A DNA stretch of 64,000 nucleotides from a virus (lineage: Duplodnaviria > Caudoviricetes). How positions within the stretch are numbered: position 1 is the first letter of the stretch; each line of letters opens with the position of its first letter. The DNA lies in the IMG/VR virus record IMGVR_UViG_3300028048_000102, positions 1-64,000 of that record; one strand, written 5' to 3'. A program made the position numbers and the translations under genes. Of this stretch, positions 1 to 64,000 are shown piece by piece. Below the pieces are notes generated by a model. The model saw only the letters and a list, made by a program, of their open reading frames with translations, searched no databases and was not told the origin of the DNA.

Positions 1-1090
1 TATTGGTGCAGGTGGAAACAAGGCAACTATTGATTTGGTTCGTCAGGGTGTAGTAAATGCTCAGGATATATTCCTTATTAATAGTACATTAAGAGATATT
101 CCTGAAGAATATCGTCAGATGGCTATTGAACTTGAAGGTTCTAATGGCTGTGCCAAAGAGCGTAAGATTGCAGCAAAAATGGTACAGAATAGTATTGATA
201 ATGGAGAACTTAAAAATCTTGATACTGTACTTAAGAAGGAGAATGCATTTGTTCTGATTGTAACATCCGCTGAGGGTGGTACTGGTTCTGGTGGATCTTC
301 TGCTTTAGCTAGATACATTTCTGAAGAACTTGGTTTAAGAGTACATGTATGTATTCTTTGTGGGTTTGAGGATGATGCTCGTGGTTTAAAGAATACTATT
401 GATCTCTTTAGAGAACTCAATGAAGATAATAAGATTATTATTGATACTATCTCAAATAAGAAGTTCTTAAGAGAATGTAACAATAATAAGCGTAAGGCTG
501 AGAAAGCTGCAAACAATGAGTTTGTAAATCGTGTTCGTATTCTTCTTGGGCAAAAACTTGTTGATTGTGAGGATAACATCGATGATATGGACTTGCTCAA
601 GGTTACGACTACTCCAGGTTATATGGATATTGTTCACGGTGAGTTTGATAAGGTTAAGAATGTAGAAGAATTCAATGCTGAAGTTAAGCGGCTTATTGAT
701 GCTTCTAAATCTTATGAAACAGATCCAAGTTGCATCCGTATTGCAGTAATCATTAATAGAAGCGAAAAGATTGCTGATAATATTGGAGATGCATTTGATA
801 TTATTGGAAATGTATATGGTGAAGCTGTTGAAAAATTCACCCATACACAGAGCATTGATGGTGAACCAAACTATATTGATATTATTATTTCTGGAATGAA
901 GATGCCTCTTGATATCATGACTGAAATCTATGAGGACTTTAAGGAGAGACTTGGTAAGGTAGATAATTCTACTGATAATTTTGTAGATGCTTTGAGTAGT
1001 CTTGATACTTCTCTTGATGCATTTGACATGGAATTTTCCAGAAAGGGAAAATCTAATTTCCAGAATACTAAGAAAATGGATAACTTCTGA
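1..1090 (+). CDS. Tubulin/FtsZ-family GTPase (PhuZ/TubZ-like), 5'-truncated
   Basis: Frame is open from the window edge (IGAGGNKA, tubulin T1 loop). Signature AEGGTGSGG and T7-like NIDDMD are present. Confidence 0.9.
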   Translation, partial: IGAGGNKATIDLVRQGVVNAQDIFLINSTLRDIPEEYRQMAIELEGSNGCAKERKIAAKMVQNSIDNGELKNLDTVLKKENAFVLIVTSAEGGTGSGGSSALARYISEELGLRVHVCILCGFEDDARGLKNTIDLFRELNEDNKIIIDTISNKKFLRECNNNKRKAEKAANNEFVNRVRILLGQKLVDCEDNIDDMDLLKVTTTPGYMDIVHGEFDKVKNVEEFNAEVKRLIDASKSYETDPSCIRIAVIINRSEKIADNIGDAFDIIGNVYGEAVEKFTHTQSIDGEPNYIDIIISGMKMPLDIMTEIYEDFKERLGKVDNSTDNFVDALSSLDTSLDAFDMEFSRKGKSNFQNTKKMDNF

Positions 1091-1103
1091 TAATCATGGT
1101 AAC

Positions 1104-1146
1104 AAATATAGAAGAGCTGGTTCTAGCTCTTCTATATTTTTTTTTA
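1104..1146 (+). terminator. Intrinsic terminator
   Basis: AAATATAGAAGAGCT..AGCTCTTCTATATTT hairpin followed by a T-run. Confidence 0.75.
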
Positions 1147-1161
1147 TAAGGAGAAAATACT

Positions 1162-2082
1162 ATGAATAATGAAATAAATGAATACTTAGATGCAGTCAAA
1201 GAAGGCATTAATAGTGAGGAAGATAACAGAGTACCCGTTCATTTAGAAAGGGGGAAATTAATTATGTACTCATCTGAAGAACTTTTAGAATTGCTTCATA
1301 ATATTGATTCTATGACTGAAGAGAATGCATATACTTTATTATCTAAAGAGTATCCTATTATCTTTGAACAAATCTTCCGTGTTAAAGATAGAAGCTTTAA
1401 TTTTCTTTTAGAATCTCAAAAGTTTCTTACTATCATGACACAGGTAGTTATCATGCATCCTGTTAAGTATGATGATTTAATTCATCTTAATGCATTTATT
1501 TATAATTATCTTGTATATAAAGACGAAACTAAAGAGAATGAATATCTTAGACACCTTTTGTTTATATTTGGAGAAGCATTGAATAAGAGACCTGTAAGAT
1601 ATCTTCTTGGATGTGATTTAGATAATAGATTGGCTATATTCTTAGCCATTTCTCTACGTTCCTCATTCAATCAGATGGAGAATATAAGACGATTTAATTT
1701 CTCACTTGCTACTGCAGTTCCACATATAATTACTGTAAAGAAAGCTATGGATATATATGAAGCTATGTTTGATAAGGTAACAGATTTGATTGTTGGAACT
1801 TTATTCGATACATCTATATCCTCAAATTATGATAGTGGATGGGTTACACCTGAAATTAAACAAGCAGATTCAAATATAACTACTGCAATACTTATTATAT
1901 TAGAATCTATGGTTCCATATGAGATTAGTAAAGTATTATATTCTATTGCAAATGAGTTTAAATGGAAGGGTTGTAAACAAGGCTTATGTAAGATTAGCTT
2001 TGATAATCTGAATAGAAATAAATATGTAAAGACTTGTATTTTAATAGACCAGCTTAAAGGAGAAGGAGTTATCTTCCCTTAA
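1162..2082 (+). CDS. Hypothetical protein
   Basis: 306-aa ORF with AAGGAG RBS; no recognisable motif. Confidence 0.7.
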   Translation: MNNEINEYLDAVKEGINSEEDNRVPVHLERGKLIMYSSEELLELLHNIDSMTEENAYTLLSKEYPIIFEQIFRVKDRSFNFLLESQKFLTIMTQVVIMHPVKYDDLIHLNAFIYNYLVYKDETKENEYLRHLLFIFGEALNKRPVRYLLGCDLDNRLAIFLAISLRSSFNQMENIRRFNFSLATAVPHIITVKKAMDIYEAMFDKVTDLIVGTLFDTSISSNYDSGWVTPEIKQADSNITTAILIILESMVPYEISKVLYSIANEFKWKGCKQGLCKISFDNLNRNKYVKTCILIDQLKGEGVIFP

Positions 2083-2143
2083 GATTTTATACTATTAAAG
2101 ACATCTAATTGTATAATAGTATAAATGAGAGAGGAGAAAAACA

Positions 2144-3379
2144 ATGAGTGAAAGTCTATTAATTGATGAGTATAAGGCATTACTAACTAAGAAGGGTGTT
2201 AAGGAAGCTACTGGAGATATTTTATATCCTACTGGCTTCCTTAACTTTGATTTTTTAAATGGCTATATTGCTGATGGTATGATGCCAGATGGAAGGAAAT
2301 ATAAGTATTATAATATTGGAATTAGTGATGGTTCTATTAATATGGTAATTTCTCGTTCTGGTGGTGGTAAGACTACATTATGTGCACAGATGGCTGCAAA
2401 TATTATACGTCCATTTCCACAATCTTTTATTATTGAAGAGAATGTAGAAGCAGGTCTTGATTATACTAGACGTATTGCCTTATCTGGATTCTCTAAAGAA
2501 GAAATTCAAAATAGATATGTAATTCATAATGAAGGTATCTCTATTGAAGTATTCTTCAATAATATAAAGACTCATATTGATGAGAAGGTTAAGAATAAAG
2601 ATAAATGGATATATGATACTGGTCATTTTGATATCTATGGTAATCCAATTTATAAATATATGCCTACAGTTGTAATATTGGATTCTCTTGCAATGATTTC
2701 TAGTACTTCAATATTAGAAGATGATGAAGTTGCTGGTAATATGAGTGGTGGAGCTGAAGCTAAGAAGATTGCACAATCTATTAGAGCTATATTGCCACAT
2801 TGTAAGAAAGCTAATGTAATTATCTTTATGATTAATCATATCAATGCAGATATTCAGATTAATCCATATCAGCAGAAGAAAGCTCAGAATATCTATCTCA
2901 AACCAGGTGAAACTGTTCCTAAGGGAAATATGCCTATGTATGCTTCCACAAATGTAATTCGAATTGATGATAAGAAAATTAAAGAGAATGAAGCATTTGG
3001 ATTTAATGGTACATTAAATTCTCTAACTCTGTTAAAGAGTAGAACTGCACCTCCTAACACAAGTACTTCTCTTGTATTTGATCCTACAGCAGATGGATTT
3101 GATCCTACATTATCTCTTTACATAATGCTTAAAGAAGATGGAATGATTAATGGTGCTGGAGTAGGTTGCTACTTTGGTGATCATAATGATTGTAAGTTCT
3201 CTCAGAAGAATTTTAAAGAGAAATTTGAGCAAAATCCAGAGCTTAGACAATACTTCAAAGAAGCTTGCGAACTGAATTTAACTAGGAAGATAAATCGTGT
3301 AACTAATAAATCTAAAGCTGAAGAAGAAACTATAGGCAGCCTTATGAATAATCTACTTGAAGCACGAATCACAGAATAA
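2144..3379 (+). CDS. uvsX: RecA/UvsX-like recombinase
   Basis: Walker A SRSGGGKTT, Walker B VVILDS, IFMINHI strand; size typical of jumbo-phage RecA. Confidence 0.85.
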   Translation: MSESLLIDEYKALLTKKGVKEATGDILYPTGFLNFDFLNGYIADGMMPDGRKYKYYNIGISDGSINMVISRSGGGKTTLCAQMAANIIRPFPQSFIIEENVEAGLDYTRRIALSGFSKEEIQNRYVIHNEGISIEVFFNNIKTHIDEKVKNKDKWIYDTGHFDIYGNPIYKYMPTVVILDSLAMISSTSILEDDEVAGNMSGGAEAKKIAQSIRAILPHCKKANVIIFMINHINADIQINPYQQKKAQNIYLKPGETVPKGNMPMYASTNVIRIDDKKIKENEAFGFNGTLNSLTLLKSRTAPPNTSTSLVFDPTADGFDPTLSLYIMLKEDGMINGAGVGCYFGDHNDCKFSQKNFKEKFEQNPELRQYFKEACELNLTRKINRVTNKSKAEEETIGSLMNNLLEARITE

Positions 3380-3430
3380 AATACTTTGAGGAAGGGCCCA
3401 GTCCCTTCCTCTTAATATTTTTTCTAAATA

Positions 3431-3446
3431 TATACTATATATATGA
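3431..3446 (+). promoter_or_regulatory. Putative phage early promoter TATACTATATATATGA (copy 1 of 8)
   Basis: Exact 16-mer repeated in 8 intergenic positions. Confidence 0.7.
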
Positions 3447-3488
3447 GTAGTGTAAAAGCTATATAAAAAATGAAGGGGTGTAGGAAAT

Positions 3489-5927
3489 TTGAACAGTTAC
3501 AATCTTGAGAAAGATATACAAGAAGTACAACAAACATTAGAGTCTCAGGATGTTACATTAGGAAAAGGCTTAACACAACCATTCAGAGCAACAAACTCTG
3601 GTTCAAGAGCAGTCATGCAGGCTACTCAGTCAGAGCAGGTGTTGTCTTTGATTAATATGGAAGCCCCTATTGTATCTACTGGGTTTGAAAATCGTTATAT
3701 GCAAAATAGTTCTAACTACATAGTTGCTGATTCTAATTATGTAGTTATAGATAAGATCTATAAATATCCATTTGATAAAAATAGTATGCATAAATATCTC
3801 GTTATACTATTAGATACAGAAAGAAACTATCTTACTTGTATTGAACGAGTAGGGTTTGAGTATATTACTGAATCATATGGATATAAAATTGGAACATCTT
3901 ATTTAGATGAACCAATCATTGGGGATATTATTCCTGCTGGAAGTATTCTTAAATCAGGTGCTTCCACAAATAAATATGGAAACTGGCAAGGTGGAGTAAA
4001 CCTTAAGACAATGTATTGTGCTTATGGTCCTACTACTGAAGATCCAGTGGTTATATCTGAAAGTGTTGCAAAGAATAAGTTAGCATCTCCATTGTTCGAT
4101 GAAGTTACTATCATGATTAATGATAATGATATTTTGCTAAATCTGTATGGGTCTTTAGAAAATATCAATGATTATAAGACTTTCCCAGATATTGGAGAAG
4201 AAGTACAGAATGGTATTCTTTGTGCTCTTAGAAGAGAAAAGAAAACAGAAGAAGCTTTGTTTACTCAAAGATGGGATATGTTGAAAGAAATTATGATCTC
4301 TGATGAGAAGTATCCTATCAATAGTGGAACTGTTATAGATATATCTGTATATTGTAATAATCCAGAAGCATTGAGAGCATCTATTTATAATCAGCAGATT
4401 CTTAAGTATTATAATGCTCAGAAAGAATATGCTAGAAAAGTAGTAGATAGTGTATCTGTATTATCTTCTAAAGGAATTACAATGTCTAATGAACTTAAGA
4501 AAGTTTTGATGGAATGTGAAAAGATCTGTAATGACGCACAATACATCAATGATAATAAGATATATAATGGTATCATTATGAAGATTAATCTTATGCGAGT
4601 TTCTGAGATGCAGGAAGGAGATAAGATTACTGATAGATATGGTGGTAAAGGTGTAGTATCTAAGATATTACCAGATGAACTTATGCCACATGTACAGAAT
4701 TCTCAGGGTGTATGGGAACCTGTAGATATTATATATAATAAGTGTACTTGTGTAAATAGATTGAATCCAGGACAGTTGTTTGAGTGTTCTATAACAGCAT
4801 ATGGTGAAGGTTTGATAGAATATATCTATAAGCATTTGCCATTGGATAATATGGAGAATATCAATAAAGCATGTGGATTAATCTATAAGTATATTAATAT
4901 AATCTCACCTGTAGAGGCTGAGCATTTTATTAATAACTATAATAGTATGCTTGACGAAGATAAAGGTATATTCATTAGATCTTATATAGATGATGGATGT
5001 ATCTATATTGTAACTAAACCTATTACTGAAAGTATTGATTTGAGTACTCTTAAGAAATTAAAAGATGAATTTCCATTTATTCAGGTACAGAAACCTGCAT
5101 TGATTCCTATGAAGGATTCAAATGGTAATCTTCGTAGAGTTATTACAAATAATAAACATATTACAATTGGTAAGAAGTTCATCTTTAGATTAAAGCAGAT
5201 AGCTGAAGAGAAGTTCTCTGTAGTATCTCTTGGTGCTACAAACATCAGAGGAGAGAATACTAAGAGTAAAGCAGCTAAACATCATAAGAGCAGATTCTCC
5301 AATACTCAGGTACGATTTGGAGAGATGGAGTTCTCAGATTTGATGCATATGCTTGATGTAATCATGGTAGATTCTCAGTTAATGAGAATATCTTCATCTC
5401 CAATTGGTAGAGCTCAGCATGCAGATTTGCTTAAAGGAAATCCATTTGTGGTTGATATTAAGCTCAATTCTGATGCTAAATCTAGACCAGTTGAGATAGT
5501 AAATGCATATCTAAAGACTATTGGATTGAAACTTATAATAGAAAAGGTTAAGAAGAATAACAATATATTTAAGCATATTGGATATTATAAGTTCCAGCCA
5601 TTAAGAAATAGAGGATTCTTCAAGTCTGTATTTCCAATTACATTGGAACAGGCTGAAAAGATTGTGGATGCATATCTGAAATATAATGGATTGCCTAGAG
5701 AAGGTATTCGTCATATGGATCCAGAATCTGTAAGAATTAGGAATACTAGATATATAGTAGAAGCTATTAAGATTTCTGAGATTGCTCATGAGAAGTATGG
5801 TATTAATAGTGCTGAAGAGCTTATTGAGAGAATTGAAGAGATTAAGAGACCATTACCTAAAGCATTCCTTAAGGTAGGTATGCAGAAGGTTGGAGGATTT
5901 AAACCACCTGAAGAAGAAAAGAAATAA
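3489..5927 (+). CDS. Multisubunit phage RNA polymerase beta subunit, C-terminal half (probably non-virion RNAP)
   Basis: GDKITDRYGGKGVV, RLNPGQ and RFGEME beta motifs; preceded by the early-type promoter. Confidence 0.9.
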   Translation: MNSYNLEKDIQEVQQTLESQDVTLGKGLTQPFRATNSGSRAVMQATQSEQVLSLINMEAPIVSTGFENRYMQNSSNYIVADSNYVVIDKIYKYPFDKNSMHKYLVILLDTERNYLTCIERVGFEYITESYGYKIGTSYLDEPIIGDIIPAGSILKSGASTNKYGNWQGGVNLKTMYCAYGPTTEDPVVISESVAKNKLASPLFDEVTIMINDNDILLNLYGSLENINDYKTFPDIGEEVQNGILCALRREKKTEEALFTQRWDMLKEIMISDEKYPINSGTVIDISVYCNNPEALRASIYNQQILKYYNAQKEYARKVVDSVSVLSSKGITMSNELKKVLMECEKICNDAQYINDNKIYNGIIMKINLMRVSEMQEGDKITDRYGGKGVVSKILPDELMPHVQNSQGVWEPVDIIYNKCTCVNRLNPGQLFECSITAYGEGLIEYIYKHLPLDNMENINKACGLIYKYINIISPVEAEHFINNYNSMLDEDKGIFIRSYIDDGCIYIVTKPITESIDLSTLKKLKDEFPFIQVQKPALIPMKDSNGNLRRVITNNKHITIGKKFIFRLKQIAEEKFSVVSLGATNIRGENTKSKAAKHHKSRFSNTQVRFGEMEFSDLMHMLDVIMVDSQLMRISSSPIGRAQHADLLKGNPFVVDIKLNSDAKSRPVEIVNAYLKTIGLKLIIEKVKKNNNIFKHIGYYKFQPLRNRGFFKSVFPITLEQAEKIVDAYLKYNGLPREGIRHMDPESVRIRNTRYIVEAIKISEIAHEKYGINSAEELIERIEEIKRPLPKAFLKVGMQKVGGFKPPEEEKK

Positions 5928-5933
5928 AACTAT

Positions 5934-5959
5934 TCCCAGGTACCAAAAGGTACCTGGGA
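5934..5959 (+). terminator. Hairpin terminator
   Basis: TCCCAGGTACC-AAAA-GGTACCTGGGA. Confidence 0.65.
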
Positions 5960-5981
5960 TATCTTTTAAGGAGGAAATAAA

Positions 5982-8312
5982 ATGTATGAATTAGCAAAGA
6001 ATGCTATACATGAAGCAAAGTCTGGTAATCTAAATTGGATTACTCCAGAGTTTACTAAGTGGATGAATGATACAACTCTATCTATATTAGAATCAAATAA
6101 TCCAGATTCTGAGATGATGGAGAATGCTTATGCTATATTACTACTTAGCAATATATTATATAATAATACTACTATGGAAATACTTCCATTAGAAGATAGT
6201 GTATATGATATGTTAGTAGTAAAGTACAATAATCTTACTGATGGTCAGTCTCCAGTAGGAGCTCCACCAGTTATATTTGATGGAGAATCTCCTAAATTTG
6301 TACAAGAAATATCTACAAACAAAGAACTTCCTAAAGTATTTCATCATTATAAAGATAAAGATGAATATGATTTGTTCTATGAAGATATCATGGCTCCAAA
6401 TACTCCTATGCAAGGATGGTTTGGAGGAGATGATGATATTCTTATAGCTAAGAAGAAGCAAGATATTGGTCATAAATATCCAGAGCTTGCAGGCACATTA
6501 GATAAGTGTAAGTATGTATTGAGACATGATGCTCAAGCTAGTGGTATATCTGATGTAAATACAAGCAATGTTCCTGTATTTGAGGATACATTAAACTCTT
6601 GGCAAGGGATTGCTATGGCTAATGGGTTATTACTTAATCAGCTTGTGGCTGAATTAAAGTATGATGGTGTAGCAGTAGATCTGGAAGTAGATGGTGATAC
6701 TGTTATATCTGCATGGAGTAGAGGAGATACTGGTAGAGATAAAGCAGCAGACCTTACTCCAATCTTTGGTGGAATGAAATTCCCAAATGCATATCAAGTT
6801 CCTAAGGGAACAGTATTTGGATTACAGACTGAGTGTATCATTACATTTGAGAATATGATGTTATTGAGTACTCAGTTTGGTAAGACGTATAAGAATGCTA
6901 GAAATGCTATTATTGGATTACTTGGAGCATTAGATGCTAGAAAGTATTTACCATATATGACTCTAGTTCCTATTAGAACATCTGGTTTGAACTTTGTAGA
7001 TAGAGAGATTGAAATAACTTTCTTAAACAAGTTCTATACTATGGGTGTAAATATGAAGTATGCTATATTGGATGGAGATTATCATCAACTCTTATTCCAG
7101 GTACATGCATTTGTAAATATGGCTCAAGAGTTATCTACAAGCATTCCATTCTTATATGATGGTGTAGTAGTATCTGTAACTAATCAGCATCTTAAGAATG
7201 TATTAGGTAGAAAGAATTCAGTGAATAAGTGGTCTACAGCTATTAAGTTTGAGACTTCTAAGAAGAAGACTATATTTACTCATTATACATTCTCTGTAGG
7301 TCAGAATGGTGTGATTACTCCAAAAGCTTGGTTTAAACCAGTAGCTTTTATTGGAACTATTCATAATAACACTACTGCTCATTCTTATCAGAGATTTAAG
7401 CAGTTAGATTTGAAACCAGGAGATATCGTACAGATAGAATATCGTAATGAAGTTATCTGTTATATATCTAAAGATCCTACTGATCCATATAATATGGCAA
7501 ATCCTAATCCACCAGTAGAATTTCCTCAGAATTGTCCATGTTGTGGAACACCATTAGTATTCTCTGAAAAGAGTGCTATGTGCCCTAATCCTCATTGTGA
7601 GGAAAGGAATATTGGTAGAATGACTAACATGCTTAAGAAGTTATCTCTTAAGGGTTTCTCAGATAAGTATGTAGAAGCATTGAAGATTACATCATTTAAA
7701 TCATTCTTAGAATATGATAGAGAAAAGGCTAAGAGTATTCTTGGTGATGTAATGGGTGAGAAGTTCATGCAACTGATTGAAGAATTCAAATCTTCTAATT
7801 ATTTTGATTATATGGTAATTGGAGCTATTGGATTCTCATCTGTAGCACAAAAGAATTGGAAGCTTATACTTAATAAAGTAAGTATGGATGCTATATTGAA
7901 TCTTCCAGATTCAGATTTATTTTATACGCTTCTATGTGTTAAGGGTATTGGAGCAGGTATAGCTAATACGATTATAACTGAAAGAAAAGCTTTAAGAGAA
8001 GATCTGATTACTATATCTAAACTTCCAAATATTCATTTTACATATAATGAAGTAGTACTTGAAACTATACCAGTTAGATTTTCAGGCATTAGAGATACTT
8101 TATTAGAACAGGCTTTTAATTCTCTTGGTATATATGATGCAGATGGTAAGAAAGGTGTAACTAAGAAGACAGGAATACTTATAATACCACATGAAGGATT
8201 CTCATCTAATAAGGTGAAACAAATCGATCCAAATGTATGTATGATTCTAACTCCAGAAGGTGCATGGAGAATGCTGGAAGAACAATATGGAATAGTTCCA
8301 CCAATGATTTAA
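5982..8312 (+). CDS. ligA: NAD-dependent DNA ligase
   Basis: ELKYDG adenylation motif, YDGVVV, AIKF, OB fold, CPCC..CPNPHC zinc finger, HhH VKGIG, BRCT-like end. Confidence 0.93.
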   Translation: MYELAKNAIHEAKSGNLNWITPEFTKWMNDTTLSILESNNPDSEMMENAYAILLLSNILYNNTTMEILPLEDSVYDMLVVKYNNLTDGQSPVGAPPVIFDGESPKFVQEISTNKELPKVFHHYKDKDEYDLFYEDIMAPNTPMQGWFGGDDDILIAKKKQDIGHKYPELAGTLDKCKYVLRHDAQASGISDVNTSNVPVFEDTLNSWQGIAMANGLLLNQLVAELKYDGVAVDLEVDGDTVISAWSRGDTGRDKAADLTPIFGGMKFPNAYQVPKGTVFGLQTECIITFENMMLLSTQFGKTYKNARNAIIGLLGALDARKYLPYMTLVPIRTSGLNFVDREIEITFLNKFYTMGVNMKYAILDGDYHQLLFQVHAFVNMAQELSTSIPFLYDGVVVSVTNQHLKNVLGRKNSVNKWSTAIKFETSKKKTIFTHYTFSVGQNGVITPKAWFKPVAFIGTIHNNTTAHSYQRFKQLDLKPGDIVQIEYRNEVICYISKDPTDPYNMANPNPPVEFPQNCPCCGTPLVFSEKSAMCPNPHCEERNIGRMTNMLKKLSLKGFSDKYVEALKITSFKSFLEYDREKAKSILGDVMGEKFMQLIEEFKSSNYFDYMVIGAIGFSSVAQKNWKLILNKVSMDAILNLPDSDLFYTLLCVKGIGAGIANTIITERKALREDLITISKLPNIHFTYNEVVLETIPVRFSGIRDTLLEQAFNSLGIYDADGKKGVTKKTGILIIPHEGFSSNKVKQIDPNVCMILTPEGAWRMLEEQYGIVPPMI

Positions 8313-8366
8313 TATAGAGAGGGTTATCCCTCTCTTATTTTTTATAAGTAAAATAAAATTCTCTTA

Positions 8367-8382
8367 TATACTATATATATGA
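8367..8382 (+). promoter_or_regulatory. Putative early promoter (copy 2)
   Basis: TATACTATATATATGA. Confidence 0.7.
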
Positions 8383-8532
8383 AGAGAGCAGAAATGCATC
8401 TCTTCATATTATAACCAAGGAAGGTGATTAGTTTATTTTTGTAAAATTTTACACAAAATTCTACATAAGTGTGTAGAACAAATCAATACTATTGTATTGA
8501 GTTAACATTTAAAGTCAAAGGAGAATGTACAA

Positions 8533-9183
8533 ATGAAGAAATTGGCAGAGACTAGTATTTACGCAGAGATGGCAAAGATGATTATGAGCAACAATGGTCA
8601 TGGTGATGAGATGCAGTGGGATATTGCTGATTCCGACGTGGCTATGAAGATCACATTTGAGAGTGTTGCTAAGTATCTGAGCATTGTAAAGGCTAAAGAT
8701 AAGGTAAACGGCATTATTATTCAGGATTATGCTGGTAATTTCCATTTTGGTGCATTTGTTCAGTATGTCCCTGGTACTGAGGATGAGTCCCAGGGTAGTT
8801 ATGCACTTTCCTTCACCTATGATGAGAATGATCTGAAGGAAGCAGGTGCAGTTACTGTAAGTGATACAAATCCATTGTTCCGCAATGCATTTGATGTTAC
8901 TTGCTTCAATAAGTATGGTGTACGTTTCGATGTATCTCATGACAAAGATTTCAGTGGTAATACAATTGATCACGATTATGGTAAACACGCTATGGTTTGT
9001 GCAGTTGATTCGGTTAAGAAATATCTCGAAGTAAACTATATGGTTGAAGATGAGGTTGAACTTACTGGTTACTTTACTGCTCGTGGTGAGAAAGACGGAG
9101 AGAAAGTTTATATTGCAATCACTCCTTCTGCTGAACTTAAGCAGATGGTTAAAGATGATGCGTCTCTTGAAGATGTAGCATAA
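8533..9183 (+). CDS. Hypothetical acidic protein, likely highly expressed
   Basis: 216 aa, AAAGGAG RBS, biased codon usage, own promoter and terminator (9206-9242). Confidence 0.7.
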   Translation: MKKLAETSIYAEMAKMIMSNNGHGDEMQWDIADSDVAMKITFESVAKYLSIVKAKDKVNGIIIQDYAGNFHFGAFVQYVPGTEDESQGSYALSFTYDENDLKEAGAVTVSDTNPLFRNAFDVTCFNKYGVRFDVSHDKDFSGNTIDHDYGKHAMVCAVDSVKKYLEVNYMVEDEVELTGYFTARGEKDGEKVYIAITPSAELKQMVKDDASLEDVA

Positions 9184-9252
9184 ATAGATAGTGTATTAAT
9201 AAAATAAATGCAGTAGGTTCATCCTACTGCATTTTATTTTTGAGGGGATTTT

Positions 9253-9888
9253 ATGGATATAAAGAAAGCTATTGTAGATGGAGTTTCCATGGAAGTGGTT
9301 ACTCAAGAAGAATATACAAGACGTAAAAGTTTTGATGATGCAGAGATTCTTAAGAATACCTGTATTCAGCATAATGATACTTTATTTCCAGTAATGAGTG
9401 TACCAGTTAGAGGACGACTTGCACCTTATGCAGTTAGTCATACTGGATTCACACGTTATTATAATAAGGATAATAATGAAAAGTATAAAGCTAAAGATAA
9501 TGTAATTGACTTTAGCAATATAGAGAGTAATAAGGAACTCATTGAGAAACAGAATGAATTGCGTAATGCAGAGATTACAATTCTTACTGCAGCAAACTCA
9601 GAAACTTATACTCCTGTATATTATGATGAAGATTCTCCAGCATTAACTTTAGTTAAGAAATGTTTGGAGGCAAAGAAAGTTCCTTTAGAGAATTATAAAG
9701 GTCGTTTCGATTCTAATTGTGATTTCAATAATACAATTAGATTAGTTACTTCTGAAAAGAATCATTCAATCTCTATTCAGAAGATTAAAACAATTGGTGA
9801 GAAATTTGATATCAATTTCAAATTAAGTGCTGAAGACCAGCCTAATTCTCCAAATCCAATGGGAACAAGATTTGAAAAGGAGATATAG
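9253..9888 (+). CDS. Hypothetical protein
   Basis: 211-aa ORF with GAGGGG RBS, coupled to the RNAP subunit gene. Confidence 0.7.
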   Translation: MDIKKAIVDGVSMEVVTQEEYTRRKSFDDAEILKNTCIQHNDTLFPVMSVPVRGRLAPYAVSHTGFTRYYNKDNNEKYKAKDNVIDFSNIESNKELIEKQNELRNAEITILTAANSETYTPVYYDEDSPALTLVKKCLEAKKVPLENYKGRFDSNCDFNNTIRLVTSEKNHSISIQKIKTIGEKFDINFKLSAEDQPNSPNPMGTRFEKEI

Positions 9889-9889
9889 T

Positions 9890-11662
9890 ATGAATCAACA
9901 AACTTTTATACATAACTATATTGAAGATACTACTCCTAAATTCAATCAAGATCTGTTTACCAGAGATGTAAAGAAAATCATCAAAGGTATTGAAGACATC
10001 ATATTCTCAATTGAACGAGATATTGGTAATACTACAATCAAAGTTATGAAATTTGAACATATCTCAGATTATAATGAGATATGGCAAACTTTACATGACT
10101 ATGAAGAAATTCAAGTAGCTAGAAGACGTAAATCTTCTAATACCAAATCCCTTCAGGAGAATCGATATGACTATATTGATTTAAATGAATCGGAGATAGA
10201 ACTGCTTAAAGTATATTACTATATCAGAGGTCCTCATAAGAATGATGATGGTAGTGTAGTTATTAAAGATGAGATATTTACAGTACTCATTGATATTCCT
10301 TCTGTAATAAATAAGTTCTATTATAAGTTTAATGGTAGCTTATACAGTTGTATGAATCAGGTTGTAGATGCATCTACATATAATACATCTACTTCTTCTA
10401 ATAATAAACATTACATATCGTTGAAAACCTCTTTCCAAAATGTAAGAATCTTTAGAAATGTTCATCCAATTACCACAGTAGATGGTGAATCAGTTTACTG
10501 TGTTACTTATGTGAATAATACATTCAATAAGTATATTCCAATTATTCAGTTCATACTTGCTAAGTATGGATTGTATGGAATGTTACAGTTCATGGGTTTA
10601 TATGGGAATATTATATCATTCTCTAGAGTTCCAGGTGAGAAAGTATATGTAGATGAATATGAATTCAAAGCTAAGAAAGCTGAGATTTATTATCATGTGC
10701 CAAAAGATATGTTTAATAAGTTCCATGTTATACAGCATATCATCTATGTACTAATAACAGTTCCTGTTAAGAACACCAACTTTGAGAATATCTTCGAAAC
10801 TAAATGGTGGACTTACATGCTTGGAGATTTATTCAATTCATCTATGGATCCATATGAGAAGGGAATGAATATTCTGTTCTCTGCAGATTTCATATATGAT
10901 TTGCCTACAAAGAATGATATCCATCTTCCAGAGGAATATAAGCATGATATCTTCTGTATCTTTAGATGGATACTTTGGGAATATAATAATCTTAGACTAA
11001 AAGACAATCTGAATATTCGTACTAAGAAGATTAAATCTGAGGAGTATATGCGTAATAAGTATTGTGCGAAGCTACGTGCTAATATGTATAGACTCTCAGA
11101 TATGTCTAAAGATGTCACTATTGAGGGAATTAAGAAGTGTCTTGATATTCCTCATGATTATATTATTAAAGAACTCTCTAAGAAGGATCCATTGATTCAG
11201 TTTAGAAGCATTGTATCTGACTTGGATTCTTATTTGCCTGCTAAGTTTACTTATAAAGGCGATGCAGGTATTCAAACAATATCTAAACAATATAAGTTAA
11301 TACACCCTACTAATTTGGGTATTCTTGATCCAGATAGTAGTTCTCCTTCAGATCCAGGTGCTACAGGAATGATAGTTCCTATGGTTAAACTATATGAAGG
11401 AAATTACTTCTCTGACTTCCAAGAACCTCTGACCTTCGAGAATGAATATGCAGAGATGTATAATAAGTTCAAAGAAGCTAATGGTCTTGCCGAAGCATAT
11501 AATATGCAAGAAAGACTATTAAATGACAAGAGGATAAATAAGGAGAAAATCCTGGAGGCTGAACGTAAAGCTGAAGAAATGAGGCAATTAGTCAGAACTA
11601 CAGGTATTCCAGAATATAATGGGTTACCATTAGAAGGAAGTGGAAGGATACAATATGTCTGA
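9890..11662 (+). CDS. Phage RNA polymerase beta subunit, N-terminal half
   Basis: HPTNLGILDPDSSSPSDPGATG resembles the beta HPSHYGRICP..TPEG.N.G motif; YYKFNG..NQVVD also present. Start moved to ATG 9890 (AAGGAG RBS). Confidence 0.8.
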   Translation: MNQQTFIHNYIEDTTPKFNQDLFTRDVKKIIKGIEDIIFSIERDIGNTTIKVMKFEHISDYNEIWQTLHDYEEIQVARRRKSSNTKSLQENRYDYIDLNESEIELLKVYYYIRGPHKNDDGSVVIKDEIFTVLIDIPSVINKFYYKFNGSLYSCMNQVVDASTYNTSTSSNNKHYISLKTSFQNVRIFRNVHPITTVDGESVYCVTYVNNTFNKYIPIIQFILAKYGLYGMLQFMGLYGNIISFSRVPGEKVYVDEYEFKAKKAEIYYHVPKDMFNKFHVIQHIIYVLITVPVKNTNFENIFETKWWTYMLGDLFNSSMDPYEKGMNILFSADFIYDLPTKNDIHLPEEYKHDIFCIFRWILWEYNNLRLKDNLNIRTKKIKSEEYMRNKYCAKLRANMYRLSDMSKDVTIEGIKKCLDIPHDYIIKELSKKDPLIQFRSIVSDLDSYLPAKFTYKGDAGIQTISKQYKLIHPTNLGILDPDSSSPSDPGATGMIVPMVKLYEGNYFSDFQEPLTFENEYAEMYNKFKEANGLAEAYNMQERLLNDKRINKEKILEAERKAEEMRQLVRTTGIPEYNGLPLEGSGRIQYV

Positions 11663-11891
11663 TACAAGAATATATTATTGGATCTACAGTCGTACTCAAC
11701 AAGATCGTATTGATGAGGCTAATAGGACTGCAGGTTTAGTAAATCCAACATATGGTAAGGTAGTAGTGAATGGATCACAAAAGATTTATACAGATATCGT
11801 TACTGATATGAATCATACTCCATTTGCTGATGCGAAGATACTTATTAAAGGGAGAAAAGATAAGATATCTTATACGTTACCTAACTTCTAA
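11655..11891 (+). CDS. Small hypothetical protein
   Basis: ATG 11655 with AAGGA RBS. Confidence 0.6.
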   Translation: MSDTRIYYWIYSRTQQDRIDEANRTAGLVNPTYGKVVVNGSQKIYTDIVTDMNHTPFADAKILIKGRKDKISYTLPNF

Positions 11892-11897
11892 AACATT

Positions 11898-11927
11898 TCC
11901 CTCTCTACCATTTTAGGTAGAGAGGGA
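11898..11927 (+). terminator. CCCTCTACC-family hairpin
   Basis: TCCCTCTCTACC..GGTAGAGAGGGA; related hairpins at 44409, 55176 and 61767. Confidence 0.65.
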
Positions 11928-11953
11928 TAAATATTATTAGGAGGGAAAAGCAA

Positions 11954-12235
11954 ATGGATAAACATTTTCACAAAGATGAATTTGGAGTTTGCCCATTATG
12001 TGGTGAACCTTTATATCTATTTAGCACAAATAGGCAGATGTTTCAATTAAATACTGGTGGATCAGTAACTAATGAATGTGCTAGTAGTGAAGATATAAGA
12101 TATGTATGTAGATGTGGGTTTAAAACAAATGCAAAGAAAACTATAGAGGGTATTCGTCCAGTAGAATTCGCAAGTAGACTGGATAATATATCTATAGATA
12201 AAGAGCATCCAATTGGGAGGATAGTAAATGATTAA
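11954..12235 (+). CDS. Zinc-ribbon protein
   Basis: CPLCG ... CRCG. Confidence 0.65.
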   Translation: MDKHFHKDEFGVCPLCGEPLYLFSTNRQMFQLNTGGSVTNECASSEDIRYVCRCGFKTNAKKTIEGIRPVEFASRLDNISIDKEHPIGRIVND

Positions 12236-12872
12236 GAATTTTGATAAGTTCACAGGGGTAAATATAATTGACATGTTTTCTGTTATGTATAGTCCTACAG
12301 TTATTAGAGTTGCATCTAGAAATATAAATAATAATGATAGATTTATGACACTTGCTAAAAAGTATTGTAAAGATATTAATATTAAAGGTTTATATGCATA
12401 TGCATATATTAGAGCTGACCGTTTATATAGAGATACTGCCATAGTATTTTTATATGGTAAAGCAAAAGACAATGCTAAAGAAAATCATATATGTAAAATA
12501 GTAACTGATACATATATTGGAGATAATATTTGTTTTATCTATGTAGATGAGTTAGAAAATTGTAAAGATTTGCAGTTGATACATTACATGAGAATGGATT
12601 TTAATACTATTATGGGTAGCGATTTTGCAATTGAAGTATTAATTGGTATTATTGGTACTAATAATAAACTTTATCATGAATATATAGATAATTGGAAATC
12701 AATTATATTAGATGATTCAGAAGATACGTATGATTATTCTGAACAGAGAACACAACTTAATCATCTAATTAATATGTATAGAGAAACATCCTCTAATGAA
12801 GTAGTTCGTGAAATCAATTATGGTGAAACTGATTATACTGAGCTTAGAGATGTATGTTTTTATTGTTGTTAA
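12228..12872 (+). CDS. Hypothetical protein
   Basis: 214 aa, GGGAGG RBS, ends CFYCC. Confidence 0.6.
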   Translation: MIKNFDKFTGVNIIDMFSVMYSPTVIRVASRNINNNDRFMTLAKKYCKDINIKGLYAYAYIRADRLYRDTAIVFLYGKAKDNAKENHICKIVTDTYIGDNICFIYVDELENCKDLQLIHYMRMDFNTIMGSDFAIEVLIGIIGTNNKLYHEYIDNWKSIILDDSEDTYDYSEQRTQLNHLINMYRETSSNEVVREINYGETDYTELRDVCFYCC

Positions 12873-12919
12873 TTTTGAAACCCTCTTCGGAGGGTTTCTT
12901 TTTTGTGAGGTGAGATAAT

Positions 12920-14584
12920 TTGGCTACAATACAATTAAGCTGTATTGATTATACAGGTAAACCAAATTATGATGCAAGTAATAATAATCTCAATTTTAAC
13001 GTAAAGAATATTTCAGAGATTATTACTAGCTACAGTATAAATCCTACTGATAAATCATATTTTGAATTTACTATCACTTCATATGGTTCTATAAATAATG
13101 TAAAGTATATACCTTTATATGTAGGTGTATCTAAGGAAGTTAGTTGTGGAGTTAATTCTAATGATTATTGTTATGGAAGTGTATTCTATAACTTAGTATC
13201 TGCTAATTATTCCATTATAGAAAATTTAAAAGGCAGTGTAATTAATGTATCTAGATCTCCATTAAAGATTGGTACGAAACCTCCTATTATTGATGATATT
13301 GTAGGAGTAGCTATAAATGCTCCAGATAATGAAATATCAATATATATAAATGGAAAGCTGTTATATTCTTTTTATCCAACTTTATTTGATTTAAGAATAA
13401 CTGAAGAAAAGATTTATCCAGCTATTTATTTCCCTAATAGTAATTCAAATATTATTGGTAAATTTAATTTTGGTAAGAGCAAACTTGAATACATACCATC
13501 TGGGTATTTGAGTGCTAATAAATTATATAATAAATCTAAAATCGATACTGAAATAGTAGGAAAACTTACAGTTGATAGAGATACTCCTAGAGTATCATCT
13601 GATATTACTGGTACAATAGAAACCATATCTATTAAGGGAGATGGAAGTGTATATCTTGTACAAGATGTTTCAGCAAACTTTTTAAAATCAGATAATCTAG
13701 AGTTCTCAATGAATATATATGAGAATCCATTATTCTCTAATTTACCATTGCCTAATAATTTAAAAATATATACAGAACTCTATATTCGAGATGGTGTTGT
13801 AGCTAATAAATATCTTGGTATTCCTATTTCTATAGGTCTTACAGATACTCCTTCTACATCAGGATATGAGACTAAAGATAACCACTTTATAAATATAAGA
13901 CTTTATCATATACTTCAAAGACCATATCAATATCTTGAGCATCTTCCAGGTGAAACTATAAGCCCTATATATGATTATATAGATGATTTAGATACTATCA
14001 TTCCTGCAGAACAAGGTAAATGGATAGGTATAGAAGTAGATCCAATTAATAGAGAAATTACTATTTGGATTAATAAGATAAAGTACTATACTTATAAATT
14101 TGAATCTCCATTCCCTAAGAATCCATATCTTTATATTAGGAATGATGATGGTGCTTTCATTAATTCTATCCATGGTATAATAAACTTTGGTAAAGATGAA
14201 GAACAGACATCTGATTTTTCTAAGATATTTAAAGGAAAAATGCCAGAAGATTGTATGAGCTTATGGCATTACTATAATAAAATGGGTCATTTTGCTGTTA
14301 CTGGAATACCTGATCTTGAAGGTGAAGTAATAGTAAATAATACTCCTGAAGATATTAATAAGTATATAAATGGATTTATTGAAGTAGAAGAAAATCTAAC
14401 TCCAGAAGAATATGAATTTGGTAATGGCATAAATAGAATGTATAAGACATATAGCCGAATGTCTGATACAGATCCTCATAATGATGAACCTAAGTATCAA
14501 AAGTATCCATATATCAATAGACTTATAGCTAAGAATAATGATGGCTATTATCCTGATGATCCAAATGATCCTGATTTTGATTAA
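12920..14584 (+). CDS. Tandem SPRY/concanavalin-like domain protein (probably virion-associated)
   Basis: Two SPRY-like segments: DDIVGVAIN..ISIYINGK..IYPAI..FNFG..YIPSGY and KWIGIEVD..ITIWINK..INFG. Confidence 0.6.
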   Translation: MATIQLSCIDYTGKPNYDASNNNLNFNVKNISEIITSYSINPTDKSYFEFTITSYGSINNVKYIPLYVGVSKEVSCGVNSNDYCYGSVFYNLVSANYSIIENLKGSVINVSRSPLKIGTKPPIIDDIVGVAINAPDNEISIYINGKLLYSFYPTLFDLRITEEKIYPAIYFPNSNSNIIGKFNFGKSKLEYIPSGYLSANKLYNKSKIDTEIVGKLTVDRDTPRVSSDITGTIETISIKGDGSVYLVQDVSANFLKSDNLEFSMNIYENPLFSNLPLPNNLKIYTELYIRDGVVANKYLGIPISIGLTDTPSTSGYETKDNHFINIRLYHILQRPYQYLEHLPGETISPIYDYIDDLDTIIPAEQGKWIGIEVDPINREITIWINKIKYYTYKFESPFPKNPYLYIRNDDGAFINSIHGIINFGKDEEQTSDFSKIFKGKMPEDCMSLWHYYNKMGHFAVTGIPDLEGEVIVNNTPEDINKYINGFIEVEENLTPEEYEFGNGINRMYKTYSRMSDTDPHNDEPKYQKYPYINRLIAKNNDGYYPDDPNDPDFD

Positions 14585-14600
14585 TGAGGTGCAATTTAAA

Positions 14601-14834
14601 ATGAGTGAGAATCTTATAGTTGGTTTTATAAGTAGATATGAAGCTATATCTCTACTTATAAACAATGATTTATCATCTATAGTAATAGACAATGATAAGT
14701 ATGAATATAATTCTTCTTATTGGAGAATGGGCCATACTGAAAAAATATTATATACAAAAGATATGAAAAACTGTATTGAAAAAATGAATAGTTTTCTCTA
14801 TAATAGAGAAGAAAAATGTTTACATTGTTGCTAA
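14601..14834 (+). CDS. Small hypothetical protein
   Basis: ATG 14601 after GAGGTG RBS; ends CLHCC. Confidence 0.55.
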   Translation: MSENLIVGFISRYEAISLLINNDLSSIVIDNDKYEYNSSYWRMGHTEKILYTKDMKNCIEKMNSFLYNREEKCLHCC

Positions 14835-14839
14835 AGAAG

Positions 14840-14865
14840 ATCCCCTATCCATATGGATAGGGGAT
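14840..14865. terminator. Bidirectional terminator between convergent genes
   Basis: ATCCCCTATCCA-TA-TGGATAGGGGAT. Confidence 0.7.
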
Positions 14866-14870
14866 ACTTA

Positions 14871-15845
14871 TTAATATTCATCAAATTTTCTTGTACCGAT
14901 AAGTCTAAGAGGATAAGTCAATCCAGCATTGATATTCTTAGCAATACCGTTTCTAATATCTGGAATTACATTATCTAAGAGAGATGGATCAGGAAGTGGA
15001 ATTCCTGGAATACTCTGACCAGTAGCAAGATCCTGAGCATCAAAGAACTTCTCATGAGTCTCTTGATTATATACTACAACTATCTTAATATTAGGATTCT
15101 GTTCCATACGAACAGCAGCTAATTCAGGAGATGGAGTATTAATAAAAGCATTATATCCATCAGAGTTATCAGTCATTACAGTATTAGGAGCTGTAATAGG
15201 AACTCCAAGTGTAGGTGCATTTAAAGATGCCTGATTTACTGCAATTGTAGGCATATTAGGAATAGTACCCATTGGAGTATTAACATATGCTCTATACATA
15301 TCCATAAGCATCTTATCATCATCCTGAGCCACTTCAGATGCTTTCATCTGCTTATTGCGTTCCATTTCAAGACGATGTGCATTTGTAATGGTATTATTGA
15401 TTTCTTTAATAGCAGAAATACGATTACTCATAAGAGAACCTGCTACAGAAGAGAGCTCACAGATATAATCATATTTCTTCTTAAGAGTACGAGCAGCACG
15501 AACAGCCTGAATATCCTGTTCAATCTGAACAGTCATCATATCAATAGCATTTACTGTACTCTTTAACTGTTCCTGATTCTCTTTATATGAATTAATAATA
15601 GGAACATTACTTTCCATAAGACTGAGTTCACGAGTAGACGGAACAGCAATAGCTCCAGCAGGAATTTCCTTCTTAGGACGACCACGTTTCTTCTTCTCTT
15701 CTACTGGAACATCTTGAATCTCTGTTCTAGAGATACTATTAGATCCACCATCAATAAAAGAAGAAAAGTCCATAGATGTAATATCTACAGTATTTGAATT
15801 AGAATTACCTTCTAATTTATGAAAGCCTTTTGGTAAATTACTCAT
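14871..15845 (-). CDS. Hypothetical coiled-coil protein with AT-hook-like KKRGRPKK
   Basis: GGAGG RBS before ATG 15845; AACA-N6-TA motif upstream at 15868-15879. Confidence 0.7.
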   Translation of the reverse strand: MSNLPKGFHKLEGNSNSNTVDITSMDFSSFIDGGSNSISRTEIQDVPVEEKKKRGRPKKEIPAGAIAVPSTRELSLMESNVPIINSYKENQEQLKSTVNAIDMMTVQIEQDIQAVRAARTLKKKYDYICELSSVAGSLMSNRISAIKEINNTITNAHRLEMERNKQMKASEVAQDDDKMLMDMYRAYVNTPMGTIPNMPTIAVNQASLNAPTLGVPITAPNTVMTDNSDGYNAFINTPSPELAAVRMEQNPNIKIVVVYNQETHEKFFDAQDLATGQSIPGIPLPDPSLLDNVIPDIRNGIAKNINAGLTYPLRLIGTRKFDEY

Positions 15846-15936
15846 ATACAAAACCTCCTATTTAAATTATTTGTTTGTTTTTGGAGTACTTTATGAAAGT
15901 ATACTTTGATAATATGATTAAAATTTTGATTAATTG

Positions 15937-15952
15937 TATACTATATATATGA
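15937..15952 (+). promoter_or_regulatory. Putative early promoter (copy 3)
   Basis: TATACTATATATATGA. Confidence 0.7.
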
Positions 15953-15958
15953 AGGAGA

Positions 15959-17893
15959 GTGATGAAAATGTCACAATTTAAACCAGGAGACAATATCTCC
16001 ATATTAAATACATCATATACTAGACCTAGTAAAGATGAAAATGGTAAGAAGATAAAAGACTATATTACTTTAGTTTATAAAGATTTAAATTCTGGTACTA
16101 AGTACCATAAAACTATATATGAGCCTAAGATTAATTATTATGTAATCAAACCAGAGTTTATAAAACCATATCCACAATTCTTTATTGAGAAAGACAAGGT
16201 TGAGAAAGTGAGTGTAAAATACTCAGAACTCAATCTTGATATTGCTAAACGAATTGGATGTGAAGATCAATTTTTTGAAAATATTCGTAATGGTCAAGCT
16301 AGTATGAATAAGATGGTTCATTTTAATCCAATGATAATGAGCTCTGATATTGGAATTGAAGCATTCTATAGAATGGAGTTTGATAAAACTTATAAGAATG
16401 AAGTATTTACTCCAACTAAGGCATATCTAGATATAGAGACAGATATCTGGTATATTGATAATAGATTCCCACAGTCTGGTGAGTGCCCTATAAATGCAGT
16501 ATCTCTTATTATAGATAATAATAAGACTTTATATGAGTTCTTATTAAGAGATAAGACTAATCCATTGATTGCACAGTTTGAGAATTATGTAGCAAACAAT
16601 GATTTCATTGGAGAGTTTAGAGACTTTGTAATCGAAAATGTAGGTGGAATAGATAAAGCTAAGTCATTTAAATTAGATGATTTTAATTATAAGATTATCT
16701 TCTTTGATTCTGAGATTCAATTAATCAAAGCTGTATTTGATGTAATCAATATGATGCAACCTGACTTTGTATTAGCATGGAATATGGCATTTGATATTCC
16801 ATTCTTTATTGAACGCATTAGAAATCTTGGATATGATCCTAAAGATTTCATGTGTCATACAGAATTCAAAGAGAAAGAATGTATGTATTATGTTGACCAG
16901 AATCACCTGAATGAGAGAGCTGAGAGAACTGACTTTGCTAAAATATCGTCTTATAGTGTATATCTTGACCAAATGATACAATTTGCTTCTAGACGTAAAG
17001 GACAGTCAGCCTTTACAGAGTTCAAGTTGGATACTATTGGTAGTCAGATAGCTAAAGTAAATAAATTAGATTATCATCATATTACTGAGAATCTTGGAGA
17101 TCTTCCTAGATTAGATTATAAGACTTTTGTAATGTATTCAATGTTTGATACTATTGTACAGAAGTGTATAGAAGAAAGTACTGGTGATATAAACTATGTA
17201 TTGAATAAAGCTATTCTGAATTCTACAGAATATGGTAGAGTACATAGACAGACAGTATATCTTGCTAATAGAGCAGCTATGTTCTTCTGGAATGAAGGAT
17301 ATGTAATAGGAAATAATGTAAATAGGATGAACGATAAAGGCGAAAAGTATGAGGGTGCATATGTAGCTGACCCAGTACTTGTAGCTGATACTCCTAAGGA
17401 AGTTATTCATTATGCTGATGGTACATCTGCTGTTGTAAATGTATGTAAGAATGCTTTGGATTATGACTATAAAGCTTTGTATCCATCTGAGACTATGGAG
17501 CATAATATAGCACCTAATACTCAGATTGGTATGATTAATATGCCTGAGCAAATATATGCAGATGAGAATCTTAGAAAGAGTGAGAAGTTTGTACGTTCAG
17601 GAGATTTCATAGAACATTTTGCTTCTCATAACTGGCTTGAAGTATGTAGAAGATATTTAAATCTAGCTTCATTTGAAGAAATGATAAATGATATTTTTGA
17701 GTACTTTGATAAATATGAGATTCCACAGCATAGAGTATATGGAACTACTGGATTACCAAAGGTATTCTTCCATACTGATAAGAGAATAGAAAAGAAAGAT
17801 GAATTGCTTAATAAGGAATTTAAGTATATTGAATATCCAAAAGAAGAAGCTTTAAATCTTAAAACAGAAGCGATGAGTAATCTAAAACTTTAG
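15959..17893 (+). CDS. Family B DNA polymerase, split subunit (3'-5' exonuclease plus motif A)
   Basis: ExoI YLDIETD, ExoII AWNMAFD, ExoIII YSMFD, YEGAYV, motif A DYDYKALYPS; motifs B and C not seen. Confidence 0.85.
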   Translation: MMKMSQFKPGDNISILNTSYTRPSKDENGKKIKDYITLVYKDLNSGTKYHKTIYEPKINYYVIKPEFIKPYPQFFIEKDKVEKVSVKYSELNLDIAKRIGCEDQFFENIRNGQASMNKMVHFNPMIMSSDIGIEAFYRMEFDKTYKNEVFTPTKAYLDIETDIWYIDNRFPQSGECPINAVSLIIDNNKTLYEFLLRDKTNPLIAQFENYVANNDFIGEFRDFVIENVGGIDKAKSFKLDDFNYKIIFFDSEIQLIKAVFDVINMMQPDFVLAWNMAFDIPFFIERIRNLGYDPKDFMCHTEFKEKECMYYVDQNHLNERAERTDFAKISSYSVYLDQMIQFASRRKGQSAFTEFKLDTIGSQIAKVNKLDYHHITENLGDLPRLDYKTFVMYSMFDTIVQKCIEESTGDINYVLNKAILNSTEYGRVHRQTVYLANRAAMFFWNEGYVIGNNVNRMNDKGEKYEGAYVADPVLVADTPKEVIHYADGTSAVVNVCKNALDYDYKALYPSETMEHNIAPNTQIGMINMPEQIYADENLRKSEKFVRSGDFIEHFASHNWLEVCRRYLNLASFEEMINDIFEYFDKYEIPQHRVYGTTGLPKVFFHTDKRIEKKDELLNKEFKYIEYPKEEALNLKTEAMSNLKL

Positions 17894-17946
17894 AACAAAA
17901 GATATAAAAATTATGCCCCGGTTAGGTTAGCCGGGGCATTGTATCT

Positions 17947-18012
17947 AAATATAATCAATAGAATTGATACCCCCCCTGCGTTAGGGGGGGTATCAAATAA
18001 TATCTATATTAA
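17947..18012. repeat. GC-rich palindromic site, copy 1 (C7-TGCGTTA-G7)
   Basis: TTGATACCCCCCC-TGCGTTA-GGGGGGGTATCAA; second copy at 18306-18368. Confidence 0.85.
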
Positions 18013-18027
18013 ATTTAAAATTAAAAA

Positions 18028-18043
18028 TATACTATATATATGA
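18028..18043 (+). promoter_or_regulatory. Putative early promoter (copy 4)
   Basis: TATACTATATATATGA. Confidence 0.7.
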
Positions 18044-18105
18044 ATAGAGGAGTACCAATAATGGTACTCCTCTTATATTTTGATTAATATTTTGGAGGCA
18101 TAAAT

Positions 18106-19059
18106 ATGATTGAATTTGTTGTTGATGAAAAAGGTAGAAAGATTTATAATGTAATGGAGTTTAATTCTCCAACAGGTAAACCGATTAGAACAATCATGAT
18201 TAATAATGATGTAGCATTTGTTGCTAAGGATTGTTTGGATTCTTTAGATTATCAGTATAAAGATAAAGAACCAAACAAACCAATATATACATTTGTTTCA
18301 CCAGAAAATATAATCAATGGAAAAGGGACCCCCCCTAACGCAGGGGGGGTATCAGATGTCTATATTAAGACTGAATACCATAATCAAATAAAACCAGTTT
18401 TATTAATTACTAGAATTGGATTTATTGAACTTGTATCAAAATCTAAGATGCCACAAGCTCAAGTATTCCAGCACTGGATGAATAATGAGGTATATGCTAA
18501 ATTGTATAATGGAGAACCATATGCTATTGATCATGGTAAGAATGGAGGATTTACTGAGTTCCTAAGAACTGTAGATAATAAGATTGGAGTTCCAGATCTT
18601 AGAGGAGATAATGCTGCTAGGATTAAAGATCTGATCACTAATTATGCTAGGATTTGTAGAATTACTTATCCAATGGCATTTCAAAAGTTTAAATTAATCT
18701 TCTGGAATGTATACAAGATTAATCTTGAACATGTACTTCCTAATAAATATCCATATTATAGAGAGATAGTGGATTATGGATATTATGAGCAAGCTAAGCT
18801 TATATTAAATACAATGATATATGAAGCAAGTAGTGCTAATGCTGGCCCATCTGAAATTATGAGATCTATTAATTCTTTGATGTCGGAATTAGAAATGGAA
18901 TGGCAGAATATGCAGAATAAGATGAAAGAGAATAATATAGTATCTCGGCCATTACCTTGTGGATTCAGAAGATTTACAACAGATCAAAAGCAGTATATAA
19001 ATAATGTTGCTAAAGCAAATAACATAACTCCATTTGAAGCAATGAGAATGTTATACTAA
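18106..19059 (+). CDS. BRO-N domain protein (antirepressor-like DNA-binding protein)
   Basis: IRTIMINNDVAFVAKD..LDY and ITRIGFIELVSKSKMPQAQVFQHWM match the BRO-N pattern. Confidence 0.85.
   Translation: MIEFVVDEKGRKIYNVMEFNSPTGKPIRTIMINNDVAFVAKDCLDSLDYQYKDKEPNKPIYTFVSPENIINGKGTPPNAGGVSDVYIKTEYHNQIKPVLLITRIGFIELVSKSKMPQAQVFQHWMNNEVYAKLYNGEPYAIDHGKNGGFTEFLRTVDNKIGVPDLRGDNAARIKDLITNYARICRITYPMAFQKFKLIFWNVYKINLEHVLPNKYPYYREIVDYGYYEQAKLILNTMIYEASSANAGPSEIMRSINSLMSELEMEWQNMQNKMKENNIVSRPLPCGFRRFTTDQKQYINNVAKANNITPFEAMRMLY
18306..18368. repeat. GC-rich palindromic site, copy 2, inside the BRO CDS (C7-TAACGCA-G7)
   Basis: Flanks are direct repeats of copy 1; the spacer is its reverse complement. Confidence 0.85.
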
Positions 19060-19074
19060 AGGAGGAATGTATAT

Positions 19075-19557
19075 ATGTATATTATATTATTAGAAAAGGA
19101 TATGGATAATTCTGTAATCTATTATGGCCGCTTTTTCGAAAAGGAGGAAGATGCAAGAAATTTTTGTGAAAAAATGAATGATTACATTAGATATTTAGAT
19201 TTATCTAGTGCATTATATAGATACACATATGATAAAGTTGATCCGTTAGATGGTATTGATATCACTCCATCATTAAATATAAATGTATGGATTAATAAAA
19301 ATACTAATAATGCTAAAATTACTGCTTATATGAGACTTGGAGGAGAAGAAGAATTATTAGAAGAAACACCACTAACTCAAGATGATGTTATGGTACACCA
19401 AATACCAGGATTATATTCATTTGAATTTTGTATGAAAATAGACATTAATAAAAAATTAGATGATTATTCAGAAGAGATAAAAAATAAAGCCAAAGAGTTA
19501 TCATCTAAATTATTGGACTATGAGCCAGAAACAATTACTATTGAATATAGTATATAA
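19075..19557 (+). CDS. Hypothetical protein
   Basis: AGGAGG RBS; upstream sequence identical to that of the 19626 gene. Confidence 0.65.
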   Translation: MYIILLEKDMDNSVIYYGRFFEKEEDARNFCEKMNDYIRYLDLSSALYRYTYDKVDPLDGIDITPSLNINVWINKNTNNAKITAYMRLGGEEELLEETPLTQDDVMVHQIPGLYSFEFCMKIDINKKLDDYSEEIKNKAKELSSKLLDYEPETITIEYSI

Positions 19558-19625
19558 TAAAAGGGAGTACCATATGGTACTCCTTATAAAAGTTTACTAG
19601 TATTTGTTTTAGGAGGAATGTATAT

Positions 19626-20111
19626 ATGTATAAAATATTAATAAATTATGATCTACTTGGATATATAGAAGATGTTGAAGATGGTGAAAAAATATGTGAT
19701 GCAGCTAATAAATATAATAGCCTAGCGTCAAATCCTAATACTGATATATATAGTATTGAAAAAGTAATTATGGATGATATAGTAGATTATATACCAAGAG
19801 TATATCTACAAATCCAAATAAGAATGTCTCCTAGAAAAAGATTTGTAATAGATATAGGAGTATACAAATCAAGAAACATATCTGATGCTGTAGAGCATGT
19901 TAGAAGAAAAGATGTATATACATATTGTGAATTAACAATGTTTTATCTAATTCCAAAACAAAATGAAACTGTAGAGGAATTAAAAGATAGATGCTTAAAG
20001 ACAGCAATTGATATAATTGATTGTCATAAAACATGGAAAGAGTATAAAGAATATGAAATATATTTAAATACTCAAAATGGTCAAGAGAAAATTGAAAGAA
20101 AGGATGATTAA
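19626..20111 (+). CDS. Hypothetical protein, possible distant paralog of 19075
   Basis: Same AGGAGGAATGTATATATGTATA start context, similar length and N-terminus. Confidence 0.65.
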   Translation: MYKILINYDLLGYIEDVEDGEKICDAANKYNSLASNPNTDIYSIEKVIMDDIVDYIPRVYLQIQIRMSPRKRFVIDIGVYKSRNISDAVEHVRRKDVYTYCELTMFYLIPKQNETVEELKDRCLKTAIDIIDCHKTWKEYKEYEIYLNTQNGQEKIERKDD

Positions 20112-20112
20112 T

Positions 20113-20292
20113 ATGGCAAAGGAATATCTCGCAGCAAAGCACCCTGGAGGACGTAGGATTCATATCCTGGATGAGGTAGTATGCGAACCTGAAGATTTCC
20201 CTGGTTCTGATATTGCTGGAATTACTAAGAATGGATTCGTTATTCACAATGATGGTGTTGTATATAACGATGAACTCGGTATTTATGAGTAA
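20113..20292 (+). CDS. Small hypothetical protein
   Basis: ATG 20113 with AAGGA RBS; terminator follows. Confidence 0.6.
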   Translation: MAKEYLAAKHPGGRRIHILDEVVCEPEDFPGSDIAGITKNGFVIHNDGVVYNDELGIYE

Positions 20293-20346
20293 AGGAAAGT
20301 ATATAAGAGGTGGAGTAATCCACCTCTTTATTTTTTAATTTAAACA

Positions 20347-20362
20347 TATACTATATATATGA
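20347..20362 (+). promoter_or_regulatory. Putative early promoter (copy 5)
   Basis: TATACTATATATATGA. Confidence 0.7.
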
Positions 20363-20368
20363 AGGAGT

Positions 20369-21091
20369 GTGATACAATTGAATTGTACAAGTATAAAAAT
20401 TTCAATACAAATGTTTAAAGCTATTACCGAGGTAGGAAGAATGATGAAATCAACATTCATTGTCTATGATCCTGAGAGTCCTATGCAATTATATGGATTC
20501 AATGGTATTGGATATGAATGGAATGGTGAAACTAAACTCGGTTGTATGAAGTTTATAGATAATTTAGATGTTATTGATGAGATTATAAAAATACCATATA
20601 GTGATTTTCCAATTCATGGATTTGTGTGTTATGTAAAAGATCTGTATGCTGCTAGTAAAGTATTAGATGAAGCAAATCCAAATAATAATGAAATTACTCT
20701 TAAACAATATATCTATTCAGATATTACAAATGAAATTAAGTCTATAGAAATAAGAGTTAATGGTGTATTAGTAGCTATTATTCCTACATTTAAACTTAAT
20801 AAGTTTAAAGATATTCATAATAAACTTATTACAGATTTGAATACTGTAGATGAAATAGATATTACAGAAGATGATGAGATGATACAGCTTCTTGGAACTA
20901 AAGCGGCTGATGGTGCATCTCATTTAGTATATCATGATATTCCTATGTATTTAACAGCTAATATGCTGAATATAAATAAGGGAGATAGGATTATAGCTTC
21001 TCATACAGAAGAAGGTAATCCAAGGGTAGTGTTAAAAGTCATTAAGAAGAAGTATACTATAACTACTATCTTTAAGATTCTTTCCTTATAA
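20369..21091 (+). CDS. Hypothetical protein
   Basis: 240-aa ORF downstream of the early promoter. Confidence 0.65.
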   Translation: MIQLNCTSIKISIQMFKAITEVGRMMKSTFIVYDPESPMQLYGFNGIGYEWNGETKLGCMKFIDNLDVIDEIIKIPYSDFPIHGFVCYVKDLYAASKVLDEANPNNNEITLKQYIYSDITNEIKSIEIRVNGVLVAIIPTFKLNKFKDIHNKLITDLNTVDEIDITEDDEMIQLLGTKAADGASHLVYHDIPMYLTANMLNINKGDRIIASHTEEGNPRVVLKVIKKKYTITTIFKILSL

Positions 21092-21143
21092 GGGCAACTT
21101 CTCAATAAAGAGAATATTAGAAACCCTGTAAGGAGGGCCTTAG

Positions 21144-21854
21144 ATGAATTATAAAGGCGAAAAAGAATTCAATCTAAAAAATAATAAAGAAAGGGACAGA
21201 ATGTATTCTCAATTTAGTGATGAACAGAAAAATATGTTTCATTCAATACAGAATAACATATTTACATTCTGTGAAGCAAATGCTGGAACAGGTAAAACAT
21301 TAGTAGCTGTTGCATCACTATTGGATTTATTAGCAAATAATACTATTAATAAAATAGTATATCTTCAAAAACCATCTAAAAGATATTTACAAAATGGATT
21401 GCTTCCTGGTGATCTTGATGAGAAAACAGAGAAGCTCTGGGATCCATTTTATGATGCAATGTTAAAACTTGGATATGATCCATTTACAGTAGATGGAATG
21501 GTTAATCAAGAATTAATTTATCTTACTACAGATACTACATTACGAGGTGTTAATTTCGAAAATGTAGGATTATGTATAGATGAAGCTCAAAATGCTGATT
21601 GTGAAACATTAAGATTAATATTCACAAGATGTCATGATGCTTGTAGAATAATTATGCTTGGTGATGTTAATCAAAAAGATAATAAAGGAAGAAATACAGA
21701 TTTTGTTTATTATGGATATTATTTATCTAATAAATACTTTGGAAATAAATGTAAACTTGTTAAGAATTTTAGAGGAGATTTTAGTAATTGTGCCGAAAAA
21801 TTTAATTTAGAGAAATACATGGTTTCTGAAGAAGCAAAAGAAATTGAGTTTTAA
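21144..21854 (+). CDS. phoH: PhoH-family ATPase
   Basis: ANAGTGKT, GLLPGDLDEK, LRGVNF, IDEAQN, GDVNQKD. Confidence 0.9.
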   Translation: MNYKGEKEFNLKNNKERDRMYSQFSDEQKNMFHSIQNNIFTFCEANAGTGKTLVAVASLLDLLANNTINKIVYLQKPSKRYLQNGLLPGDLDEKTEKLWDPFYDAMLKLGYDPFTVDGMVNQELIYLTTDTTLRGVNFENVGLCIDEAQNADCETLRLIFTRCHDACRIIMLGDVNQKDNKGRNTDFVYYGYYLSNKYFGNKCKLVKNFRGDFSNCAEKFNLEKYMVSEEAKEIEF

Positions 21855-21909
21855 AGTATATCCAGTACCCTTAAATAGGGTACTGGAATTTTAAGAAGGA
21901 AATGATAGT

Positions 21910-22185
21910 ATGGATAAAGAAACTAGAGAAAGAAAGATTAAAGAATTTATTGAGTGGATAAAAAATAAATCAGAAGAAGAGATTGGATTGTCTAAATATC
22001 TTGATCCAGAAAAACTTCCAGATAGTGTTTTTGAAGAGCCAAAAGAAGTATTACATGAAAATAAACAAGAATTAGTAGATTTTAGAACATATCAACCACC
22101 ACAAGAAGTATTAGATGAATATAAAGATTTAATTGAAGAATTACATAAATGGGCTGAAAGTAGCAGAAAGTATAGAGATAAATAA
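21910..22185 (+). CDS. Small acidic protein, duplicate A
   Basis: First about 43 aa nearly identical to 22249. Confidence 0.65.
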   Translation: MDKETRERKIKEFIEWIKNKSEEEIGLSKYLDPEKLPDSVFEEPKEVLHENKQELVDFRTYQPPQEVLDEYKDLIEELHKWAESSRKYRDK

Positions 22186-22248
22186 TGAGAAGAAGTAGAG
22201 GAATGTGTATCCTAAATGTGGTATGGAATTTTAAGGAGGTAATATAGT

Positions 22249-22512
22249 ATGGATAAAGAAACTAGAGAAAGAAAGATTAAAGAATTTATTGAGTGGAGAA
22301 AAAATAAATCAGAAGAAGAGATTGGATTGTCTAAATATCTTGATCCAGAAAAACTTCCAGATAGTTTTTTCGAAGAAAGTTCTAAGCATTTTCAAAATAA
22401 TAAAGTTGTTCATTATGGATCTTGGAAACCTTCTAAAGAGTTATTAGAAGAATATAAAGAAGAATTAGAAGATTATCATAATTGGGCAAAAGAAAGTAGA
22501 GGTGAAAAATAA
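22249..22512 (+). CDS. Small acidic protein, duplicate B (candidate antitoxin)
   Basis: Paralog of 21910; overlaps the start of the PemK-like gene. Confidence 0.65.
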   Translation: MDKETRERKIKEFIEWRKNKSEEEIGLSKYLDPEKLPDSFFEESSKHFQNNKVVHYGSWKPSKELLEEYKEELEDYHNWAKESRGEK

Positions 22513-23455
22513 GATGAGAAGAAAAAGTAAAGGAATGCCTAGAGAATTATTAGCATTATCTGATGCTACATTTAATGATATTGAAGTTGGAGATATTTGT
22601 TGGGTAAATTACCCATATGAAGAAGATAGCCAAAAAGATATAAATGGTGATAGTACTTGGGGTAAACCAAGACCAGCATTAGTAATAAATAAAAATATTA
22701 ATGAGGAAAGACCTATATTTGTTATAAAAGGCACCACTAGTACTAATGATGCATATAATCCAAGTGATGTTATTAGGCATATAGGTAAGAAAACAAGAAT
22801 TAATTGTAATAGTATTGCAATGTTAAAACCACATCACTTTTTAGGATTAATTGAGCATATAGATTTTTATAATCCAAAATTTCAAGATATTTTACAAACA
22901 GCTTATCATATACATAAAAAAGGTAAACTTATCTTTTCAACTTATGAGGATTATAATATGAATAATAACAATAAAAATTACATTGATATTTTAAATGAAG
23001 AGAACTCTAAGAATATTATAAAGACTAATTGCACTTGGGATGAAATATATGCAATCTATAATACTCTTGCTCCTCATGAAAGATTGTTTTTAGGAAATAG
23101 ATTTATCAGCTCTCCAAATAATACTGTATTCAGATGGGTGGTACAATGTAATGGGGAAAATGCTGGATTTATGGAATTATACGATATGAAAAAATCTGGT
23201 TCTCATAAAAAAGAAGTAGTAGTATTAACCGCTATCTGTCCTCAATATAGAGGAATAGGAATACTTGAAGAATTAGAAAAAGAAGCGGAAAACTTTGTAT
23301 ATAATTCTCCAGATTATAATAAGATTATCTGGTATGCTAATGATGCTAATTCTAGAAGTTTTAAATGTGCTGAAAGACTAGGATATACAAAGAAATTTCA
23401 TGAATTAGATTATTGGGTGTTTGAAAAGCACTTTAAAGATGGGGAGATAAACTAG
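22502..23455 (+). CDS. PemK/MazF-like domain fused to a GNAT acetyltransferase
   Basis: N-terminal GDICWVNYP...GKPRPALVI (PemK); C-terminal ICPQYRGIGI...NSRSFKCAERLGY (GNAT motifs A and B). Confidence 0.65.
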   Translation: MKNKMRRKSKGMPRELLALSDATFNDIEVGDICWVNYPYEEDSQKDINGDSTWGKPRPALVINKNINEERPIFVIKGTTSTNDAYNPSDVIRHIGKKTRINCNSIAMLKPHHFLGLIEHIDFYNPKFQDILQTAYHIHKKGKLIFSTYEDYNMNNNNKNYIDILNEENSKNIIKTNCTWDEIYAIYNTLAPHERLFLGNRFISSPNNTVFRWVVQCNGENAGFMELYDMKKSGSHKKEVVVLTAICPQYRGIGILEELEKEAENFVYNSPDYNKIIWYANDANSRSFKCAERLGYTKKFHELDYWVFEKHFKDGEIN

Positions 23456-23457
23456 TT

Positions 23458-23793
23458 ATGATTAAAGATATTTTAAAAACAATTTTATTCTTTATAGCAG
23501 CATTTACTATTGGTGGATTGGTAATGGTTATATATGCATGTACCAAAATATGTGGATTTTTATTTACACCATGTATACCAAATCAAATGGAAGGCTCAAT
23601 GTCTATTTTGATGATTAAGCAAACCCTTGTATTTCTATTATATACATTTTCTGGAGTATGTTTGTATTTATTAGATTTACATTTAAATACAGATGCTAAT
23701 ATAATGAGTAGTTTGCTTATAATGTGGATTATTATGATTATTATTGAGGGAATAATCCCTATGATAAAAGAATATATTAAAGATAAGTTTTAG
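23458..23793 (+). CDS. Small membrane protein
   Basis: Three hydrophobic segments. Confidence 0.6.
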   Translation: MIKDILKTILFFIAAFTIGGLVMVIYACTKICGFLFTPCIPNQMEGSMSILMIKQTLVFLLYTFSGVCLYLLDLHLNTDANIMSSLLIMWIIMIIIEGIIPMIKEYIKDKF

Positions 23794-23870
23794 AGGTACC
23801 ATTTTGGTACCTCTATCTTTTATGGAAATAGATATGAAATAAAAATTTAGAGTAAAAAATGATTTAATTG

Positions 23871-23886
23871 TATACTATATATATGA
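23871..23886 (+). promoter_or_regulatory. Putative early promoter (copy 6)
   Basis: TATACTATATATATGA. Confidence 0.7.
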
Positions 23887-24036
23887 GAGAGTAGAGAATG
23901 GGTATTTTCTATAATTAGACTTTCCAAAATAGTCATGCCAGACGGTCGGTGTAGTCAAAATTCTAGATTCTGTAGCAAGAATCCATTCTCTACTATTTCA
24001 CTATATAGTATATCTCCATATTAATATGGAGATATA
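23887..24036 (+). ncRNA. Candidate structured small RNA or leader
   Basis: Promoter, then AGTAGAGAATGG (23890-23901) pairing with CCATTCTCTACT (23983-23994), then a hairpin at 24009-24036; no long ORF. Confidence 0.45.
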
Positions 24037-24058
24037 AATAATTAAATTTTTCAAAGGA

Positions 24059-24538
24059 GTGTTTTTTATTATGAAGAAAAATGTAACCGATGTATTAAAG
24101 GAATTGATTCCAATGGCTGTAGATACGATAGCCGATTATATCGATAACAAAGATTCTGAGAACTCTACAATTGAAGAAAATGATCAAAACTATGAAGTTG
24201 TAGAATCATCACCAAATTATGTAGAATCTTCTCTTAAAGAAAAATTTGGTAATGATGAAATAGAATATATAAAAGATGTACATGAATTGGCAGTAGGAAT
24301 GATTAAGTATAAACCTATTAATATGATTAATGATCATATGAATGAAAGAGGCCTTAATGAAGTAGAAAAAATTGAAGAGGCCTATAAAAATGGTTTCCAT
24401 GATGGTTTTATGTTAGCCGATGGTGTACATCAATCACATATGGAATTTGTTTTTGATAGAATGACTGATAGAAAAGAAATCATTAAAACTGCTAAATGTT
24501 TTATTGGTGAAAATTATAAAGATGATGAAGAAGAATAA
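24059..24538 (+). CDS. Hypothetical acidic protein
   Basis: AAAGGAG RBS; start may be ATG 24071. Confidence 0.6.
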   Translation: MFFIMKKNVTDVLKELIPMAVDTIADYIDNKDSENSTIEENDQNYEVVESSPNYVESSLKEKFGNDEIEYIKDVHELAVGMIKYKPINMINDHMNERGLNEVEKIEEAYKNGFHDGFMLADGVHQSHMEFVFDRMTDRKEIIKTAKCFIGENYKDDEEE

Positions 24539-24596
24539 TAATTATAATACCTTAGGGATTTTCCCTAAGGTATATTTATTTTAAGGAAAATATATT

Positions 24597-24770
24597 ATGG
24601 ATAAGAAAGTTAAAAATCAAGAATATAATAACTGGATAATTGAAGATGAAGAAATAACTGGTTATATTGGGGAATTAAAAGAGCATAAAGTATGGGATGA
24701 TATTCCATTACATATTAGAAAATTTTTAAATAGGTTATATGATAATGCAGTTAAAAGAATGAATCCCTAG
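24597..24770 (+). CDS. Small hypothetical protein (57 aa, not in ORF track)
   Basis: AAGGA RBS, MDKKVKNQ...; TAG at 24768. Confidence 0.5.
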   Translation: MDKKVKNQEYNNWIIEDEEITGYIGELKEHKVWDDIPLHIRKFLNRLYDNAVKRMNP

Positions 24771-24817
24771 TATATTCCTATGGCTATCATAATTAAAAAG
24801 ATTTAGGGGGAGATAAT

Positions 24818-25054
24818 ATGATAGAAATTAAATTACCAGGTATATCTGATAATGATTTTGAATTATTGCATAAAGCTTTAAAAGGAAACAAAGCATATAT
24901 AGATAATGACATCGTACTATATAATGGTACTGATGATAATAAACCAAAATCTATTATTTTAGCTGGTCATATTAATATTGATGAAGATCGTTCTTATGAT
25001 ATAGAAATTGAAGCTAAAAGTATAGATGTGATTCTTAATACTAAAAGAGAATAA
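24818..25054 (+). CDS. Small hypothetical protein
   Basis: GGGGAG RBS. Confidence 0.6.
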   Translation: MIEIKLPGISDNDFELLHKALKGNKAYIDNDIVLYNGTDDNKPKSIILAGHINIDEDRSYDIEIEAKSIDVILNTKRE

Positions 25055-25067
25055 GAGGAGATATAAT

Positions 25068-25319
25068 ATGAAATGGTATACAGGCGATGAGTTTCCAGAG
25101 TTAGAAGGTGATGATAGTATAGAAATTTTAGTAGAATTTAAAAGTTCATGCGATACAGGCTTTGATTCAATGACAAGATATGCTGCTGGATATTTTCATA
25201 CACCAGAACCAGAATTAGATGACCCATACTATTGCCTTGGAATGTGTGATGATGAAGTTATTGATTTTGAAAATAAAAAAGATTTTGCATCTAGAGTAGA
25301 GCGTTGGTGCCATCTATAA
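25068..25319 (+). CDS. Small hypothetical protein
   Basis: GAGGAG RBS; MKWY..PE...W.HL pattern reminiscent of small DUF551-like phage proteins. Confidence 0.55.
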   Translation: MKWYTGDEFPELEGDDSIEILVEFKSSCDTGFDSMTRYAAGYFHTPEPELDDPYYCLGMCDDEVIDFENKKDFASRVERWCHL

Positions 25320-25416
25320 TAAAATAGAGCCTAGGGGAAAATTCCTCTAGGCTTTCTTTTTTGTGGATTTTAGATGGCCTGACACAAGCATAATACTTAT
25401 TAGGGGAGGGAACATA

Positions 25417-26847
25417 ATGCCTTCTTTAGAGGATATAATCGAAAATATAATACAGAAAGAAGATAATGGCCAGCTTATAAAAGTTGGTAGAAAAACTATA
25501 TTTTCTGACGATGATTTTTATTTGTTAAATGCTGCTGCAAATCAAAATGAAGTAAAGTATTTAAAATCCATTAAACCAGATAATTTAAAAGAAGTATTTA
25601 ATAGTTGGAATCGTGTAAGCTCTAATGGTTATGGATTGATAAATCAGAATTCAAATACAGGGGATCAGACTGTTACAAGATCTGCATATTCATATGATGA
25701 TAATAATAAGAGTATATATATGAATATGAATACAAATTGTGCATCTGCTCTTATATCCAATACTATGTATTTTAAATTCTGGGTACATATGAGAATGTAC
25801 GGGTTGACTGATTGTGGTTCTGATGATGGTGCTAGTATATTTGTATTAGCACATATGGTAGATAAAAATAATGTTTTCCATGATATTTCTGCTGTTCGTG
25901 TTGGTGGAATTAATAATCAATGGGGAAATAAAACTTTCTTTTTAGCATATGATTTTGTTTCTAGAGGTGGATGGTTAGAATTTACTAATGGTACTTCTGG
26001 TGGAAGTACCACTCCTAAATCGTTTAGATATTTAGCATATTCAACTCCTCCTAAGAGAAATTGGGATAATGGTTTTGTAGAATTCTATGCTGAAAAGAAT
26101 GTTGGTACTATTATAGGAAAAACCAATGATAAGAATATATCCAATTTTAATAGTGCATATGATATTTCTTATACTCTTCCAGAAACTCAACCATCAGATT
26201 GGTCAGATGAAGACTGGAGTAATCTTAAGTACATGATGACTCAGCCTTGTTCTGTTGGATTTGGTGCACAGTCTCAGAATTCTAGATTTATGGTTGTAGA
26301 TCAAGAAGAAATTTTTGAAAAAGATAATATCTATGATTTAGATAAAAACTATATTCATGTATTTGTAAATAATACATGGTTAAAAATGATGAGAGCTTCT
26401 GATATTCTCCCTAATAAAATATGGATATACAATGATAAATTAAAGAATCTTTATTGGTATGATTCTCCTGGTAAATTTATTAAGATTGAATCTAATATAG
26501 TTAGAGATATCAAATCTGCTAAAGAGGGCCAGATACCTAAAGTTACTAATGATGGTATTGTAAAACCACATGATAATTTTATCGAACTCTATGCAGTTGA
26601 TAATAATACTGATTTTGTATATCAGCAGTCACTTCTTAATGCTAATGGTAGTACAATATATAGATTAGATATTAAGAAGAAATATATATACTATCGTAGT
26701 AGCAATAACTGGATTGAGAAATCCATTGACTCAAATGATATTCCTTGTAGAATATTTATATATAATAAATCACTCCATAGATTCTTCTTCTATACAGAAC
26801 CTGGAGTTTATAATAGAATATTATTACAAAATTTTGATGTTATATAA
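25417..26847 (+). CDS. Putative tail fibre/virion protein (modular repeat family)
   Basis: Start ATG 25417 with GGGGAGG RBS; shares LPxTxPSDWS and IPxRIxxYN..LxxY modules with downstream genes. Confidence 0.55.
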   Translation: MPSLEDIIENIIQKEDNGQLIKVGRKTIFSDDDFYLLNAAANQNEVKYLKSIKPDNLKEVFNSWNRVSSNGYGLINQNSNTGDQTVTRSAYSYDDNNKSIYMNMNTNCASALISNTMYFKFWVHMRMYGLTDCGSDDGASIFVLAHMVDKNNVFHDISAVRVGGINNQWGNKTFFLAYDFVSRGGWLEFTNGTSGGSTTPKSFRYLAYSTPPKRNWDNGFVEFYAEKNVGTIIGKTNDKNISNFNSAYDISYTLPETQPSDWSDEDWSNLKYMMTQPCSVGFGAQSQNSRFMVVDQEEIFEKDNIYDLDKNYIHVFVNNTWLKMMRASDILPNKIWIYNDKLKNLYWYDSPGKFIKIESNIVRDIKSAKEGQIPKVTNDGIVKPHDNFIELYAVDNNTDFVYQQSLLNANGSTIYRLDIKKKYIYYRSSNNWIEKSIDSNDIPCRIFIYNKSLHRFFFYTEPGVYNRILLQNFDVI

Positions 26848-26859
26848 TGAGGTGGAATA

Positions 26860-29349
26860 ATGGGTACATTTGATCTTGAAAAGAAAGTTACATACAATGA
26901 ACTTGCTCCATCTTTACAAGCATTACTAAATAGAAATGAATTTGCTTTTTCACTTATTAGAGCTCTTAAATCAGCTAAGCCTGGTCAAGATTTAAAAATA
27001 GATACTTCAAATCGTAATTTCATTGGCGATGATAATTTTTATAAGAGTAGAATATGTAATTCTACTAAAGAATATAATCAAGTAATAGCATATGGTCCTA
27101 CTTCACAAAATGAAATAAAGAATAATTGGAAGTATTATATAAATAATACTCTTCAAAATTCAAAGCCTTCATATAATGAAACTAATAGAACTTTTACTTT
27201 AGCTGCATATGGAAATAAGACATCATATTTATCTACTAAAGAATATCCATTTGTAGAAATTTGGTTAAAGATCACTTGTACTAATCCATCTTATAATAAA
27301 GAAGCTGGTGTATTAGTATCTGAGATTACATATAATAATGAGAAGTTTGATTTATGTATAGTAAGATATTGGAATAGATTATCTTTAGTATTTAATTATC
27401 TATATAATACTTCTAGTAATCCTATGATTGAAATTGCATCTATATCAACTACGAATGTACCATGGAATACTGGAAATACTTGCCATATTAATTTTACAAA
27501 GGAATACAATAGAATTACATTCTCTTGTAATGATATTGGAGACTCTAGTCTTGAGCAAAAATATAAAGTTCAGTATAACTATCCTAATATTTATGATAAA
27601 GGAAATGTTCCATATAATAGAAAAACATATAAAACTGTTTTAAAGGCTTTAATGAGAAATAATAGTAGAATAGGGTTTGTTTGTAATAATTATAATGGAA
27701 CCTTTAATGTATTAGATCAGAAAAACTTGTATGATGATGATAAGATTTATCATCTTAAGAACTATGAAGTTCTTATGTGGGATGGACAAAATCTAGTTGC
27801 TAGACCAGATGGATTTAATTGTATTGCTAATAGAAGTTTTATGTTTGATTCAATATCTAATAATCTCTATTGGCTCAAATATATTTCTCATACTTATAAT
27901 ATCACTTCTTCAGGAATTAGATTTGATCGTAATATAGATAGTAAAAGTATGGGTGGTCAAGTAATTAAGTTATCTGATACTAATACTATGTACCCAGATG
28001 ATAATTTCTATGATATGAAAGTAACTGATAATAATTTAGAATTACAAGATATGATGCTTAATACTAATAAGAGTGATCATATGAAAGAGATATTTGATAG
28101 CTGGGATACATTTAGTATTTTTCATGATCAAAATACTGCTATTACTGGTCCATTTGGATGTGGAACTGGAAGTGGTACATCTTATAGATATAATGGAAAT
28201 CAAGAAAGAGTATATGCATCATGTTGGTCATATTCTGATCTAGGTAAAACTATATATAATAATGGTAATACTTATCCAATAACTGGATATAGAAGTACTA
28301 AATCATATACAGAGTATTGGATTGAATATACTATAATGTGTAATGATAGTCTTCATTCTGGTACTGATTATGTAGGAGCTATAGTATCTTGGATGTTTGA
28401 TAGTTCTGGAAATCCTCATTGGATAGGAATTTATAGAAATAATGATACTGTAAATAATGCTACTGCATACTTTGGAATAGTATATGATATGTTTTTGCCT
28501 ACTCAGAAAATCATTTACGATATTTCAAATGAGATAAATGATAAGTCTCCTTCAAATAAATTCTGTGCATGGCAAGGATTTGGTCAAAAAGCATCTTTAT
28601 TTGTTGGCAAAACTTTAAACACTATATCAGCTAAAACCACTAATTATAGAGGAGTTGGAGTTGACCCAGATGAAGATTGGGATTATGAATTTGATTGGGT
28701 ACTTCCTACAACTAAACCATCAGATTGGTCCAATGATATGTGGAGCAATGTAAACAAAATGATGTCTGGTGGTCAAATTGGACTTTGGGCTTTATCTTAC
28801 TCTATTAGTATTGGTATTCAAAAGCAGTATAATGTATTTAATAATTATGATATATATGCTCTTCACTTGAATAAAGTATATGAGCAAAATGGTAAGACTG
28901 TAGATGCTCCATCGCAAGTTTATTTATATAAACCTGGTGAAGTATATAGTACCAAACCTAATACTCGAGTAAGAATAATGAAAAATGGAGATGCTCTAAT
29001 ATATGATAGTGGTACAGATAATAAGCCTTTATATACATTCCAAGTTCTTCCATTTAAGAAGAATATTGGAAACGGAAGAAAGTCTATTGAAACTTATCTA
29101 AGGCTTACTGTAAATGGAAATGATATATTTAACTCAGAAGGTATAGATGGTTTAGTCACTTATCATATCCAATATTATATTTCAGGATCTTGGGAATATC
29201 CTGAGACAGGTTCTATGCCTGAGTGGGTAGTAAAAGATAAGTGTGAAAATCTATTACCTAAAAAATCATGGTTATATAATTCTACATTCAAAAGATTATA
29301 CTTCTATGATGGATTTGGTAATAAATACACCAAAATTAATGCAGAATAG
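26860..29349 (+). CDS. Putative tail fibre/receptor-binding protein
   Basis: N-terminal ELAPSLQ motif, repeated beta-rich lectin-like modules, located in the fibre cluster. Confidence 0.55.
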   Translation: MGTFDLEKKVTYNELAPSLQALLNRNEFAFSLIRALKSAKPGQDLKIDTSNRNFIGDDNFYKSRICNSTKEYNQVIAYGPTSQNEIKNNWKYYINNTLQNSKPSYNETNRTFTLAAYGNKTSYLSTKEYPFVEIWLKITCTNPSYNKEAGVLVSEITYNNEKFDLCIVRYWNRLSLVFNYLYNTSSNPMIEIASISTTNVPWNTGNTCHINFTKEYNRITFSCNDIGDSSLEQKYKVQYNYPNIYDKGNVPYNRKTYKTVLKALMRNNSRIGFVCNNYNGTFNVLDQKNLYDDDKIYHLKNYEVLMWDGQNLVARPDGFNCIANRSFMFDSISNNLYWLKYISHTYNITSSGIRFDRNIDSKSMGGQVIKLSDTNTMYPDDNFYDMKVTDNNLELQDMMLNTNKSDHMKEIFDSWDTFSIFHDQNTAITGPFGCGTGSGTSYRYNGNQERVYASCWSYSDLGKTIYNNGNTYPITGYRSTKSYTEYWIEYTIMCNDSLHSGTDYVGAIVSWMFDSSGNPHWIGIYRNNDTVNNATAYFGIVYDMFLPTQKIIYDISNEINDKSPSNKFCAWQGFGQKASLFVGKTLNTISAKTTNYRGVGVDPDEDWDYEFDWVLPTTKPSDWSNDMWSNVNKMMSGGQIGLWALSYSISIGIQKQYNVFNNYDIYALHLNKVYEQNGKTVDAPSQVYLYKPGEVYSTKPNTRVRIMKNGDALIYDSGTDNKPLYTFQVLPFKKNIGNGRKSIETYLRLTVNGNDIFNSEGIDGLVTYHIQYYISGSWEYPETGSMPEWVVKDKCENLLPKKSWLYNSTFKRLYFYDGFGNKYTKINAE

Positions 29350-29363
29350 GAAGGAGAAGAAAT

Positions 29364-30806
29364 ATGATAAGTAGTAATTTTGAATTAGAAGATAAACTTA
29401 CATATGAAGAACTTGCTCCTTCATTACAAGATATGCTTAAGATTCTTGATACTCTTAATCTTATTATGAATTTAGTAAAAAATGGTACTAATGGTAGAAA
29501 TATCAAAATAGATCCTAAAAAATCTTCATTGTTTGATGATGATGATTTTAGAATTGCTAAGATATCAAATAATCAAATTATGGTATCTGATATAGATATG
29601 GAAGAATGGAGTACAGCAACTGCTCAAACTGAATCAAATGAATCTACCCAAATAATACCTAATAGAATATTCTTATATGATATAGATACTACTGAACTTT
29701 GGTATTATCAAGATTGGAATAATAAATGGTGTATAAGAAAAGATGAAACTATAGATATCAATAATGCTAAGCCTGGTGAAGTATTAAAATTAGATAATAA
29801 TAAGAATATTATATTAGATTCTAATTTTAAACTAAAACGTGTAGTAAAATCTGATAAGGATTTATATGCAGAGGCTAGAAGAAATCCAAAAACGTATAAA
29901 TACAGTGATAATGATTATAATATCTATTTACCAGAGTCTAATAGTTATTATACTACAAATAATATAAATAATTATCCTTCATCAGGAGTTACTGATGAGC
30001 AGGCTTTGAATAATTATTATACTTTATCATCTGATAAAGCTAGTAATAAACTAATATCTAGAACATGGTTATATAATGAGGGAACTCAAAAGTTATTTTT
30101 CTATAAATGTGCTAATGATATATATGAACTTAATACAGTTGTAGATAAAATTACTTTTCATACAATTACTATAATTCAAACTGATAATCAAACTATTTCG
30201 GTTAATTATAATAATAGTGATATAACTACTTCATTTATGATTCCTCATGGATCTCCATTTACTGTATCTATAAAAGCTGATGTTGGTTTCCAAGCAGGTA
30301 CTTTAAATATAACTAGTGGTATAGCTAATAGTGATATTACTATAAGTGCTACTCCTGCATTAGAAATACGTAGAAATCTATATAGTTTCTATACTGGTAT
30401 ATATAGAAATGTAGATGTACAAACTATTAGATGGCATCTTGTATATCCAGACACATCTTATTATGTAAAAAGTGGTAGGGATACATATTATGGAAGAGGC
30501 TTCTATTTCTATGCTGTAGAAGTACCATACAATTGTAAGATAGTTGCATATAGTGGTGGAGTTGCAACTTATGAAAATTCAAGTAGTTATGAAAGTACTG
30601 CTAGAATATTTGCTATGACTCAAGCTACATATAACTATTTAGCTAGTACTGAGTGTGCCATTAACTATCAATATGGTAGACTTACACCTACATACTTATC
30701 ACCTAAATATGCTACTGCTTGGAGTCAAACTGTCTATAAGGGAGACTATTTATGTGCATGGCATCCAGATATATTTAGGTATGTTGAAATAAGAGAAACA
30801 GTATAG
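29364..30806 (+). CDS. Putative tail fibre protein
   Basis: ELAPSLQ N-terminus; TITIIQTDNQTISV..G..AGTLN bacterial repeat-like domain. Confidence 0.55.
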   Translation: MISSNFELEDKLTYEELAPSLQDMLKILDTLNLIMNLVKNGTNGRNIKIDPKKSSLFDDDDFRIAKISNNQIMVSDIDMEEWSTATAQTESNESTQIIPNRIFLYDIDTTELWYYQDWNNKWCIRKDETIDINNAKPGEVLKLDNNKNIILDSNFKLKRVVKSDKDLYAEARRNPKTYKYSDNDYNIYLPESNSYYTTNNINNYPSSGVTDEQALNNYYTLSSDKASNKLISRTWLYNEGTQKLFFYKCANDIYELNTVVDKITFHTITIIQTDNQTISVNYNNSDITTSFMIPHGSPFTVSIKADVGFQAGTLNITSGIANSDITISATPALEIRRNLYSFYTGIYRNVDVQTIRWHLVYPDTSYYVKSGRDTYYGRGFYFYAVEVPYNCKIVAYSGGVATYENSSSYESTARIFAMTQATYNYLASTECAINYQYGRLTPTYLSPKYATAWSQTVYKGDYLCAWHPDIFRYVEIRETV

Positions 30807-30819
30807 GAGATGTATATAA

Positions 30820-31272
30820 ATGAATGTAGAATATGAAATAAATAAAATTCTTGATGAGTTATCCATGATGAAACTTAGAATGGATGCTACTGATAAAACT
30901 ATTGCTAATATTCAAACTCCAGTTATTGCTGGAGATAAAGGAGAATATTTATATATAGATCATGATACATTTGCAATGACTAAAAATATTGTATCTGAAG
31001 CTTTAATCTTAAACAACTCTGATGAATTAAATAATATAACTGACGTAGTAAAAGGAACTATTATAGTTATAAATGAAGACCTTGGATTTAAATATCGTGA
31101 ATATATTGATAATGATGGAAAGAGAACTTATACTTATGATAAGTATATATTATCTGAATACCCTGAGATGTATAATAAATTTTATATAAATACTGCGAAT
31201 AAAGAACTTTGGTTCGTTGGTAAGGATACTAGATATTTAATAAGTGGAATATCTAAAATTATTAATATCTAA
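30820..31272 (+). CDS. Small member of the same modular family
   Basis: GDKGEYLYID and NKFYINTANKELWFV modules. Confidence 0.5.
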   Translation: MNVEYEINKILDELSMMKLRMDATDKTIANIQTPVIAGDKGEYLYIDHDTFAMTKNIVSEALILNNSDELNNITDVVKGTIIVINEDLGFKYREYIDNDGKRTYTYDKYILSEYPEMYNKFYINTANKELWFVGKDTRYLISGISKIINI

Positions 31273-31296
31273 TTAATGAAGGGAGTATAATATATC

Positions 31297-31851
31297 ATGG
31301 GATTTAATAAAGAAGATAAAGTAAGATGGGAAGAATTAGCACCATCTTTGCAAGAAATGTTTAATGGTATTTCTAATTCTATTACGAATTTAGATAATAA
31401 TATTAATATTACTGGAGATAATTCAGTTACAGATATATCTATATCAAATAATGGAACAGAACTTATTTTATATAAAGGCGATGGAACTGTTGAGACTATA
31501 TTAACTATAGATACTGAATTAAATGGTACAAGTACAAATCCTGTACAAAATAAAGCAATTTATGCAGCTATTCAAAGTCTTAGTGCTACTTTAAATGCTA
31601 TAAATTCTAGAATATCTACTTTGGATACTAATATTTCAACTCTGTCCTCATCATTAAATTCATTGACCTCTAGAGTTTCTTCATTAGAATCTAGAATGAA
31701 TTCAGTAGAATCTAGAGCTTCTACTTTGGAATCTAATGTAGCTTCTATAGCTGCTAGAACTTCCTCACTGGAAACTAAAGTAAATAGCAGTAGCGGAGGT
31801 AGTAGCAGTGGTGGTAGCTATGATAATACTCATGGTTGCCCAGGTAAATAA
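31297..31851 (+). CDS. Short coiled-coil fibre protein
   Basis: ELAPSLQ motif, STNPVQNK fibre repeat, heptad coiled coil, Gly/Ser linker, C-terminus HGCPGK. Confidence 0.6.
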   Translation: MGFNKEDKVRWEELAPSLQEMFNGISNSITNLDNNINITGDNSVTDISISNNGTELILYKGDGTVETILTIDTELNGTSTNPVQNKAIYAAIQSLSATLNAINSRISTLDTNISTLSSSLNSLTSRVSSLESRMNSVESRASTLESNVASIAARTSSLETKVNSSSGGSSSGGSYDNTHGCPGK

Positions 31852-31921
31852 TATAATGAAAAATAAAATTACTCATTCCTCCATATTTTATGGAGGAATG
31901 ATTTTTATTAATTAAAGGGGT

Positions 31922-33100
31922 ATGATTATGGTACTTGATGCACTATTTATAATGCTTGGAAAAGAATGTAATGGTAATTGTATTTATTGTGTTCAACATG
32001 ATAAAGAATCTACAGCTAGTGAAGAATACTATAAAGAATTACCTAAAGTAATGAAGAATGAATCAGACATAATAAATTTTATAGTTGATCAAGCTGAAGA
32101 TACTCATGAATCATTAGTAAGAAAGAATATTATAAATGTATATGGCTTACAAATAATGACTCTATATTTTATAGGTGGAGAGCCTTTATTATATTATGAT
32201 ACTATTAAGCATATGATTGAATTGATATCAGAAAAAACTAAGAATATACGATATTCAATTATAACTAATGGTATTCTAATGAATAGAGAAATGAGTAACT
32301 TTTTTAATATATATGATGTATTAGTTAAACTAAGTACTGATGGTAAATCATCTATAAAAACTAGATTGATAGATGTATTTGATAATAAGAGATGTAGAAA
32401 TGCTATATTGAATTGCAATAATCTAAAACTATCTGGAGTAATAACTCCATATTGCTATCCTTTAGAATTGGTAGAAAGTTTTGGAGAGATACATAAAGAA
32501 TATATGACTCGCCATTATAGTACTCCTTCATATAGTTTTTCTCATCTTGTATTTTCTAAAGGATGTAATAAATCATTATTAGAATTAGATTGGGAGCATT
32601 TTGAAAATGATATGTTCCATATTATTGATATATGTAATTCTACTGAAATAAATGATGAGACATATCCTATGTATTATATTTATAATACTTTTTGCAAATA
32701 TATTTCTGAGGGAATTAATACAAATAGAATCCCAATATATGGAGTATGCTATGAAGATTATAATACATTGCATATGGATTTAGATGGCAATCTATATGAA
32801 TGCCATAATAATACTAATCAACTATCTACAATTTATGAGTCATTAGATAATTTCATATCAGAATTATCTAAACTAGATAAAAGAAAGATGGATATTGATA
32901 ATAAATGTGAATCATGCATTGTAAAAAATCTATGTATTGGAATATGCAGACGTGGAGAAGATTATGAAATAAATTGTGAATATATGATTAAATTCTTCGC
33001 TGTATTACAGAATGCATTCTATAGAGGAATCGAAAAGTATAAAGAGCTTAAGAATTTTAATATAAATAAAGCATTAAACTATATTAATTTAAAGGGGTAA
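31922..33100 (+). CDS. Radical SAM/SPASM protein 1
   Basis: CNGNCIYC, GGEP, DGNLYEC, CESC-x5-CIGIC. Confidence 0.9.
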   Translation: MIMVLDALFIMLGKECNGNCIYCVQHDKESTASEEYYKELPKVMKNESDIINFIVDQAEDTHESLVRKNIINVYGLQIMTLYFIGGEPLLYYDTIKHMIELISEKTKNIRYSIITNGILMNREMSNFFNIYDVLVKLSTDGKSSIKTRLIDVFDNKRCRNAILNCNNLKLSGVITPYCYPLELVESFGEIHKEYMTRHYSTPSYSFSHLVFSKGCNKSLLELDWEHFENDMFHIIDICNSTEINDETYPMYYIYNTFCKYISEGINTNRIPIYGVCYEDYNTLHMDLDGNLYECHNNTNQLSTIYESLDNFISELSKLDKRKMDIDNKCESCIVKNLCIGICRRGEDYEINCEYMIKFFAVLQNAFYRGIEKYKELKNFNINKALNYINLKG

Positions 33101-33106
33101 AATAAT

Positions 33107-34120
33107 ATGAATTTAAAAGTTGAAGTTATTTTAGGCAAAGAGTGTAATTTAGATTGTAAGTATTGTAATAATAAGATTATGAAAGTTGGAACTTTATCAA
33201 AAGATGAAGATATTGATATATATGTTTTAGAATTTTTAAAAAGAGTTCCAAATCAGATAGCATTTTATGGTGGAGAACCTTTATTACATTGGGATAGAAT
33301 CGTTAGAATTATTGAATATACTGATTGTGATAGATTTAAGATAGTAACTAATGGATATTATTTAGATGAGGAAAAAGTAAATTTCTTAAATAAATATAAT
33401 GTAGATGTAGTTCTATCTTGGGATGGTCATCTATCTACTGCTAGAAATTATGATGTTATTAAAGATAATAAAAGTAATATATTGAAAATAGATAATCTAA
33501 TGATTACTTCTGTAATTACAACACAGAACTATCTTAAATCATTCTTAGATGAATTAGAAGATGTAGAGAAAGAATATTTTGATATTCATAATAAATACTT
33601 TGATATATATGCTGTTGTAGTAAATGAAAGTGATCAATTTGATATAAAAGATATCAAAGAATTATTTGAATTTGATCTTAATAGATTAAATAGAGAAGCT
33701 CAATATGTATGTGATCATTACAATGATAAAATATCATATAAAGTATTTATAAACACTTTGAAATTATTATACGATTTTGAAACTGTAAAGAATGTTCCTG
33801 GTTGCTTATATGGATATAATAGAATAGCTATAGATCTAAAAGGAAATTACTATGCATGCTTAGATCTTGACCTTAGTTATATCAATGATAAAAATATAAT
33901 CAATACTTCAGTTACTGATGCATTAAATCTAATAAATAAAGTTGATAAGTATCCTAGTAGATATGAAGATATGTGTAAAAAGTGTAATGTTATAGATATA
34001 TGTAAACATGGATGTTCATATTTATCTAAAGAACAATTAGAAACTACATATTGCCCACCTAGAAAAGCGTTATATACTCCTATAATAGAATTTTTAAATA
34101 AATTAGAAGATGAAGAATAG
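33107..34120 (+). CDS. Radical SAM/SPASM protein 2
   Basis: CNLDCKYC, GGEP, GNYYAC, CKKC-x5-CKHGC. Confidence 0.9.
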   Translation: MNLKVEVILGKECNLDCKYCNNKIMKVGTLSKDEDIDIYVLEFLKRVPNQIAFYGGEPLLHWDRIVRIIEYTDCDRFKIVTNGYYLDEEKVNFLNKYNVDVVLSWDGHLSTARNYDVIKDNKSNILKIDNLMITSVITTQNYLKSFLDELEDVEKEYFDIHNKYFDIYAVVVNESDQFDIKDIKELFEFDLNRLNREAQYVCDHYNDKISYKVFINTLKLLYDFETVKNVPGCLYGYNRIAIDLKGNYYACLDLDLSYINDKNIINTSVTDALNLINKVDKYPSRYEDMCKKCNVIDICKHGCSYLSKEQLETTYCPPRKALYTPIIEFLNKLEDEE

Positions 34121-34166
34121 TGTATAATTATACCCTAGACGAAATGTCTAGGGTATATTTTTCGAA

Positions 34167-34178
34167 AACATTTTAATA
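34167..34178 (+). promoter_or_regulatory. Putative late promoter AACA-N6-TA
   Basis: AACA-TTTTAA-TA upstream of rSAM 3; matches the AR9-type late consensus. Confidence 0.45.
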
Positions 34179-34207
34179 ATCAAGAAGAAAAATGAGGGGG
34201 ACTATGT

Positions 34208-35209
34208 ATGGATATAGAACTCGTTTTAGGTAAAGAGTGTAATTTAAATTGTGCTTATTGCCATAATAAAGAAATGCATATAGATAGTATAGATGCTGAT
34301 AATATTCCAATATCAACATTAGATTTTTTAAAGAGAGTTCCAACTAAGTTAACGTTTTATGGTGGAGAGCCTTTAATGTATTGGGATCATATACATAAAA
34401 TATTAACTGAGTATTATAATCCAAACTGTCATTATTATTTAATTACAAATGGATATTACTTGAATAAAGATATTGCTAAAGTACTAAATGAGTGCAATGT
34501 TACTGTTTATATTTCTTATGATTGTAATATAAGTTACAGAGGTTATGATGTAATTGAAGAGAATAAGTATAATATTATGTATCTAAATGATATGGCTATA
34601 ATGGGAACTACTAATTCTCAAGATTATTTTAAATCTTTACTTGATAAATTAAATAGATTGGAAGAAGAATATTTCTTTAGTCATAATAAGTATTTCAATA
34701 TTTATATTGATTTCATCAATAAGTTTGATGATACTAATAAAAATGTGAAATATAATGATATAGCTAACTATGATCTTAGTACATTAGAAGCAGAAGCTAA
34801 ATACATTTGTGATCATTATAATTCTTATACATCTTATAAGATGTTTTTAGATAGTCTAAAAGAAATGTATGATGATGAGATTATACCTAGCAGTCCATCT
34901 TGTAGATACGGCTATAATAAGACTGTAATAGATTTATTTGGCAATTATTATGCATGCTTAGATGATGACGATAATAATAATTGTAATATAATAAGCAACT
35001 CTGTTGATGATGCATTGAACTTATTAAAGAAAAAAGATAAATATAAAGATAGATATACTACTATATGTGCTGAATGTAATGTTAGAAAAATATGTAAGAA
35101 TGGATGTAGCTACTATACTAAAGAAGACTTAGAACAGTATTATTGCCCACCTAGAAAAGCATTTTATGCTCCTATAATAGAATTTTTTAAAAATAAATTA
35201 AAAGATTAA
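34208..35209 (+). CDS. Radical SAM/SPASM protein 3 (close paralog of protein 2)
   Basis: CNLNCAYC, GGEP, CAEC-x5-CKNGC; shares YCPPRKA with protein 2. Confidence 0.9.
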   Translation: MDIELVLGKECNLNCAYCHNKEMHIDSIDADNIPISTLDFLKRVPTKLTFYGGEPLMYWDHIHKILTEYYNPNCHYYLITNGYYLNKDIAKVLNECNVTVYISYDCNISYRGYDVIEENKYNIMYLNDMAIMGTTNSQDYFKSLLDKLNRLEEEYFFSHNKYFNIYIDFINKFDDTNKNVKYNDIANYDLSTLEAEAKYICDHYNSYTSYKMFLDSLKEMYDDEIIPSSPSCRYGYNKTVIDLFGNYYACLDDDDNNNCNIISNSVDDALNLLKKKDKYKDRYTTICAECNVRKICKNGCSYYTKEDLEQYYCPPRKAFYAPIIEFFKNKLKD

Positions 35210-35222
35210 GGAGGGATATAAG

Positions 35223-35618
35223 ATGGCTAGTACATCAATTAGAAATGTAATTCTGGAATTTAATGCAGAAGATAAAATTAGATGGCAAGAATTGGCACCA
35301 TCATTACAAGCTATGATTAATGGAATATCTAATTCTGTTAATTTAGTGAATAGTAATTTAGAAGATATAAGTGATAGAATATCTGCTTTAGAGAATAGAG
35401 TTTCAGTAATAGAATCTATAATCAATAGTGGTGGTGGAAGCAGTAGTGGTGGTGGAGGTGCTTATATACTTCCAACGGCTACTAATAATGTTTTAGGCGG
35501 AGTCAAAGTAGGAGAAGGTTTATCCATATCTCCAGAAGGTGTATTGAATATATCTGGTTCAGAATCTGGCGATACATATGATATTGCTGAAGATGGAATA
35601 GCTGATCAATTGATTTAA
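35223..35618 (+). CDS. Short fibre protein
   Basis: ELAPSLQ, coiled coil, Gly linker, YILPTAT..LGGVKVGEGL fibre repeat. Confidence 0.65.
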   Translation: MASTSIRNVILEFNAEDKIRWQELAPSLQAMINGISNSVNLVNSNLEDISDRISALENRVSVIESIINSGGGSSSGGGGAYILPTATNNVLGGVKVGEGLSISPEGVLNISGSESGDTYDIAEDGIADQLI

Positions 35619-35684
35619 TTATTTTTGGGTAATATTCCATTATTGGATATATTATTATAGATTAAAAGGAAGGAGAGATGCTAT

Positions 35685-36410
35685 ATGGCACTCACAGAAG
35701 CCCAACTTGCAAAAATTGCAAGAATTAAAGACTTGCAGACACTCGCTACAAAGGTTAAGACACTTTTTAACTCATCTGTAACAAGCGTTGATCTTGCTAA
35801 AGATACAACTGCCACTGAAGGGTATGCAGCAAGTTACACCTTGAGTGTTAACGGTACTCCTCTTAGTACCAAGATTAACATTCCTAAGGATTTCCTCGTA
35901 AAATCTGCTACTTTGGCAACTGTATCAACTGCTGATACTCCTTATACTGGAGCAGCAATTGGTGATAAGTACATTGATTTCGTTATCAATGCTAAGGACG
36001 CCTCTGATGGTACTGGTGCAGAGCACATTTATCTGCCTGTAAGTGATCTCGTAGATACTTATACTGCAGGTAACGGTCTTTCTTTGAGCAGCGGTGCATT
36101 TAGTGTAGCTATTGATAGTACTAATGCTAACGGTCTGTCCGTAAGTGCTAGTGGTCTGGCTTTGGCAACTGCTACTGCTTCTACTAGTGGTACTGGTGGT
36201 TCCAACGGTGCTATGTCCGCAACCGATAAAGAGAAGTTGAATGGTATTAGCACTCAGGCAACCAAGACAACTGTAACTACTGAAAAGGCTGGTACTATTG
36301 AAATCGATGGTGTATCTAAGGTTATTGTTGATATTGCTACAGATTCCGATGTTACTGCTATGATGGATGAAGTTTTCCCTTCTAGCTCAGGTGGCGGCAC
36401 TGGAGAATAA
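35685..36410 (+). CDS. Fibre-like virion protein
   Basis: Ala/Thr/Ser-rich; YTAGNGL and GAMSATDKEKLNGI fibre repeats. Confidence 0.65.
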   Translation: MALTEAQLAKIARIKDLQTLATKVKTLFNSSVTSVDLAKDTTATEGYAASYTLSVNGTPLSTKINIPKDFLVKSATLATVSTADTPYTGAAIGDKYIDFVINAKDASDGTGAEHIYLPVSDLVDTYTAGNGLSLSSGAFSVAIDSTNANGLSVSASGLALATATASTSGTGGSNGAMSATDKEKLNGISTQATKTTVTTEKAGTIEIDGVSKVIVDIATDSDVTAMMDEVFPSSSGGGTGE

Positions 36411-36489
36411 TAAGTTATAACCAAAAAAAAAACTGAAAGGGACTAAATAGTCCCTTTCTTTTTTTTTAGAAAGTAGTGGTGTAAATAAT

Positions 36490-37833
36490 ATGGCAAATAC
36501 GATCATTACGCTAGAACAACTAGAATATATTTTATTAGAATTAAAAGATTATATTGATAATAATGCAGGTACCACTATTGGCTGGGATTATGTGCTTAAT
36601 AAGCCAGTATCTTTCCCGCCATCAAGTCATACCCATGATGATAGATATTATACAGAGGATGAAGTAGATACTTTACTATCTGGCAAGTCTGATACTGGTC
36701 ATACACATAGTCAGTATTTAACTGAGCATGCTACTGTAGATGATGCTTTAAGTGCTACTAGTACTAACGCAGTACAAAATAAAGTAGTTCAAGCAGCATT
36801 GGCTGATAAGTCTGATACTGGCCATACTCATGATAATAGATATTACACAGAGAATGAAGTAGATACATTATTAGATGGTAAGTCTGATACTGGTCATACT
36901 CATAGTCAATATTTGACTGAACATGCTACTGTAGATTCAGCTTTAAGTTCTACTAGTACTAATGCTGTACAAAATAAAGTTATAAATACAGCATTAGCTG
37001 GAAAGGCAGCTAGTGATCATACTCATAGCCAGTATTTAACTGCTCATGCCCCTGTAGATTCAGCATTATCAAGTACTAGCACCAATGCTGTACAAAATAA
37101 AGTTATAAATTCAGCTCTAGCTGGCAAGTCTGATACTGGTCATACTCATAGTCAGTATTTAACTGAACATCAAGATATTTCTGGTAAAGCTAATACAAGT
37201 GGAACTTATCCTAGTTTAATATCTGGAGGAGTTAGAGATTATAACAATGGATCTACTATCACTTTTGGATATTCAACTGCTGGAATGACTTCTACATCAT
37301 GGTTAGCATCTTGGGATGGATATAGATTAAGAGCTATAGCACCCGCAAATGTTTCTGCTGGTTATGCATCTACGGCTGGTACTGCTAATTCAGCATATTA
37401 TGCTGACTATGCAGAGTTTTTCCCTCGTGGAGAAGAAACAGAAGTTGGAGATATTATTGCACTTGATGAATTTTCTGAAGATGAAAAGTATGTTAAAGCA
37501 ACTGAAAACTCTATATGTGTAATTGGAGTTCATTCAGAGGATTATGGTATAATTGTTGGTGGTGAAAACCCTAAAGATGATATAGTAACAAGAGATAATT
37601 ATTTTAAATATAATATTTCTAAATATATTCCTGTAAGTTTAGCAGGACGTGTTCCTGTTAAGTTTAAAGGTATATCTCATAAAGGTGTAAGAGTAGTACC
37701 TTCTGAAATACCTGGAGTTGGTAGAGCTTTTGATGCAACTAAAGATGATAGAGATTCTATTATAGGCTATCTTGTAGAATCTGATAATGGAGATAACGAA
37801 GAAATAAGATTACTTAAAATGAAAATAAAGTGA
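36490..37833 (+). CDS. Tail fibre with HxH repeats and C-terminal intramolecular chaperone (peptidase G2-like) domain
   Basis: KPVSFPPSSHTHDDRYYTE; repeated KSDTGHTHSQY/STSTNAVQNKV; ADYAE..GDII..IGV..PVSLAGRVPVK. Confidence 0.8.
   Translation: MANTIITLEQLEYILLELKDYIDNNAGTTIGWDYVLNKPVSFPPSSHTHDDRYYTEDEVDTLLSGKSDTGHTHSQYLTEHATVDDALSATSTNAVQNKVVQAALADKSDTGHTHDNRYYTENEVDTLLDGKSDTGHTHSQYLTEHATVDSALSSTSTNAVQNKVINTALAGKAASDHTHSQYLTAHAPVDSALSSTSTNAVQNKVINSALAGKSDTGHTHSQYLTEHQDISGKANTSGTYPSLISGGVRDYNNGSTITFGYSTAGMTSTSWLASWDGYRLRAIAPANVSAGYASTAGTANSAYYADYAEFFPRGEETEVGDIIALDEFSEDEKYVKATENSICVIGVHSEDYGIIVGGENPKDDIVTRDNYFKYNISKYIPVSLAGRVPVKFKGISHKGVRVVPSEIPGVGRAFDATKDDRDSIIGYLVESDNGDNEEIRLLKMKIK
36628..37170 (+). 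repeat. Intragenic fibre repeats (about 41-aa unit x3, plus HTHD(D/N)RYYTE x2)
   Basis: AAGTCTGATACTGG and GTACAAAATAAAGT recur at the DNA level. Confidence 0.8.
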
Positions 37834-37843
37834 GGTAATAATT

Positions 37844-38965
37844 GTGGGGAAATTTTTGAATTTAGGTTGTAATACATTGATGTTTATAATGGGGCAGGGA
37901 TGTAATCTTAGTTGTTCATACTGTTTAAAACATACTCTAATAAATGAGCAGTTACCTGTAAACGTATCTCCAGTAATTTTTGAATATTTGGATTTCTTAG
38001 CTGAAGAAGGTACTTGTCCAATTAATTGTAACTACTTTGGTGGAGAACCTCTTGTTTATTATGATGGCGTTAAATCTATTGTAGAGCATTGCAATCAAAT
38101 AGAACAAAGACTAGATAAAAAGATTTTTCACCACTCAATGATTTCAAATGGAAAGTCACTTAATGAAGAAATAGTAGAGTTTCTTAATAAAAATAACTTT
38201 GCTTATACTATAAGCTGGGATGGTAATAATAGTATAGAAACTAGAGGATATGATGTTATAGAAGACAAGTTTGATTTATTACTAAAAATAAATAATCTTG
38301 GAATATCATCTGTGATATCTTCTAAGTCGTATCCTCTAGATGTAGTAAATGCAATGCAGAAATTTGATGATGAATATTTTGCTAAGAACAATAGCCATGT
38401 TCGTTGTAATTTTGATGATATAATGGATACTGGTGTTGGAGTTGAAAATCAAGAACTATGCAAAATTGATCCTGAGAGATTTGAATCAGATATTCAAAAG
38501 ATTTTTGATATGTATGAAGAAGATGTATTAAGTAATCAGACTTTATTAAATAAATATCATGTTGCTATAAGATACTGTATGAATAATATTAACTCAATTA
38601 AACATTATCTAAAAGAAGGACCTAATAAAATTTCTAGATGTGGTCAAGGATTGGAAGTTTTAAATCTTGATATGTCTGGAAAAATTTATGATTGTCATAA
38701 CGTTACTACAGGTGAAATTGGGCATTTGCAGTATGATAGTATTCCATTTATTAGAAATATAATAGCTAGTGAATATAAAACTATGCATAGAATAAATACT
38801 ATTTGTAAAGATTGTCAAGCTATATCACTTTGTGGTGGTGGATGTAAATATGTAGAAGATGAAAGAATAGGCACTTCTTGCATGCAGAGTATTATCAAAT
38901 TCAATGTGATTTCAGATAGATTAATAAAGTTAGCAGAGAAAGTTGGTGAAGCAAGTGGCTGTTAA
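37844..38965 (+). CDS. Radical SAM/SPASM protein 4
   Basis: CNLSCSYC, FGGEP, GKIYDC, CKDC-x5-CGGGC. Confidence 0.9.
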   Translation: MGKFLNLGCNTLMFIMGQGCNLSCSYCLKHTLINEQLPVNVSPVIFEYLDFLAEEGTCPINCNYFGGEPLVYYDGVKSIVEHCNQIEQRLDKKIFHHSMISNGKSLNEEIVEFLNKNNFAYTISWDGNNSIETRGYDVIEDKFDLLLKINNLGISSVISSKSYPLDVVNAMQKFDDEYFAKNNSHVRCNFDDIMDTGVGVENQELCKIDPERFESDIQKIFDMYEEDVLSNQTLLNKYHVAIRYCMNNINSIKHYLKEGPNKISRCGQGLEVLNLDMSGKIYDCHNVTTGEIGHLQYDSIPFIRNIIASEYKTMHRINTICKDCQAISLCGGGCKYVEDERIGTSCMQSIIKFNVISDRLIKLAEKVGEASGC

Positions 38966-39308
38966 TGGTGCAATATCTAAAACAAGTTTTACTGACCAAA
39001 GTTCTTTAGCAGATAGTGTAACATCTGTTAAAGCTAAAACTGTTCATATAAATGAATTAAGAACTGCTGTTGATACTTTAACAAGTGCTAGTGCAAATGT
39101 GGATAATTGTGGTAATTGTACTTTTTGCCAAGGAAATCAAAGTAATCAAAATTGCCAAACAGATGGATGTGAAGGATGTCAAACTTCTTATAATCAATCT
39201 TGTGAAACTTGTCAAACCTGTCAAAATGCCACTTTAAATCAATCTAATCAAGCAAATCAAAGTAATCAAGGATATAATTATAATAGTTGTCAATCAAATC
39301 GTCGTTAA
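38955..39308 (+). CDS. Cys/Gln/Asn-rich repeat protein A (candidate rSAM substrate/precursor)
   Basis: GTG 38955 after GGTGA; Cys-free N-terminal region, then 10 Cys in (C/N)-(Q/E)-x repeats. Confidence 0.75.
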   Translation: MAVNGAISKTSFTDQSSLADSVTSVKAKTVHINELRTAVDTLTSASANVDNCGNCTFCQGNQSNQNCQTDGCEGCQTSYNQSCETCQTCQNATLNQSNQANQSNQGYNYNSCQSNRR

Positions 39309-39324
39309 GGTGAGGTGATATAGA

Positions 39325-39762
39325 ATGGCTTATACAGATACTATAACGACAGGTACTCAAGTTAAATTAGTACATGCTAAAGAATTAAAAGAGCAAATGG
39401 AAACACTTGCTACTAATGCAAGCGTATCAGTTTCTTTTACTGGATGGGGTACTTCAAAACCAACAAAAGTTAATATGGAGCTTTTACAAAATGCATGTAA
39501 TAAATTAGAAGACGAATTTTCTTATAATTGTTGTCAGAATGATTGTTGTCAAACAAATCAGTCAAATTGTAAAAATCAATCTGTATTAAATCAAACTAAT
39601 CAAACTTGTGAAACTGCTGCTTGTGAATCTTCAACTTGTCAAACTAATCAAAAAGATCAGGCATGTCAATCTTATACTAATCAAGGTAATTGCTCATCAT
39701 ATAATCAAAGTTGTCAAAATAATATGTCTTGCGGTGGCTGTGGCGGTTGCGGTGGTATGTAA
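39325..39762 (+). CDS. Cys/Gln/Asn-rich repeat protein B (candidate rSAM substrate/precursor)
   Basis: GAGGTG RBS; 15 Cys, CQT/NQS repeats, ends CGGCGGCGGM. Confidence 0.75.
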   Translation: MAYTDTITTGTQVKLVHAKELKEQMETLATNASVSVSFTGWGTSKPTKVNMELLQNACNKLEDEFSYNCCQNDCCQTNQSNCKNQSVLNQTNQTCETAACESSTCQTNQKDQACQSYTNQGNCSSYNQSCQNNMSCGGCGGCGGM

Positions 39763-39785
39763 TTGTAATTAAAGAGGTATAATAT

Positions 39786-40856
39786 ATGTTTAATTTTGGT
39801 AGTTATAGGCTTAAAATTATACTAGGTAGTGCTTGTAATTTACATTGTAAATATTGTGAGCAAAATAGTAATATATGTAAGTTACCAGAAGTTATATCTA
39901 GTAATTTATTACACTATTTGAAATGGATTAACGGGTTTAATGAAAGAACTAGAATTCAATTTTTTGGCGGAGAACCATTACTTTATTTAGATAAAATAAA
40001 ACAACTTGTACAGTTTATAGAGAAAGAAAATCTAAATAACTTTGCGTTAGATATACCAACTAATGGTAAATTACTTACAGAAGAAATCATTGATTATTGT
40101 AATAAACATAACATAGTTTTATGCTTATCTTGGGAAGGTAAAAATACTAAATTAGATAGAGGATATGATGTTATAGAAGATAAAAAAGACTTAATTTTTA
40201 AAATAAAAAATTTAGCTTTTTCGAGTGTATGGACAAAAAATTCTTTACCATTTGATGCTTTAAGTGATGTTCAAAATATTCTAAATGATTATAGAATACA
40301 AACTGGATTAAATTATAGAATAAATGCTAATTCATTATTTATGTGTGATTTATCTGGTAATAATTCTTTAAATATATATGATTTAAATATTTTAACGGAA
40401 CAATATAAGAAAATATTTAAAGTATATAAAGAATATATGAATAATCATTCTCAGGAATATTATGAAAATAATAGATTAATAATAGAATATGTACAATATT
40501 TAATTTCAACTATTCGAAAAGAATTACAAAATCCTACAAAAAATGCTTGGTGTGATTCTATTGTAGACACTTTAAATTTAGATTTAGATGGTAATATTTA
40601 TAAATGCCCTTTATTATTAAATGAGCCTATAGGTAATGTAATAACTGATTCAAATAGAGTATTATTACAAAACTATGCTTATTCTGAATTAAATATTATG
40701 AATCGTAGAGAGAATATGTGTAAAGATTGTGCAGCTCATGTTATATGCCGTGGTGGTTGTAAAGAAGTATCTAATAAAAATATTGAATCGAATTGTAAAT
40801 TATGGAAAGGTTTATTTGAAATAATTTATAATGAGATAATAAGTATAAGTTCATAG
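39786..40856 (+). CDS. Radical SAM/SPASM protein 5
   Basis: CNLHCKYC, FGGEP, DGNIYKC, CKDC-x5-CRGGC. Confidence 0.9.
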   Translation: MFNFGSYRLKIILGSACNLHCKYCEQNSNICKLPEVISSNLLHYLKWINGFNERTRIQFFGGEPLLYLDKIKQLVQFIEKENLNNFALDIPTNGKLLTEEIIDYCNKHNIVLCLSWEGKNTKLDRGYDVIEDKKDLIFKIKNLAFSSVWTKNSLPFDALSDVQNILNDYRIQTGLNYRINANSLFMCDLSGNNSLNIYDLNILTEQYKKIFKVYKEYMNNHSQEYYENNRLIIEYVQYLISTIRKELQNPTKNAWCDSIVDTLNLDLDGNIYKCPLLLNEPIGNVITDSNRVLLQNYAYSELNIMNRRENMCKDCAAHVICRGGCKEVSNKNIESNCKLWKGLFEIIYNEIISISS

Positions 40857-40866
40857 AGGTGTTTTA

Positions 40867-41892
40867 ATGCTATCACCAAATTTTGATACTATTTATTTAA
40901 TGCTTGGATTTGATTGTAATGCTAGTTGTAAATATTGTTTACAAAAAGGTATTCAAAAATCTTTATCTACAGAAATAAATGAAGATATAATAGATTTTAT
41001 ATCAAGTTTTAACAATAAAAATTTTCTAGTTACTTTTATTGGTGGTGAACCTTTATTATATTGGGATAAAATTAAATATATTGTACAAAAAGTACATAAT
41101 AAAAAGGTTTATTCAAAGTATAGAATATTTACTAATGGATTGCTACTAGATAATGAGAAAATAGAATTTCTAAATAAAAATGATTTTAATGTTTCATTAT
41201 CATGGGATGGTATAAATACTAATCAAACTAGATCGTTTGATATATTTTCTATGAATAGTAAAATATTGAATATCAAAAATTTGCTAATAAATTCAATTCT
41301 TACTAAATACTCTTATCCTAGCGATATTATAGATGGAGTTATTAAGATAAATGAAAAGTATAAGAAAATTCATGGATATAATTTAAGAATGCATATAGAA
41401 CCATTTTGTGATACTGGTACTTGTAATCAAGATTCTCTTAATAATATGGACTATAATAAGTTATATGAAGAAATCTATAATTTAACTACTAAAGTTTTAA
41501 ATAATAATGGGGAAGATTTAATATATCAAGAATTTATCTTAGATAAGTTAAATAAAATAACTAATGGATTGAAATATGATCCAGTTATTAGTAGAGGCGG
41601 TTGCAAATGTGGTTGGAATCATCTAAATATGGATCTACAAGGTAATTTATATAGATGCCATAATACCATACAGTTAGTTGGAAATATAAATGATACCTTA
41701 GATATGTATTATAAAAAATTATCACAAGTAGATACTAGAAAAAGGGATACGAGATGTAGTGATTGTGAAGTAAGATGGCTTTGTCAAGGTGGATGTAAAA
41801 CAGTACCTGAAGAATTAGAAGAAAAATATTGCGAAGTTCAAAAAGCCTATTATATAGGATTTTATAAAGCTTTAGAAGACTGGGGGAAATAA
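40867..41892 (+). CDS. Radical SAM/SPASM protein 6
   Basis: CNASCKYC, GGEP, GNLYRCH, CSDC-x5-CQGGC. Confidence 0.9.
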   Translation: MLSPNFDTIYLMLGFDCNASCKYCLQKGIQKSLSTEINEDIIDFISSFNNKNFLVTFIGGEPLLYWDKIKYIVQKVHNKKVYSKYRIFTNGLLLDNEKIEFLNKNDFNVSLSWDGINTNQTRSFDIFSMNSKILNIKNLLINSILTKYSYPSDIIDGVIKINEKYKKIHGYNLRMHIEPFCDTGTCNQDSLNNMDYNKLYEEIYNLTTKVLNNNGEDLIYQEFILDKLNKITNGLKYDPVISRGGCKCGWNHLNMDLQGNLYRCHNTIQLVGNINDTLDMYYKKLSQVDTRKRDTRCSDCEVRWLCQGGCKTVPEELEEKYCEVQKAYYIGFYKALEDWGK

Positions 41893-41893
41893 T

Positions 41894-42994
41894 GTGTTAG
41901 GGTATAGTTTTGAAAGCGTTTATTTAATGCTAGGCTCAGATTGTAATGCAAATTGTTCTTATTGTTTGCAAAAGGGTAATACTAAAAAACAAAAATTTCC
42001 AGATAAATTGAATTATAAAGTAATTGACTTTATTGAGTTAATGGCTTCTAGATATTATGAATCACAAGAAAATACTCCAGTAAATAATAGAAAATATTTT
42101 TGGGTAACTTACTTTGGTGGAGAACCATTATTAAAATTTGATTTGATAAAAGAAGTAAATGAAGAACTTTTAAAAAGAGGAGTTATTTTTAGAAGTTCTA
42201 TAATAACTAATGGGTTATTATTAGATGAAGATAAAGTAAATTATTTCAATAAACATAATTTTGTTGTAGCACTTTCGCATGATGGGCTATACTCTAAGAA
42301 AAATAGAGGATATAATGTATTTGAAATAGTTGATTCTAATGTGATTATGAAAATAAATAGGTTAGCACTTAATGCAGTGCTAACTGTTAATTCTTATCTT
42401 GATGATATTATAGAAGATTATTTGAATATAAATGAGAAGTATAGTGAAGTTCATAATTATAATATTGAAATGAATATAGAAACTTTCTTAGATACTGGAA
42501 GTTGTAATCAAGAAAAGTTAGATGATTTTGACTATGATAAATTATATAATCAATCTTATAATTTAATGATGAAATATGCTAAAGGAAATTATAATGATAA
42601 AACTTTACCATCAAATAATTTAATATCAAAATATATCAAAGAATTTATATTAAAAGTAAAAAATAATATAAATTCCACTCCAGAAAGGGGTGGATGTTAT
42701 TGTGGCCGAAAGGTATTAAATTTAGATTTAGATGGTAATTTGTATAGCTGTCATAATTCAAGTTTCCCTATAAGTAGAATAGAAGATAGTATAAATGATT
42801 ACTTTATTAATCTAGGATGTGCAGATAGACGAGTAAATGTTCCTCCATGTGAAGATTGTTATGTAAAGTTCCTTTGTGTTGGAGGATGTAAAATGGTTCC
42901 TGAAGAACTAGATGAAAAATACTGTAAGATGCAAAGAGCTTTTTATGGTGGATTTATAAAAGCTTTATGCGATTGGGGTGAAAATTGTGATTAA
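41894..42994 (+). CDS. Radical SAM/SPASM protein 7 (close paralog of protein 6)
   Basis: CNANCSYC, FGGEP, GNLYSCH, CEDC-x5-CVGGC; shares DTG.CNQ and VPEEL.EKYC with protein 6. Confidence 0.9.
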   Translation: MLGYSFESVYLMLGSDCNANCSYCLQKGNTKKQKFPDKLNYKVIDFIELMASRYYESQENTPVNNRKYFWVTYFGGEPLLKFDLIKEVNEELLKRGVIFRSSIITNGLLLDEDKVNYFNKHNFVVALSHDGLYSKKNRGYNVFEIVDSNVIMKINRLALNAVLTVNSYLDDIIEDYLNINEKYSEVHNYNIEMNIETFLDTGSCNQEKLDDFDYDKLYNQSYNLMMKYAKGNYNDKTLPSNNLISKYIKEFILKVKNNINSTPERGGCYCGRKVLNLDLDGNLYSCHNSSFPISRIEDSINDYFINLGCADRRVNVPPCEDCYVKFLCVGGCKMVPEELDEKYCKMQRAFYGGFIKALCDWGENCD

Positions 42995-43529
42995 TTATTA
43001 TCTTAAGTTGGGAAAGGTTATTAAAGGTAAAAAATTAGATAATAATTACTATATTGGAACTAATTTTGTTTATGAATCTGAACAAGAACCAGAGAAACAT
43101 AAACAATTATACCATGGTAATTATTTAATAATGGATACATGGGGTGATAATTGGTTTTTAAAATTACCATATGATAATGCTAGTGGAAGTGTTCTTTTAA
43201 GTGGTTTAGGATTAGGTGTTTTACCTAATTTATTATTAACTAAGACAGAAGTAACAGAAATATTAATAGTTGAAAAAGAAAAATCTATTATTGATTATAT
43301 AAAACAATATATAGATTCTGATAAAGTTAATTATATTTGGATGGATATAAGAGATTATCATCCAGATAAAGAATTTGATTATTGTTTTATTGATATTTGG
43401 TGTGACGAAAATAGAAAAGAAAGAGAATCAGATGAGAAAATATTACTTGAAAATCTTTCATCATATTGTAAGAGAATTGATTTTTGTCAAACTTTAGAAG
43501 AAGCTAAAAAATATTGTGGGGAGGAATAA
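42978..43529 (+). CDS. Class I SAM-dependent methyltransferase (spermidine-synthase-like fold)
   Basis: VLLSGLGLG motif I, ILIVE, FDYCFIDIW. Confidence 0.75.
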   Translation: MKIVINYYLKLGKVIKGKKLDNNYYIGTNFVYESEQEPEKHKQLYHGNYLIMDTWGDNWFLKLPYDNASGSVLLSGLGLGVLPNLLLTKTEVTEILIVEKEKSIIDYIKQYIDSDKVNYIWMDIRDYHPDKEFDYCFIDIWCDENRKERESDEKILLENLSSYCKRIDFCQTLEEAKKYCGEE

Positions 43530-43532
43530 ATT

Positions 43533-44150
43533 ATGGCATATGGTGAATGGTTACCAAAATTAAATCCACAGTATGGTGGATTTGAAGATGGTGATGTAAT
43601 AGCTTATGAAGAAAGAGATAATATAGTTGGATATAGAAAAGCTAATTCCAATGATAAGTTTATTATTGGTGTAGTTTGTAATGGCTGTACTGCATTTAGT
43701 CATACAGAACCAAATCCATTCTTTTATGATTCTGCTGGTAATGAAATAGAATTTAAAGATAATCAGGAAAAAACTTCATATGGATTTATTCCTGTAGCTT
43801 TAAATGGTATTGTTAGAGTCAAATTCAAAGGCGAATTTGTTTCTGGTGGATTAGTGTGTATGTCTGATGTACAAGGAGTATCAAGATTACAAACTAATCC
43901 TGATACTGAAGTAGCTTTTGGTAAACTCTTAAATGATATAAGTCCTAGTGAAGGTGAAGAAGAATCAATAAGATATGTAGATATAATACTATTAGATAAT
44001 AGTATTCTTACTAAAATTGATAATACAGATCAGGAAACTGAAGCTTTAATTGCTGAGAACAAAGAATTAAAGGAGCAAGTTTCTGAGCTTAATGATGCAT
44101 TATTAGAAGTAATGTTTGGTTCAGAAGAGGAATCTTTTGATGAATTATAA
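43533..44150 (+). CDS. Stand-alone peptidase-G2-like chaperone domain with C-terminal coiled coil (tail fibre assembly)
   Basis: YGEW..GDVI..IIGVV..IPVALNGIVRVK, similar to the C-terminus of 36490; ends ELNDALLEV. Confidence 0.6.
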   Translation: MAYGEWLPKLNPQYGGFEDGDVIAYEERDNIVGYRKANSNDKFIIGVVCNGCTAFSHTEPNPFFYDSAGNEIEFKDNQEKTSYGFIPVALNGIVRVKFKGEFVSGGLVCMSDVQGVSRLQTNPDTEVAFGKLLNDISPSEGEEESIRYVDIILLDNSILTKIDNTDQETEALIAENKELKEQVSELNDALLEVMFGSEEESFDEL

Positions 44151-44164
44151 GGAGTTGTTAAATT

Positions 44165-44329
44165 ATGGCAAGTTTTTTGGCAAGAAATCTTATTGCAGGT
44201 AAAATCAAATGGTCTCAGATTGAGAATTCTAAGACTTATGCTAAGTATGCGGATGCTACACTTGTAATACTGGAAGAACAAGGTTACATAATTGATGAAA
44301 ATGGTAATTGTGTACCAGCCTCTAACTGA
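44165..44329 (+). CDS. Small phage tail-module protein (CD1375/XkdX-like position), 54 aa, not in ORF track
   Basis: AAGGAG RBS; MASFLARNLIAGKIKW...; typical position after a fibre-assembly gene. Confidence 0.55.
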   Translation: MASFLARNLIAGKIKWSQIENSKTYAKYADATLVILEEQGYIIDENGNCVPASN

Positions 44330-44408
44330 AAACTATCTAAGAAGTTAATTCAAGAATTATTTTTACATAGTAAAAATATAGTAAGAAAAATTATAAGCTA
44401 ATAACTGT

Positions 44409-44434
44409 TCCCTCTACCCAATTGGGTAGAGGGA
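44409..44434. terminator. Bidirectional CCCTCTACC-family hairpin
   Basis: Between convergent units; TCCCTCTACCCA-AT-TGGGTAGAGGGA. Confidence 0.7.
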
Positions 44435-44440
44435 TATATA

Positions 44441-44752
44441 TTATTCATCATTTCTCATATTGAGTAATATTTCACCAGCATATAAATATTTCTTAATATT
44501 AGAAAATTTATCTTCAAATTTGAATATATTATTCTTTCTATCTACCCAATATATAATATCTTCTGGTATATAGTCTAAAGCTACTGTATTATATGTAAAT
44601 ACTTCAATTTTTTCATATTTACTATACTCCAGAAATTTATCAATTTCTCTCTCCATAATATGGGGATGATAATCAAATTTCTTTTCTTTTATACCTTTAG
44701 ACTTTAAGAAATCTATTTGTTTTTCTGTTTCTGGTACATATACTTTTAGCAT
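44441..44752 (-). CDS. Hypothetical protein, paralog of 44769
   Basis: Shares KVY.PE..QI.FLKS..IKE.KFDYHP. Confidence 0.65.
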   Translation of the reverse strand: MLKVYVPETEKQIDFLKSKGIKEKKFDYHPHIMEREIDKFLEYSKYEKIEVFTYNTVALDYIPEDIIYWVDRKNNIFKFEDKFSNIKKYLYAGEILLNMRNDE

Positions 44753-44768
44753 TTATTTTTCTCCTTCC

Positions 44769-45095
44769 TTAAGAATAATATTCTTTTGCTATCGTACTAA
44801 GTAATGTTTTTCCAGCATAAAGATAGTTTGATATATTACCAAACTTCTCTTCAAATTTAAGTATTGTATTTCTCTTATCTACCCAATATAAATATTTTTT
44901 AGGTATAAAGTCCAATGCTAAAGTATTATATGTATATACTTCTAATGAAGTATTATAATTTTTATCTACCCATTCATCTACTTTATCAAATAAAATACTT
45001 GGGTGATAGTCAAATTTCTCTTCTTTGATATCTCTAGACTTTAAAAACTCTATTTGAGCATCACTTTCTGGAATATATACTTTCATTTTAGTCAT
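44769..45095 (-). CDS. Hypothetical protein, paralog of 44441
   Basis: High identity along the whole length. Confidence 0.65.
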   Translation of the reverse strand: MTKMKVYIPESDAQIEFLKSRDIKEEKFDYHPSILFDKVDEWVDKNYNTSLEVYTYNTLALDFIPKKYLYWVDKRNTILKFEEKFGNISNYLYAGKTLLSTIAKEYYS

Positions 45096-45270
45096 AAATC
45101 ATACCTCTTAAACTTAGATTCTATTTCTTTCTTTTCTAAATCAAAATCTTTTTCTTTTTTAAATATCATTCTCCATGTATAAACAATCAAGATTCCTATA
45201 AGTATAAGCATTAATATAACAAATATCAGATATATTATTCCTAAATATGTAATTACTTCTAGTATATCCA

Positions 45271-45534
45271 TTACTTAGTAATCCTCCTGTCATAATAATC
45301 TACTTTATCTCCATAGTTTATATAATCTAATTGTTCAGAGTCATAGTACTTAATAGATTTTTTGAGTTTCTCTGTTTTATGTATATCATCTTTTACAAGC
45401 CGTACTATCTCTATATATCCTTTATACATCATAGCACTAAGTACAAGCATCATTACACATGTAATAATGCCACAAATTCTAATAAATATTGTATCATCCA
45501 ATAATTTCATCTCCAAACAAAGTAAGTTGCTCAT
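45271..45534 (-). CDS. Small membrane protein
   Basis: One hydrophobic segment; start may be ATG 45510. Confidence 0.5.
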   Translation of the reverse strand: MSNLLCLEMKLLDDTIFIRICGIITCVMMLVLSAMMYKGYIEIVRLVKDDIHKTEKLKKSIKYYDSEQLDYINYGDKVDYYDRRITK

Positions 45535-45913
45535 ATTTAGGAAGAGTAACCTCTTTTTCTTTTTCTTTGAATCTTAACTCCTCGCATTTGAATCCATTAT
45601 CATTTAGCCACTTAGAAACTAAATGTCTATGACAGAACTTTTCTGGAGATTCAAAGCACACTAAAATCCTATTTCTTAATTCTCTTTCTACAATCTTAGG
45701 ATCAAGAGTACTAAGATAATTATTATAATCAATAGTATATTTATTTACATCCCTTGTTTCTTTATATCTATAAAGAATATCTTTAGGAGGAGCTAACTTA
45801 GGATATCTAGGAATAAAAATTCCTTTTGGTACATATAAAGCTATGCCAACACATCTAGTTTTCTGATATGAAGACATTTTCTTCATTGCCGCAAAATAAG
45901 AAGTATATATCAT
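45494..45913 (-). CDS. DUF488-like protein
   Basis: MIYTSYFA..LAP..LVCFE....CHRHLV pattern. Confidence 0.7.
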   Translation of the reverse strand: MIYTSYFAAMKKMSSYQKTRCVGIALYVPKGIFIPRYPKLAPPKDILYRYKETRDVNKYTIDYNNYLSTLDPKIVERELRNRILVCFESPEKFCHRHLVSKWLNDNGFKCEELRFKEKEKEVTLPKYEQLTLFGDEIIG

Positions 45914-46158
45914 AATTCTACGTCTCCTATTATTTCTTTAATTTTATCTTCATCTTTAGCCCATACTACTTCAAAACTTTTAAAAGAATCTTTATATCTA
46001 GTAACCATATACACATATGGTTCAAGAGCACTTATTGGTCTTAAATGGTGAAAATCTAATCCCATTGTCATTTCTCTACTAATAACTACAGCTTGTTTTC
46101 TTTCATCATTATTAAATTTATAGTGAATAATATCTCCTTTTTGTAATAACGCTAACAT
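45910..46158 (-). CDS. Small hypothetical protein
   Basis: ATGA overlap with the DUF488 gene. Confidence 0.55.
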   Translation of the reverse strand: MLALLQKGDIIHYKFNNDERKQAVVISREMTMGLDFHHLRPISALEPYVYMVTRYKDSFKSFEVVWAKDEDKIKEIIGDVEL

Positions 46159-46204
46159 GTAATATCACCATCCCCTTAATACTAAGTAATTTTATAATTA
46201 AAAA

Positions 46205-46220
46205 TATACTATATATATGA
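46205..46220 (+). promoter_or_regulatory. Putative early promoter (copy 7)
   Basis: TATACTATATATATGA. Confidence 0.7.
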
Positions 46221-46256
46221 GTAAGTAAAAAGCTCAAATAAAAGGAGGAAAATAAA

Positions 46257-47132
46257 ATGAAATTAAAAGGTAAGACTGGAGGATCTTGGTCAAAGATCGT
46301 AGAGTTTAATAAAGGAGAATACATTCATAAATTTAGTGCTCGAGCAATTCAGTTTGCTGATCCAAGTTTTGTATTAAAGCATGAAATTATTAGTATCGAT
46401 GGTACTGAGAAATATGTAAACAAATTTATATTTGCAATTTATGATATCAATGTAATAGAAAGATATGATGTATCTTTATTCATTGATCATCACAAAGATC
46501 TTCATAATTATAAGGATATCTTAACAACTAATCTTCTTTACTATATAAATAGAAGAAAGAAAATATTAGAAAAAGTTCATCCTAGAATGACCAATGAAGA
46601 ATTATATGAGGCTGTAAAAAGTTCGAAGAATAGGTTCTCAGCAGATTTTATAATATATAGTACTAAAGAAGGAGATAAAGGAGATAGAAAAGTACGAATA
46701 TCTTTAGCTAATATAGAAATATATAGCAAAAAGTATTACTTAGTTGCAGTTCAAATTAAAACTAAAGATGGTTGGGACTTAAAATCAATTTCATATGGCG
46801 GAAGAGCATTTAAATTGGTAGATGCTAAGAATGGAATTATAAATGTACCAGATGCTATCTTCCATTATAGTAATGGGAAACTAATTGCTTCTCCAGTATT
46901 TATTGGATATGAGAATGGATACATTAATGGATACATGAGAAAGAAATTAGAAGAATTAGTTAATGTAGCAATAGATTACATGAAAGAAAAAGGTAAAGAA
47001 AAACCATTCCTTAAGCTTAGAACTGATTATCGTGATTATGATACATATGTATATGGTATTCCTAAGTATGATAAAACTAAGCTTGCTAAAGAACTCAGAT
47101 TGGATAATGAAAGCTGGGTTTTGCCATTTTAA
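46257..47132 (+). CDS. Hypothetical basic protein
   Basis: AGGAGG RBS, early promoter. Confidence 0.7.
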   Translation: MKLKGKTGGSWSKIVEFNKGEYIHKFSARAIQFADPSFVLKHEIISIDGTEKYVNKFIFAIYDINVIERYDVSLFIDHHKDLHNYKDILTTNLLYYINRRKKILEKVHPRMTNEELYEAVKSSKNRFSADFIIYSTKEGDKGDRKVRISLANIEIYSKKYYLVAVQIKTKDGWDLKSISYGGRAFKLVDAKNGIINVPDAIFHYSNGKLIASPVFIGYENGYINGYMRKKLEELVNVAIDYMKEKGKEKPFLKLRTDYRDYDTYVYGIPKYDKTKLAKELRLDNESWVLPF

Positions 47133-47187
47133 TAATATTTATATCCCAGAGCTTTATGCTCTGGGAATATATTTAGGAGGAATTAAT

Positions 47188-47910
47188 ATGGAAAAGAAAA
47201 TTATAGAATGTAATGTTAATGGTTTCAAAATGTTATATACGGCTGAAATCAATAATATGGATTATCTTGGAGAGGAAAATCTTAATAAAAAATATATACA
47301 TGTTAAGTGTACACTTTCTAGTAAGAAAACAGAGGAAACACTGTCTTATAAAAAGGTATATAGTTTAGATGTGAGTAAATTAGATACTCCTGATAATATT
47401 AAAACCTTTGTATGTGAAATTTTATATGATATTGATATTTCTTATAATAAAAATAGATTTATTGAAAAACTTACTGAAATTATAAAAGAATATAAATCCA
47501 AAAATTTAAATTTTGATAAATTAGAAGAATATTTTGATAATGATGATGATATTCATAGTTATTATTTAAGTAATGAGTTTAGTAGTTATATGGAATTTAT
47601 ACCAGTTAATGCTAATATTGAGTTTAATACAAAATTAGCTATATATCCATATTATTACAATAAATCATATAATCTTCATGTAAAATTAACATATTCTTAT
47701 ACTAAGTGGGATGATACTTTTGAGTATAAAATAAACTCAGTTAGTCATCTAAATAATAAGTGTGACTATGAAAAAGTAACTCTTGATATTTTAAGATTAA
47801 TACATTATAAAGGATATGTAAATCCTACTATAAATACATTTAATACTGTATTTGACATGGTTGAATATTGTTTTGATAATGATTTGTTTAAGAATATTGA
47901 TCAATTATAA
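47188..47910 (+). CDS. Hypothetical protein (tandem family member 1)
   Basis: ATG 47188 with AGGAGG RBS; C-terminus YCFDNDLFKNIDQL shared with the next gene. Confidence 0.65.
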   Translation: MEKKIIECNVNGFKMLYTAEINNMDYLGEENLNKKYIHVKCTLSSKKTEETLSYKKVYSLDVSKLDTPDNIKTFVCEILYDIDISYNKNRFIEKLTEIIKEYKSKNLNFDKLEEYFDNDDDIHSYYLSNEFSSYMEFIPVNANIEFNTKLAIYPYYYNKSYNLHVKLTYSYTKWDDTFEYKINSVSHLNNKCDYEKVTLDILRLIHYKGYVNPTINTFNTVFDMVEYCFDNDLFKNIDQL

Positions 47911-47923
47911 AGGAGAAAATAAT

Positions 47924-48652
47924 ATGGTGGAAAAAGAACTTTTAAAATTTGAATTAAACGGATGCGTGTTTACTTATACAGGTATAATTAATGATCAGGA
48001 TTTTACATTTATTCATATCAATTGTATTATATCAAATAGTGTCAATTGTATTATATCAAATAGTGATTCAGAAGATACAATAGAATATTCATATGGAGAT
48101 GTATTGAATCAAATAAACAAATCAAATATTTTAGAAAAAGCTAATAATATTGCAGAATTGATGAATATATCTTATTGTAAGAATAAATTTATTAATGAAC
48201 TTGTTAGTTTCATTAATGATGAATATTTACTCAAGCAAATAAATACATCTAAATTGATAGAATACTTTAATAAATCTGAGCATATGGATAAGTTATCTCA
48301 TGCATTTGATAGCACTAAATTTGAAGATAGAACTGGCAAAATTTTTAATACTTATTTAAATATTTATCCATATTCTTTTAATAATAAATTCTTATTGCAT
48401 GTAAATTTAGATTATAGAGATATTGGAGATGATATTATTCCTTATCTGCTCAATAATCTTACTACTTTTGAATTAGAGTTAGCTTCTAGCAATTATCAAT
48501 TAAGTAGATTTGAAAAAGATGCAATAAATCTTTTAATGAAAATACAGAGTATTGGTAATGTAATTCCAAATATTGAATCTGTTTTAGATACAATAGATAT
48601 GATTAAATATTGTTTTGATAATAGATTGTTTAAGAATATTGATCAATTATAA
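47924..48652 (+). CDS. Hypothetical protein (tandem family member 2)
   Basis: ATG 47924 with AAGGAG RBS; ends YCFDNRLFKNIDQL; internal 24-bp duplication at 48018-48065. Confidence 0.65.
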   Translation: MVEKELLKFELNGCVFTYTGIINDQDFTFIHINCIISNSVNCIISNSDSEDTIEYSYGDVLNQINKSNILEKANNIAELMNISYCKNKFINELVSFINDEYLLKQINTSKLIEYFNKSEHMDKLSHAFDSTKFEDRTGKIFNTYLNIYPYSFNNKFLLHVNLDYRDIGDDIIPYLLNNLTTFELELASSNYQLSRFEKDAINLLMKIQSIGNVIPNIESVLDTIDMIKYCFDNRLFKNIDQL

Positions 48653-48665
48653 AGGAGAAAATAAT

Positions 48666-49502
48666 ATGATTAAAGAAATTATTAGCTCAGAATACTGCGG
48701 AATAAGGATTATATTTGAAATCAATATAAATCATAAATATCAGAATAAAGCTCAAATAATCCAGAGAAGTATTCTAAATGATAATGTTACAGAAAAAATT
48801 ATAACTCTAGACTTATCTACTTTAGGAAATAAGTGCAATAGAAGTAATTTAGATGCTATATCTGAAGATATTGCAAATAGATTCAAAGTTGATGAAAATA
48901 TCAAAGAAAAGTTTATAAATAATTTAACTGATATCCTCATTAAGCAAATTCAATGTAATACTGATTACTTAAAAGAAGAAGATTTAGAATTAATCAAGAG
49001 TAATTATAAATATGATAAACAATATTTGATGTTGCATTTGATTCATACATCTTCAGATTCTAAAGATGATTTTAGATTAAGTCTTAGAATTTACGGATAT
49101 GCTATATTACCAAAAGGATGTGAAGAACCTGATGAATATGATTATGAAGAAGCTGAAAGATTTATACTTGCAGAAGTATCTAGAGATAATTATTTAGAGA
49201 ATCCTTCTATCTTTATTTATAATATAGGATTTATAGATAAAGGATTTGGAATGATGATGAGAACTGAAGCTGCTTCAAATGATCTATTAAATGATATAAT
49301 ACACAAATATATAGATAATATAGAGGATGAATCATGTATTACATTTGGAATGGATAGAGAAGATATTAAGAAAATTAAAAAGAATGACGATCTTATTATC
49401 AATATTCCTGAATTAATAGCTGAAATAATGGTTTCATTGAATGTTAATGATGAAGAGCATAAGAAGATAGTATTCTTTAAATCTGATTCAAAAGAAGAAT
49501 AA
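48666..49502 (+). CDS. Hypothetical protein (possible diverged family member 3)
   Basis: ATG 48666 with RBS context identical to 47924. Confidence 0.6.
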   Translation: MIKEIISSEYCGIRIIFEININHKYQNKAQIIQRSILNDNVTEKIITLDLSTLGNKCNRSNLDAISEDIANRFKVDENIKEKFINNLTDILIKQIQCNTDYLKEEDLELIKSNYKYDKQYLMLHLIHTSSDSKDDFRLSLRIYGYAILPKGCEEPDEYDYEEAERFILAEVSRDNYLENPSIFIYNIGFIDKGFGMMMRTEAASNDLLNDIIHKYIDNIEDESCITFGMDREDIKKIKKNDDLIINIPELIAEIMVSLNVNDEEHKKIVFFKSDSKEE

Positions 49503-49506
49503 GAAA

Positions 49507-49522
49507 TATACTATATATATGA
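49507..49522 (+). promoter_or_regulatory. Putative early promoter (copy 8)
   Basis: TATACTATATATATGA. Confidence 0.7.
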
Positions 49523-49644
49523 GGGAGTCAGAGCTATATGCTCTGACTCTCTTTATATTAGTTTAAGGAGGAATTTAGATTTTTAGTTTAAAAAAGACAA
49601 TATACTAGTTGAGTATATATAAATGAAGAAAAGGAGAAAACAAG

Positions 49645-51804
49645 ATGCAATTAAACTTAGAGAATTATCTAGCTTTAGAACCGCTAGTGCGTACTGGAAA
49701 CATGACTATCTATACAAAAGATATTAATGCCCAGAACTGGAACCAGTATTATACTGGATGTCTCAATCTTATGAAAGATGGTATTGAAGATACTTTCGTA
49801 CAGAAGTCTAAGATTAGGATTGTATTTCCTGATGGTAGAGGATGTAATCTTACTATTATTGACTTCTTCTTTAATTGTATCATGTGGTACATGATTGTAG
49901 GAGCTGGAAGAGTAATAGAACCAAAACACTTGTTCTATAATCCAAACGCTCTTACTAAAAAGGATATTAAGAATTACATTGATAAATATGTAATCATTCC
50001 TAACAGAGAGATTATGAAGTCTAAGGACTTGAATAACATGATCGATGATGCATTATTCAAGTATATGGATGTAGATAATTTTTCTCTGTTCCTGGGGTCT
50101 ACTATAAATCTTGAGGATAATATAAACCTCATGGATGCATCTCCTGAATTTAAAGAATTGATGAATACAGATCTTTCTAATATACCAATTGAAGATGTAA
50201 AAGATGTTGGTATGAAGCTTACTAATAAAGCAATAGAATATATAATTCATTCTAAAGAAATCATGGGGTATGAGCATTGTTTAGCTGATACATTCCGTTC
50301 TAAAGAAGGAACTAAAATAAATCAATATAAAGAATTTGCAGTTAGTATTGGTACTAAACCTGATGGAAAAGGTGGAGCTTATCCAATAGCTATTAATAAA
50401 TCTTATATCAATGGTGGCTTTAGAGGTAATTTGTGCTATCAGCTTATGGATTCTAATACAGCTAGATTTGCACAGATTATAACTAAGAATAACGTAGGTG
50501 ATTCAGGTAACTTTGCACGTATTATTGGATGGAATTCTATAGATACTATTCTTAGAGATGATCCAGAATATAGCTGTAATACTAAGAATTTACTTCGTAT
50601 TGAAATTAAGAATAAGAAGATTCTTGAGAGATTTAGAGATAGATGGTTTAGAAAAGATCCAGAAGGTGTAGAATATTTATGTGATGGAGAAGATGAGAGC
50701 TTAATTGGACAGACTCTGTATTTCCGTTCACCTGAATTCTGTGAATCACATGCTCATGGTAATGGAGTATGTTTCCGTTGCTATGGTAAGTTAGCATATA
50801 ATAATAGATATTTGAATATTGGTAAGATAGCAGCAGAGTTGATTACTTCTATCTTAACTCAGATGAGATTATCAGCTAAACATCTGCTTGAAACTAAGAT
50901 TAGAAAGTTTAGCTGGAATGAAGCATTCTATAAGTTTATTGATGTTAATGATAATATACTATTATTAAACAATGATCTTGAGTTTAATCCAAGTTGGTTT
51001 ATCTTAATAGATCCAGTTGATATTTGTCAAGAAAATGAATTGGATTATGATTCAGTAGACTATACTGATATTGCATCATTAGATGAAAAAGATGATGATT
51101 TTGATGATGATAATATTGAGTCTGACTTTAATGAGTATGTATCTAGATTCTATATTGGAAATGAGTCTGGAGAAATATTTGAGATTGCTGGTAATGAAGA
51201 GCAATATCATATGTATATTACTAATACATTGAATAAACTTATTAGAAGTAGTAATATTGCTGAAAATGGTATGATTAAGATTACTTTTGATGATGCTGAG
51301 TCTGCATCCTTATTCTGCTTAAAGATTGAGAATGATGACTTAGGTAAATCATTAGATGATATCAAACAGTTGATAGATAAGAAGTCTGTAACTACTTTAC
51401 ATGATGCACATTCTCTTACACAAGCTGTATTAGAAGCTGCAATTGATGGTGGAATAGATGTAATGTCTGTACACTTTGAGATTCTGATTATGAATCAGAT
51501 CAGAAGCATAATATCAAATCTTAAGAAACCAGATTGGAATATTCCAAATGAACCATATAGAGTACTCACATTGAAGGAATCTTTAAGTGATAATCCTTCT
51601 GTAACTATTTCTATGATTTATCAGAATTTGAGTAGACTCTTAGTAAGACCTCTTACTTATAAGAAGACTGCTCCATCCTTTGTAGATGTATTCTTTATGA
51701 GAGAACCTCAGAACTTTATGACTGATACATCTAACCTTATTGATACTAGTATCAAACCTAGAAAGGTTAAACCATTCATTAGAGTTCATAGAAGAAAACG
51801 TTAA
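49645..51804 (+). CDS. Phage RNA polymerase beta-prime subunit, C-terminal part
   Basis: Bridge-helix-like VGDSGNFAR, zinc site RSPEFC..GVCFRCYG, trigger-loop-like IGKIAAE..LTQMRLSAKH, HFEILI. Confidence 0.88.
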   Translation: MQLNLENYLALEPLVRTGNMTIYTKDINAQNWNQYYTGCLNLMKDGIEDTFVQKSKIRIVFPDGRGCNLTIIDFFFNCIMWYMIVGAGRVIEPKHLFYNPNALTKKDIKNYIDKYVIIPNREIMKSKDLNNMIDDALFKYMDVDNFSLFLGSTINLEDNINLMDASPEFKELMNTDLSNIPIEDVKDVGMKLTNKAIEYIIHSKEIMGYEHCLADTFRSKEGTKINQYKEFAVSIGTKPDGKGGAYPIAINKSYINGGFRGNLCYQLMDSNTARFAQIITKNNVGDSGNFARIIGWNSIDTILRDDPEYSCNTKNLLRIEIKNKKILERFRDRWFRKDPEGVEYLCDGEDESLIGQTLYFRSPEFCESHAHGNGVCFRCYGKLAYNNRYLNIGKIAAELITSILTQMRLSAKHLLETKIRKFSWNEAFYKFIDVNDNILLLNNDLEFNPSWFILIDPVDICQENELDYDSVDYTDIASLDEKDDDFDDDNIESDFNEYVSRFYIGNESGEIFEIAGNEEQYHMYITNTLNKLIRSSNIAENGMIKITFDDAESASLFCLKIENDDLGKSLDDIKQLIDKKSVTTLHDAHSLTQAVLEAAIDGGIDVMSVHFEILIMNQIRSIISNLKKPDWNIPNEPYRVLTLKESLSDNPSVTISMIYQNLSRLLVRPLTYKKTAPSFVDVFFMREPQNFMTDTSNLIDTSIKPRKVKPFIRVHRRKR

Positions 51805-51853
51805 TAGATTACCCAGAGGGAATTTCCCTCTGGGTTATTTTAAAGGAGTAAAT

Positions 51854-52288
51854 ATGACTTATTTATACTTGGCTATAACTGAAGATGATCAAGATATGGG
51901 AGTATTTACAGATGTAAAAGACTGTATAAAATATTTGGTATCCTTAGGGCAAGGTCCATCAGATTATATAGAAGTACCATTGAATCCTGAGATACCATAT
52001 AAGAATATGTATAAAATATTTGATGGATATGTAAACTATTTCAGAGGTGATGTTGCATTACATGAGTTTAGCATTACATCTGGTAATATAACATATGCCA
52101 ATCCAGTCAATGTATTTCAACCAGCAGCAAATACTGAATGTGAAAATAATATACCAATTACATGGTATTGTAGAATAATGGTTAGATCAGATCTAGCTAG
52201 TAAGATACAATCATTTTCTACATTTGTTATGAATACTGCTAAAGCTGAAATAGAAAAACGTATTAAAGAAATGCTAGGTGGTGTATAG
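51854..52288 (+). CDS. Hypothetical protein
   Basis: ATG 51854 with AAAGGAG RBS. Confidence 0.6.
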   Translation: MTYLYLAITEDDQDMGVFTDVKDCIKYLVSLGQGPSDYIEVPLNPEIPYKNMYKIFDGYVNYFRGDVALHEFSITSGNITYANPVNVFQPAANTECENNIPITWYCRIMVRSDLASKIQSFSTFVMNTAKAEIEKRIKEMLGGV

Positions 52289-53846
52289 AATGAGAATCTT
52301 GATAAAGCGTAGTACTATTATCATAGAAGATTACGTACTTGGTAATTGTACAAAGCTTGAAAGATCATTTATGATATTTGATAAAGTATACCATCGATAT
52401 AATTGGAAGGGTGCATACTATTCTCAAGATGAGCATAGATTGTATCTTCCAAGAGGAGTAAATATTGGATGGTTAGAGCATCTATTAGAATGCCCATCTT
52501 ATATGGAAGAAGAGTTTGACCCTATAGATCAAATATCTCCAGTAATGATAAAGTATCTTCCAAGAGATAAAGATCAAGAGACTGCTTTAGAGTTTATTCT
52601 TGGTAATGGGGATTATCTTGCTAATAGATATAAACCTCAGTTATCTGTAAATCTTAATACTGGTAAGGGTAAAACTTATGTTACAATAGCAGCATCTTCA
52701 TTTCTATTAGTTAGAACCATTATGATTACATCTAATATAGATTGGATTAATCAATGGAGAGATTGTATATTGGAATATACAGATACTAAGCCAGAAGAGA
52801 TTTATATAATTGCTGGAGCTATTAGTATTACTAAGCTTAAGAGAGGTATTCATGATATCTCTAAGATTAAATTTATTTTGGCATCTCATTCTACTATTCA
52901 ATCGTATGCTTCTAAACATGGTTGGCCAGCAGTAGGAGAGTTATTTAGATTTCTTAAAGTAGGATTTAAAGTATATGATGAAGCTCATTTGTATTTTGAT
53001 AATATCTGTATGATAGACTTCTTTACAAATACATATAGAAGTATTTATCTTACTGCAACTCCTGCTAGAAGTGATAGAAATGAAAATCAAATCTATCAGA
53101 AATCTTTGAAAGCTATGCCTAAGATAGACTTATTCCATCCAGATGATGATCCACATACTCAATACATATCTATACAGTATAATACACATCCAAATCCATA
53201 TGAACTCAATAACTGTTCTACTGGATATGGATTTAGTATGATTAAGTATGCTGGATATGTAGTACATAAACCTATCTTTTATAAGATGCTTTATATCGTA
53301 ATCGATATGTGTCTTAAGGTAGATGGAAAAGTTCTTATGTATATTGGTACTATAGATAGTATATTACAGATATACAATTGGATGATGCAAGCGTTTCCTT
53401 TCTTATATGGAAATATTGGAATATATAATTCTAGTATTCCTAAAGAGGAAAAAGAGTTTCAGTTAGAAAAGAAGTTTATTCTTACTACTACAAAATCTTG
53501 TGGAGCTGCTATGGATATTAAAGGTCTTAAAGTAACTGTATTAGCAGCAGAACCATTTAAGAGTGAAGTATTAGCAAGACAAACTTTGGGTAGAACAAGA
53601 GATGAAAATACTTCATATATAGAACTTGTAGATACAGGATTTGGTGCAATTAGGAACTACTACTATAAGAAATTAAAGGTATTTAATAAATATGCTACTC
53701 AATGCAGCAATATCTTGTTAAATGACCATCTAATTAATGAGAAGTATACTGAGTTGTATTGGAAGTACAATGAGAGAACTCTTGTATATTTAGAGGAAAT
53801 GAAGAAAGGATTACCTAAAGTATTCCATCATGTTAAAAAGGAGTAA
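52278..53846 (+). CDS. Superfamily 2 (DEAH) helicase
   Basis: LNTGKGKT, DEAH, TAT, QTLGR. Confidence 0.9.
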   Translation: MVYRMRILIKRSTIIIEDYVLGNCTKLERSFMIFDKVYHRYNWKGAYYSQDEHRLYLPRGVNIGWLEHLLECPSYMEEEFDPIDQISPVMIKYLPRDKDQETALEFILGNGDYLANRYKPQLSVNLNTGKGKTYVTIAASSFLLVRTIMITSNIDWINQWRDCILEYTDTKPEEIYIIAGAISITKLKRGIHDISKIKFILASHSTIQSYASKHGWPAVGELFRFLKVGFKVYDEAHLYFDNICMIDFFTNTYRSIYLTATPARSDRNENQIYQKSLKAMPKIDLFHPDDDPHTQYISIQYNTHPNPYELNNCSTGYGFSMIKYAGYVVHKPIFYKMLYIVIDMCLKVDGKVLMYIGTIDSILQIYNWMMQAFPFLYGNIGIYNSSIPKEEKEFQLEKKFILTTTKSCGAAMDIKGLKVTVLAAEPFKSEVLARQTLGRTRDENTSYIELVDTGFGAIRNYYYKKLKVFNKYATQCSNILLNDHLINEKYTELYWKYNERTLVYLEEMKKGLPKVFHHVKKE

Positions 53847-53849
53847 TCT

Positions 53850-54050
53850 ATGAATGATAGGTATAGAATGAAGATTAAATGTATAAGAAATATTGATTCT
53901 ATTACAAAAAAAGAACTATTGAAAATTAATAGAAATGCATTATGTGGAGCTAATTCTGTAATACCAGGAATGATAGTACAACAATTACAAGATAGTAGAA
54001 TTAATATATTATATTTGGGCGATGATGTAAACTTTGATAAGAAGGAGTAA
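53850..54050 (+). CDS. Small basic protein
   Basis: AAGGAG RBS. Confidence 0.5.
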   Translation: MNDRYRMKIKCIRNIDSITKKELLKINRNALCGANSVIPGMIVQQLQDSRINILYLGDDVNFDKKE

Positions 54051-54056
54051 ATTATT

Positions 54057-54215
54057 ATGAATAAAAGAAATTGTATGATATCCAAAGCTTATAAATTATG
54101 TGATCCATTTATTGGTAGTAAAAAAGTATTGAAACAAATAAAAAGATTATATGATTTGACTGATTCATATCTATTATTTAAAAAGCATAAGAAACTTAAA
54201 TATCTTAAAATGTAA
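54057..54215 (+). CDS. Small basic protein (52 aa, not in ORF track)
   Basis: AAGGAG RBS, MNKRNCMISKAY... Confidence 0.45.
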   Translation: MNKRNCMISKAYKLCDPFIGSKKVLKQIKRLYDLTDSYLLFKKHKKLKYLKM

Positions 54216-54234
54216 CTTTTTAAGGAGACTATAT

Positions 54235-54468
54235 ATGAATAATAGACTAAGATTAAGAAGACGCTATCTTAAATATATGCCTGAAAGTATATATCAGCAA
54301 TTATTTGTTGATAATGAGCCTTGGAGATATCTAAAGATAGAATCTAGATTAGATTCAGAATTTGTTTATTTAAAGCATGCCAATAAATCTATGAGGGAAA
54401 CAAATTACTTTGGATTACCTCATAGAAAAGAATTTGAAAAAAGAATAAAGGAAGGTAGATTAGTATGA
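54235..54468 (+). CDS. Small basic protein
   Basis: AAGGAG RBS; MNNRL N-terminus shared with the next gene. Confidence 0.55.
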   Translation: MNNRLRLRRRYLKYMPESIYQQLFVDNEPWRYLKIESRLDSEFVYLKHANKSMRETNYFGLPHRKEFEKRIKEGRLV

Positions 54469-54704
54469 ATAATCGATTAGTTTCTAGAGTTAAAGCATTG
54501 AATTTCACAGTAGATAATTTTCCTGAGTTTGTTGATGCACACGCTAGAAGATATTTTAATAAAAGAATGGAATTAGTATCTTCATTGATGAAAAGAGATA
54601 TTATTAGAGTGGCTAGTAAATGTATTACTAGGCCTAAGTTCCAAAAGAAATTAGATGAGATGATAGAAACTAGAAAATCATTTCTGTTTAGAATTGGAGA
54701 ATAA
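54465..54704 (+). CDS. Small basic protein
   Basis: ATGA overlap; MNNRL start. Confidence 0.55.
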   Translation: MNNRLVSRVKALNFTVDNFPEFVDAHARRYFNKRMELVSSLMKRDIIRVASKCITRPKFQKKLDEMIETRKSFLFRIGE

Positions 54705-54810
54705 ATAAAAATTAATAAATTTATATCATGTATAGGAATTATGGCAATGGTTTTGATTTGTTGTGGATAGAATCAAGATATATTATCTATGTTCCTAGAG
54801 GTGTAATTCT

Positions 54811-55002
54811 ATGGAAGAATATAATAATATTTCAAAAGAAGAACTAATATCTGAAATTGAAAGATTGAGAATAGAGAATACTAATCTACGAAATCATATT
54901 AGTTTATATATATCTGTGCTATCTAGTATAAGAGATGTAACTAAAAAATATGCTCCAGAAATATCTAAATGTATGAGCAATCATAACTCTAGTATTAGCT
55001 AA
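54811..55002 (+). CDS. Small coiled-coil protein
   Basis: GAGGTG RBS. Confidence 0.5.
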   Translation: MEEYNNISKEELISEIERLRIENTNLRNHISLYISVLSSIRDVTKKYAPEISKCMSNHNSSIS

Positions 55003-55261
55003 TAAAAAATAAAGGGTATTATATTTGCCCTTTATTTTTTATTATTAGAGTACTTCCCATTTTAAGGATAAGTAATTTTATAGTATATAACCAACATAAA
55101 ATTAGTGGTTAAAATATTCAATGATTTGTAGTATACTAGCTATCAAACTCACTAGGTATACGAACAAGCAGTGTGTCCCTCTACCGAAAGGTAGAGGGAT
55201 ATATTGTGTTAAATCTCCTTATTCTGACTGTATAGTAATCTTATAGAAAGGAGACTAGAAT

Positions 55262-57550
55262 ATGCCTGATAATGTTAATATAAGACCAGAGGCACAAGCT
55301 ACTAATCAGAATGCTACTATAACTCCTACTAGGATATGCTATCAGATGAGTACCACAAATAAATCATTTCTTAACATGCATTATTTGCTTAAGAGTATGG
55401 GTATTCAAAATAATAGATTCTTTTTAGCGTTACTTGATCCAGATTTAGCAGGTATATCTCCATTTGATCCTAATCTTTCATTTATGATGAAACAAAAGGT
55501 TCTTAGAGAGGTTACTAATAATTTCTGGTACTTTATACGAGAAGTAGTAAGAATTCCTACTCAAGGTGTTCCAGGTGGTGTTCCATTTGGATTACATAGA
55601 GCTAATCTTGCAATGTATTTTTGTATGATGTACAATCTAGATGTATTTGAAGAGATTCCTCGTCAGCTTGGTAAAACCATTGCTGCAGTTATAAGATATC
55701 TTTGGATATATAACTTTGGTACATCGTATTCTGAAATATCATTCTTGAATAAGAAATTGGTAGATAGTAAGCTTAACTTGTCTCGTCTTAAAGAAATAAG
55801 AAGTCTATTACCTACATATCTTCAGATGGACCAAACTTTTACTGAAAATGGTAAGAAGATAAAAGGTAGAGATACAGTAGAGTTTATTCATAATATTAAT
55901 AACTCTAATGAGATTAAAGCAAGTGCATCTGCAAAATCAGAAGTATTAGCAGCATCATTGCTCCGTGGTCGTACTCTTCCATTACTATGGGCGGACGAGT
56001 GGGCATTTATACCATTCAATATGACCATATTTATTAATGCAGTTCCAGCTATTAAAACTGCTAAGATGAATGCAGCTAAGATGGGTAAACCATATGGTAT
56101 TCTTCTTACTACAACTGCTGGTATGCTTACTACACAAGAAGGTGTAGCTGCTAATGAGATGAGAAAAGATGCTACTAAGTTCCATGAAAGATGGTATGAT
56201 CTTACATATAATCAAATCATGGAGATTATAAATGCTAATCTCAAATCAAACTTTGTATATATTAAATTTAACTATCAGCAGTTAGGTAAAGATGAAAGAT
56301 GGTTTGCTTCTGCTTGTAAAGACATGCTTTGGAACTGGTCTGAAATACGTCGAGAAATTCTACTCGAATGGAGAGAAAGTTCCGAGAACTGTCCATTTAC
56401 AAATGAAGAACTTGAAACTATTAAGAACTATTGTAGAGAACCAGTTGATTCTAAGCTTATAATGAATAAGTATATATTGAATATCTATAATAATCAGATT
56501 CCATTAAGACCAGACTATGTACCTAAATATCCTCCTATAATTGGAGTCGACGTATCTGGTGGTTATTATCATGATTCATCTGCTTTAACTATAGTAGATT
56601 CTAGAACTACAGAAGTTATTGCAGATTTCCAAGATAATTCAATATCTCCAATAGACTTAGCTAGATTTATCTATGAAGTAGTTCATAGATATTATCCAAA
56701 TGCTGTTATAAATGTAGAAAGAAATGGAGGTTATGGTGCATCAGTTATTGCAAAACTATTAGAGACCGACTTAAAACCTAATCTTTATTTCGAGATTAAA
56801 GATAGAATTATTGAAGAAAAGAATGATGGAATCCGAGTAGTAAAGAAGAAGCAAAAGACCAAAGTATTTGGTTTAGATTCTTCTAAGGATAAACGTGACT
56901 TACTTATTGAAATTCTTAGAGAAAGAGTTCAATATCATAAAGATAAGTTTGTATCTCCTAATCTTCATGATGAAATGCAACATATGGAAACTAAGAGAAA
57001 TGGTAAAGTAGAACATTCATCTACTTCACATGATGACCAGGTATTCTCTTATCTTATGGCTCTGTATGTATGGTATGAAGGTGTTGAGCTTAGAGAAAGA
57101 TATAACATTCAGAAATCTGCTATTAAGACAGATGATGATATTGATGAGCCTATTAATAATGTAGTAGATAATAATTCTCCTATAATAGAAGAAATTGAAT
57201 TTATTCAAAGAGATAAAGATGATGAAACTGCTAATATGATTAATGTACTGAAACAAGGTTCTGGTATATTGCTCAAAGACTTTATTATGAGAGAGCGTAA
57301 GAAGGAAGAAGAAGCATTTAAACTTCTTATGCAGAACAAAGCTGTTGTAAGAGCAGTTGCTCAAAACAATGGCATAACTGAAGATGAAATAAATCAGATA
57401 TACAATACTGGTAAGACTATTCCAGATTCAGTTCTCAATTCATTTAATACAATGGATGGAGAAACTGACTTTATGCAGAATGATGAATATGCTATTGCTA
57501 GAAATATATTATCACAATTAGAAACTTATGAAAGATCATCGATGAGATAA
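55262..57550 (+). CDS. terL: Terminase large subunit
   Basis: PRQLGKT Walker A, LRGRT..WADE Walker B, nuclease GVDVSGG...HDD. Confidence 0.92.
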   Translation: MPDNVNIRPEAQATNQNATITPTRICYQMSTTNKSFLNMHYLLKSMGIQNNRFFLALLDPDLAGISPFDPNLSFMMKQKVLREVTNNFWYFIREVVRIPTQGVPGGVPFGLHRANLAMYFCMMYNLDVFEEIPRQLGKTIAAVIRYLWIYNFGTSYSEISFLNKKLVDSKLNLSRLKEIRSLLPTYLQMDQTFTENGKKIKGRDTVEFIHNINNSNEIKASASAKSEVLAASLLRGRTLPLLWADEWAFIPFNMTIFINAVPAIKTAKMNAAKMGKPYGILLTTTAGMLTTQEGVAANEMRKDATKFHERWYDLTYNQIMEIINANLKSNFVYIKFNYQQLGKDERWFASACKDMLWNWSEIRREILLEWRESSENCPFTNEELETIKNYCREPVDSKLIMNKYILNIYNNQIPLRPDYVPKYPPIIGVDVSGGYYHDSSALTIVDSRTTEVIADFQDNSISPIDLARFIYEVVHRYYPNAVINVERNGGYGASVIAKLLETDLKPNLYFEIKDRIIEEKNDGIRVVKKKQKTKVFGLDSSKDKRDLLIEILRERVQYHKDKFVSPNLHDEMQHMETKRNGKVEHSSTSHDDQVFSYLMALYVWYEGVELRERYNIQKSAIKTDDDIDEPINNVVDNNSPIIEEIEFIQRDKDDETANMINVLKQGSGILLKDFIMRERKKEEEAFKLLMQNKAVVRAVAQNNGITEDEINQIYNTGKTIPDSVLNSFNTMDGETDFMQNDEYAIARNILSQLETYERSSMR

Positions 57551-57562
57551 TATGTAACACAT

Positions 57563-57598
57563 CATATACCCCTCTGGAATGATCCAGAGGGGTATATG
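57563..57598. terminator. Long hairpin terminator
   Basis: CATATACCCCTCTGGA-ATGA-TCCAGAGGGGTATATG. Confidence 0.7.
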
Positions 57599-57728
57599 CA
57601 GATTCGATGTATAATAGTTTGGGAGAAAATAAAATGAAAATTTAATTGTATCCTTACTATTAAGTCAATATTAAAAAGCTATTCATATTGAAACCATAAA
57701 TAAAATACCATAAGGAGGGAATATTTAA

Positions 57729-58496
57729 ATGGGTTCATTTTTACAAAACTCTAGAGCATATAATATTAAAGCAGAAACTGAACTGGCAGTTATATTATCT
57801 CATTTTGATGAATCATATATTTATAATGTAATAGATGATAATATAAATATGCTTAACCAACAGTTTAATTCTGTTCCAATGCCTAATATTACTAATAGCT
57901 TTGAAGATAATTTCAAAGCATTACATTTACATTATCCAGAAAAAAGAGAGGAAATAATTCAGACTAGATATGATACATATTATCAGATTATTGATATGCT
58001 TTCTAAGAAGTTTCAATTTGAGTTTCGTCCGTCTGATGATATGGATATATATACAGTTGCTTATTATACATATGATTTTTTCTTAGCTAAGTATCATGCA
58101 TTTATTGTAAAATTCTTAACTCATGTAATTGGAACTCAATGTGAAGTTCTTTATAATGCTTTAGGAATGGAGCAGTTTAAGAAGAATAAAGATATTTCTA
58201 CATCTGCAAATAAGCAATTGTATAAGAATCAACATCTTGCTATACTTTGTTCTAATATAGATATGGTTTGTACATATATTAAGGATATGGATTTCTCTAT
58301 GGAGCAGATTCTTAATATCTGTTACGATAATAACTATACTACTGTATCTGTATTCTTACAGCATATTTTCCCTATCTATGATTTTTATAAAACTTATTAT
58401 GCTACACTTTTATACAATGAAGCATTACATTCAGATATCATAGCATGTACACAATGGGAAATTCAAAGAAGATACTCTAATGTATCATTAGTATAA
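57729..58496 (+). CDS. Hypothetical protein (likely structural module)
   Basis: AAGGAGG RBS; lies between terminase and sheath. Confidence 0.65.
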   Translation: MGSFLQNSRAYNIKAETELAVILSHFDESYIYNVIDDNINMLNQQFNSVPMPNITNSFEDNFKALHLHYPEKREEIIQTRYDTYYQIIDMLSKKFQFEFRPSDDMDIYTVAYYTYDFFLAKYHAFIVKFLTHVIGTQCEVLYNALGMEQFKKNKDISTSANKQLYKNQHLAILCSNIDMVCTYIKDMDFSMEQILNICYDNNYTTVSVFLQHIFPIYDFYKTYYATLLYNEALHSDIIACTQWEIQRRYSNVSLV

Positions 58497-58512
58497 AGGA
58501 GAGATATAATAA

Positions 58513-59412
58513 ATGGGAACTATTTCAAGCATTATTTCTGAAGAGAGTAATCATCTTAAAAATCAGTATGGATATTTTAATGAAGAAGAGTTAAATGAAG
58601 TAGTTGAAATTGCTGAAAAATATCATGAGGATAATACTTATGATTATAAAGCAAATATGAAACCTACTACTCTTGCTAAACTTGTTAAAAATCTTGTTAT
58701 AGACCATGAAGCTAATAAAGATAAGTTTATTACACAGGCTCTTGAAGAAATCTATCTTCTTGCCGATATAAATAAAGATAGAGAAGAGATTAAGAAGACT
58801 GTAGAAGAGAGTAAAGAAGATACTAAGAAGTTTCTTCAAGAATATATAGAGCATGAAAAACAGCAGAGAGAAATGATGGAGCATAATCTCTTAGAACAAG
58901 CTGAGAAATGTGAAAATGAAGATGAGAAGAAACGTATGATTGAAACTTCTCAGGCATATACAGATGGGTATACTTTTAAAAGATTTATTAAATATATTCA
59001 GTCTGAACAATATAAAAAGGATCTTAAGAAGAATTCTAAGTCTAAGCATGTTAAGAGATTATTTGAGGATTGTGACTACATTATATCTAAGATAGTAGGT
59101 CCATCTGGATATAATATGAATTTTACAAAAATAGCTGGGCAAATATATGCTGCAAGATATGGTTCTCTTAAAAAATATTATCATATAATAGATGATTTTA
59201 TTGTAGCTTTAGTTCTTCATATATCTAAAACAGTTGATATATCTAATAGGGCTGATATGATGTATGCATATAACGTAGCTTCAAATCTTAATCACCTCTT
59301 TAATATAAATGCTTTTGCAACTAACTTTGATAAAGAAAAAGATAAGTACTTCGAAGAAGCACTTGATGCTTTTGTTGAGCTTCACACAAATGATGAAGCT
59401 AATGCTGGATAA
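58513..59412 (+). CDS. Hypothetical helical protein
   Basis: 299-aa ORF with strong RBS. Confidence 0.65.
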   Translation: MGTISSIISEESNHLKNQYGYFNEEELNEVVEIAEKYHEDNTYDYKANMKPTTLAKLVKNLVIDHEANKDKFITQALEEIYLLADINKDREEIKKTVEESKEDTKKFLQEYIEHEKQQREMMEHNLLEQAEKCENEDEKKRMIETSQAYTDGYTFKRFIKYIQSEQYKKDLKKNSKSKHVKRLFEDCDYIISKIVGPSGYNMNFTKIAGQIYAARYGSLKKYYHIIDDFIVALVLHISKTVDISNRADMMYAYNVASNLNHLFNINAFATNFDKEKDKYFEEALDAFVELHTNDEANAG

Positions 59413-59526
59413 TGCCTCACTTCCAGTATTACATTTTTCATTCTTTGTTTTACTCCTTTCATCTCTCCAACCCAAATTTGGGTTGGAGAGAACATTTGTG
59501 TAAAATGTATAAAGGAGGAGAAACTA

Positions 59527-60945
59527 ATGGCAGAAAATGTTCAGCTTTTAGACAATATCCCAATGCTAGCGGATGTAAATGTAGAACCTAGTATCTTTCT
59601 TGATATCAAACTTTCTTACCTCGATTCTAAATTAGATAAGATGGTACGGGTAATGAAAAATATGGTATATAAAATCATCTACCTTGAAAAAGGTAGACTT
59701 TGTACTGTAGTAGGAGAAGTAAAAGATATCTCTAGAATCTTTACTACAGTTACTGTAAATGAAGATAAGAAGTCTTATAATGAGTATGTACTTACTATAG
59801 ATTGCTCTAATAAGTATAATACTAATGTAAAGAAGATTCGTACTGGAGATATACGTTCTATTCGTAAATTCATTGATCATATGGATGAAGATACGGATAT
59901 TCCAAATGCTATTACATTAGATGGTAATACAGTAGCTTCTAAGATTACTAATGTAATAATTAATAATATTAGAGTAGAAGATACAGTTACTATTACTAAA
60001 GAGAATGGTATTGCTGAGTATAATACTGATAGCTTTAAGCATATAGTTGGTGGTGTTATTGAAGGTGGTAAGACTGATTCTACTGCTGTAACTAATAATG
60101 GTGTAGCCACTGGTGCTAATAATCTTGGAAATATAATTCATATAGATAATGGTGTTACATCTGGTGAAGGAGACATTACTGCTGGTAATATTATTACTGC
60201 TATGATTTCTTTCCCTCATTTTGATTCTTATGATACTACTGAAGATCCAGAAGATATTAAAAATAAAACTATCTATGGAGCTATTCATGTAGTAAGTGAA
60301 GATAATAAGTGGTATGGAGATATTGAAGAAGTTATTATATCTCATTCTAAGATAACTGGTTATTCGACTGGTGGTAACGTAGTAGATGCTATCAGAGATA
60401 ATACTATTGTATATGGTGGTACTATTTCTGGTGAGAATATGAAGACTACTAATGCTATTACATATAATGATATTACTACTGATGGTGTAACTACTGATGG
60501 AGTAATCAAAGGTGGTTATGTAGTTACAATTATAGATGGTGGTAGAACTTGTTATTTGTATGGAGATGACTTAGTTACTACAGGAGCAATTGCCAATAAT
60601 TGTGTTATTACTGGTGGTACTGTAATTGAAGGTACCAATGGTATTTATCCAGGAGGAGCAGGTGGAGAAGGATTTAATGCAACTATCAATAGTACTGTAA
60701 TTGGTGGTATTGGTACTAATGGAGTAGCCTTTGGTGGTCATACAGAAGGCGGAGAAATGTCATTTGAACAGAAATTCAATGCTTCTGACTATACTATTAG
60801 TCATACTCCATATACTGCAACTGATAATACTCCAGATGAAGTTACTCCTCCTATGCCTTGGAGATATGATAATACATTATTCAAGGTTGGTGTTGGTGAT
60901 GTAACTGGTGTTATTACTAACTTCCATTCTGCAAGTAATTTATAA
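59527..60945 (+). CDS. Gly/Thr-rich repeat (beta-helix-like) protein, probably virion-associated
   Basis: Repeated GG/TxxG units; AACA-N6-TA motif at 59491-59502. Confidence 0.6.
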   Translation: MAENVQLLDNIPMLADVNVEPSIFLDIKLSYLDSKLDKMVRVMKNMVYKIIYLEKGRLCTVVGEVKDISRIFTTVTVNEDKKSYNEYVLTIDCSNKYNTNVKKIRTGDIRSIRKFIDHMDEDTDIPNAITLDGNTVASKITNVIINNIRVEDTVTITKENGIAEYNTDSFKHIVGGVIEGGKTDSTAVTNNGVATGANNLGNIIHIDNGVTSGEGDITAGNIITAMISFPHFDSYDTTEDPEDIKNKTIYGAIHVVSEDNKWYGDIEEVIISHSKITGYSTGGNVVDAIRDNTIVYGGTISGENMKTTNAITYNDITTDGVTTDGVIKGGYVVTIIDGGRTCYLYGDDLVTTGAIANNCVITGGTVIEGTNGIYPGGAGGEGFNATINSTVIGGIGTNGVAFGGHTEGGEMSFEQKFNASDYTISHTPYTATDNTPDEVTPPMPWRYDNTLFKVGVGDVTGVITNFHSASNL

Positions 60946-61011
60946 AATACTGTATTACAAATATATAAGAGACAAATATCTCTATATATAATTTTAAGGA
61001 GGAATTTAATT

Positions 61012-61617
61012 ATGGTAGGTTCTTGGAATGTAGACGTAGTTGTAGGCAAATTGCCTCAGAATGTCGCTACAGCATTTGCTGCTTTGTCTGAAAAGCTTCT
61101 CGGTGCTGAGTATACTCCTATTGCGTATCTTGGTAGCCAGGTAGTAAATGGAGTTAATCATGCAGTATTGGCTGAGCAGACCATTATTACTGGTAAGGAT
61201 ACTAAGAATGTAGTAGTAATCATCTTCAATGAAAAACCAGGTTCTATGGATCCTCTGACTCTCGTAAGCATTGATCGTGTTGTTGAGAGCGGTGCTCCTA
61301 TGGGTGGTACTCAGGTAGATGTTAAGACTGAGCTTAGTGCAGAGGATAAGGCTGTATTCGAAAAGGGTATGGGCGGTTTTGTTGGTTCTAAGGTAGAACC
61401 TTTTGCACTTCTTGCTACTCAGGTAGTAAAGGGTATCAATTATATCTTTGCAGCAGAGGTTACTCCTGTAACTGAAAATCCTGTTAAGAAGGTATCTCTT
61501 GTTACTGTAAATACTCTGACTCCTGGTGCTCAGTTTGTAGATCTGCTTGCTGATAAGCAGGAGATGGTTGGTTATGCTTTCACCTGGCTCGGTGCTCCTC
61601 TCGGTGAGTGGCCTTGA
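61012..61617 (+). CDS. Protein with two cystatin-like repeats
   Basis: Internal duplication, each half carrying QVVxG (QVVNG, QVVKG) and an N-terminal Gly motif. Confidence 0.55.
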   Translation: MVGSWNVDVVVGKLPQNVATAFAALSEKLLGAEYTPIAYLGSQVVNGVNHAVLAEQTIITGKDTKNVVVIIFNEKPGSMDPLTLVSIDRVVESGAPMGGTQVDVKTELSAEDKAVFEKGMGGFVGSKVEPFALLATQVVKGINYIFAAEVTPVTENPVKKVSLVTVNTLTPGAQFVDLLADKQEMVGYAFTWLGAPLGEWP

Positions 61618-61632
61618 TGATAGGTGATTGCT

Positions 61633-61761
61633 ATGAAGATTCCTGAGTATAATTTACCTGATTATCAGAATGATAGTCAGGAAGTAATCGAAGCTAAACT
61701 TAAAGCTATCGAGAAACAAAAAGAACAAGAAGCTCAAGAAGAGAAAAAAGAAGAAGAGTAA
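61633..61761 (+). CDS. Small acidic peptide (42 aa, not in ORF track)
   Basis: AGGTGA RBS; followed by a terminator at 61767-61796. Confidence 0.5.
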   Translation: MKIPEYNLPDYQNDSQEVIEAKLKAIEKQKEQEAQEEKKEEE

Positions 61762-61864
61762 TTCTAATCCCTCTACCCTTAATTGGGTAGAGGGATGAAT
61801 TGTGTTAAAAGTACTAAATCTAACTTAAATATAAGCTTACCTTTTATAGAAAGGGGAAAATATC

Positions 61865-62596
61865 ATGTACAAAATTCCTAATTTTGTAAAGGTATCTAAA
61901 GATAGTGTTCTATATAATGATTCTGGTACATTTAATCTATATGTACCAGAGAGATACTTTGAACTAAGTGCTGCTAAATATGCTGGTAGTTATATTGAAC
62001 TTCTTGGAATTTGTAACTATGCCATTGAAAAGAATGGTAAACTTGGAGAATTGCATGATTTCTATATACCTACAGTATTTACCACTAAACCTCATGATGT
62101 AGAAAAACTTAAAGATGTTCATCTTACAAAAGATAGTCCTAAAGAGGACTATAGAGTTCTTAAGTATATTAAAGATGATCCTATTATTGTAAGTACTAGA
62201 GTACCACAAGATATTTCTTATGTTGAATTACTTCTTAAGATGTTTATAATTACTGGAGATATACCTAATACTATTCCATATGATAAGATTCAGAATATGA
62301 TAATAGATAATATGGCTATCAATGGTAATGATTATAAAGTAACATTACAACTATGGGGATTCATCATATCTGAAATATGTAGGTCAAAGAATAATCCTGA
62401 AATACCATATAGATTGAGCAAGTCTAATAATCTACATGATTATAAGTCTATTTCAATCAAAGAAGTTTCTCGTATGGATAGTCCATATTCTGCTATAAAT
62501 ACAGAGAATTTCGATGTATCTGCAGTTAAGGCTACACTTACAGATAATGAGTCTACATCACCACTTGAGAAGATTATGACTGGTGATTTTGGCTAA
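61865..62596 (+). CDS. Hypothetical protein (structural module)
   Basis: 243 aa, immediately upstream of the sheath gene. Confidence 0.65.
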   Translation: MYKIPNFVKVSKDSVLYNDSGTFNLYVPERYFELSAAKYAGSYIELLGICNYAIEKNGKLGELHDFYIPTVFTTKPHDVEKLKDVHLTKDSPKEDYRVLKYIKDDPIIVSTRVPQDISYVELLLKMFIITGDIPNTIPYDKIQNMIIDNMAINGNDYKVTLQLWGFIISEICRSKNNPEIPYRLSKSNNLHDYKSISIKEVSRMDSPYSAINTENFDVSAVKATLTDNESTSPLEKIMTGDFG

Positions 62597-62678
62597 TTAT
62601 TGGGTTATGTATGAGAAACATATGAGTAATGTTACAAAAAATTTGTAATGTATATTAACCTAAAAAGGAGGAAATATA

Positions 62679-64000
62679 ATGTATCCAAGTACAAAATTTG
62701 AAATAGTGGATCAGAGTTATTTAAATACTCTGGATGTAGTTCCTGAAGACACTAGAGATCGCCCTTATATGATGCAAGTATTTGCTGCACCTAAGGGACC
62801 AGAAGAGTGGCAGAATGGCATCATGAGTAAGAAGTTCTACAATTACTATGGTGATAAGCCAGTATTTAATAAGTATGGTCAGCCATTGCTTCAGGCAACT
62901 ATGCTTGCATCTGAGGGTGCTCGTATGGTTGTTAAACGTGTAGTATCTGATACTGCTAAACTTGCAAATATTTTGATTTATGCAGAAGTAAATCGCAAGA
63001 CTGAGCAGAAGGTGGATGGTGAAGGTAATTTTATTTATTACGATACCACTGGTATGGAAACACTTGATTCATCTCTTGCTAATACCAATTTGATTAGTTC
63101 CACTCCATTTGGAATATTTGATTCAACTGGTTTGGATTGTGCAACAGTTGATAAGTGTGAAGTTACATTCCATGCTGAAACTTATTCTAGACCATTTGAT
63201 GCAACTCGTGATGGTCTTAAGAAATGGAAATCTTCAGTTCTTAATGATGAACAGTTTAAACATGATGCACCTATTGGTACTGTAGGTGTAGTAAATGATA
63301 TTGACCCATCAATGAATGAAGATGCAAACACTGTTGGTGCTGTATATCCATTGTTCCTTATCACTGATAATGGACGTGGTGTATCCAACAAGTCTATTAA
63401 GATTTATACTGATGAGACTGCTCGTCGTCCTGTAAATTATTCTCGTTATATTCTTGAAGTATATGAGAATGGTACCCGTCTTGAGCAGATTGCATTTACT
63501 CTGAATCCTGACCAGACTGAAAATGGTACTAACGTTGCAATTGATAACTCTATTGCATTGAATTCTGATCAGATTCGTTCAGTTTGCTTCTATGATTGCA
63601 TAATCGATTTTGTAAATCAAGTATCTGAAGTAACTGGTCTTGATTATGATACAGTTATGAGGTATGACTTGTTCTATAATACAGACGTATATGGAAAACC
63701 AATTAAAGATTCTAATGGTAATTATATTTATGAGTCTAATTGGAGTGGAGATGTAAACTTTACAACTGGTACTGGTATACATCTTAATGGTGGAGACGAC
63801 GGTTTATTTGGTACAGATCCATTGAACTCTGTAGAATATGAAGATAAGCTTTGTGAAGCTTTCTATAACTATTCTGATGAGATCTACGATCTCGATAACT
63901 TCCCTGTATATATGATTGCTGATGCTAATTATCCTCAGTCTGTTAAGAGAAAGATTGAGGAATATGTAAACTTCCGTGATGATGTATACTACATGCGTGA
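62679..64000 (+). CDS. Contractile tail sheath protein, 3'-truncated (absent from ORF track)
   Basis: AAGGAGG RBS, MYPSTKFEIVDQS...KGPE..KYGQPL; the start and the window end (DANYP...FRDD) are in the same frame; phiKZ/AR9-type sheath pattern. Confidence 0.75.
   Translation, partial: MYPSTKFEIVDQSYLNTLDVVPEDTRDRPYMMQVFAAPKGPEEWQNGIMSKKFYNYYGDKPVFNKYGQPLLQATMLASEGARMVVKRVVSDTAKLANILIYAEVNRKTEQKVDGEGNFIYYDTTGMETLDSSLANTNLISSTPFGIFDSTGLDCATVDKCEVTFHAETYSRPFDATRDGLKKWKSSVLNDEQFKHDAPIGTVGVVNDIDPSMNEDANTVGAVYPLFLITDNGRGVSNKSIKIYTDETARRPVNYSRYILEVYENGTRLEQIAFTLNPDQTENGTNVAIDNSIALNSDQIRSVCFYDCIIDFVNQVSEVTGLDYDTVMRYDLFYNTDVYGKPIKDSNGNYIYESNWSGDVNFTTGTGIHLNGGDDGLFGTDPLNSVEYEDKLCEAFYNYSDEIYDLDNFPVYMIADANYPQSVKRKIEEYVNFRDDVYYMR

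Follow-up and report, generated by a model that had tools for sequence, protein, structure and literature searches.

Phage radical SAM/SPASM enzymes encoded beside Cys-rich proteins in a tail fibre module: putative maturases of fibre-associated proteins

Analysing a 64,000-nucleotide stretch of viral DNA (henceforth the window), we found seven radical SAM/SPASM genes interleaved with tail fibre genes and two genes for Cys-rich proteins, CysA and CysB. The reading that we prefer, and to which we give about an even chance, is that these SPASM maturases, which lack an RRE, introduce cross-links into fibre-associated proteins at their Cys-rich cores or tails, giving products that are protein-sized and probably parts of the virion, not exported peptides. 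The record of this rumen phage measures 95.6 kb at an estimated 38% completeness and carries multisubunit RNAP beta-like genes; jumbo phage status is plausible. The metagenomes carrying this DNA are of bovine gut and bioreactor origin, both anoxic settings. The features of the region are as follows.

31297..31851, plus strand: coiled-coil fibre-like protein (Pfam DUF7310 coiled coil) with a GS linker and a C-terminal tail, DNTHGCPGK, that holds its sole Cys
31873-31901: terminator-like hairpin, after ORF 31297
31922..33100, plus strand: rSAM1, radical SAM/SPASM (PF04055 35.1 bits, SPASM 29.1 bits, PapB model 72.5 bits)
33107..34120, plus strand: rSAM2, radical SAM/SPASM (phrog_1802 at 1.2e-27)
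34129-34157: terminator-like hairpin
34208..35209, plus strand: rSAM3, lineage-specific duplicate of rSAM2
35223-35618 and 35685-36410, plus strand: two Cys-free fibre-like proteins, both with orthologues in the relative contig L184
36435-36458: terminator-like hairpin
36490..37833, plus strand: tail fibre (Pfam PTR, 'phage tail repeat like') with HxH-containing repeats and an autochaperone-like C-terminal domain (~37345-37833)
37844..38965, plus strand: rSAM4, orthologous by position to the 'rSAM-A' found next to fibre genes in other phages (PapB model 106.8 bits)
38955..39308, plus strand: CysA, whose N-domain is structured (helix VHINELRTAVDTL, with NVDNCGNC after it) and leads into a core of [C/N]-Q-[S/T] triplets (alignments A2 and A5)
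39325..39762, plus strand: CysB, a CysA paralogue with two helices, NCCQxxCCQT, a core of CQx/NQx units and CGGCGGCGGM as its tail (alignment A3)
39786..40856, plus strand: rSAM5, radical SAM/SPASM
40867..41892, plus strand: rSAM6, radical SAM/SPASM
41894..42994, plus strand: rSAM7, duplicate of rSAM6
42978..43529, plus strand: small protein with a class I MTase/spermidine-synthase-like fold (phrog_15480 at 1.7e-9), co-transcribed and syntenic in L184
43533..44150, plus strand: stand-alone fibre C-terminal (autochaperone-like) domain with a C-terminal helix (alignment A6; BLAST to fibre C-termini)
44409..44434, plus strand: terminator-like hairpin, the strongest of all, at the end of the putative operon 36490-44329

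The enzyme class assigned by the initial annotation proved correct. All seven proteins match Pfam PF04055 at 33.6-49.7 bits (gathering score 29.5), and in their alignment CxxxCxxC, with its first residue at position 16-24, and GGEPL are invariant. Seven more Cys residues are invariant in all seven, in the arrangement C-x12-G-x4-C ... C-x2-C-x5-C-x3-C ... C, which is the full SPASM set (defined as C-x9-15-G-x4-C ... C-x2-C-x5-C-x3-C ... C). This seven-Cys motif houses two auxiliary 4Fe-4S clusters in SPASM proteins, and the Cys pattern places all seven enzymes in the SPASM group with predicted cluster binding. The SPASM model TIGR04085 (cut-off 27 bits) is exceeded by rSAM1, 2, 4, 5 and 6; rSAM3 reaches 25.7 bits, and for rSAM7 the model is not among the best 25 matches listed. 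The annotated GNxYxC motif is present in the form G[NK]xYxC, because rSAM4 has Lys. The two proposed paralogue pairs are real: rSAM2 and rSAM3 are 52% identical, rSAM6 and rSAM7 46%, and each pair forms sisters in the tree, with every other pair at 24-34%. No RRE was found at the N-terminus of the enzymes, as annotated; their match to CteB begins at CteB residue 96, past the RRE of that protein.

To place the enzymes among known maturases, we compared them with NCBIfam models and solved structures. PapB is the best-ranked NCBIfam model for all seven and aligns with them end to end (330 positions), with QhpD and the SCIFF maturase next in rank; CteB (5WGG) is the top PDB match (E 3.8e-33). CteB, PapB and QhpD form thioethers at Cys, and the claim that the nearest characterised relatives are thioether formers therefore stands. 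Membership in the named families does not: the enzymes score 50.7-106.8 bits against the equivalog cut-off of 340 for the PapB-family ranthipeptide maturase (NF047865), and at most 90.4 bits among the matches listed against 425 for the SCIFF maturase CteB (TIGR03974), which they also fail to resemble in RRE and in a neighbouring precursor, CysA and CysB having no NCBIfam precursor match. Because scores for the named maturases lie so far below the curated cut-offs, their chemistry is not confidently transferable. In a PHROG search of rSAM1, 2, 4 and 6, the profile phrog_1802 was matched by rSAM2 (1.2e-27), rSAM4 (1.8e-28) and rSAM6 (9.2e-28), and not by rSAM1. The seven enzymes form one supported clade with other phage enzymes (SH-aLRT 97), and their sequences place them in a phage-specific, phrog_1802-like clade. 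The phrog_1802 'radical SAM domain-containing' proteins of Achromobacter JWF and 2-1 and of Ralstonia RSP15 and RP12/RP31 belong to the same broad family and likewise lie beside tail or fibre genes, but they constitute a sister clade and carry generic annotations only (in JWF, 'anaerobic sulfatase-maturating enzyme').

The two Cys/Gln/Asn-rich ORFs are also real genes, each with more than 100 homologous clusters elsewhere (110 representative clusters for CysA and 254 for CysB). The orthologues favour a CysA start at 38955 (GTG, MAVNG...) over the mechanically assigned TTG at 38943. Across the whole CysB family Gln follows Cys in 86% of the CxxC units, and within the window Asn stands in place of Cys at many repeat positions, substitutions that fit less easily with a simple ladder of Cys cross-links. 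The AF2 model of CysA has pLDDT values of 75-89 at residues 11-50 and below 50 in the core; a confident N-domain and helix with a disordered core is the look expected of a recognition element and an unmodified core. In relatives, CysA modules are fused to LamG domains or have a Hint domain after them, and CysA/CysB-type modules form the C-terminal domains of LamG or other proteins of 300-530 aa. A predicted complex of rSAM4 and CysA lends the pairing weak support, with an ipSAE of 0.44 where the best control had 0.00. Of 80 solved complexes 58 reach the mark applied, as do 2 of 110 mismatched pairs, but values of 0.60 or less are found in just 7 of those solved complexes and in both mismatches. 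The runs share at least 21% of contacts, with a partner pLDDT of at least 32.

Gene order links the enzymes to these proteins. In IMG/VR, rSAM-A lies directly upstream of the CysA-CysB pair in all 47 CysB loci with upstream sequence, two further loci being cut at the 5' end. The three genes adjoin one another in the window, in prophages of Negativicutes (L001-L009) and in L184; rSAM4 is 34-45% identical to P0002-P0007, and its position is the same in L001-L009. One locus (L010) has CysA and CysB modules beside at least five rSAM domains. Around the 66 loci with a clade member, many of them related and not independent, 108 of 464 nearby ORFs have a Cys feature versus 5 of 674 distant ones; since a single prophage lineage accounts for most of the supporting loci, independent observations are far fewer than loci. 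The initial annotation had held that its idea would fall if such arrays never co-occurred with Cys-rich ORFs, an objection that fails because the synteny is conserved in many phages. The system is not peculiar to this jumbo phage: it occurs most often as a module of two enzymes in temperate siphophages whose hosts are gut Negativicutes, set between tail genes and lysis genes in the prophages.

The association extends to fibre proteins themselves. The C-terminal domain of the fibre accompanies the enzyme/Cys-rich module, and fibre proteins adjoining an enzyme end in Cys-repeat tails (NCxCxCGDD-like) in L137, L155 and L141/L153. In the cultured Achromobacter phage 2-1, a fibre tail ...ANCNCDCNCS followed by a Hint domain lies beside the enzyme, and so does a side tail fibre ending NCQCGN in Ralstonia RSP15. 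HMMs detected no homology between these tails and CysA, the likeness being at the level of pattern only. Beside the clade members of L160 and L161, and in the more distant arrays of Ralstonia RP12 and L164, no Cys-rich neighbour was detected; the enzyme family may therefore have other substrates as well.

In L184, five of the seven enzymes are kept in the same order. The rSAM1 and rSAM2 orthologues are 90% and 92% identical, compared with 44% for rSAM5 and 49% for the MTase-like ORF 42978; a single gene, 58% identical to rSAM6, replaces rSAM6 and rSAM7, and rSAM3 has no counterpart. The rSAM4-CysA-CysB-rSAM5-rSAM6-MTase block thus diverges together (44-58% identity). The DNTHGCPGK tail of ORF 31297 is identical in the two contigs, although the whole proteins are just 61% identical.

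The fibre context claimed for the region holds, given the PTR match in ORF 36490, the coiled coil of ORF 31297 and a C-terminal domain common to prophage tail fibres. ORF 35223 shares an N-terminal motif with ORF 31297 and matches a PHROG tail fibre family, and the C-terminal 150 aa of ORF 36490 share 51-53% identity with the C-termini of prophage fibres by BLAST. This domain and ORF 43533 weakly resemble the phi29 gp12 autochaperone (C-terminal fragment 3GQH; sequence E 0.052, Foldseek E 6e-3; TM 0.4 on a low-confidence model), the fold matches of ORF 43533 coming from a low-confidence model with pLDDT 59.9. Each fibre-like ORF of the region has 0-1 Cys, leaving CysA, CysB and the tail of ORF 31297, a candidate second substrate, as the only Cys targets. 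For the proposed methyltransferase, an MTase-like fold is partly supported, by phrog_15480 and by protein Atlas leads (spermidine-synthase-like), with no Pfam or NCBIfam match, and the protein is at most a putative member of the system. Terminator-like sites number 16 versus 3.8 expected.

Enzymes and substrates might be as proposed and the chemistry another: a sactionine (S-C-alpha) bond, a C-C or cyclophane link, epimerisation or anSME-like oxidation of Cys, with paralogues perhaps differing in reaction. We regard this as unlikely. It would accord with scores far under every family cut-off, with weak NCBIfam matches to cyclophane-forming and HxsB/C models, with the HxH/Tyr-rich repeats of fibre 36490 and, as to different reactions, with the deep divergence of the paralogues. 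The anSME structure 4K37 is the third PDB match and a good structural relative too, but the enzymes reach only 27-58 bits against the anaerobic sulfatase maturase cut-off of 349 (TIGR03942), the substrate motif C/S-x-P/A-x-R is absent from CysA and CysB, and neither of its two matches in the fibre proteins falls at a conserved Ser/Cys position. Every model and structure at the top of the rankings represents a Cys-thioether former, and Cys itself is the conserved feature of the partners. A true phage RiPP, with CysA and CysB as leader-core precursors whose cores would be set free on lysis to act as bacteriocin-like or signalling peptides without a structural role, seems to us less likely again. 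The layout of leader-like N-domain and Cys-rich core, a SCIFF-like (CQTSCQS-like) core and the prophage site between tail and lysis genes, common for accessory 'moron' genes, are what it would predict. However, no protease, exporter or immunity gene was found in any locus examined, and among the ORFs scanned in the window (25363 to 44150) none matched exporter or protease families, in agreement with the initial annotation; the same modules occur as fibre-protein tails and as domains of large proteins; the module genes run in the same direction as the fibre gene, and the intergenic gaps between them hold no terminator-like hairpin; and CysA and CysB match neither SCIFF nor any other NCBIfam precursor model. 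For the term 'RiPP-like', in the sense of leader-cleaved exported peptides, no support was found: CysA has a leader-like structured N-domain, the scanned ORFs include no protease or exporter match, and homologous modules are fused to large proteins. Between the 'virion appendages or peptides' of the initial annotation, the appendage is favoured by the same Cys repeats in fibre tails and LamG fusions.

Least probable of the three, in our judgement, is a role for the Cys-rich proteins as metallothionein-like factors of the fibre or its assembly, binding metal or Fe-S, with the rSAMs acting elsewhere, on fibre proteins, a small molecule or the host envelope. Repeats of the CxxC and CxC type are well known to ligate metals, metal binding through HxH motifs, such as those repeated in ORF 36490, occurs in phage fibres (T4 gp37), and some rSAM arrays have no Cys-rich neighbours. 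Yet in phages of different backbones rSAM-A almost always adjoins Cys-rich genes, these genes and the enzyme genes have diverged in step in L184, and frequent Asn for Cys in the repeat register is hard to square with metal ligation.

In the cross-linking reading that we prefer, a phage-specific RRE-less radical SAM/SPASM clade, expanded to seven paralogues, would modify fibre-associated proteins post-translationally. Its targets would be the Cys-rich, intrinsically unstructured cores or tails of CysA and CysB, possibly with the tail of ORF 31297, recognised through an amphipathic helix just N-terminal of each Cys-rich stretch. The likeliest chemistry would be radical formation of Cys-S-to-carbon thioether (ranthionine-type) cross-links, with the Gln, Glu, Asp or Asn accompanying each Cys as possible acceptors; CQxCQ would read as overlapping C-x3-Q units, comparable to the C-x3-D/E of PapB. 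The products would be uncleaved, unexported and protein-sized and would most probably form or cap virion fibres, as covalent staples that need no oxidation and suit an anoxic, protease-rich habitat. Gene order and conservation argue strongly for the pairing of CysA and CysB with the rSAMs, and the evidence argues with moderate force for thioether chemistry and, likewise moderately, for a virion location and stabilising role. That seven enzymes would serve two or three substrates counts against this reading.

Known systems offer partial parallels. CteB shares the radical SAM and full SPASM domains and a substrate core with CQ[ST]-type Cys repeats, but the phage enzymes lack the RRE, score 54-90 bits against 425 and sit in a fibre module, and SCIFF substrates are 45-aa peptides, whereas the phage ones are proteins of 100-530 aa or fibre tails without a SCIFF-model match. 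The C-x3-D/E thioethers of PapB/freyrasin recall the Cys repeats here, in which a residue bearing a carboxamide or carboxylate follows four positions after a Cys (CQxCQ, CxCxCGDD); in the phage (50-107 bits against 340) the predicted acceptor would mostly be Gln or Asn. In the QhpD/QhpC and CrpC/CrpA pairs a SPASM enzyme cross-links Cys in the protein-sized product of a neighbouring gene. According to PMC13692751, CrpC, with a predicted RRE, puts ranthionine cross-links on the Cys-rich protein CrpA, a precedent for a protein-sized substrate. Those pairs are cellular enzyme-subunit or archaeal systems, whereas the phage system is viral, RRE-less, rich in paralogues and tied to fibres. The CXXX-repeat target family (PF27846, maturase TIGR04115) has a period of 4, in contrast to 3 (C-Q-x) here; rSAM4, 6 and 7 match TIGR04115 weakly, and a viral protein Atlas cluster with PF27846 in 52% of members lies near CysB at a score of 0.83, a mere lead below the threshold of 0.9. 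Hint/intein-like autoprocessing may apply in relatives with a Hint domain directly after the Cys tail, but the window has no Hint domain.

Our literature search found no paper describing such enzymatic modification of phage fibre parts. More broadly, and more tentatively than the reading above, tailed phages, especially those of anaerobes, may staple their receptor-binding fibres covalently by dedicated radical SAM thioether links, which would be a viral structural post-translational modification without described precedent; rSAM4-7/CysA/CysB would then be a fast-diverging host-range or stability cassette, and the Cys repeat with its helix a portable recognition tag on fibres, on LamG lectin proteins and before Hint domains.

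All seven radical SAM ORFs recognized in the initial annotation (rSAM1 to rSAM7) passed the Pfam Radical_SAM model, and their alignment revealed invariant CxxxCxxC and GGEPL motifs together with seven C-terminal Cys residues in the SPASM arrangement. The cluster motif starts at residue 16-24, leaving no room for an RRE, in agreement with the absence of such an N-terminal domain claimed before. The genes lie in a region (25.3-44.3 kb) in which every gene is on the + strand and in which terminator-like hairpins are enriched (16 observed versus 3.8 expected), splitting it into four hairpin-bounded units:

Unit 1, + strand: genes up to ORF 31297, which encodes a coiled-coil fibre-like protein
Unit 2, + strand: rSAM1 (31922-33100) and rSAM2 (33107-34120)
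Unit 3, + strand: rSAM3 (34208-35209) and ORFs 35223 and 35685
Unit 4, + strand: tail fibre 36490, rSAM4 (37844-38965), the Cys/Gln/Asn-rich proteins CysA (38955-39308) and CysB (39325-39762), rSAM5 (39786-40856), rSAM6 (40867-41892), rSAM7 (41894-42994), ORF 42978 and the stand-alone fibre C-terminal domain 43533

Pairwise identity among the seven enzymes is 24-34%, except for the two close pairs already picked out, rSAM2/rSAM3 (52%) and rSAM6/rSAM7 (46%). The ranthipeptide maturase PapB is the best NCBIfam model for 7/7 enzymes, ahead of QhpD, the SCIFF maturase and nif11-type maturases, with all values lying far under the curated cut-offs (for PapB, 50-107 bits versus 340). A profile built from the seven matched CteB (5WGG, E 3.8e-33), then 8VPO and then anSME, while rSAM2, rSAM4 and rSAM6 matched phrog_1802 with E about 1e-28. 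In a quick IQ-TREE maximum-likelihood tree, all seven fall into one clade with the fibre-adjacent rSAM-A genes of other phages (SH-aLRT 97), and rSAM-B (a second prophage enzyme, see below), the Achromobacter/RSP15/RP12 group and QhpD branch elsewhere. The window's enzymes are not monophyletic inside this clade: rSAM2 and rSAM3 form one recent pair, rSAM6 and rSAM7 another, and rSAM4 groups with the homologous proteins P0002 and P0004, its relatives sharing 34-45% identity with it.

The parent IMG/VR record of the window (G+C ~29%) is 95.6 kb long with a completeness estimate of 38%, and the window encodes multisubunit RNA polymerase beta-like proteins, a UvsX-like recombinase, an NAD ligase and a DNA polymerase, which together fit a jumbo phage with a genome of about 250 kb. 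Metagenomes of the bovine gut (several studies) and of bioreactors contain DNA of the region; no RNA data set with it was found among the listed sequencing runs, and megablast against 50,697 phage records returned no match. Elsewhere in the window, a 317-residue ORF (22502-23455, +) matches a MazF-like growth inhibitor PHROG over residues 25-189 and an acetyltransferase PHROG over residues 208-310, and is thus a predicted toxin-GNAT fusion. Tandem paralogous ORFs of ~270-295 residues occupy 46257-49502 (including 47032-47910 and 47852-48652), two of them sharing the near-identical C-terminus YCFDN[DR]LFKNIDQL, and two unrelated-looking ORFs (12228-12872 and 14538-14834) end in the double-Cys tails CFYCC and CLHCC.

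CysA and CysB are paralogues, each composed of a leader-like N-domain and a core of C-Q-[S/T/G] triplets, in which many Cys positions are Asn in the window lineage. The AF2 model of CysA, made with 22 homologues, is fairly confident for the N-domain and helix (pLDDT 75-89), and the core is disordered. Neither protein matched a family in Pfam, NCBIfam or PHROG, and the SCIFF, CcpM, CefA and CXXX precursor families gave no NCBIfam match to either. As the surrounding fibre-like ORFs have 0-1 Cys each, a Cys-based chemistry would have no substrates other than CysA, CysB and the single Cys of the ORF 31297 tail. The CysA family counts 110 representative clusters and the CysB family at least 254 (90% identity), among whose sources are gut 'Siphoviridae sp.' records and genomes of Megasphaera and Acidaminococcus; a single CysB cluster is found in 2328 blocks of the assembly collection, with carriers again including Megasphaera and Acidaminococcus genomes. 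The tail fibre at 36490-37833 contains four to five repeats of the form SDTGHTH(S/D)xxY...TSTNAVQNK, whose HxH motifs do not involve Cys; in other phage fibres, HxH motifs are metal-binding.

The 14-kb contig L184 (27% G+C), a relative, has the same gene order but five enzymes, lacking the rSAM3 duplicate and carrying a single gene in place of rSAM6 and rSAM7. The product of ORF 42978, previously called a methyltransferase, is syntenic in L184 and is methyltransferase/spermidine-synthase-like by PHROG and Atlas leads only. While rSAM1 and rSAM2 share 90-92% identity with their counterparts in L184 and the neighbouring fibre genes 56-77%, the block rSAM4-CysA-CysB-rSAM5-rSAM6-42978-43533 reaches only 44-58%. 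The last nine residues of ORF 31297, DNTHGCPGK, are unchanged in a protein that is 61% identical as a whole. From these comparisons, we read the array as two parts, a conserved unit made up of rSAM1, rSAM2 and the 31297 tail, and a putative co-diverging enzyme-substrate cassette. Conservation across 29364-44150 is uneven, a mosaic or diversifying pattern as seen in host-range cassettes.

We then looked for the same arrangement in other phages. Scans of IMG/VR by single-protein pattern (rSAM4, CysB) gave nothing, and tblastn of a CysB orthologue found no match in the phage records, probably owing to the low-complexity filter, but alignment-based scans did find loci. The contigs carrying rSAM4 relatives are temperate siphophage-like elements with a common gene order:

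1. genes for tape measure, Dit and Tal-like proteins
2. two proteins of 207 and 112 aa
3. a fibre whose C-terminal domain is that of window ORF 36490 (51-53% identity)
4. rSAM-A, then CysA, then CysB
5. a small Hint-like protein and a ~275-aa protein
6. rSAM-B, a second radical SAM gene distinct from rSAM-A, and a ~225-aa protein
7. holin and amidase

In all 47 IMG/VR CysB loci that extend upstream, rSAM-A lies directly upstream along with CysA (two further loci are cut at the 5' end), although the number of independent observations is small since most of the 47 belong to one prophage lineage. In Negativicutes prophages, the 207-218 aa protein upstream of the fibre (L001:7597-8220, L002:1160-1816) ends in a CxCxC(G/S)DD tail that it shares with the CysA and CysB of its own phage, making three such proteins per phage. 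As independent cases, we counted only different backbones, namely the window with L184 and the following contigs:

L010: rSAM-A fragment, double-LamG-CysA protein, X-CysB protein, ThiF, and four more radical SAM domains beside NrdD
L126, L150: two rSAM-A genes and a 301-aa protein with the CysA N-domain and a (CQx)n region
L121, L144, L152: CysA and CysB with 2-4 radical SAM genes
L141, L153 (211-224 kb): fibre, Cys/Asp-rich tailed protein, rSAM-A, more fibres
L155: fibre with C-terminus DCNCQCDCGDDTGGP, Hint-like protein, 272-aa protein, rSAM-B, 220-aa protein, rSAM-A, another fibre
L137: fibre with C-terminus NNCNCNCNCGSDHSH, then five radical SAM-like ORFs (four match the profile)

The L010 ThiF/E1-like adenylating enzyme (4144-4812), encoded between the Cys-rich fusion proteins and the run of four radical SAM domains, may point to an activation of C-termini in certain forms of the system. 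Profile searches also revealed fusions with LamG lectin domains N-terminal of the CysA module or Hint domains C-terminal of it. Across 66 loci with a clade member, many of them related, ORFs with Cys features made up 108 of 464 within 3.5 kb and 5 of 674 further away. The CysA and CysB HMMs did not detect the fibre tails of L137, L155 or Achromobacter phage 2-1, so for tails and CysA/CysB we claim a shared pattern and not homology.

The same logic is seen in cultured phages. In Achromobacter phage 2-1, a 480-aa fibre-like protein (L182:3670-5112) runs through ANCNCDCNCS into CFPAGT, the start of a Hint domain, and the radical SAM gene is found two genes further downstream, ahead of the endolysin. 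A CNCNCS-type tail directly before a Hint/intein-like domain is common to this protein and the CysA-Hint fusions P0245, P0253, P0256 and P0268, and suggests autoprocessing that would expose or activate a Cys-rich C-terminus. The 'side tail fiber' of Ralstonia RSP15 ends in NCQCGN, three genes upstream of its radical SAM gene. Ralstonia RP12 and RP31 have three annotated radical SAM genes after YomR-like fibre genes, with no Cys-rich partner present in these arrays. In RP12, a phiKZ-like jumbo phage (L183, record 84042-89152), these are ORF076, 077 and 079, with hypothetical ORF078 among them and MgoB-like ORF080 next; the ORF tables in the supplement of the RP12/RP31 paper give names only and are not informative on these neighbours. 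The radical SAM genes of Campylobacter phage CP220 were not counted with this system (weak match, ~22% identity; nucleotide/sugar gene context). The synteny of radical SAM, Cys-repeat and fibre genes, initially put forward as a check, recurs in prophages, in contigs with different backbones, and in phages 2-1 and RSP15. The initial observation is confirmed and its interpretation is partly supported, in a sharper form: the array is best read as a case of a radical SAM maturation system linked to fibres, widespread and so far unannotated, and is less likely a peptide natural-product cluster.

How might such enzymes recognize their partners? Common to all contexts is an amphipathic helix (for example VHITELRTAIERLQSYA, LDDVLKKLTSYAHSHT and LIDIINYLMEKSHSHT) with a Cys repeat, (CQx)n, (CN/CD)n or both, within a few residues. 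RRE-less SPASM enzymes may dock on this helix, and the Cys repeats would be the cross-linked part. The predicted rSAM4-CysA complex lends weak support to this pairing (ipSAE 0.44 versus 0.00 for controls), as values at or below 0.60 poorly separate true from mismatched pairs in our calibration. In the CysB family, 86% of CxxC units have Gln right after Cys, so that C-x3-Q spacings overlap within CQxCQ and parallel the C-x3-D/E motif of PapB, whose model scored best; in CxCxCGDD tails, Asp or Asn would be available, and we infer the acceptor residues from these patterns. A precedent for a protein-sized Cys-rich partner is CrpA, on which the SPASM enzyme CrpC installs ranthionine links (PMC13692751). 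The fibre C-terminal domain, also encoded separately by ORF 43533, bears a weak resemblance to the autochaperone fragment of phi29 gp12; the fold matches of 43533 are hints only, given its low-confidence AF2 model (pLDDT 59.9). The Hint domain of other phages follows the Cys tail at the place equivalent to this domain, and the two arrangements suggest a shared sequence of events in which folding would be followed by release of the C-terminal helper, leaving a Cys-rich end that would then be stapled.

Known radical SAM/SPASM maturases act on peptide natural products and a few cellular proteins. We found no description of a fibre-linked radical SAM/Cys-rich system in the literature searched, and a cyanophage radical SAM gene is named only as an 'antibiotic synthesis gene' (PMC12801897). 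The system is present in cultured phages and in inducible prophages, which opens the question to direct testing. RRE-less enzymes with a short helix-plus-repeat recognition element could serve as protein-stapling tools. If true, virion-directed SPASM maturases would constitute a new class of phage structural modification, explain the long-noted radical SAM genes of Achromobacter JWF and 2-1 and of Ralstonia RSP15, RP12 and RP31, and put a name to a very common unannotated module of human and animal gut prophages.
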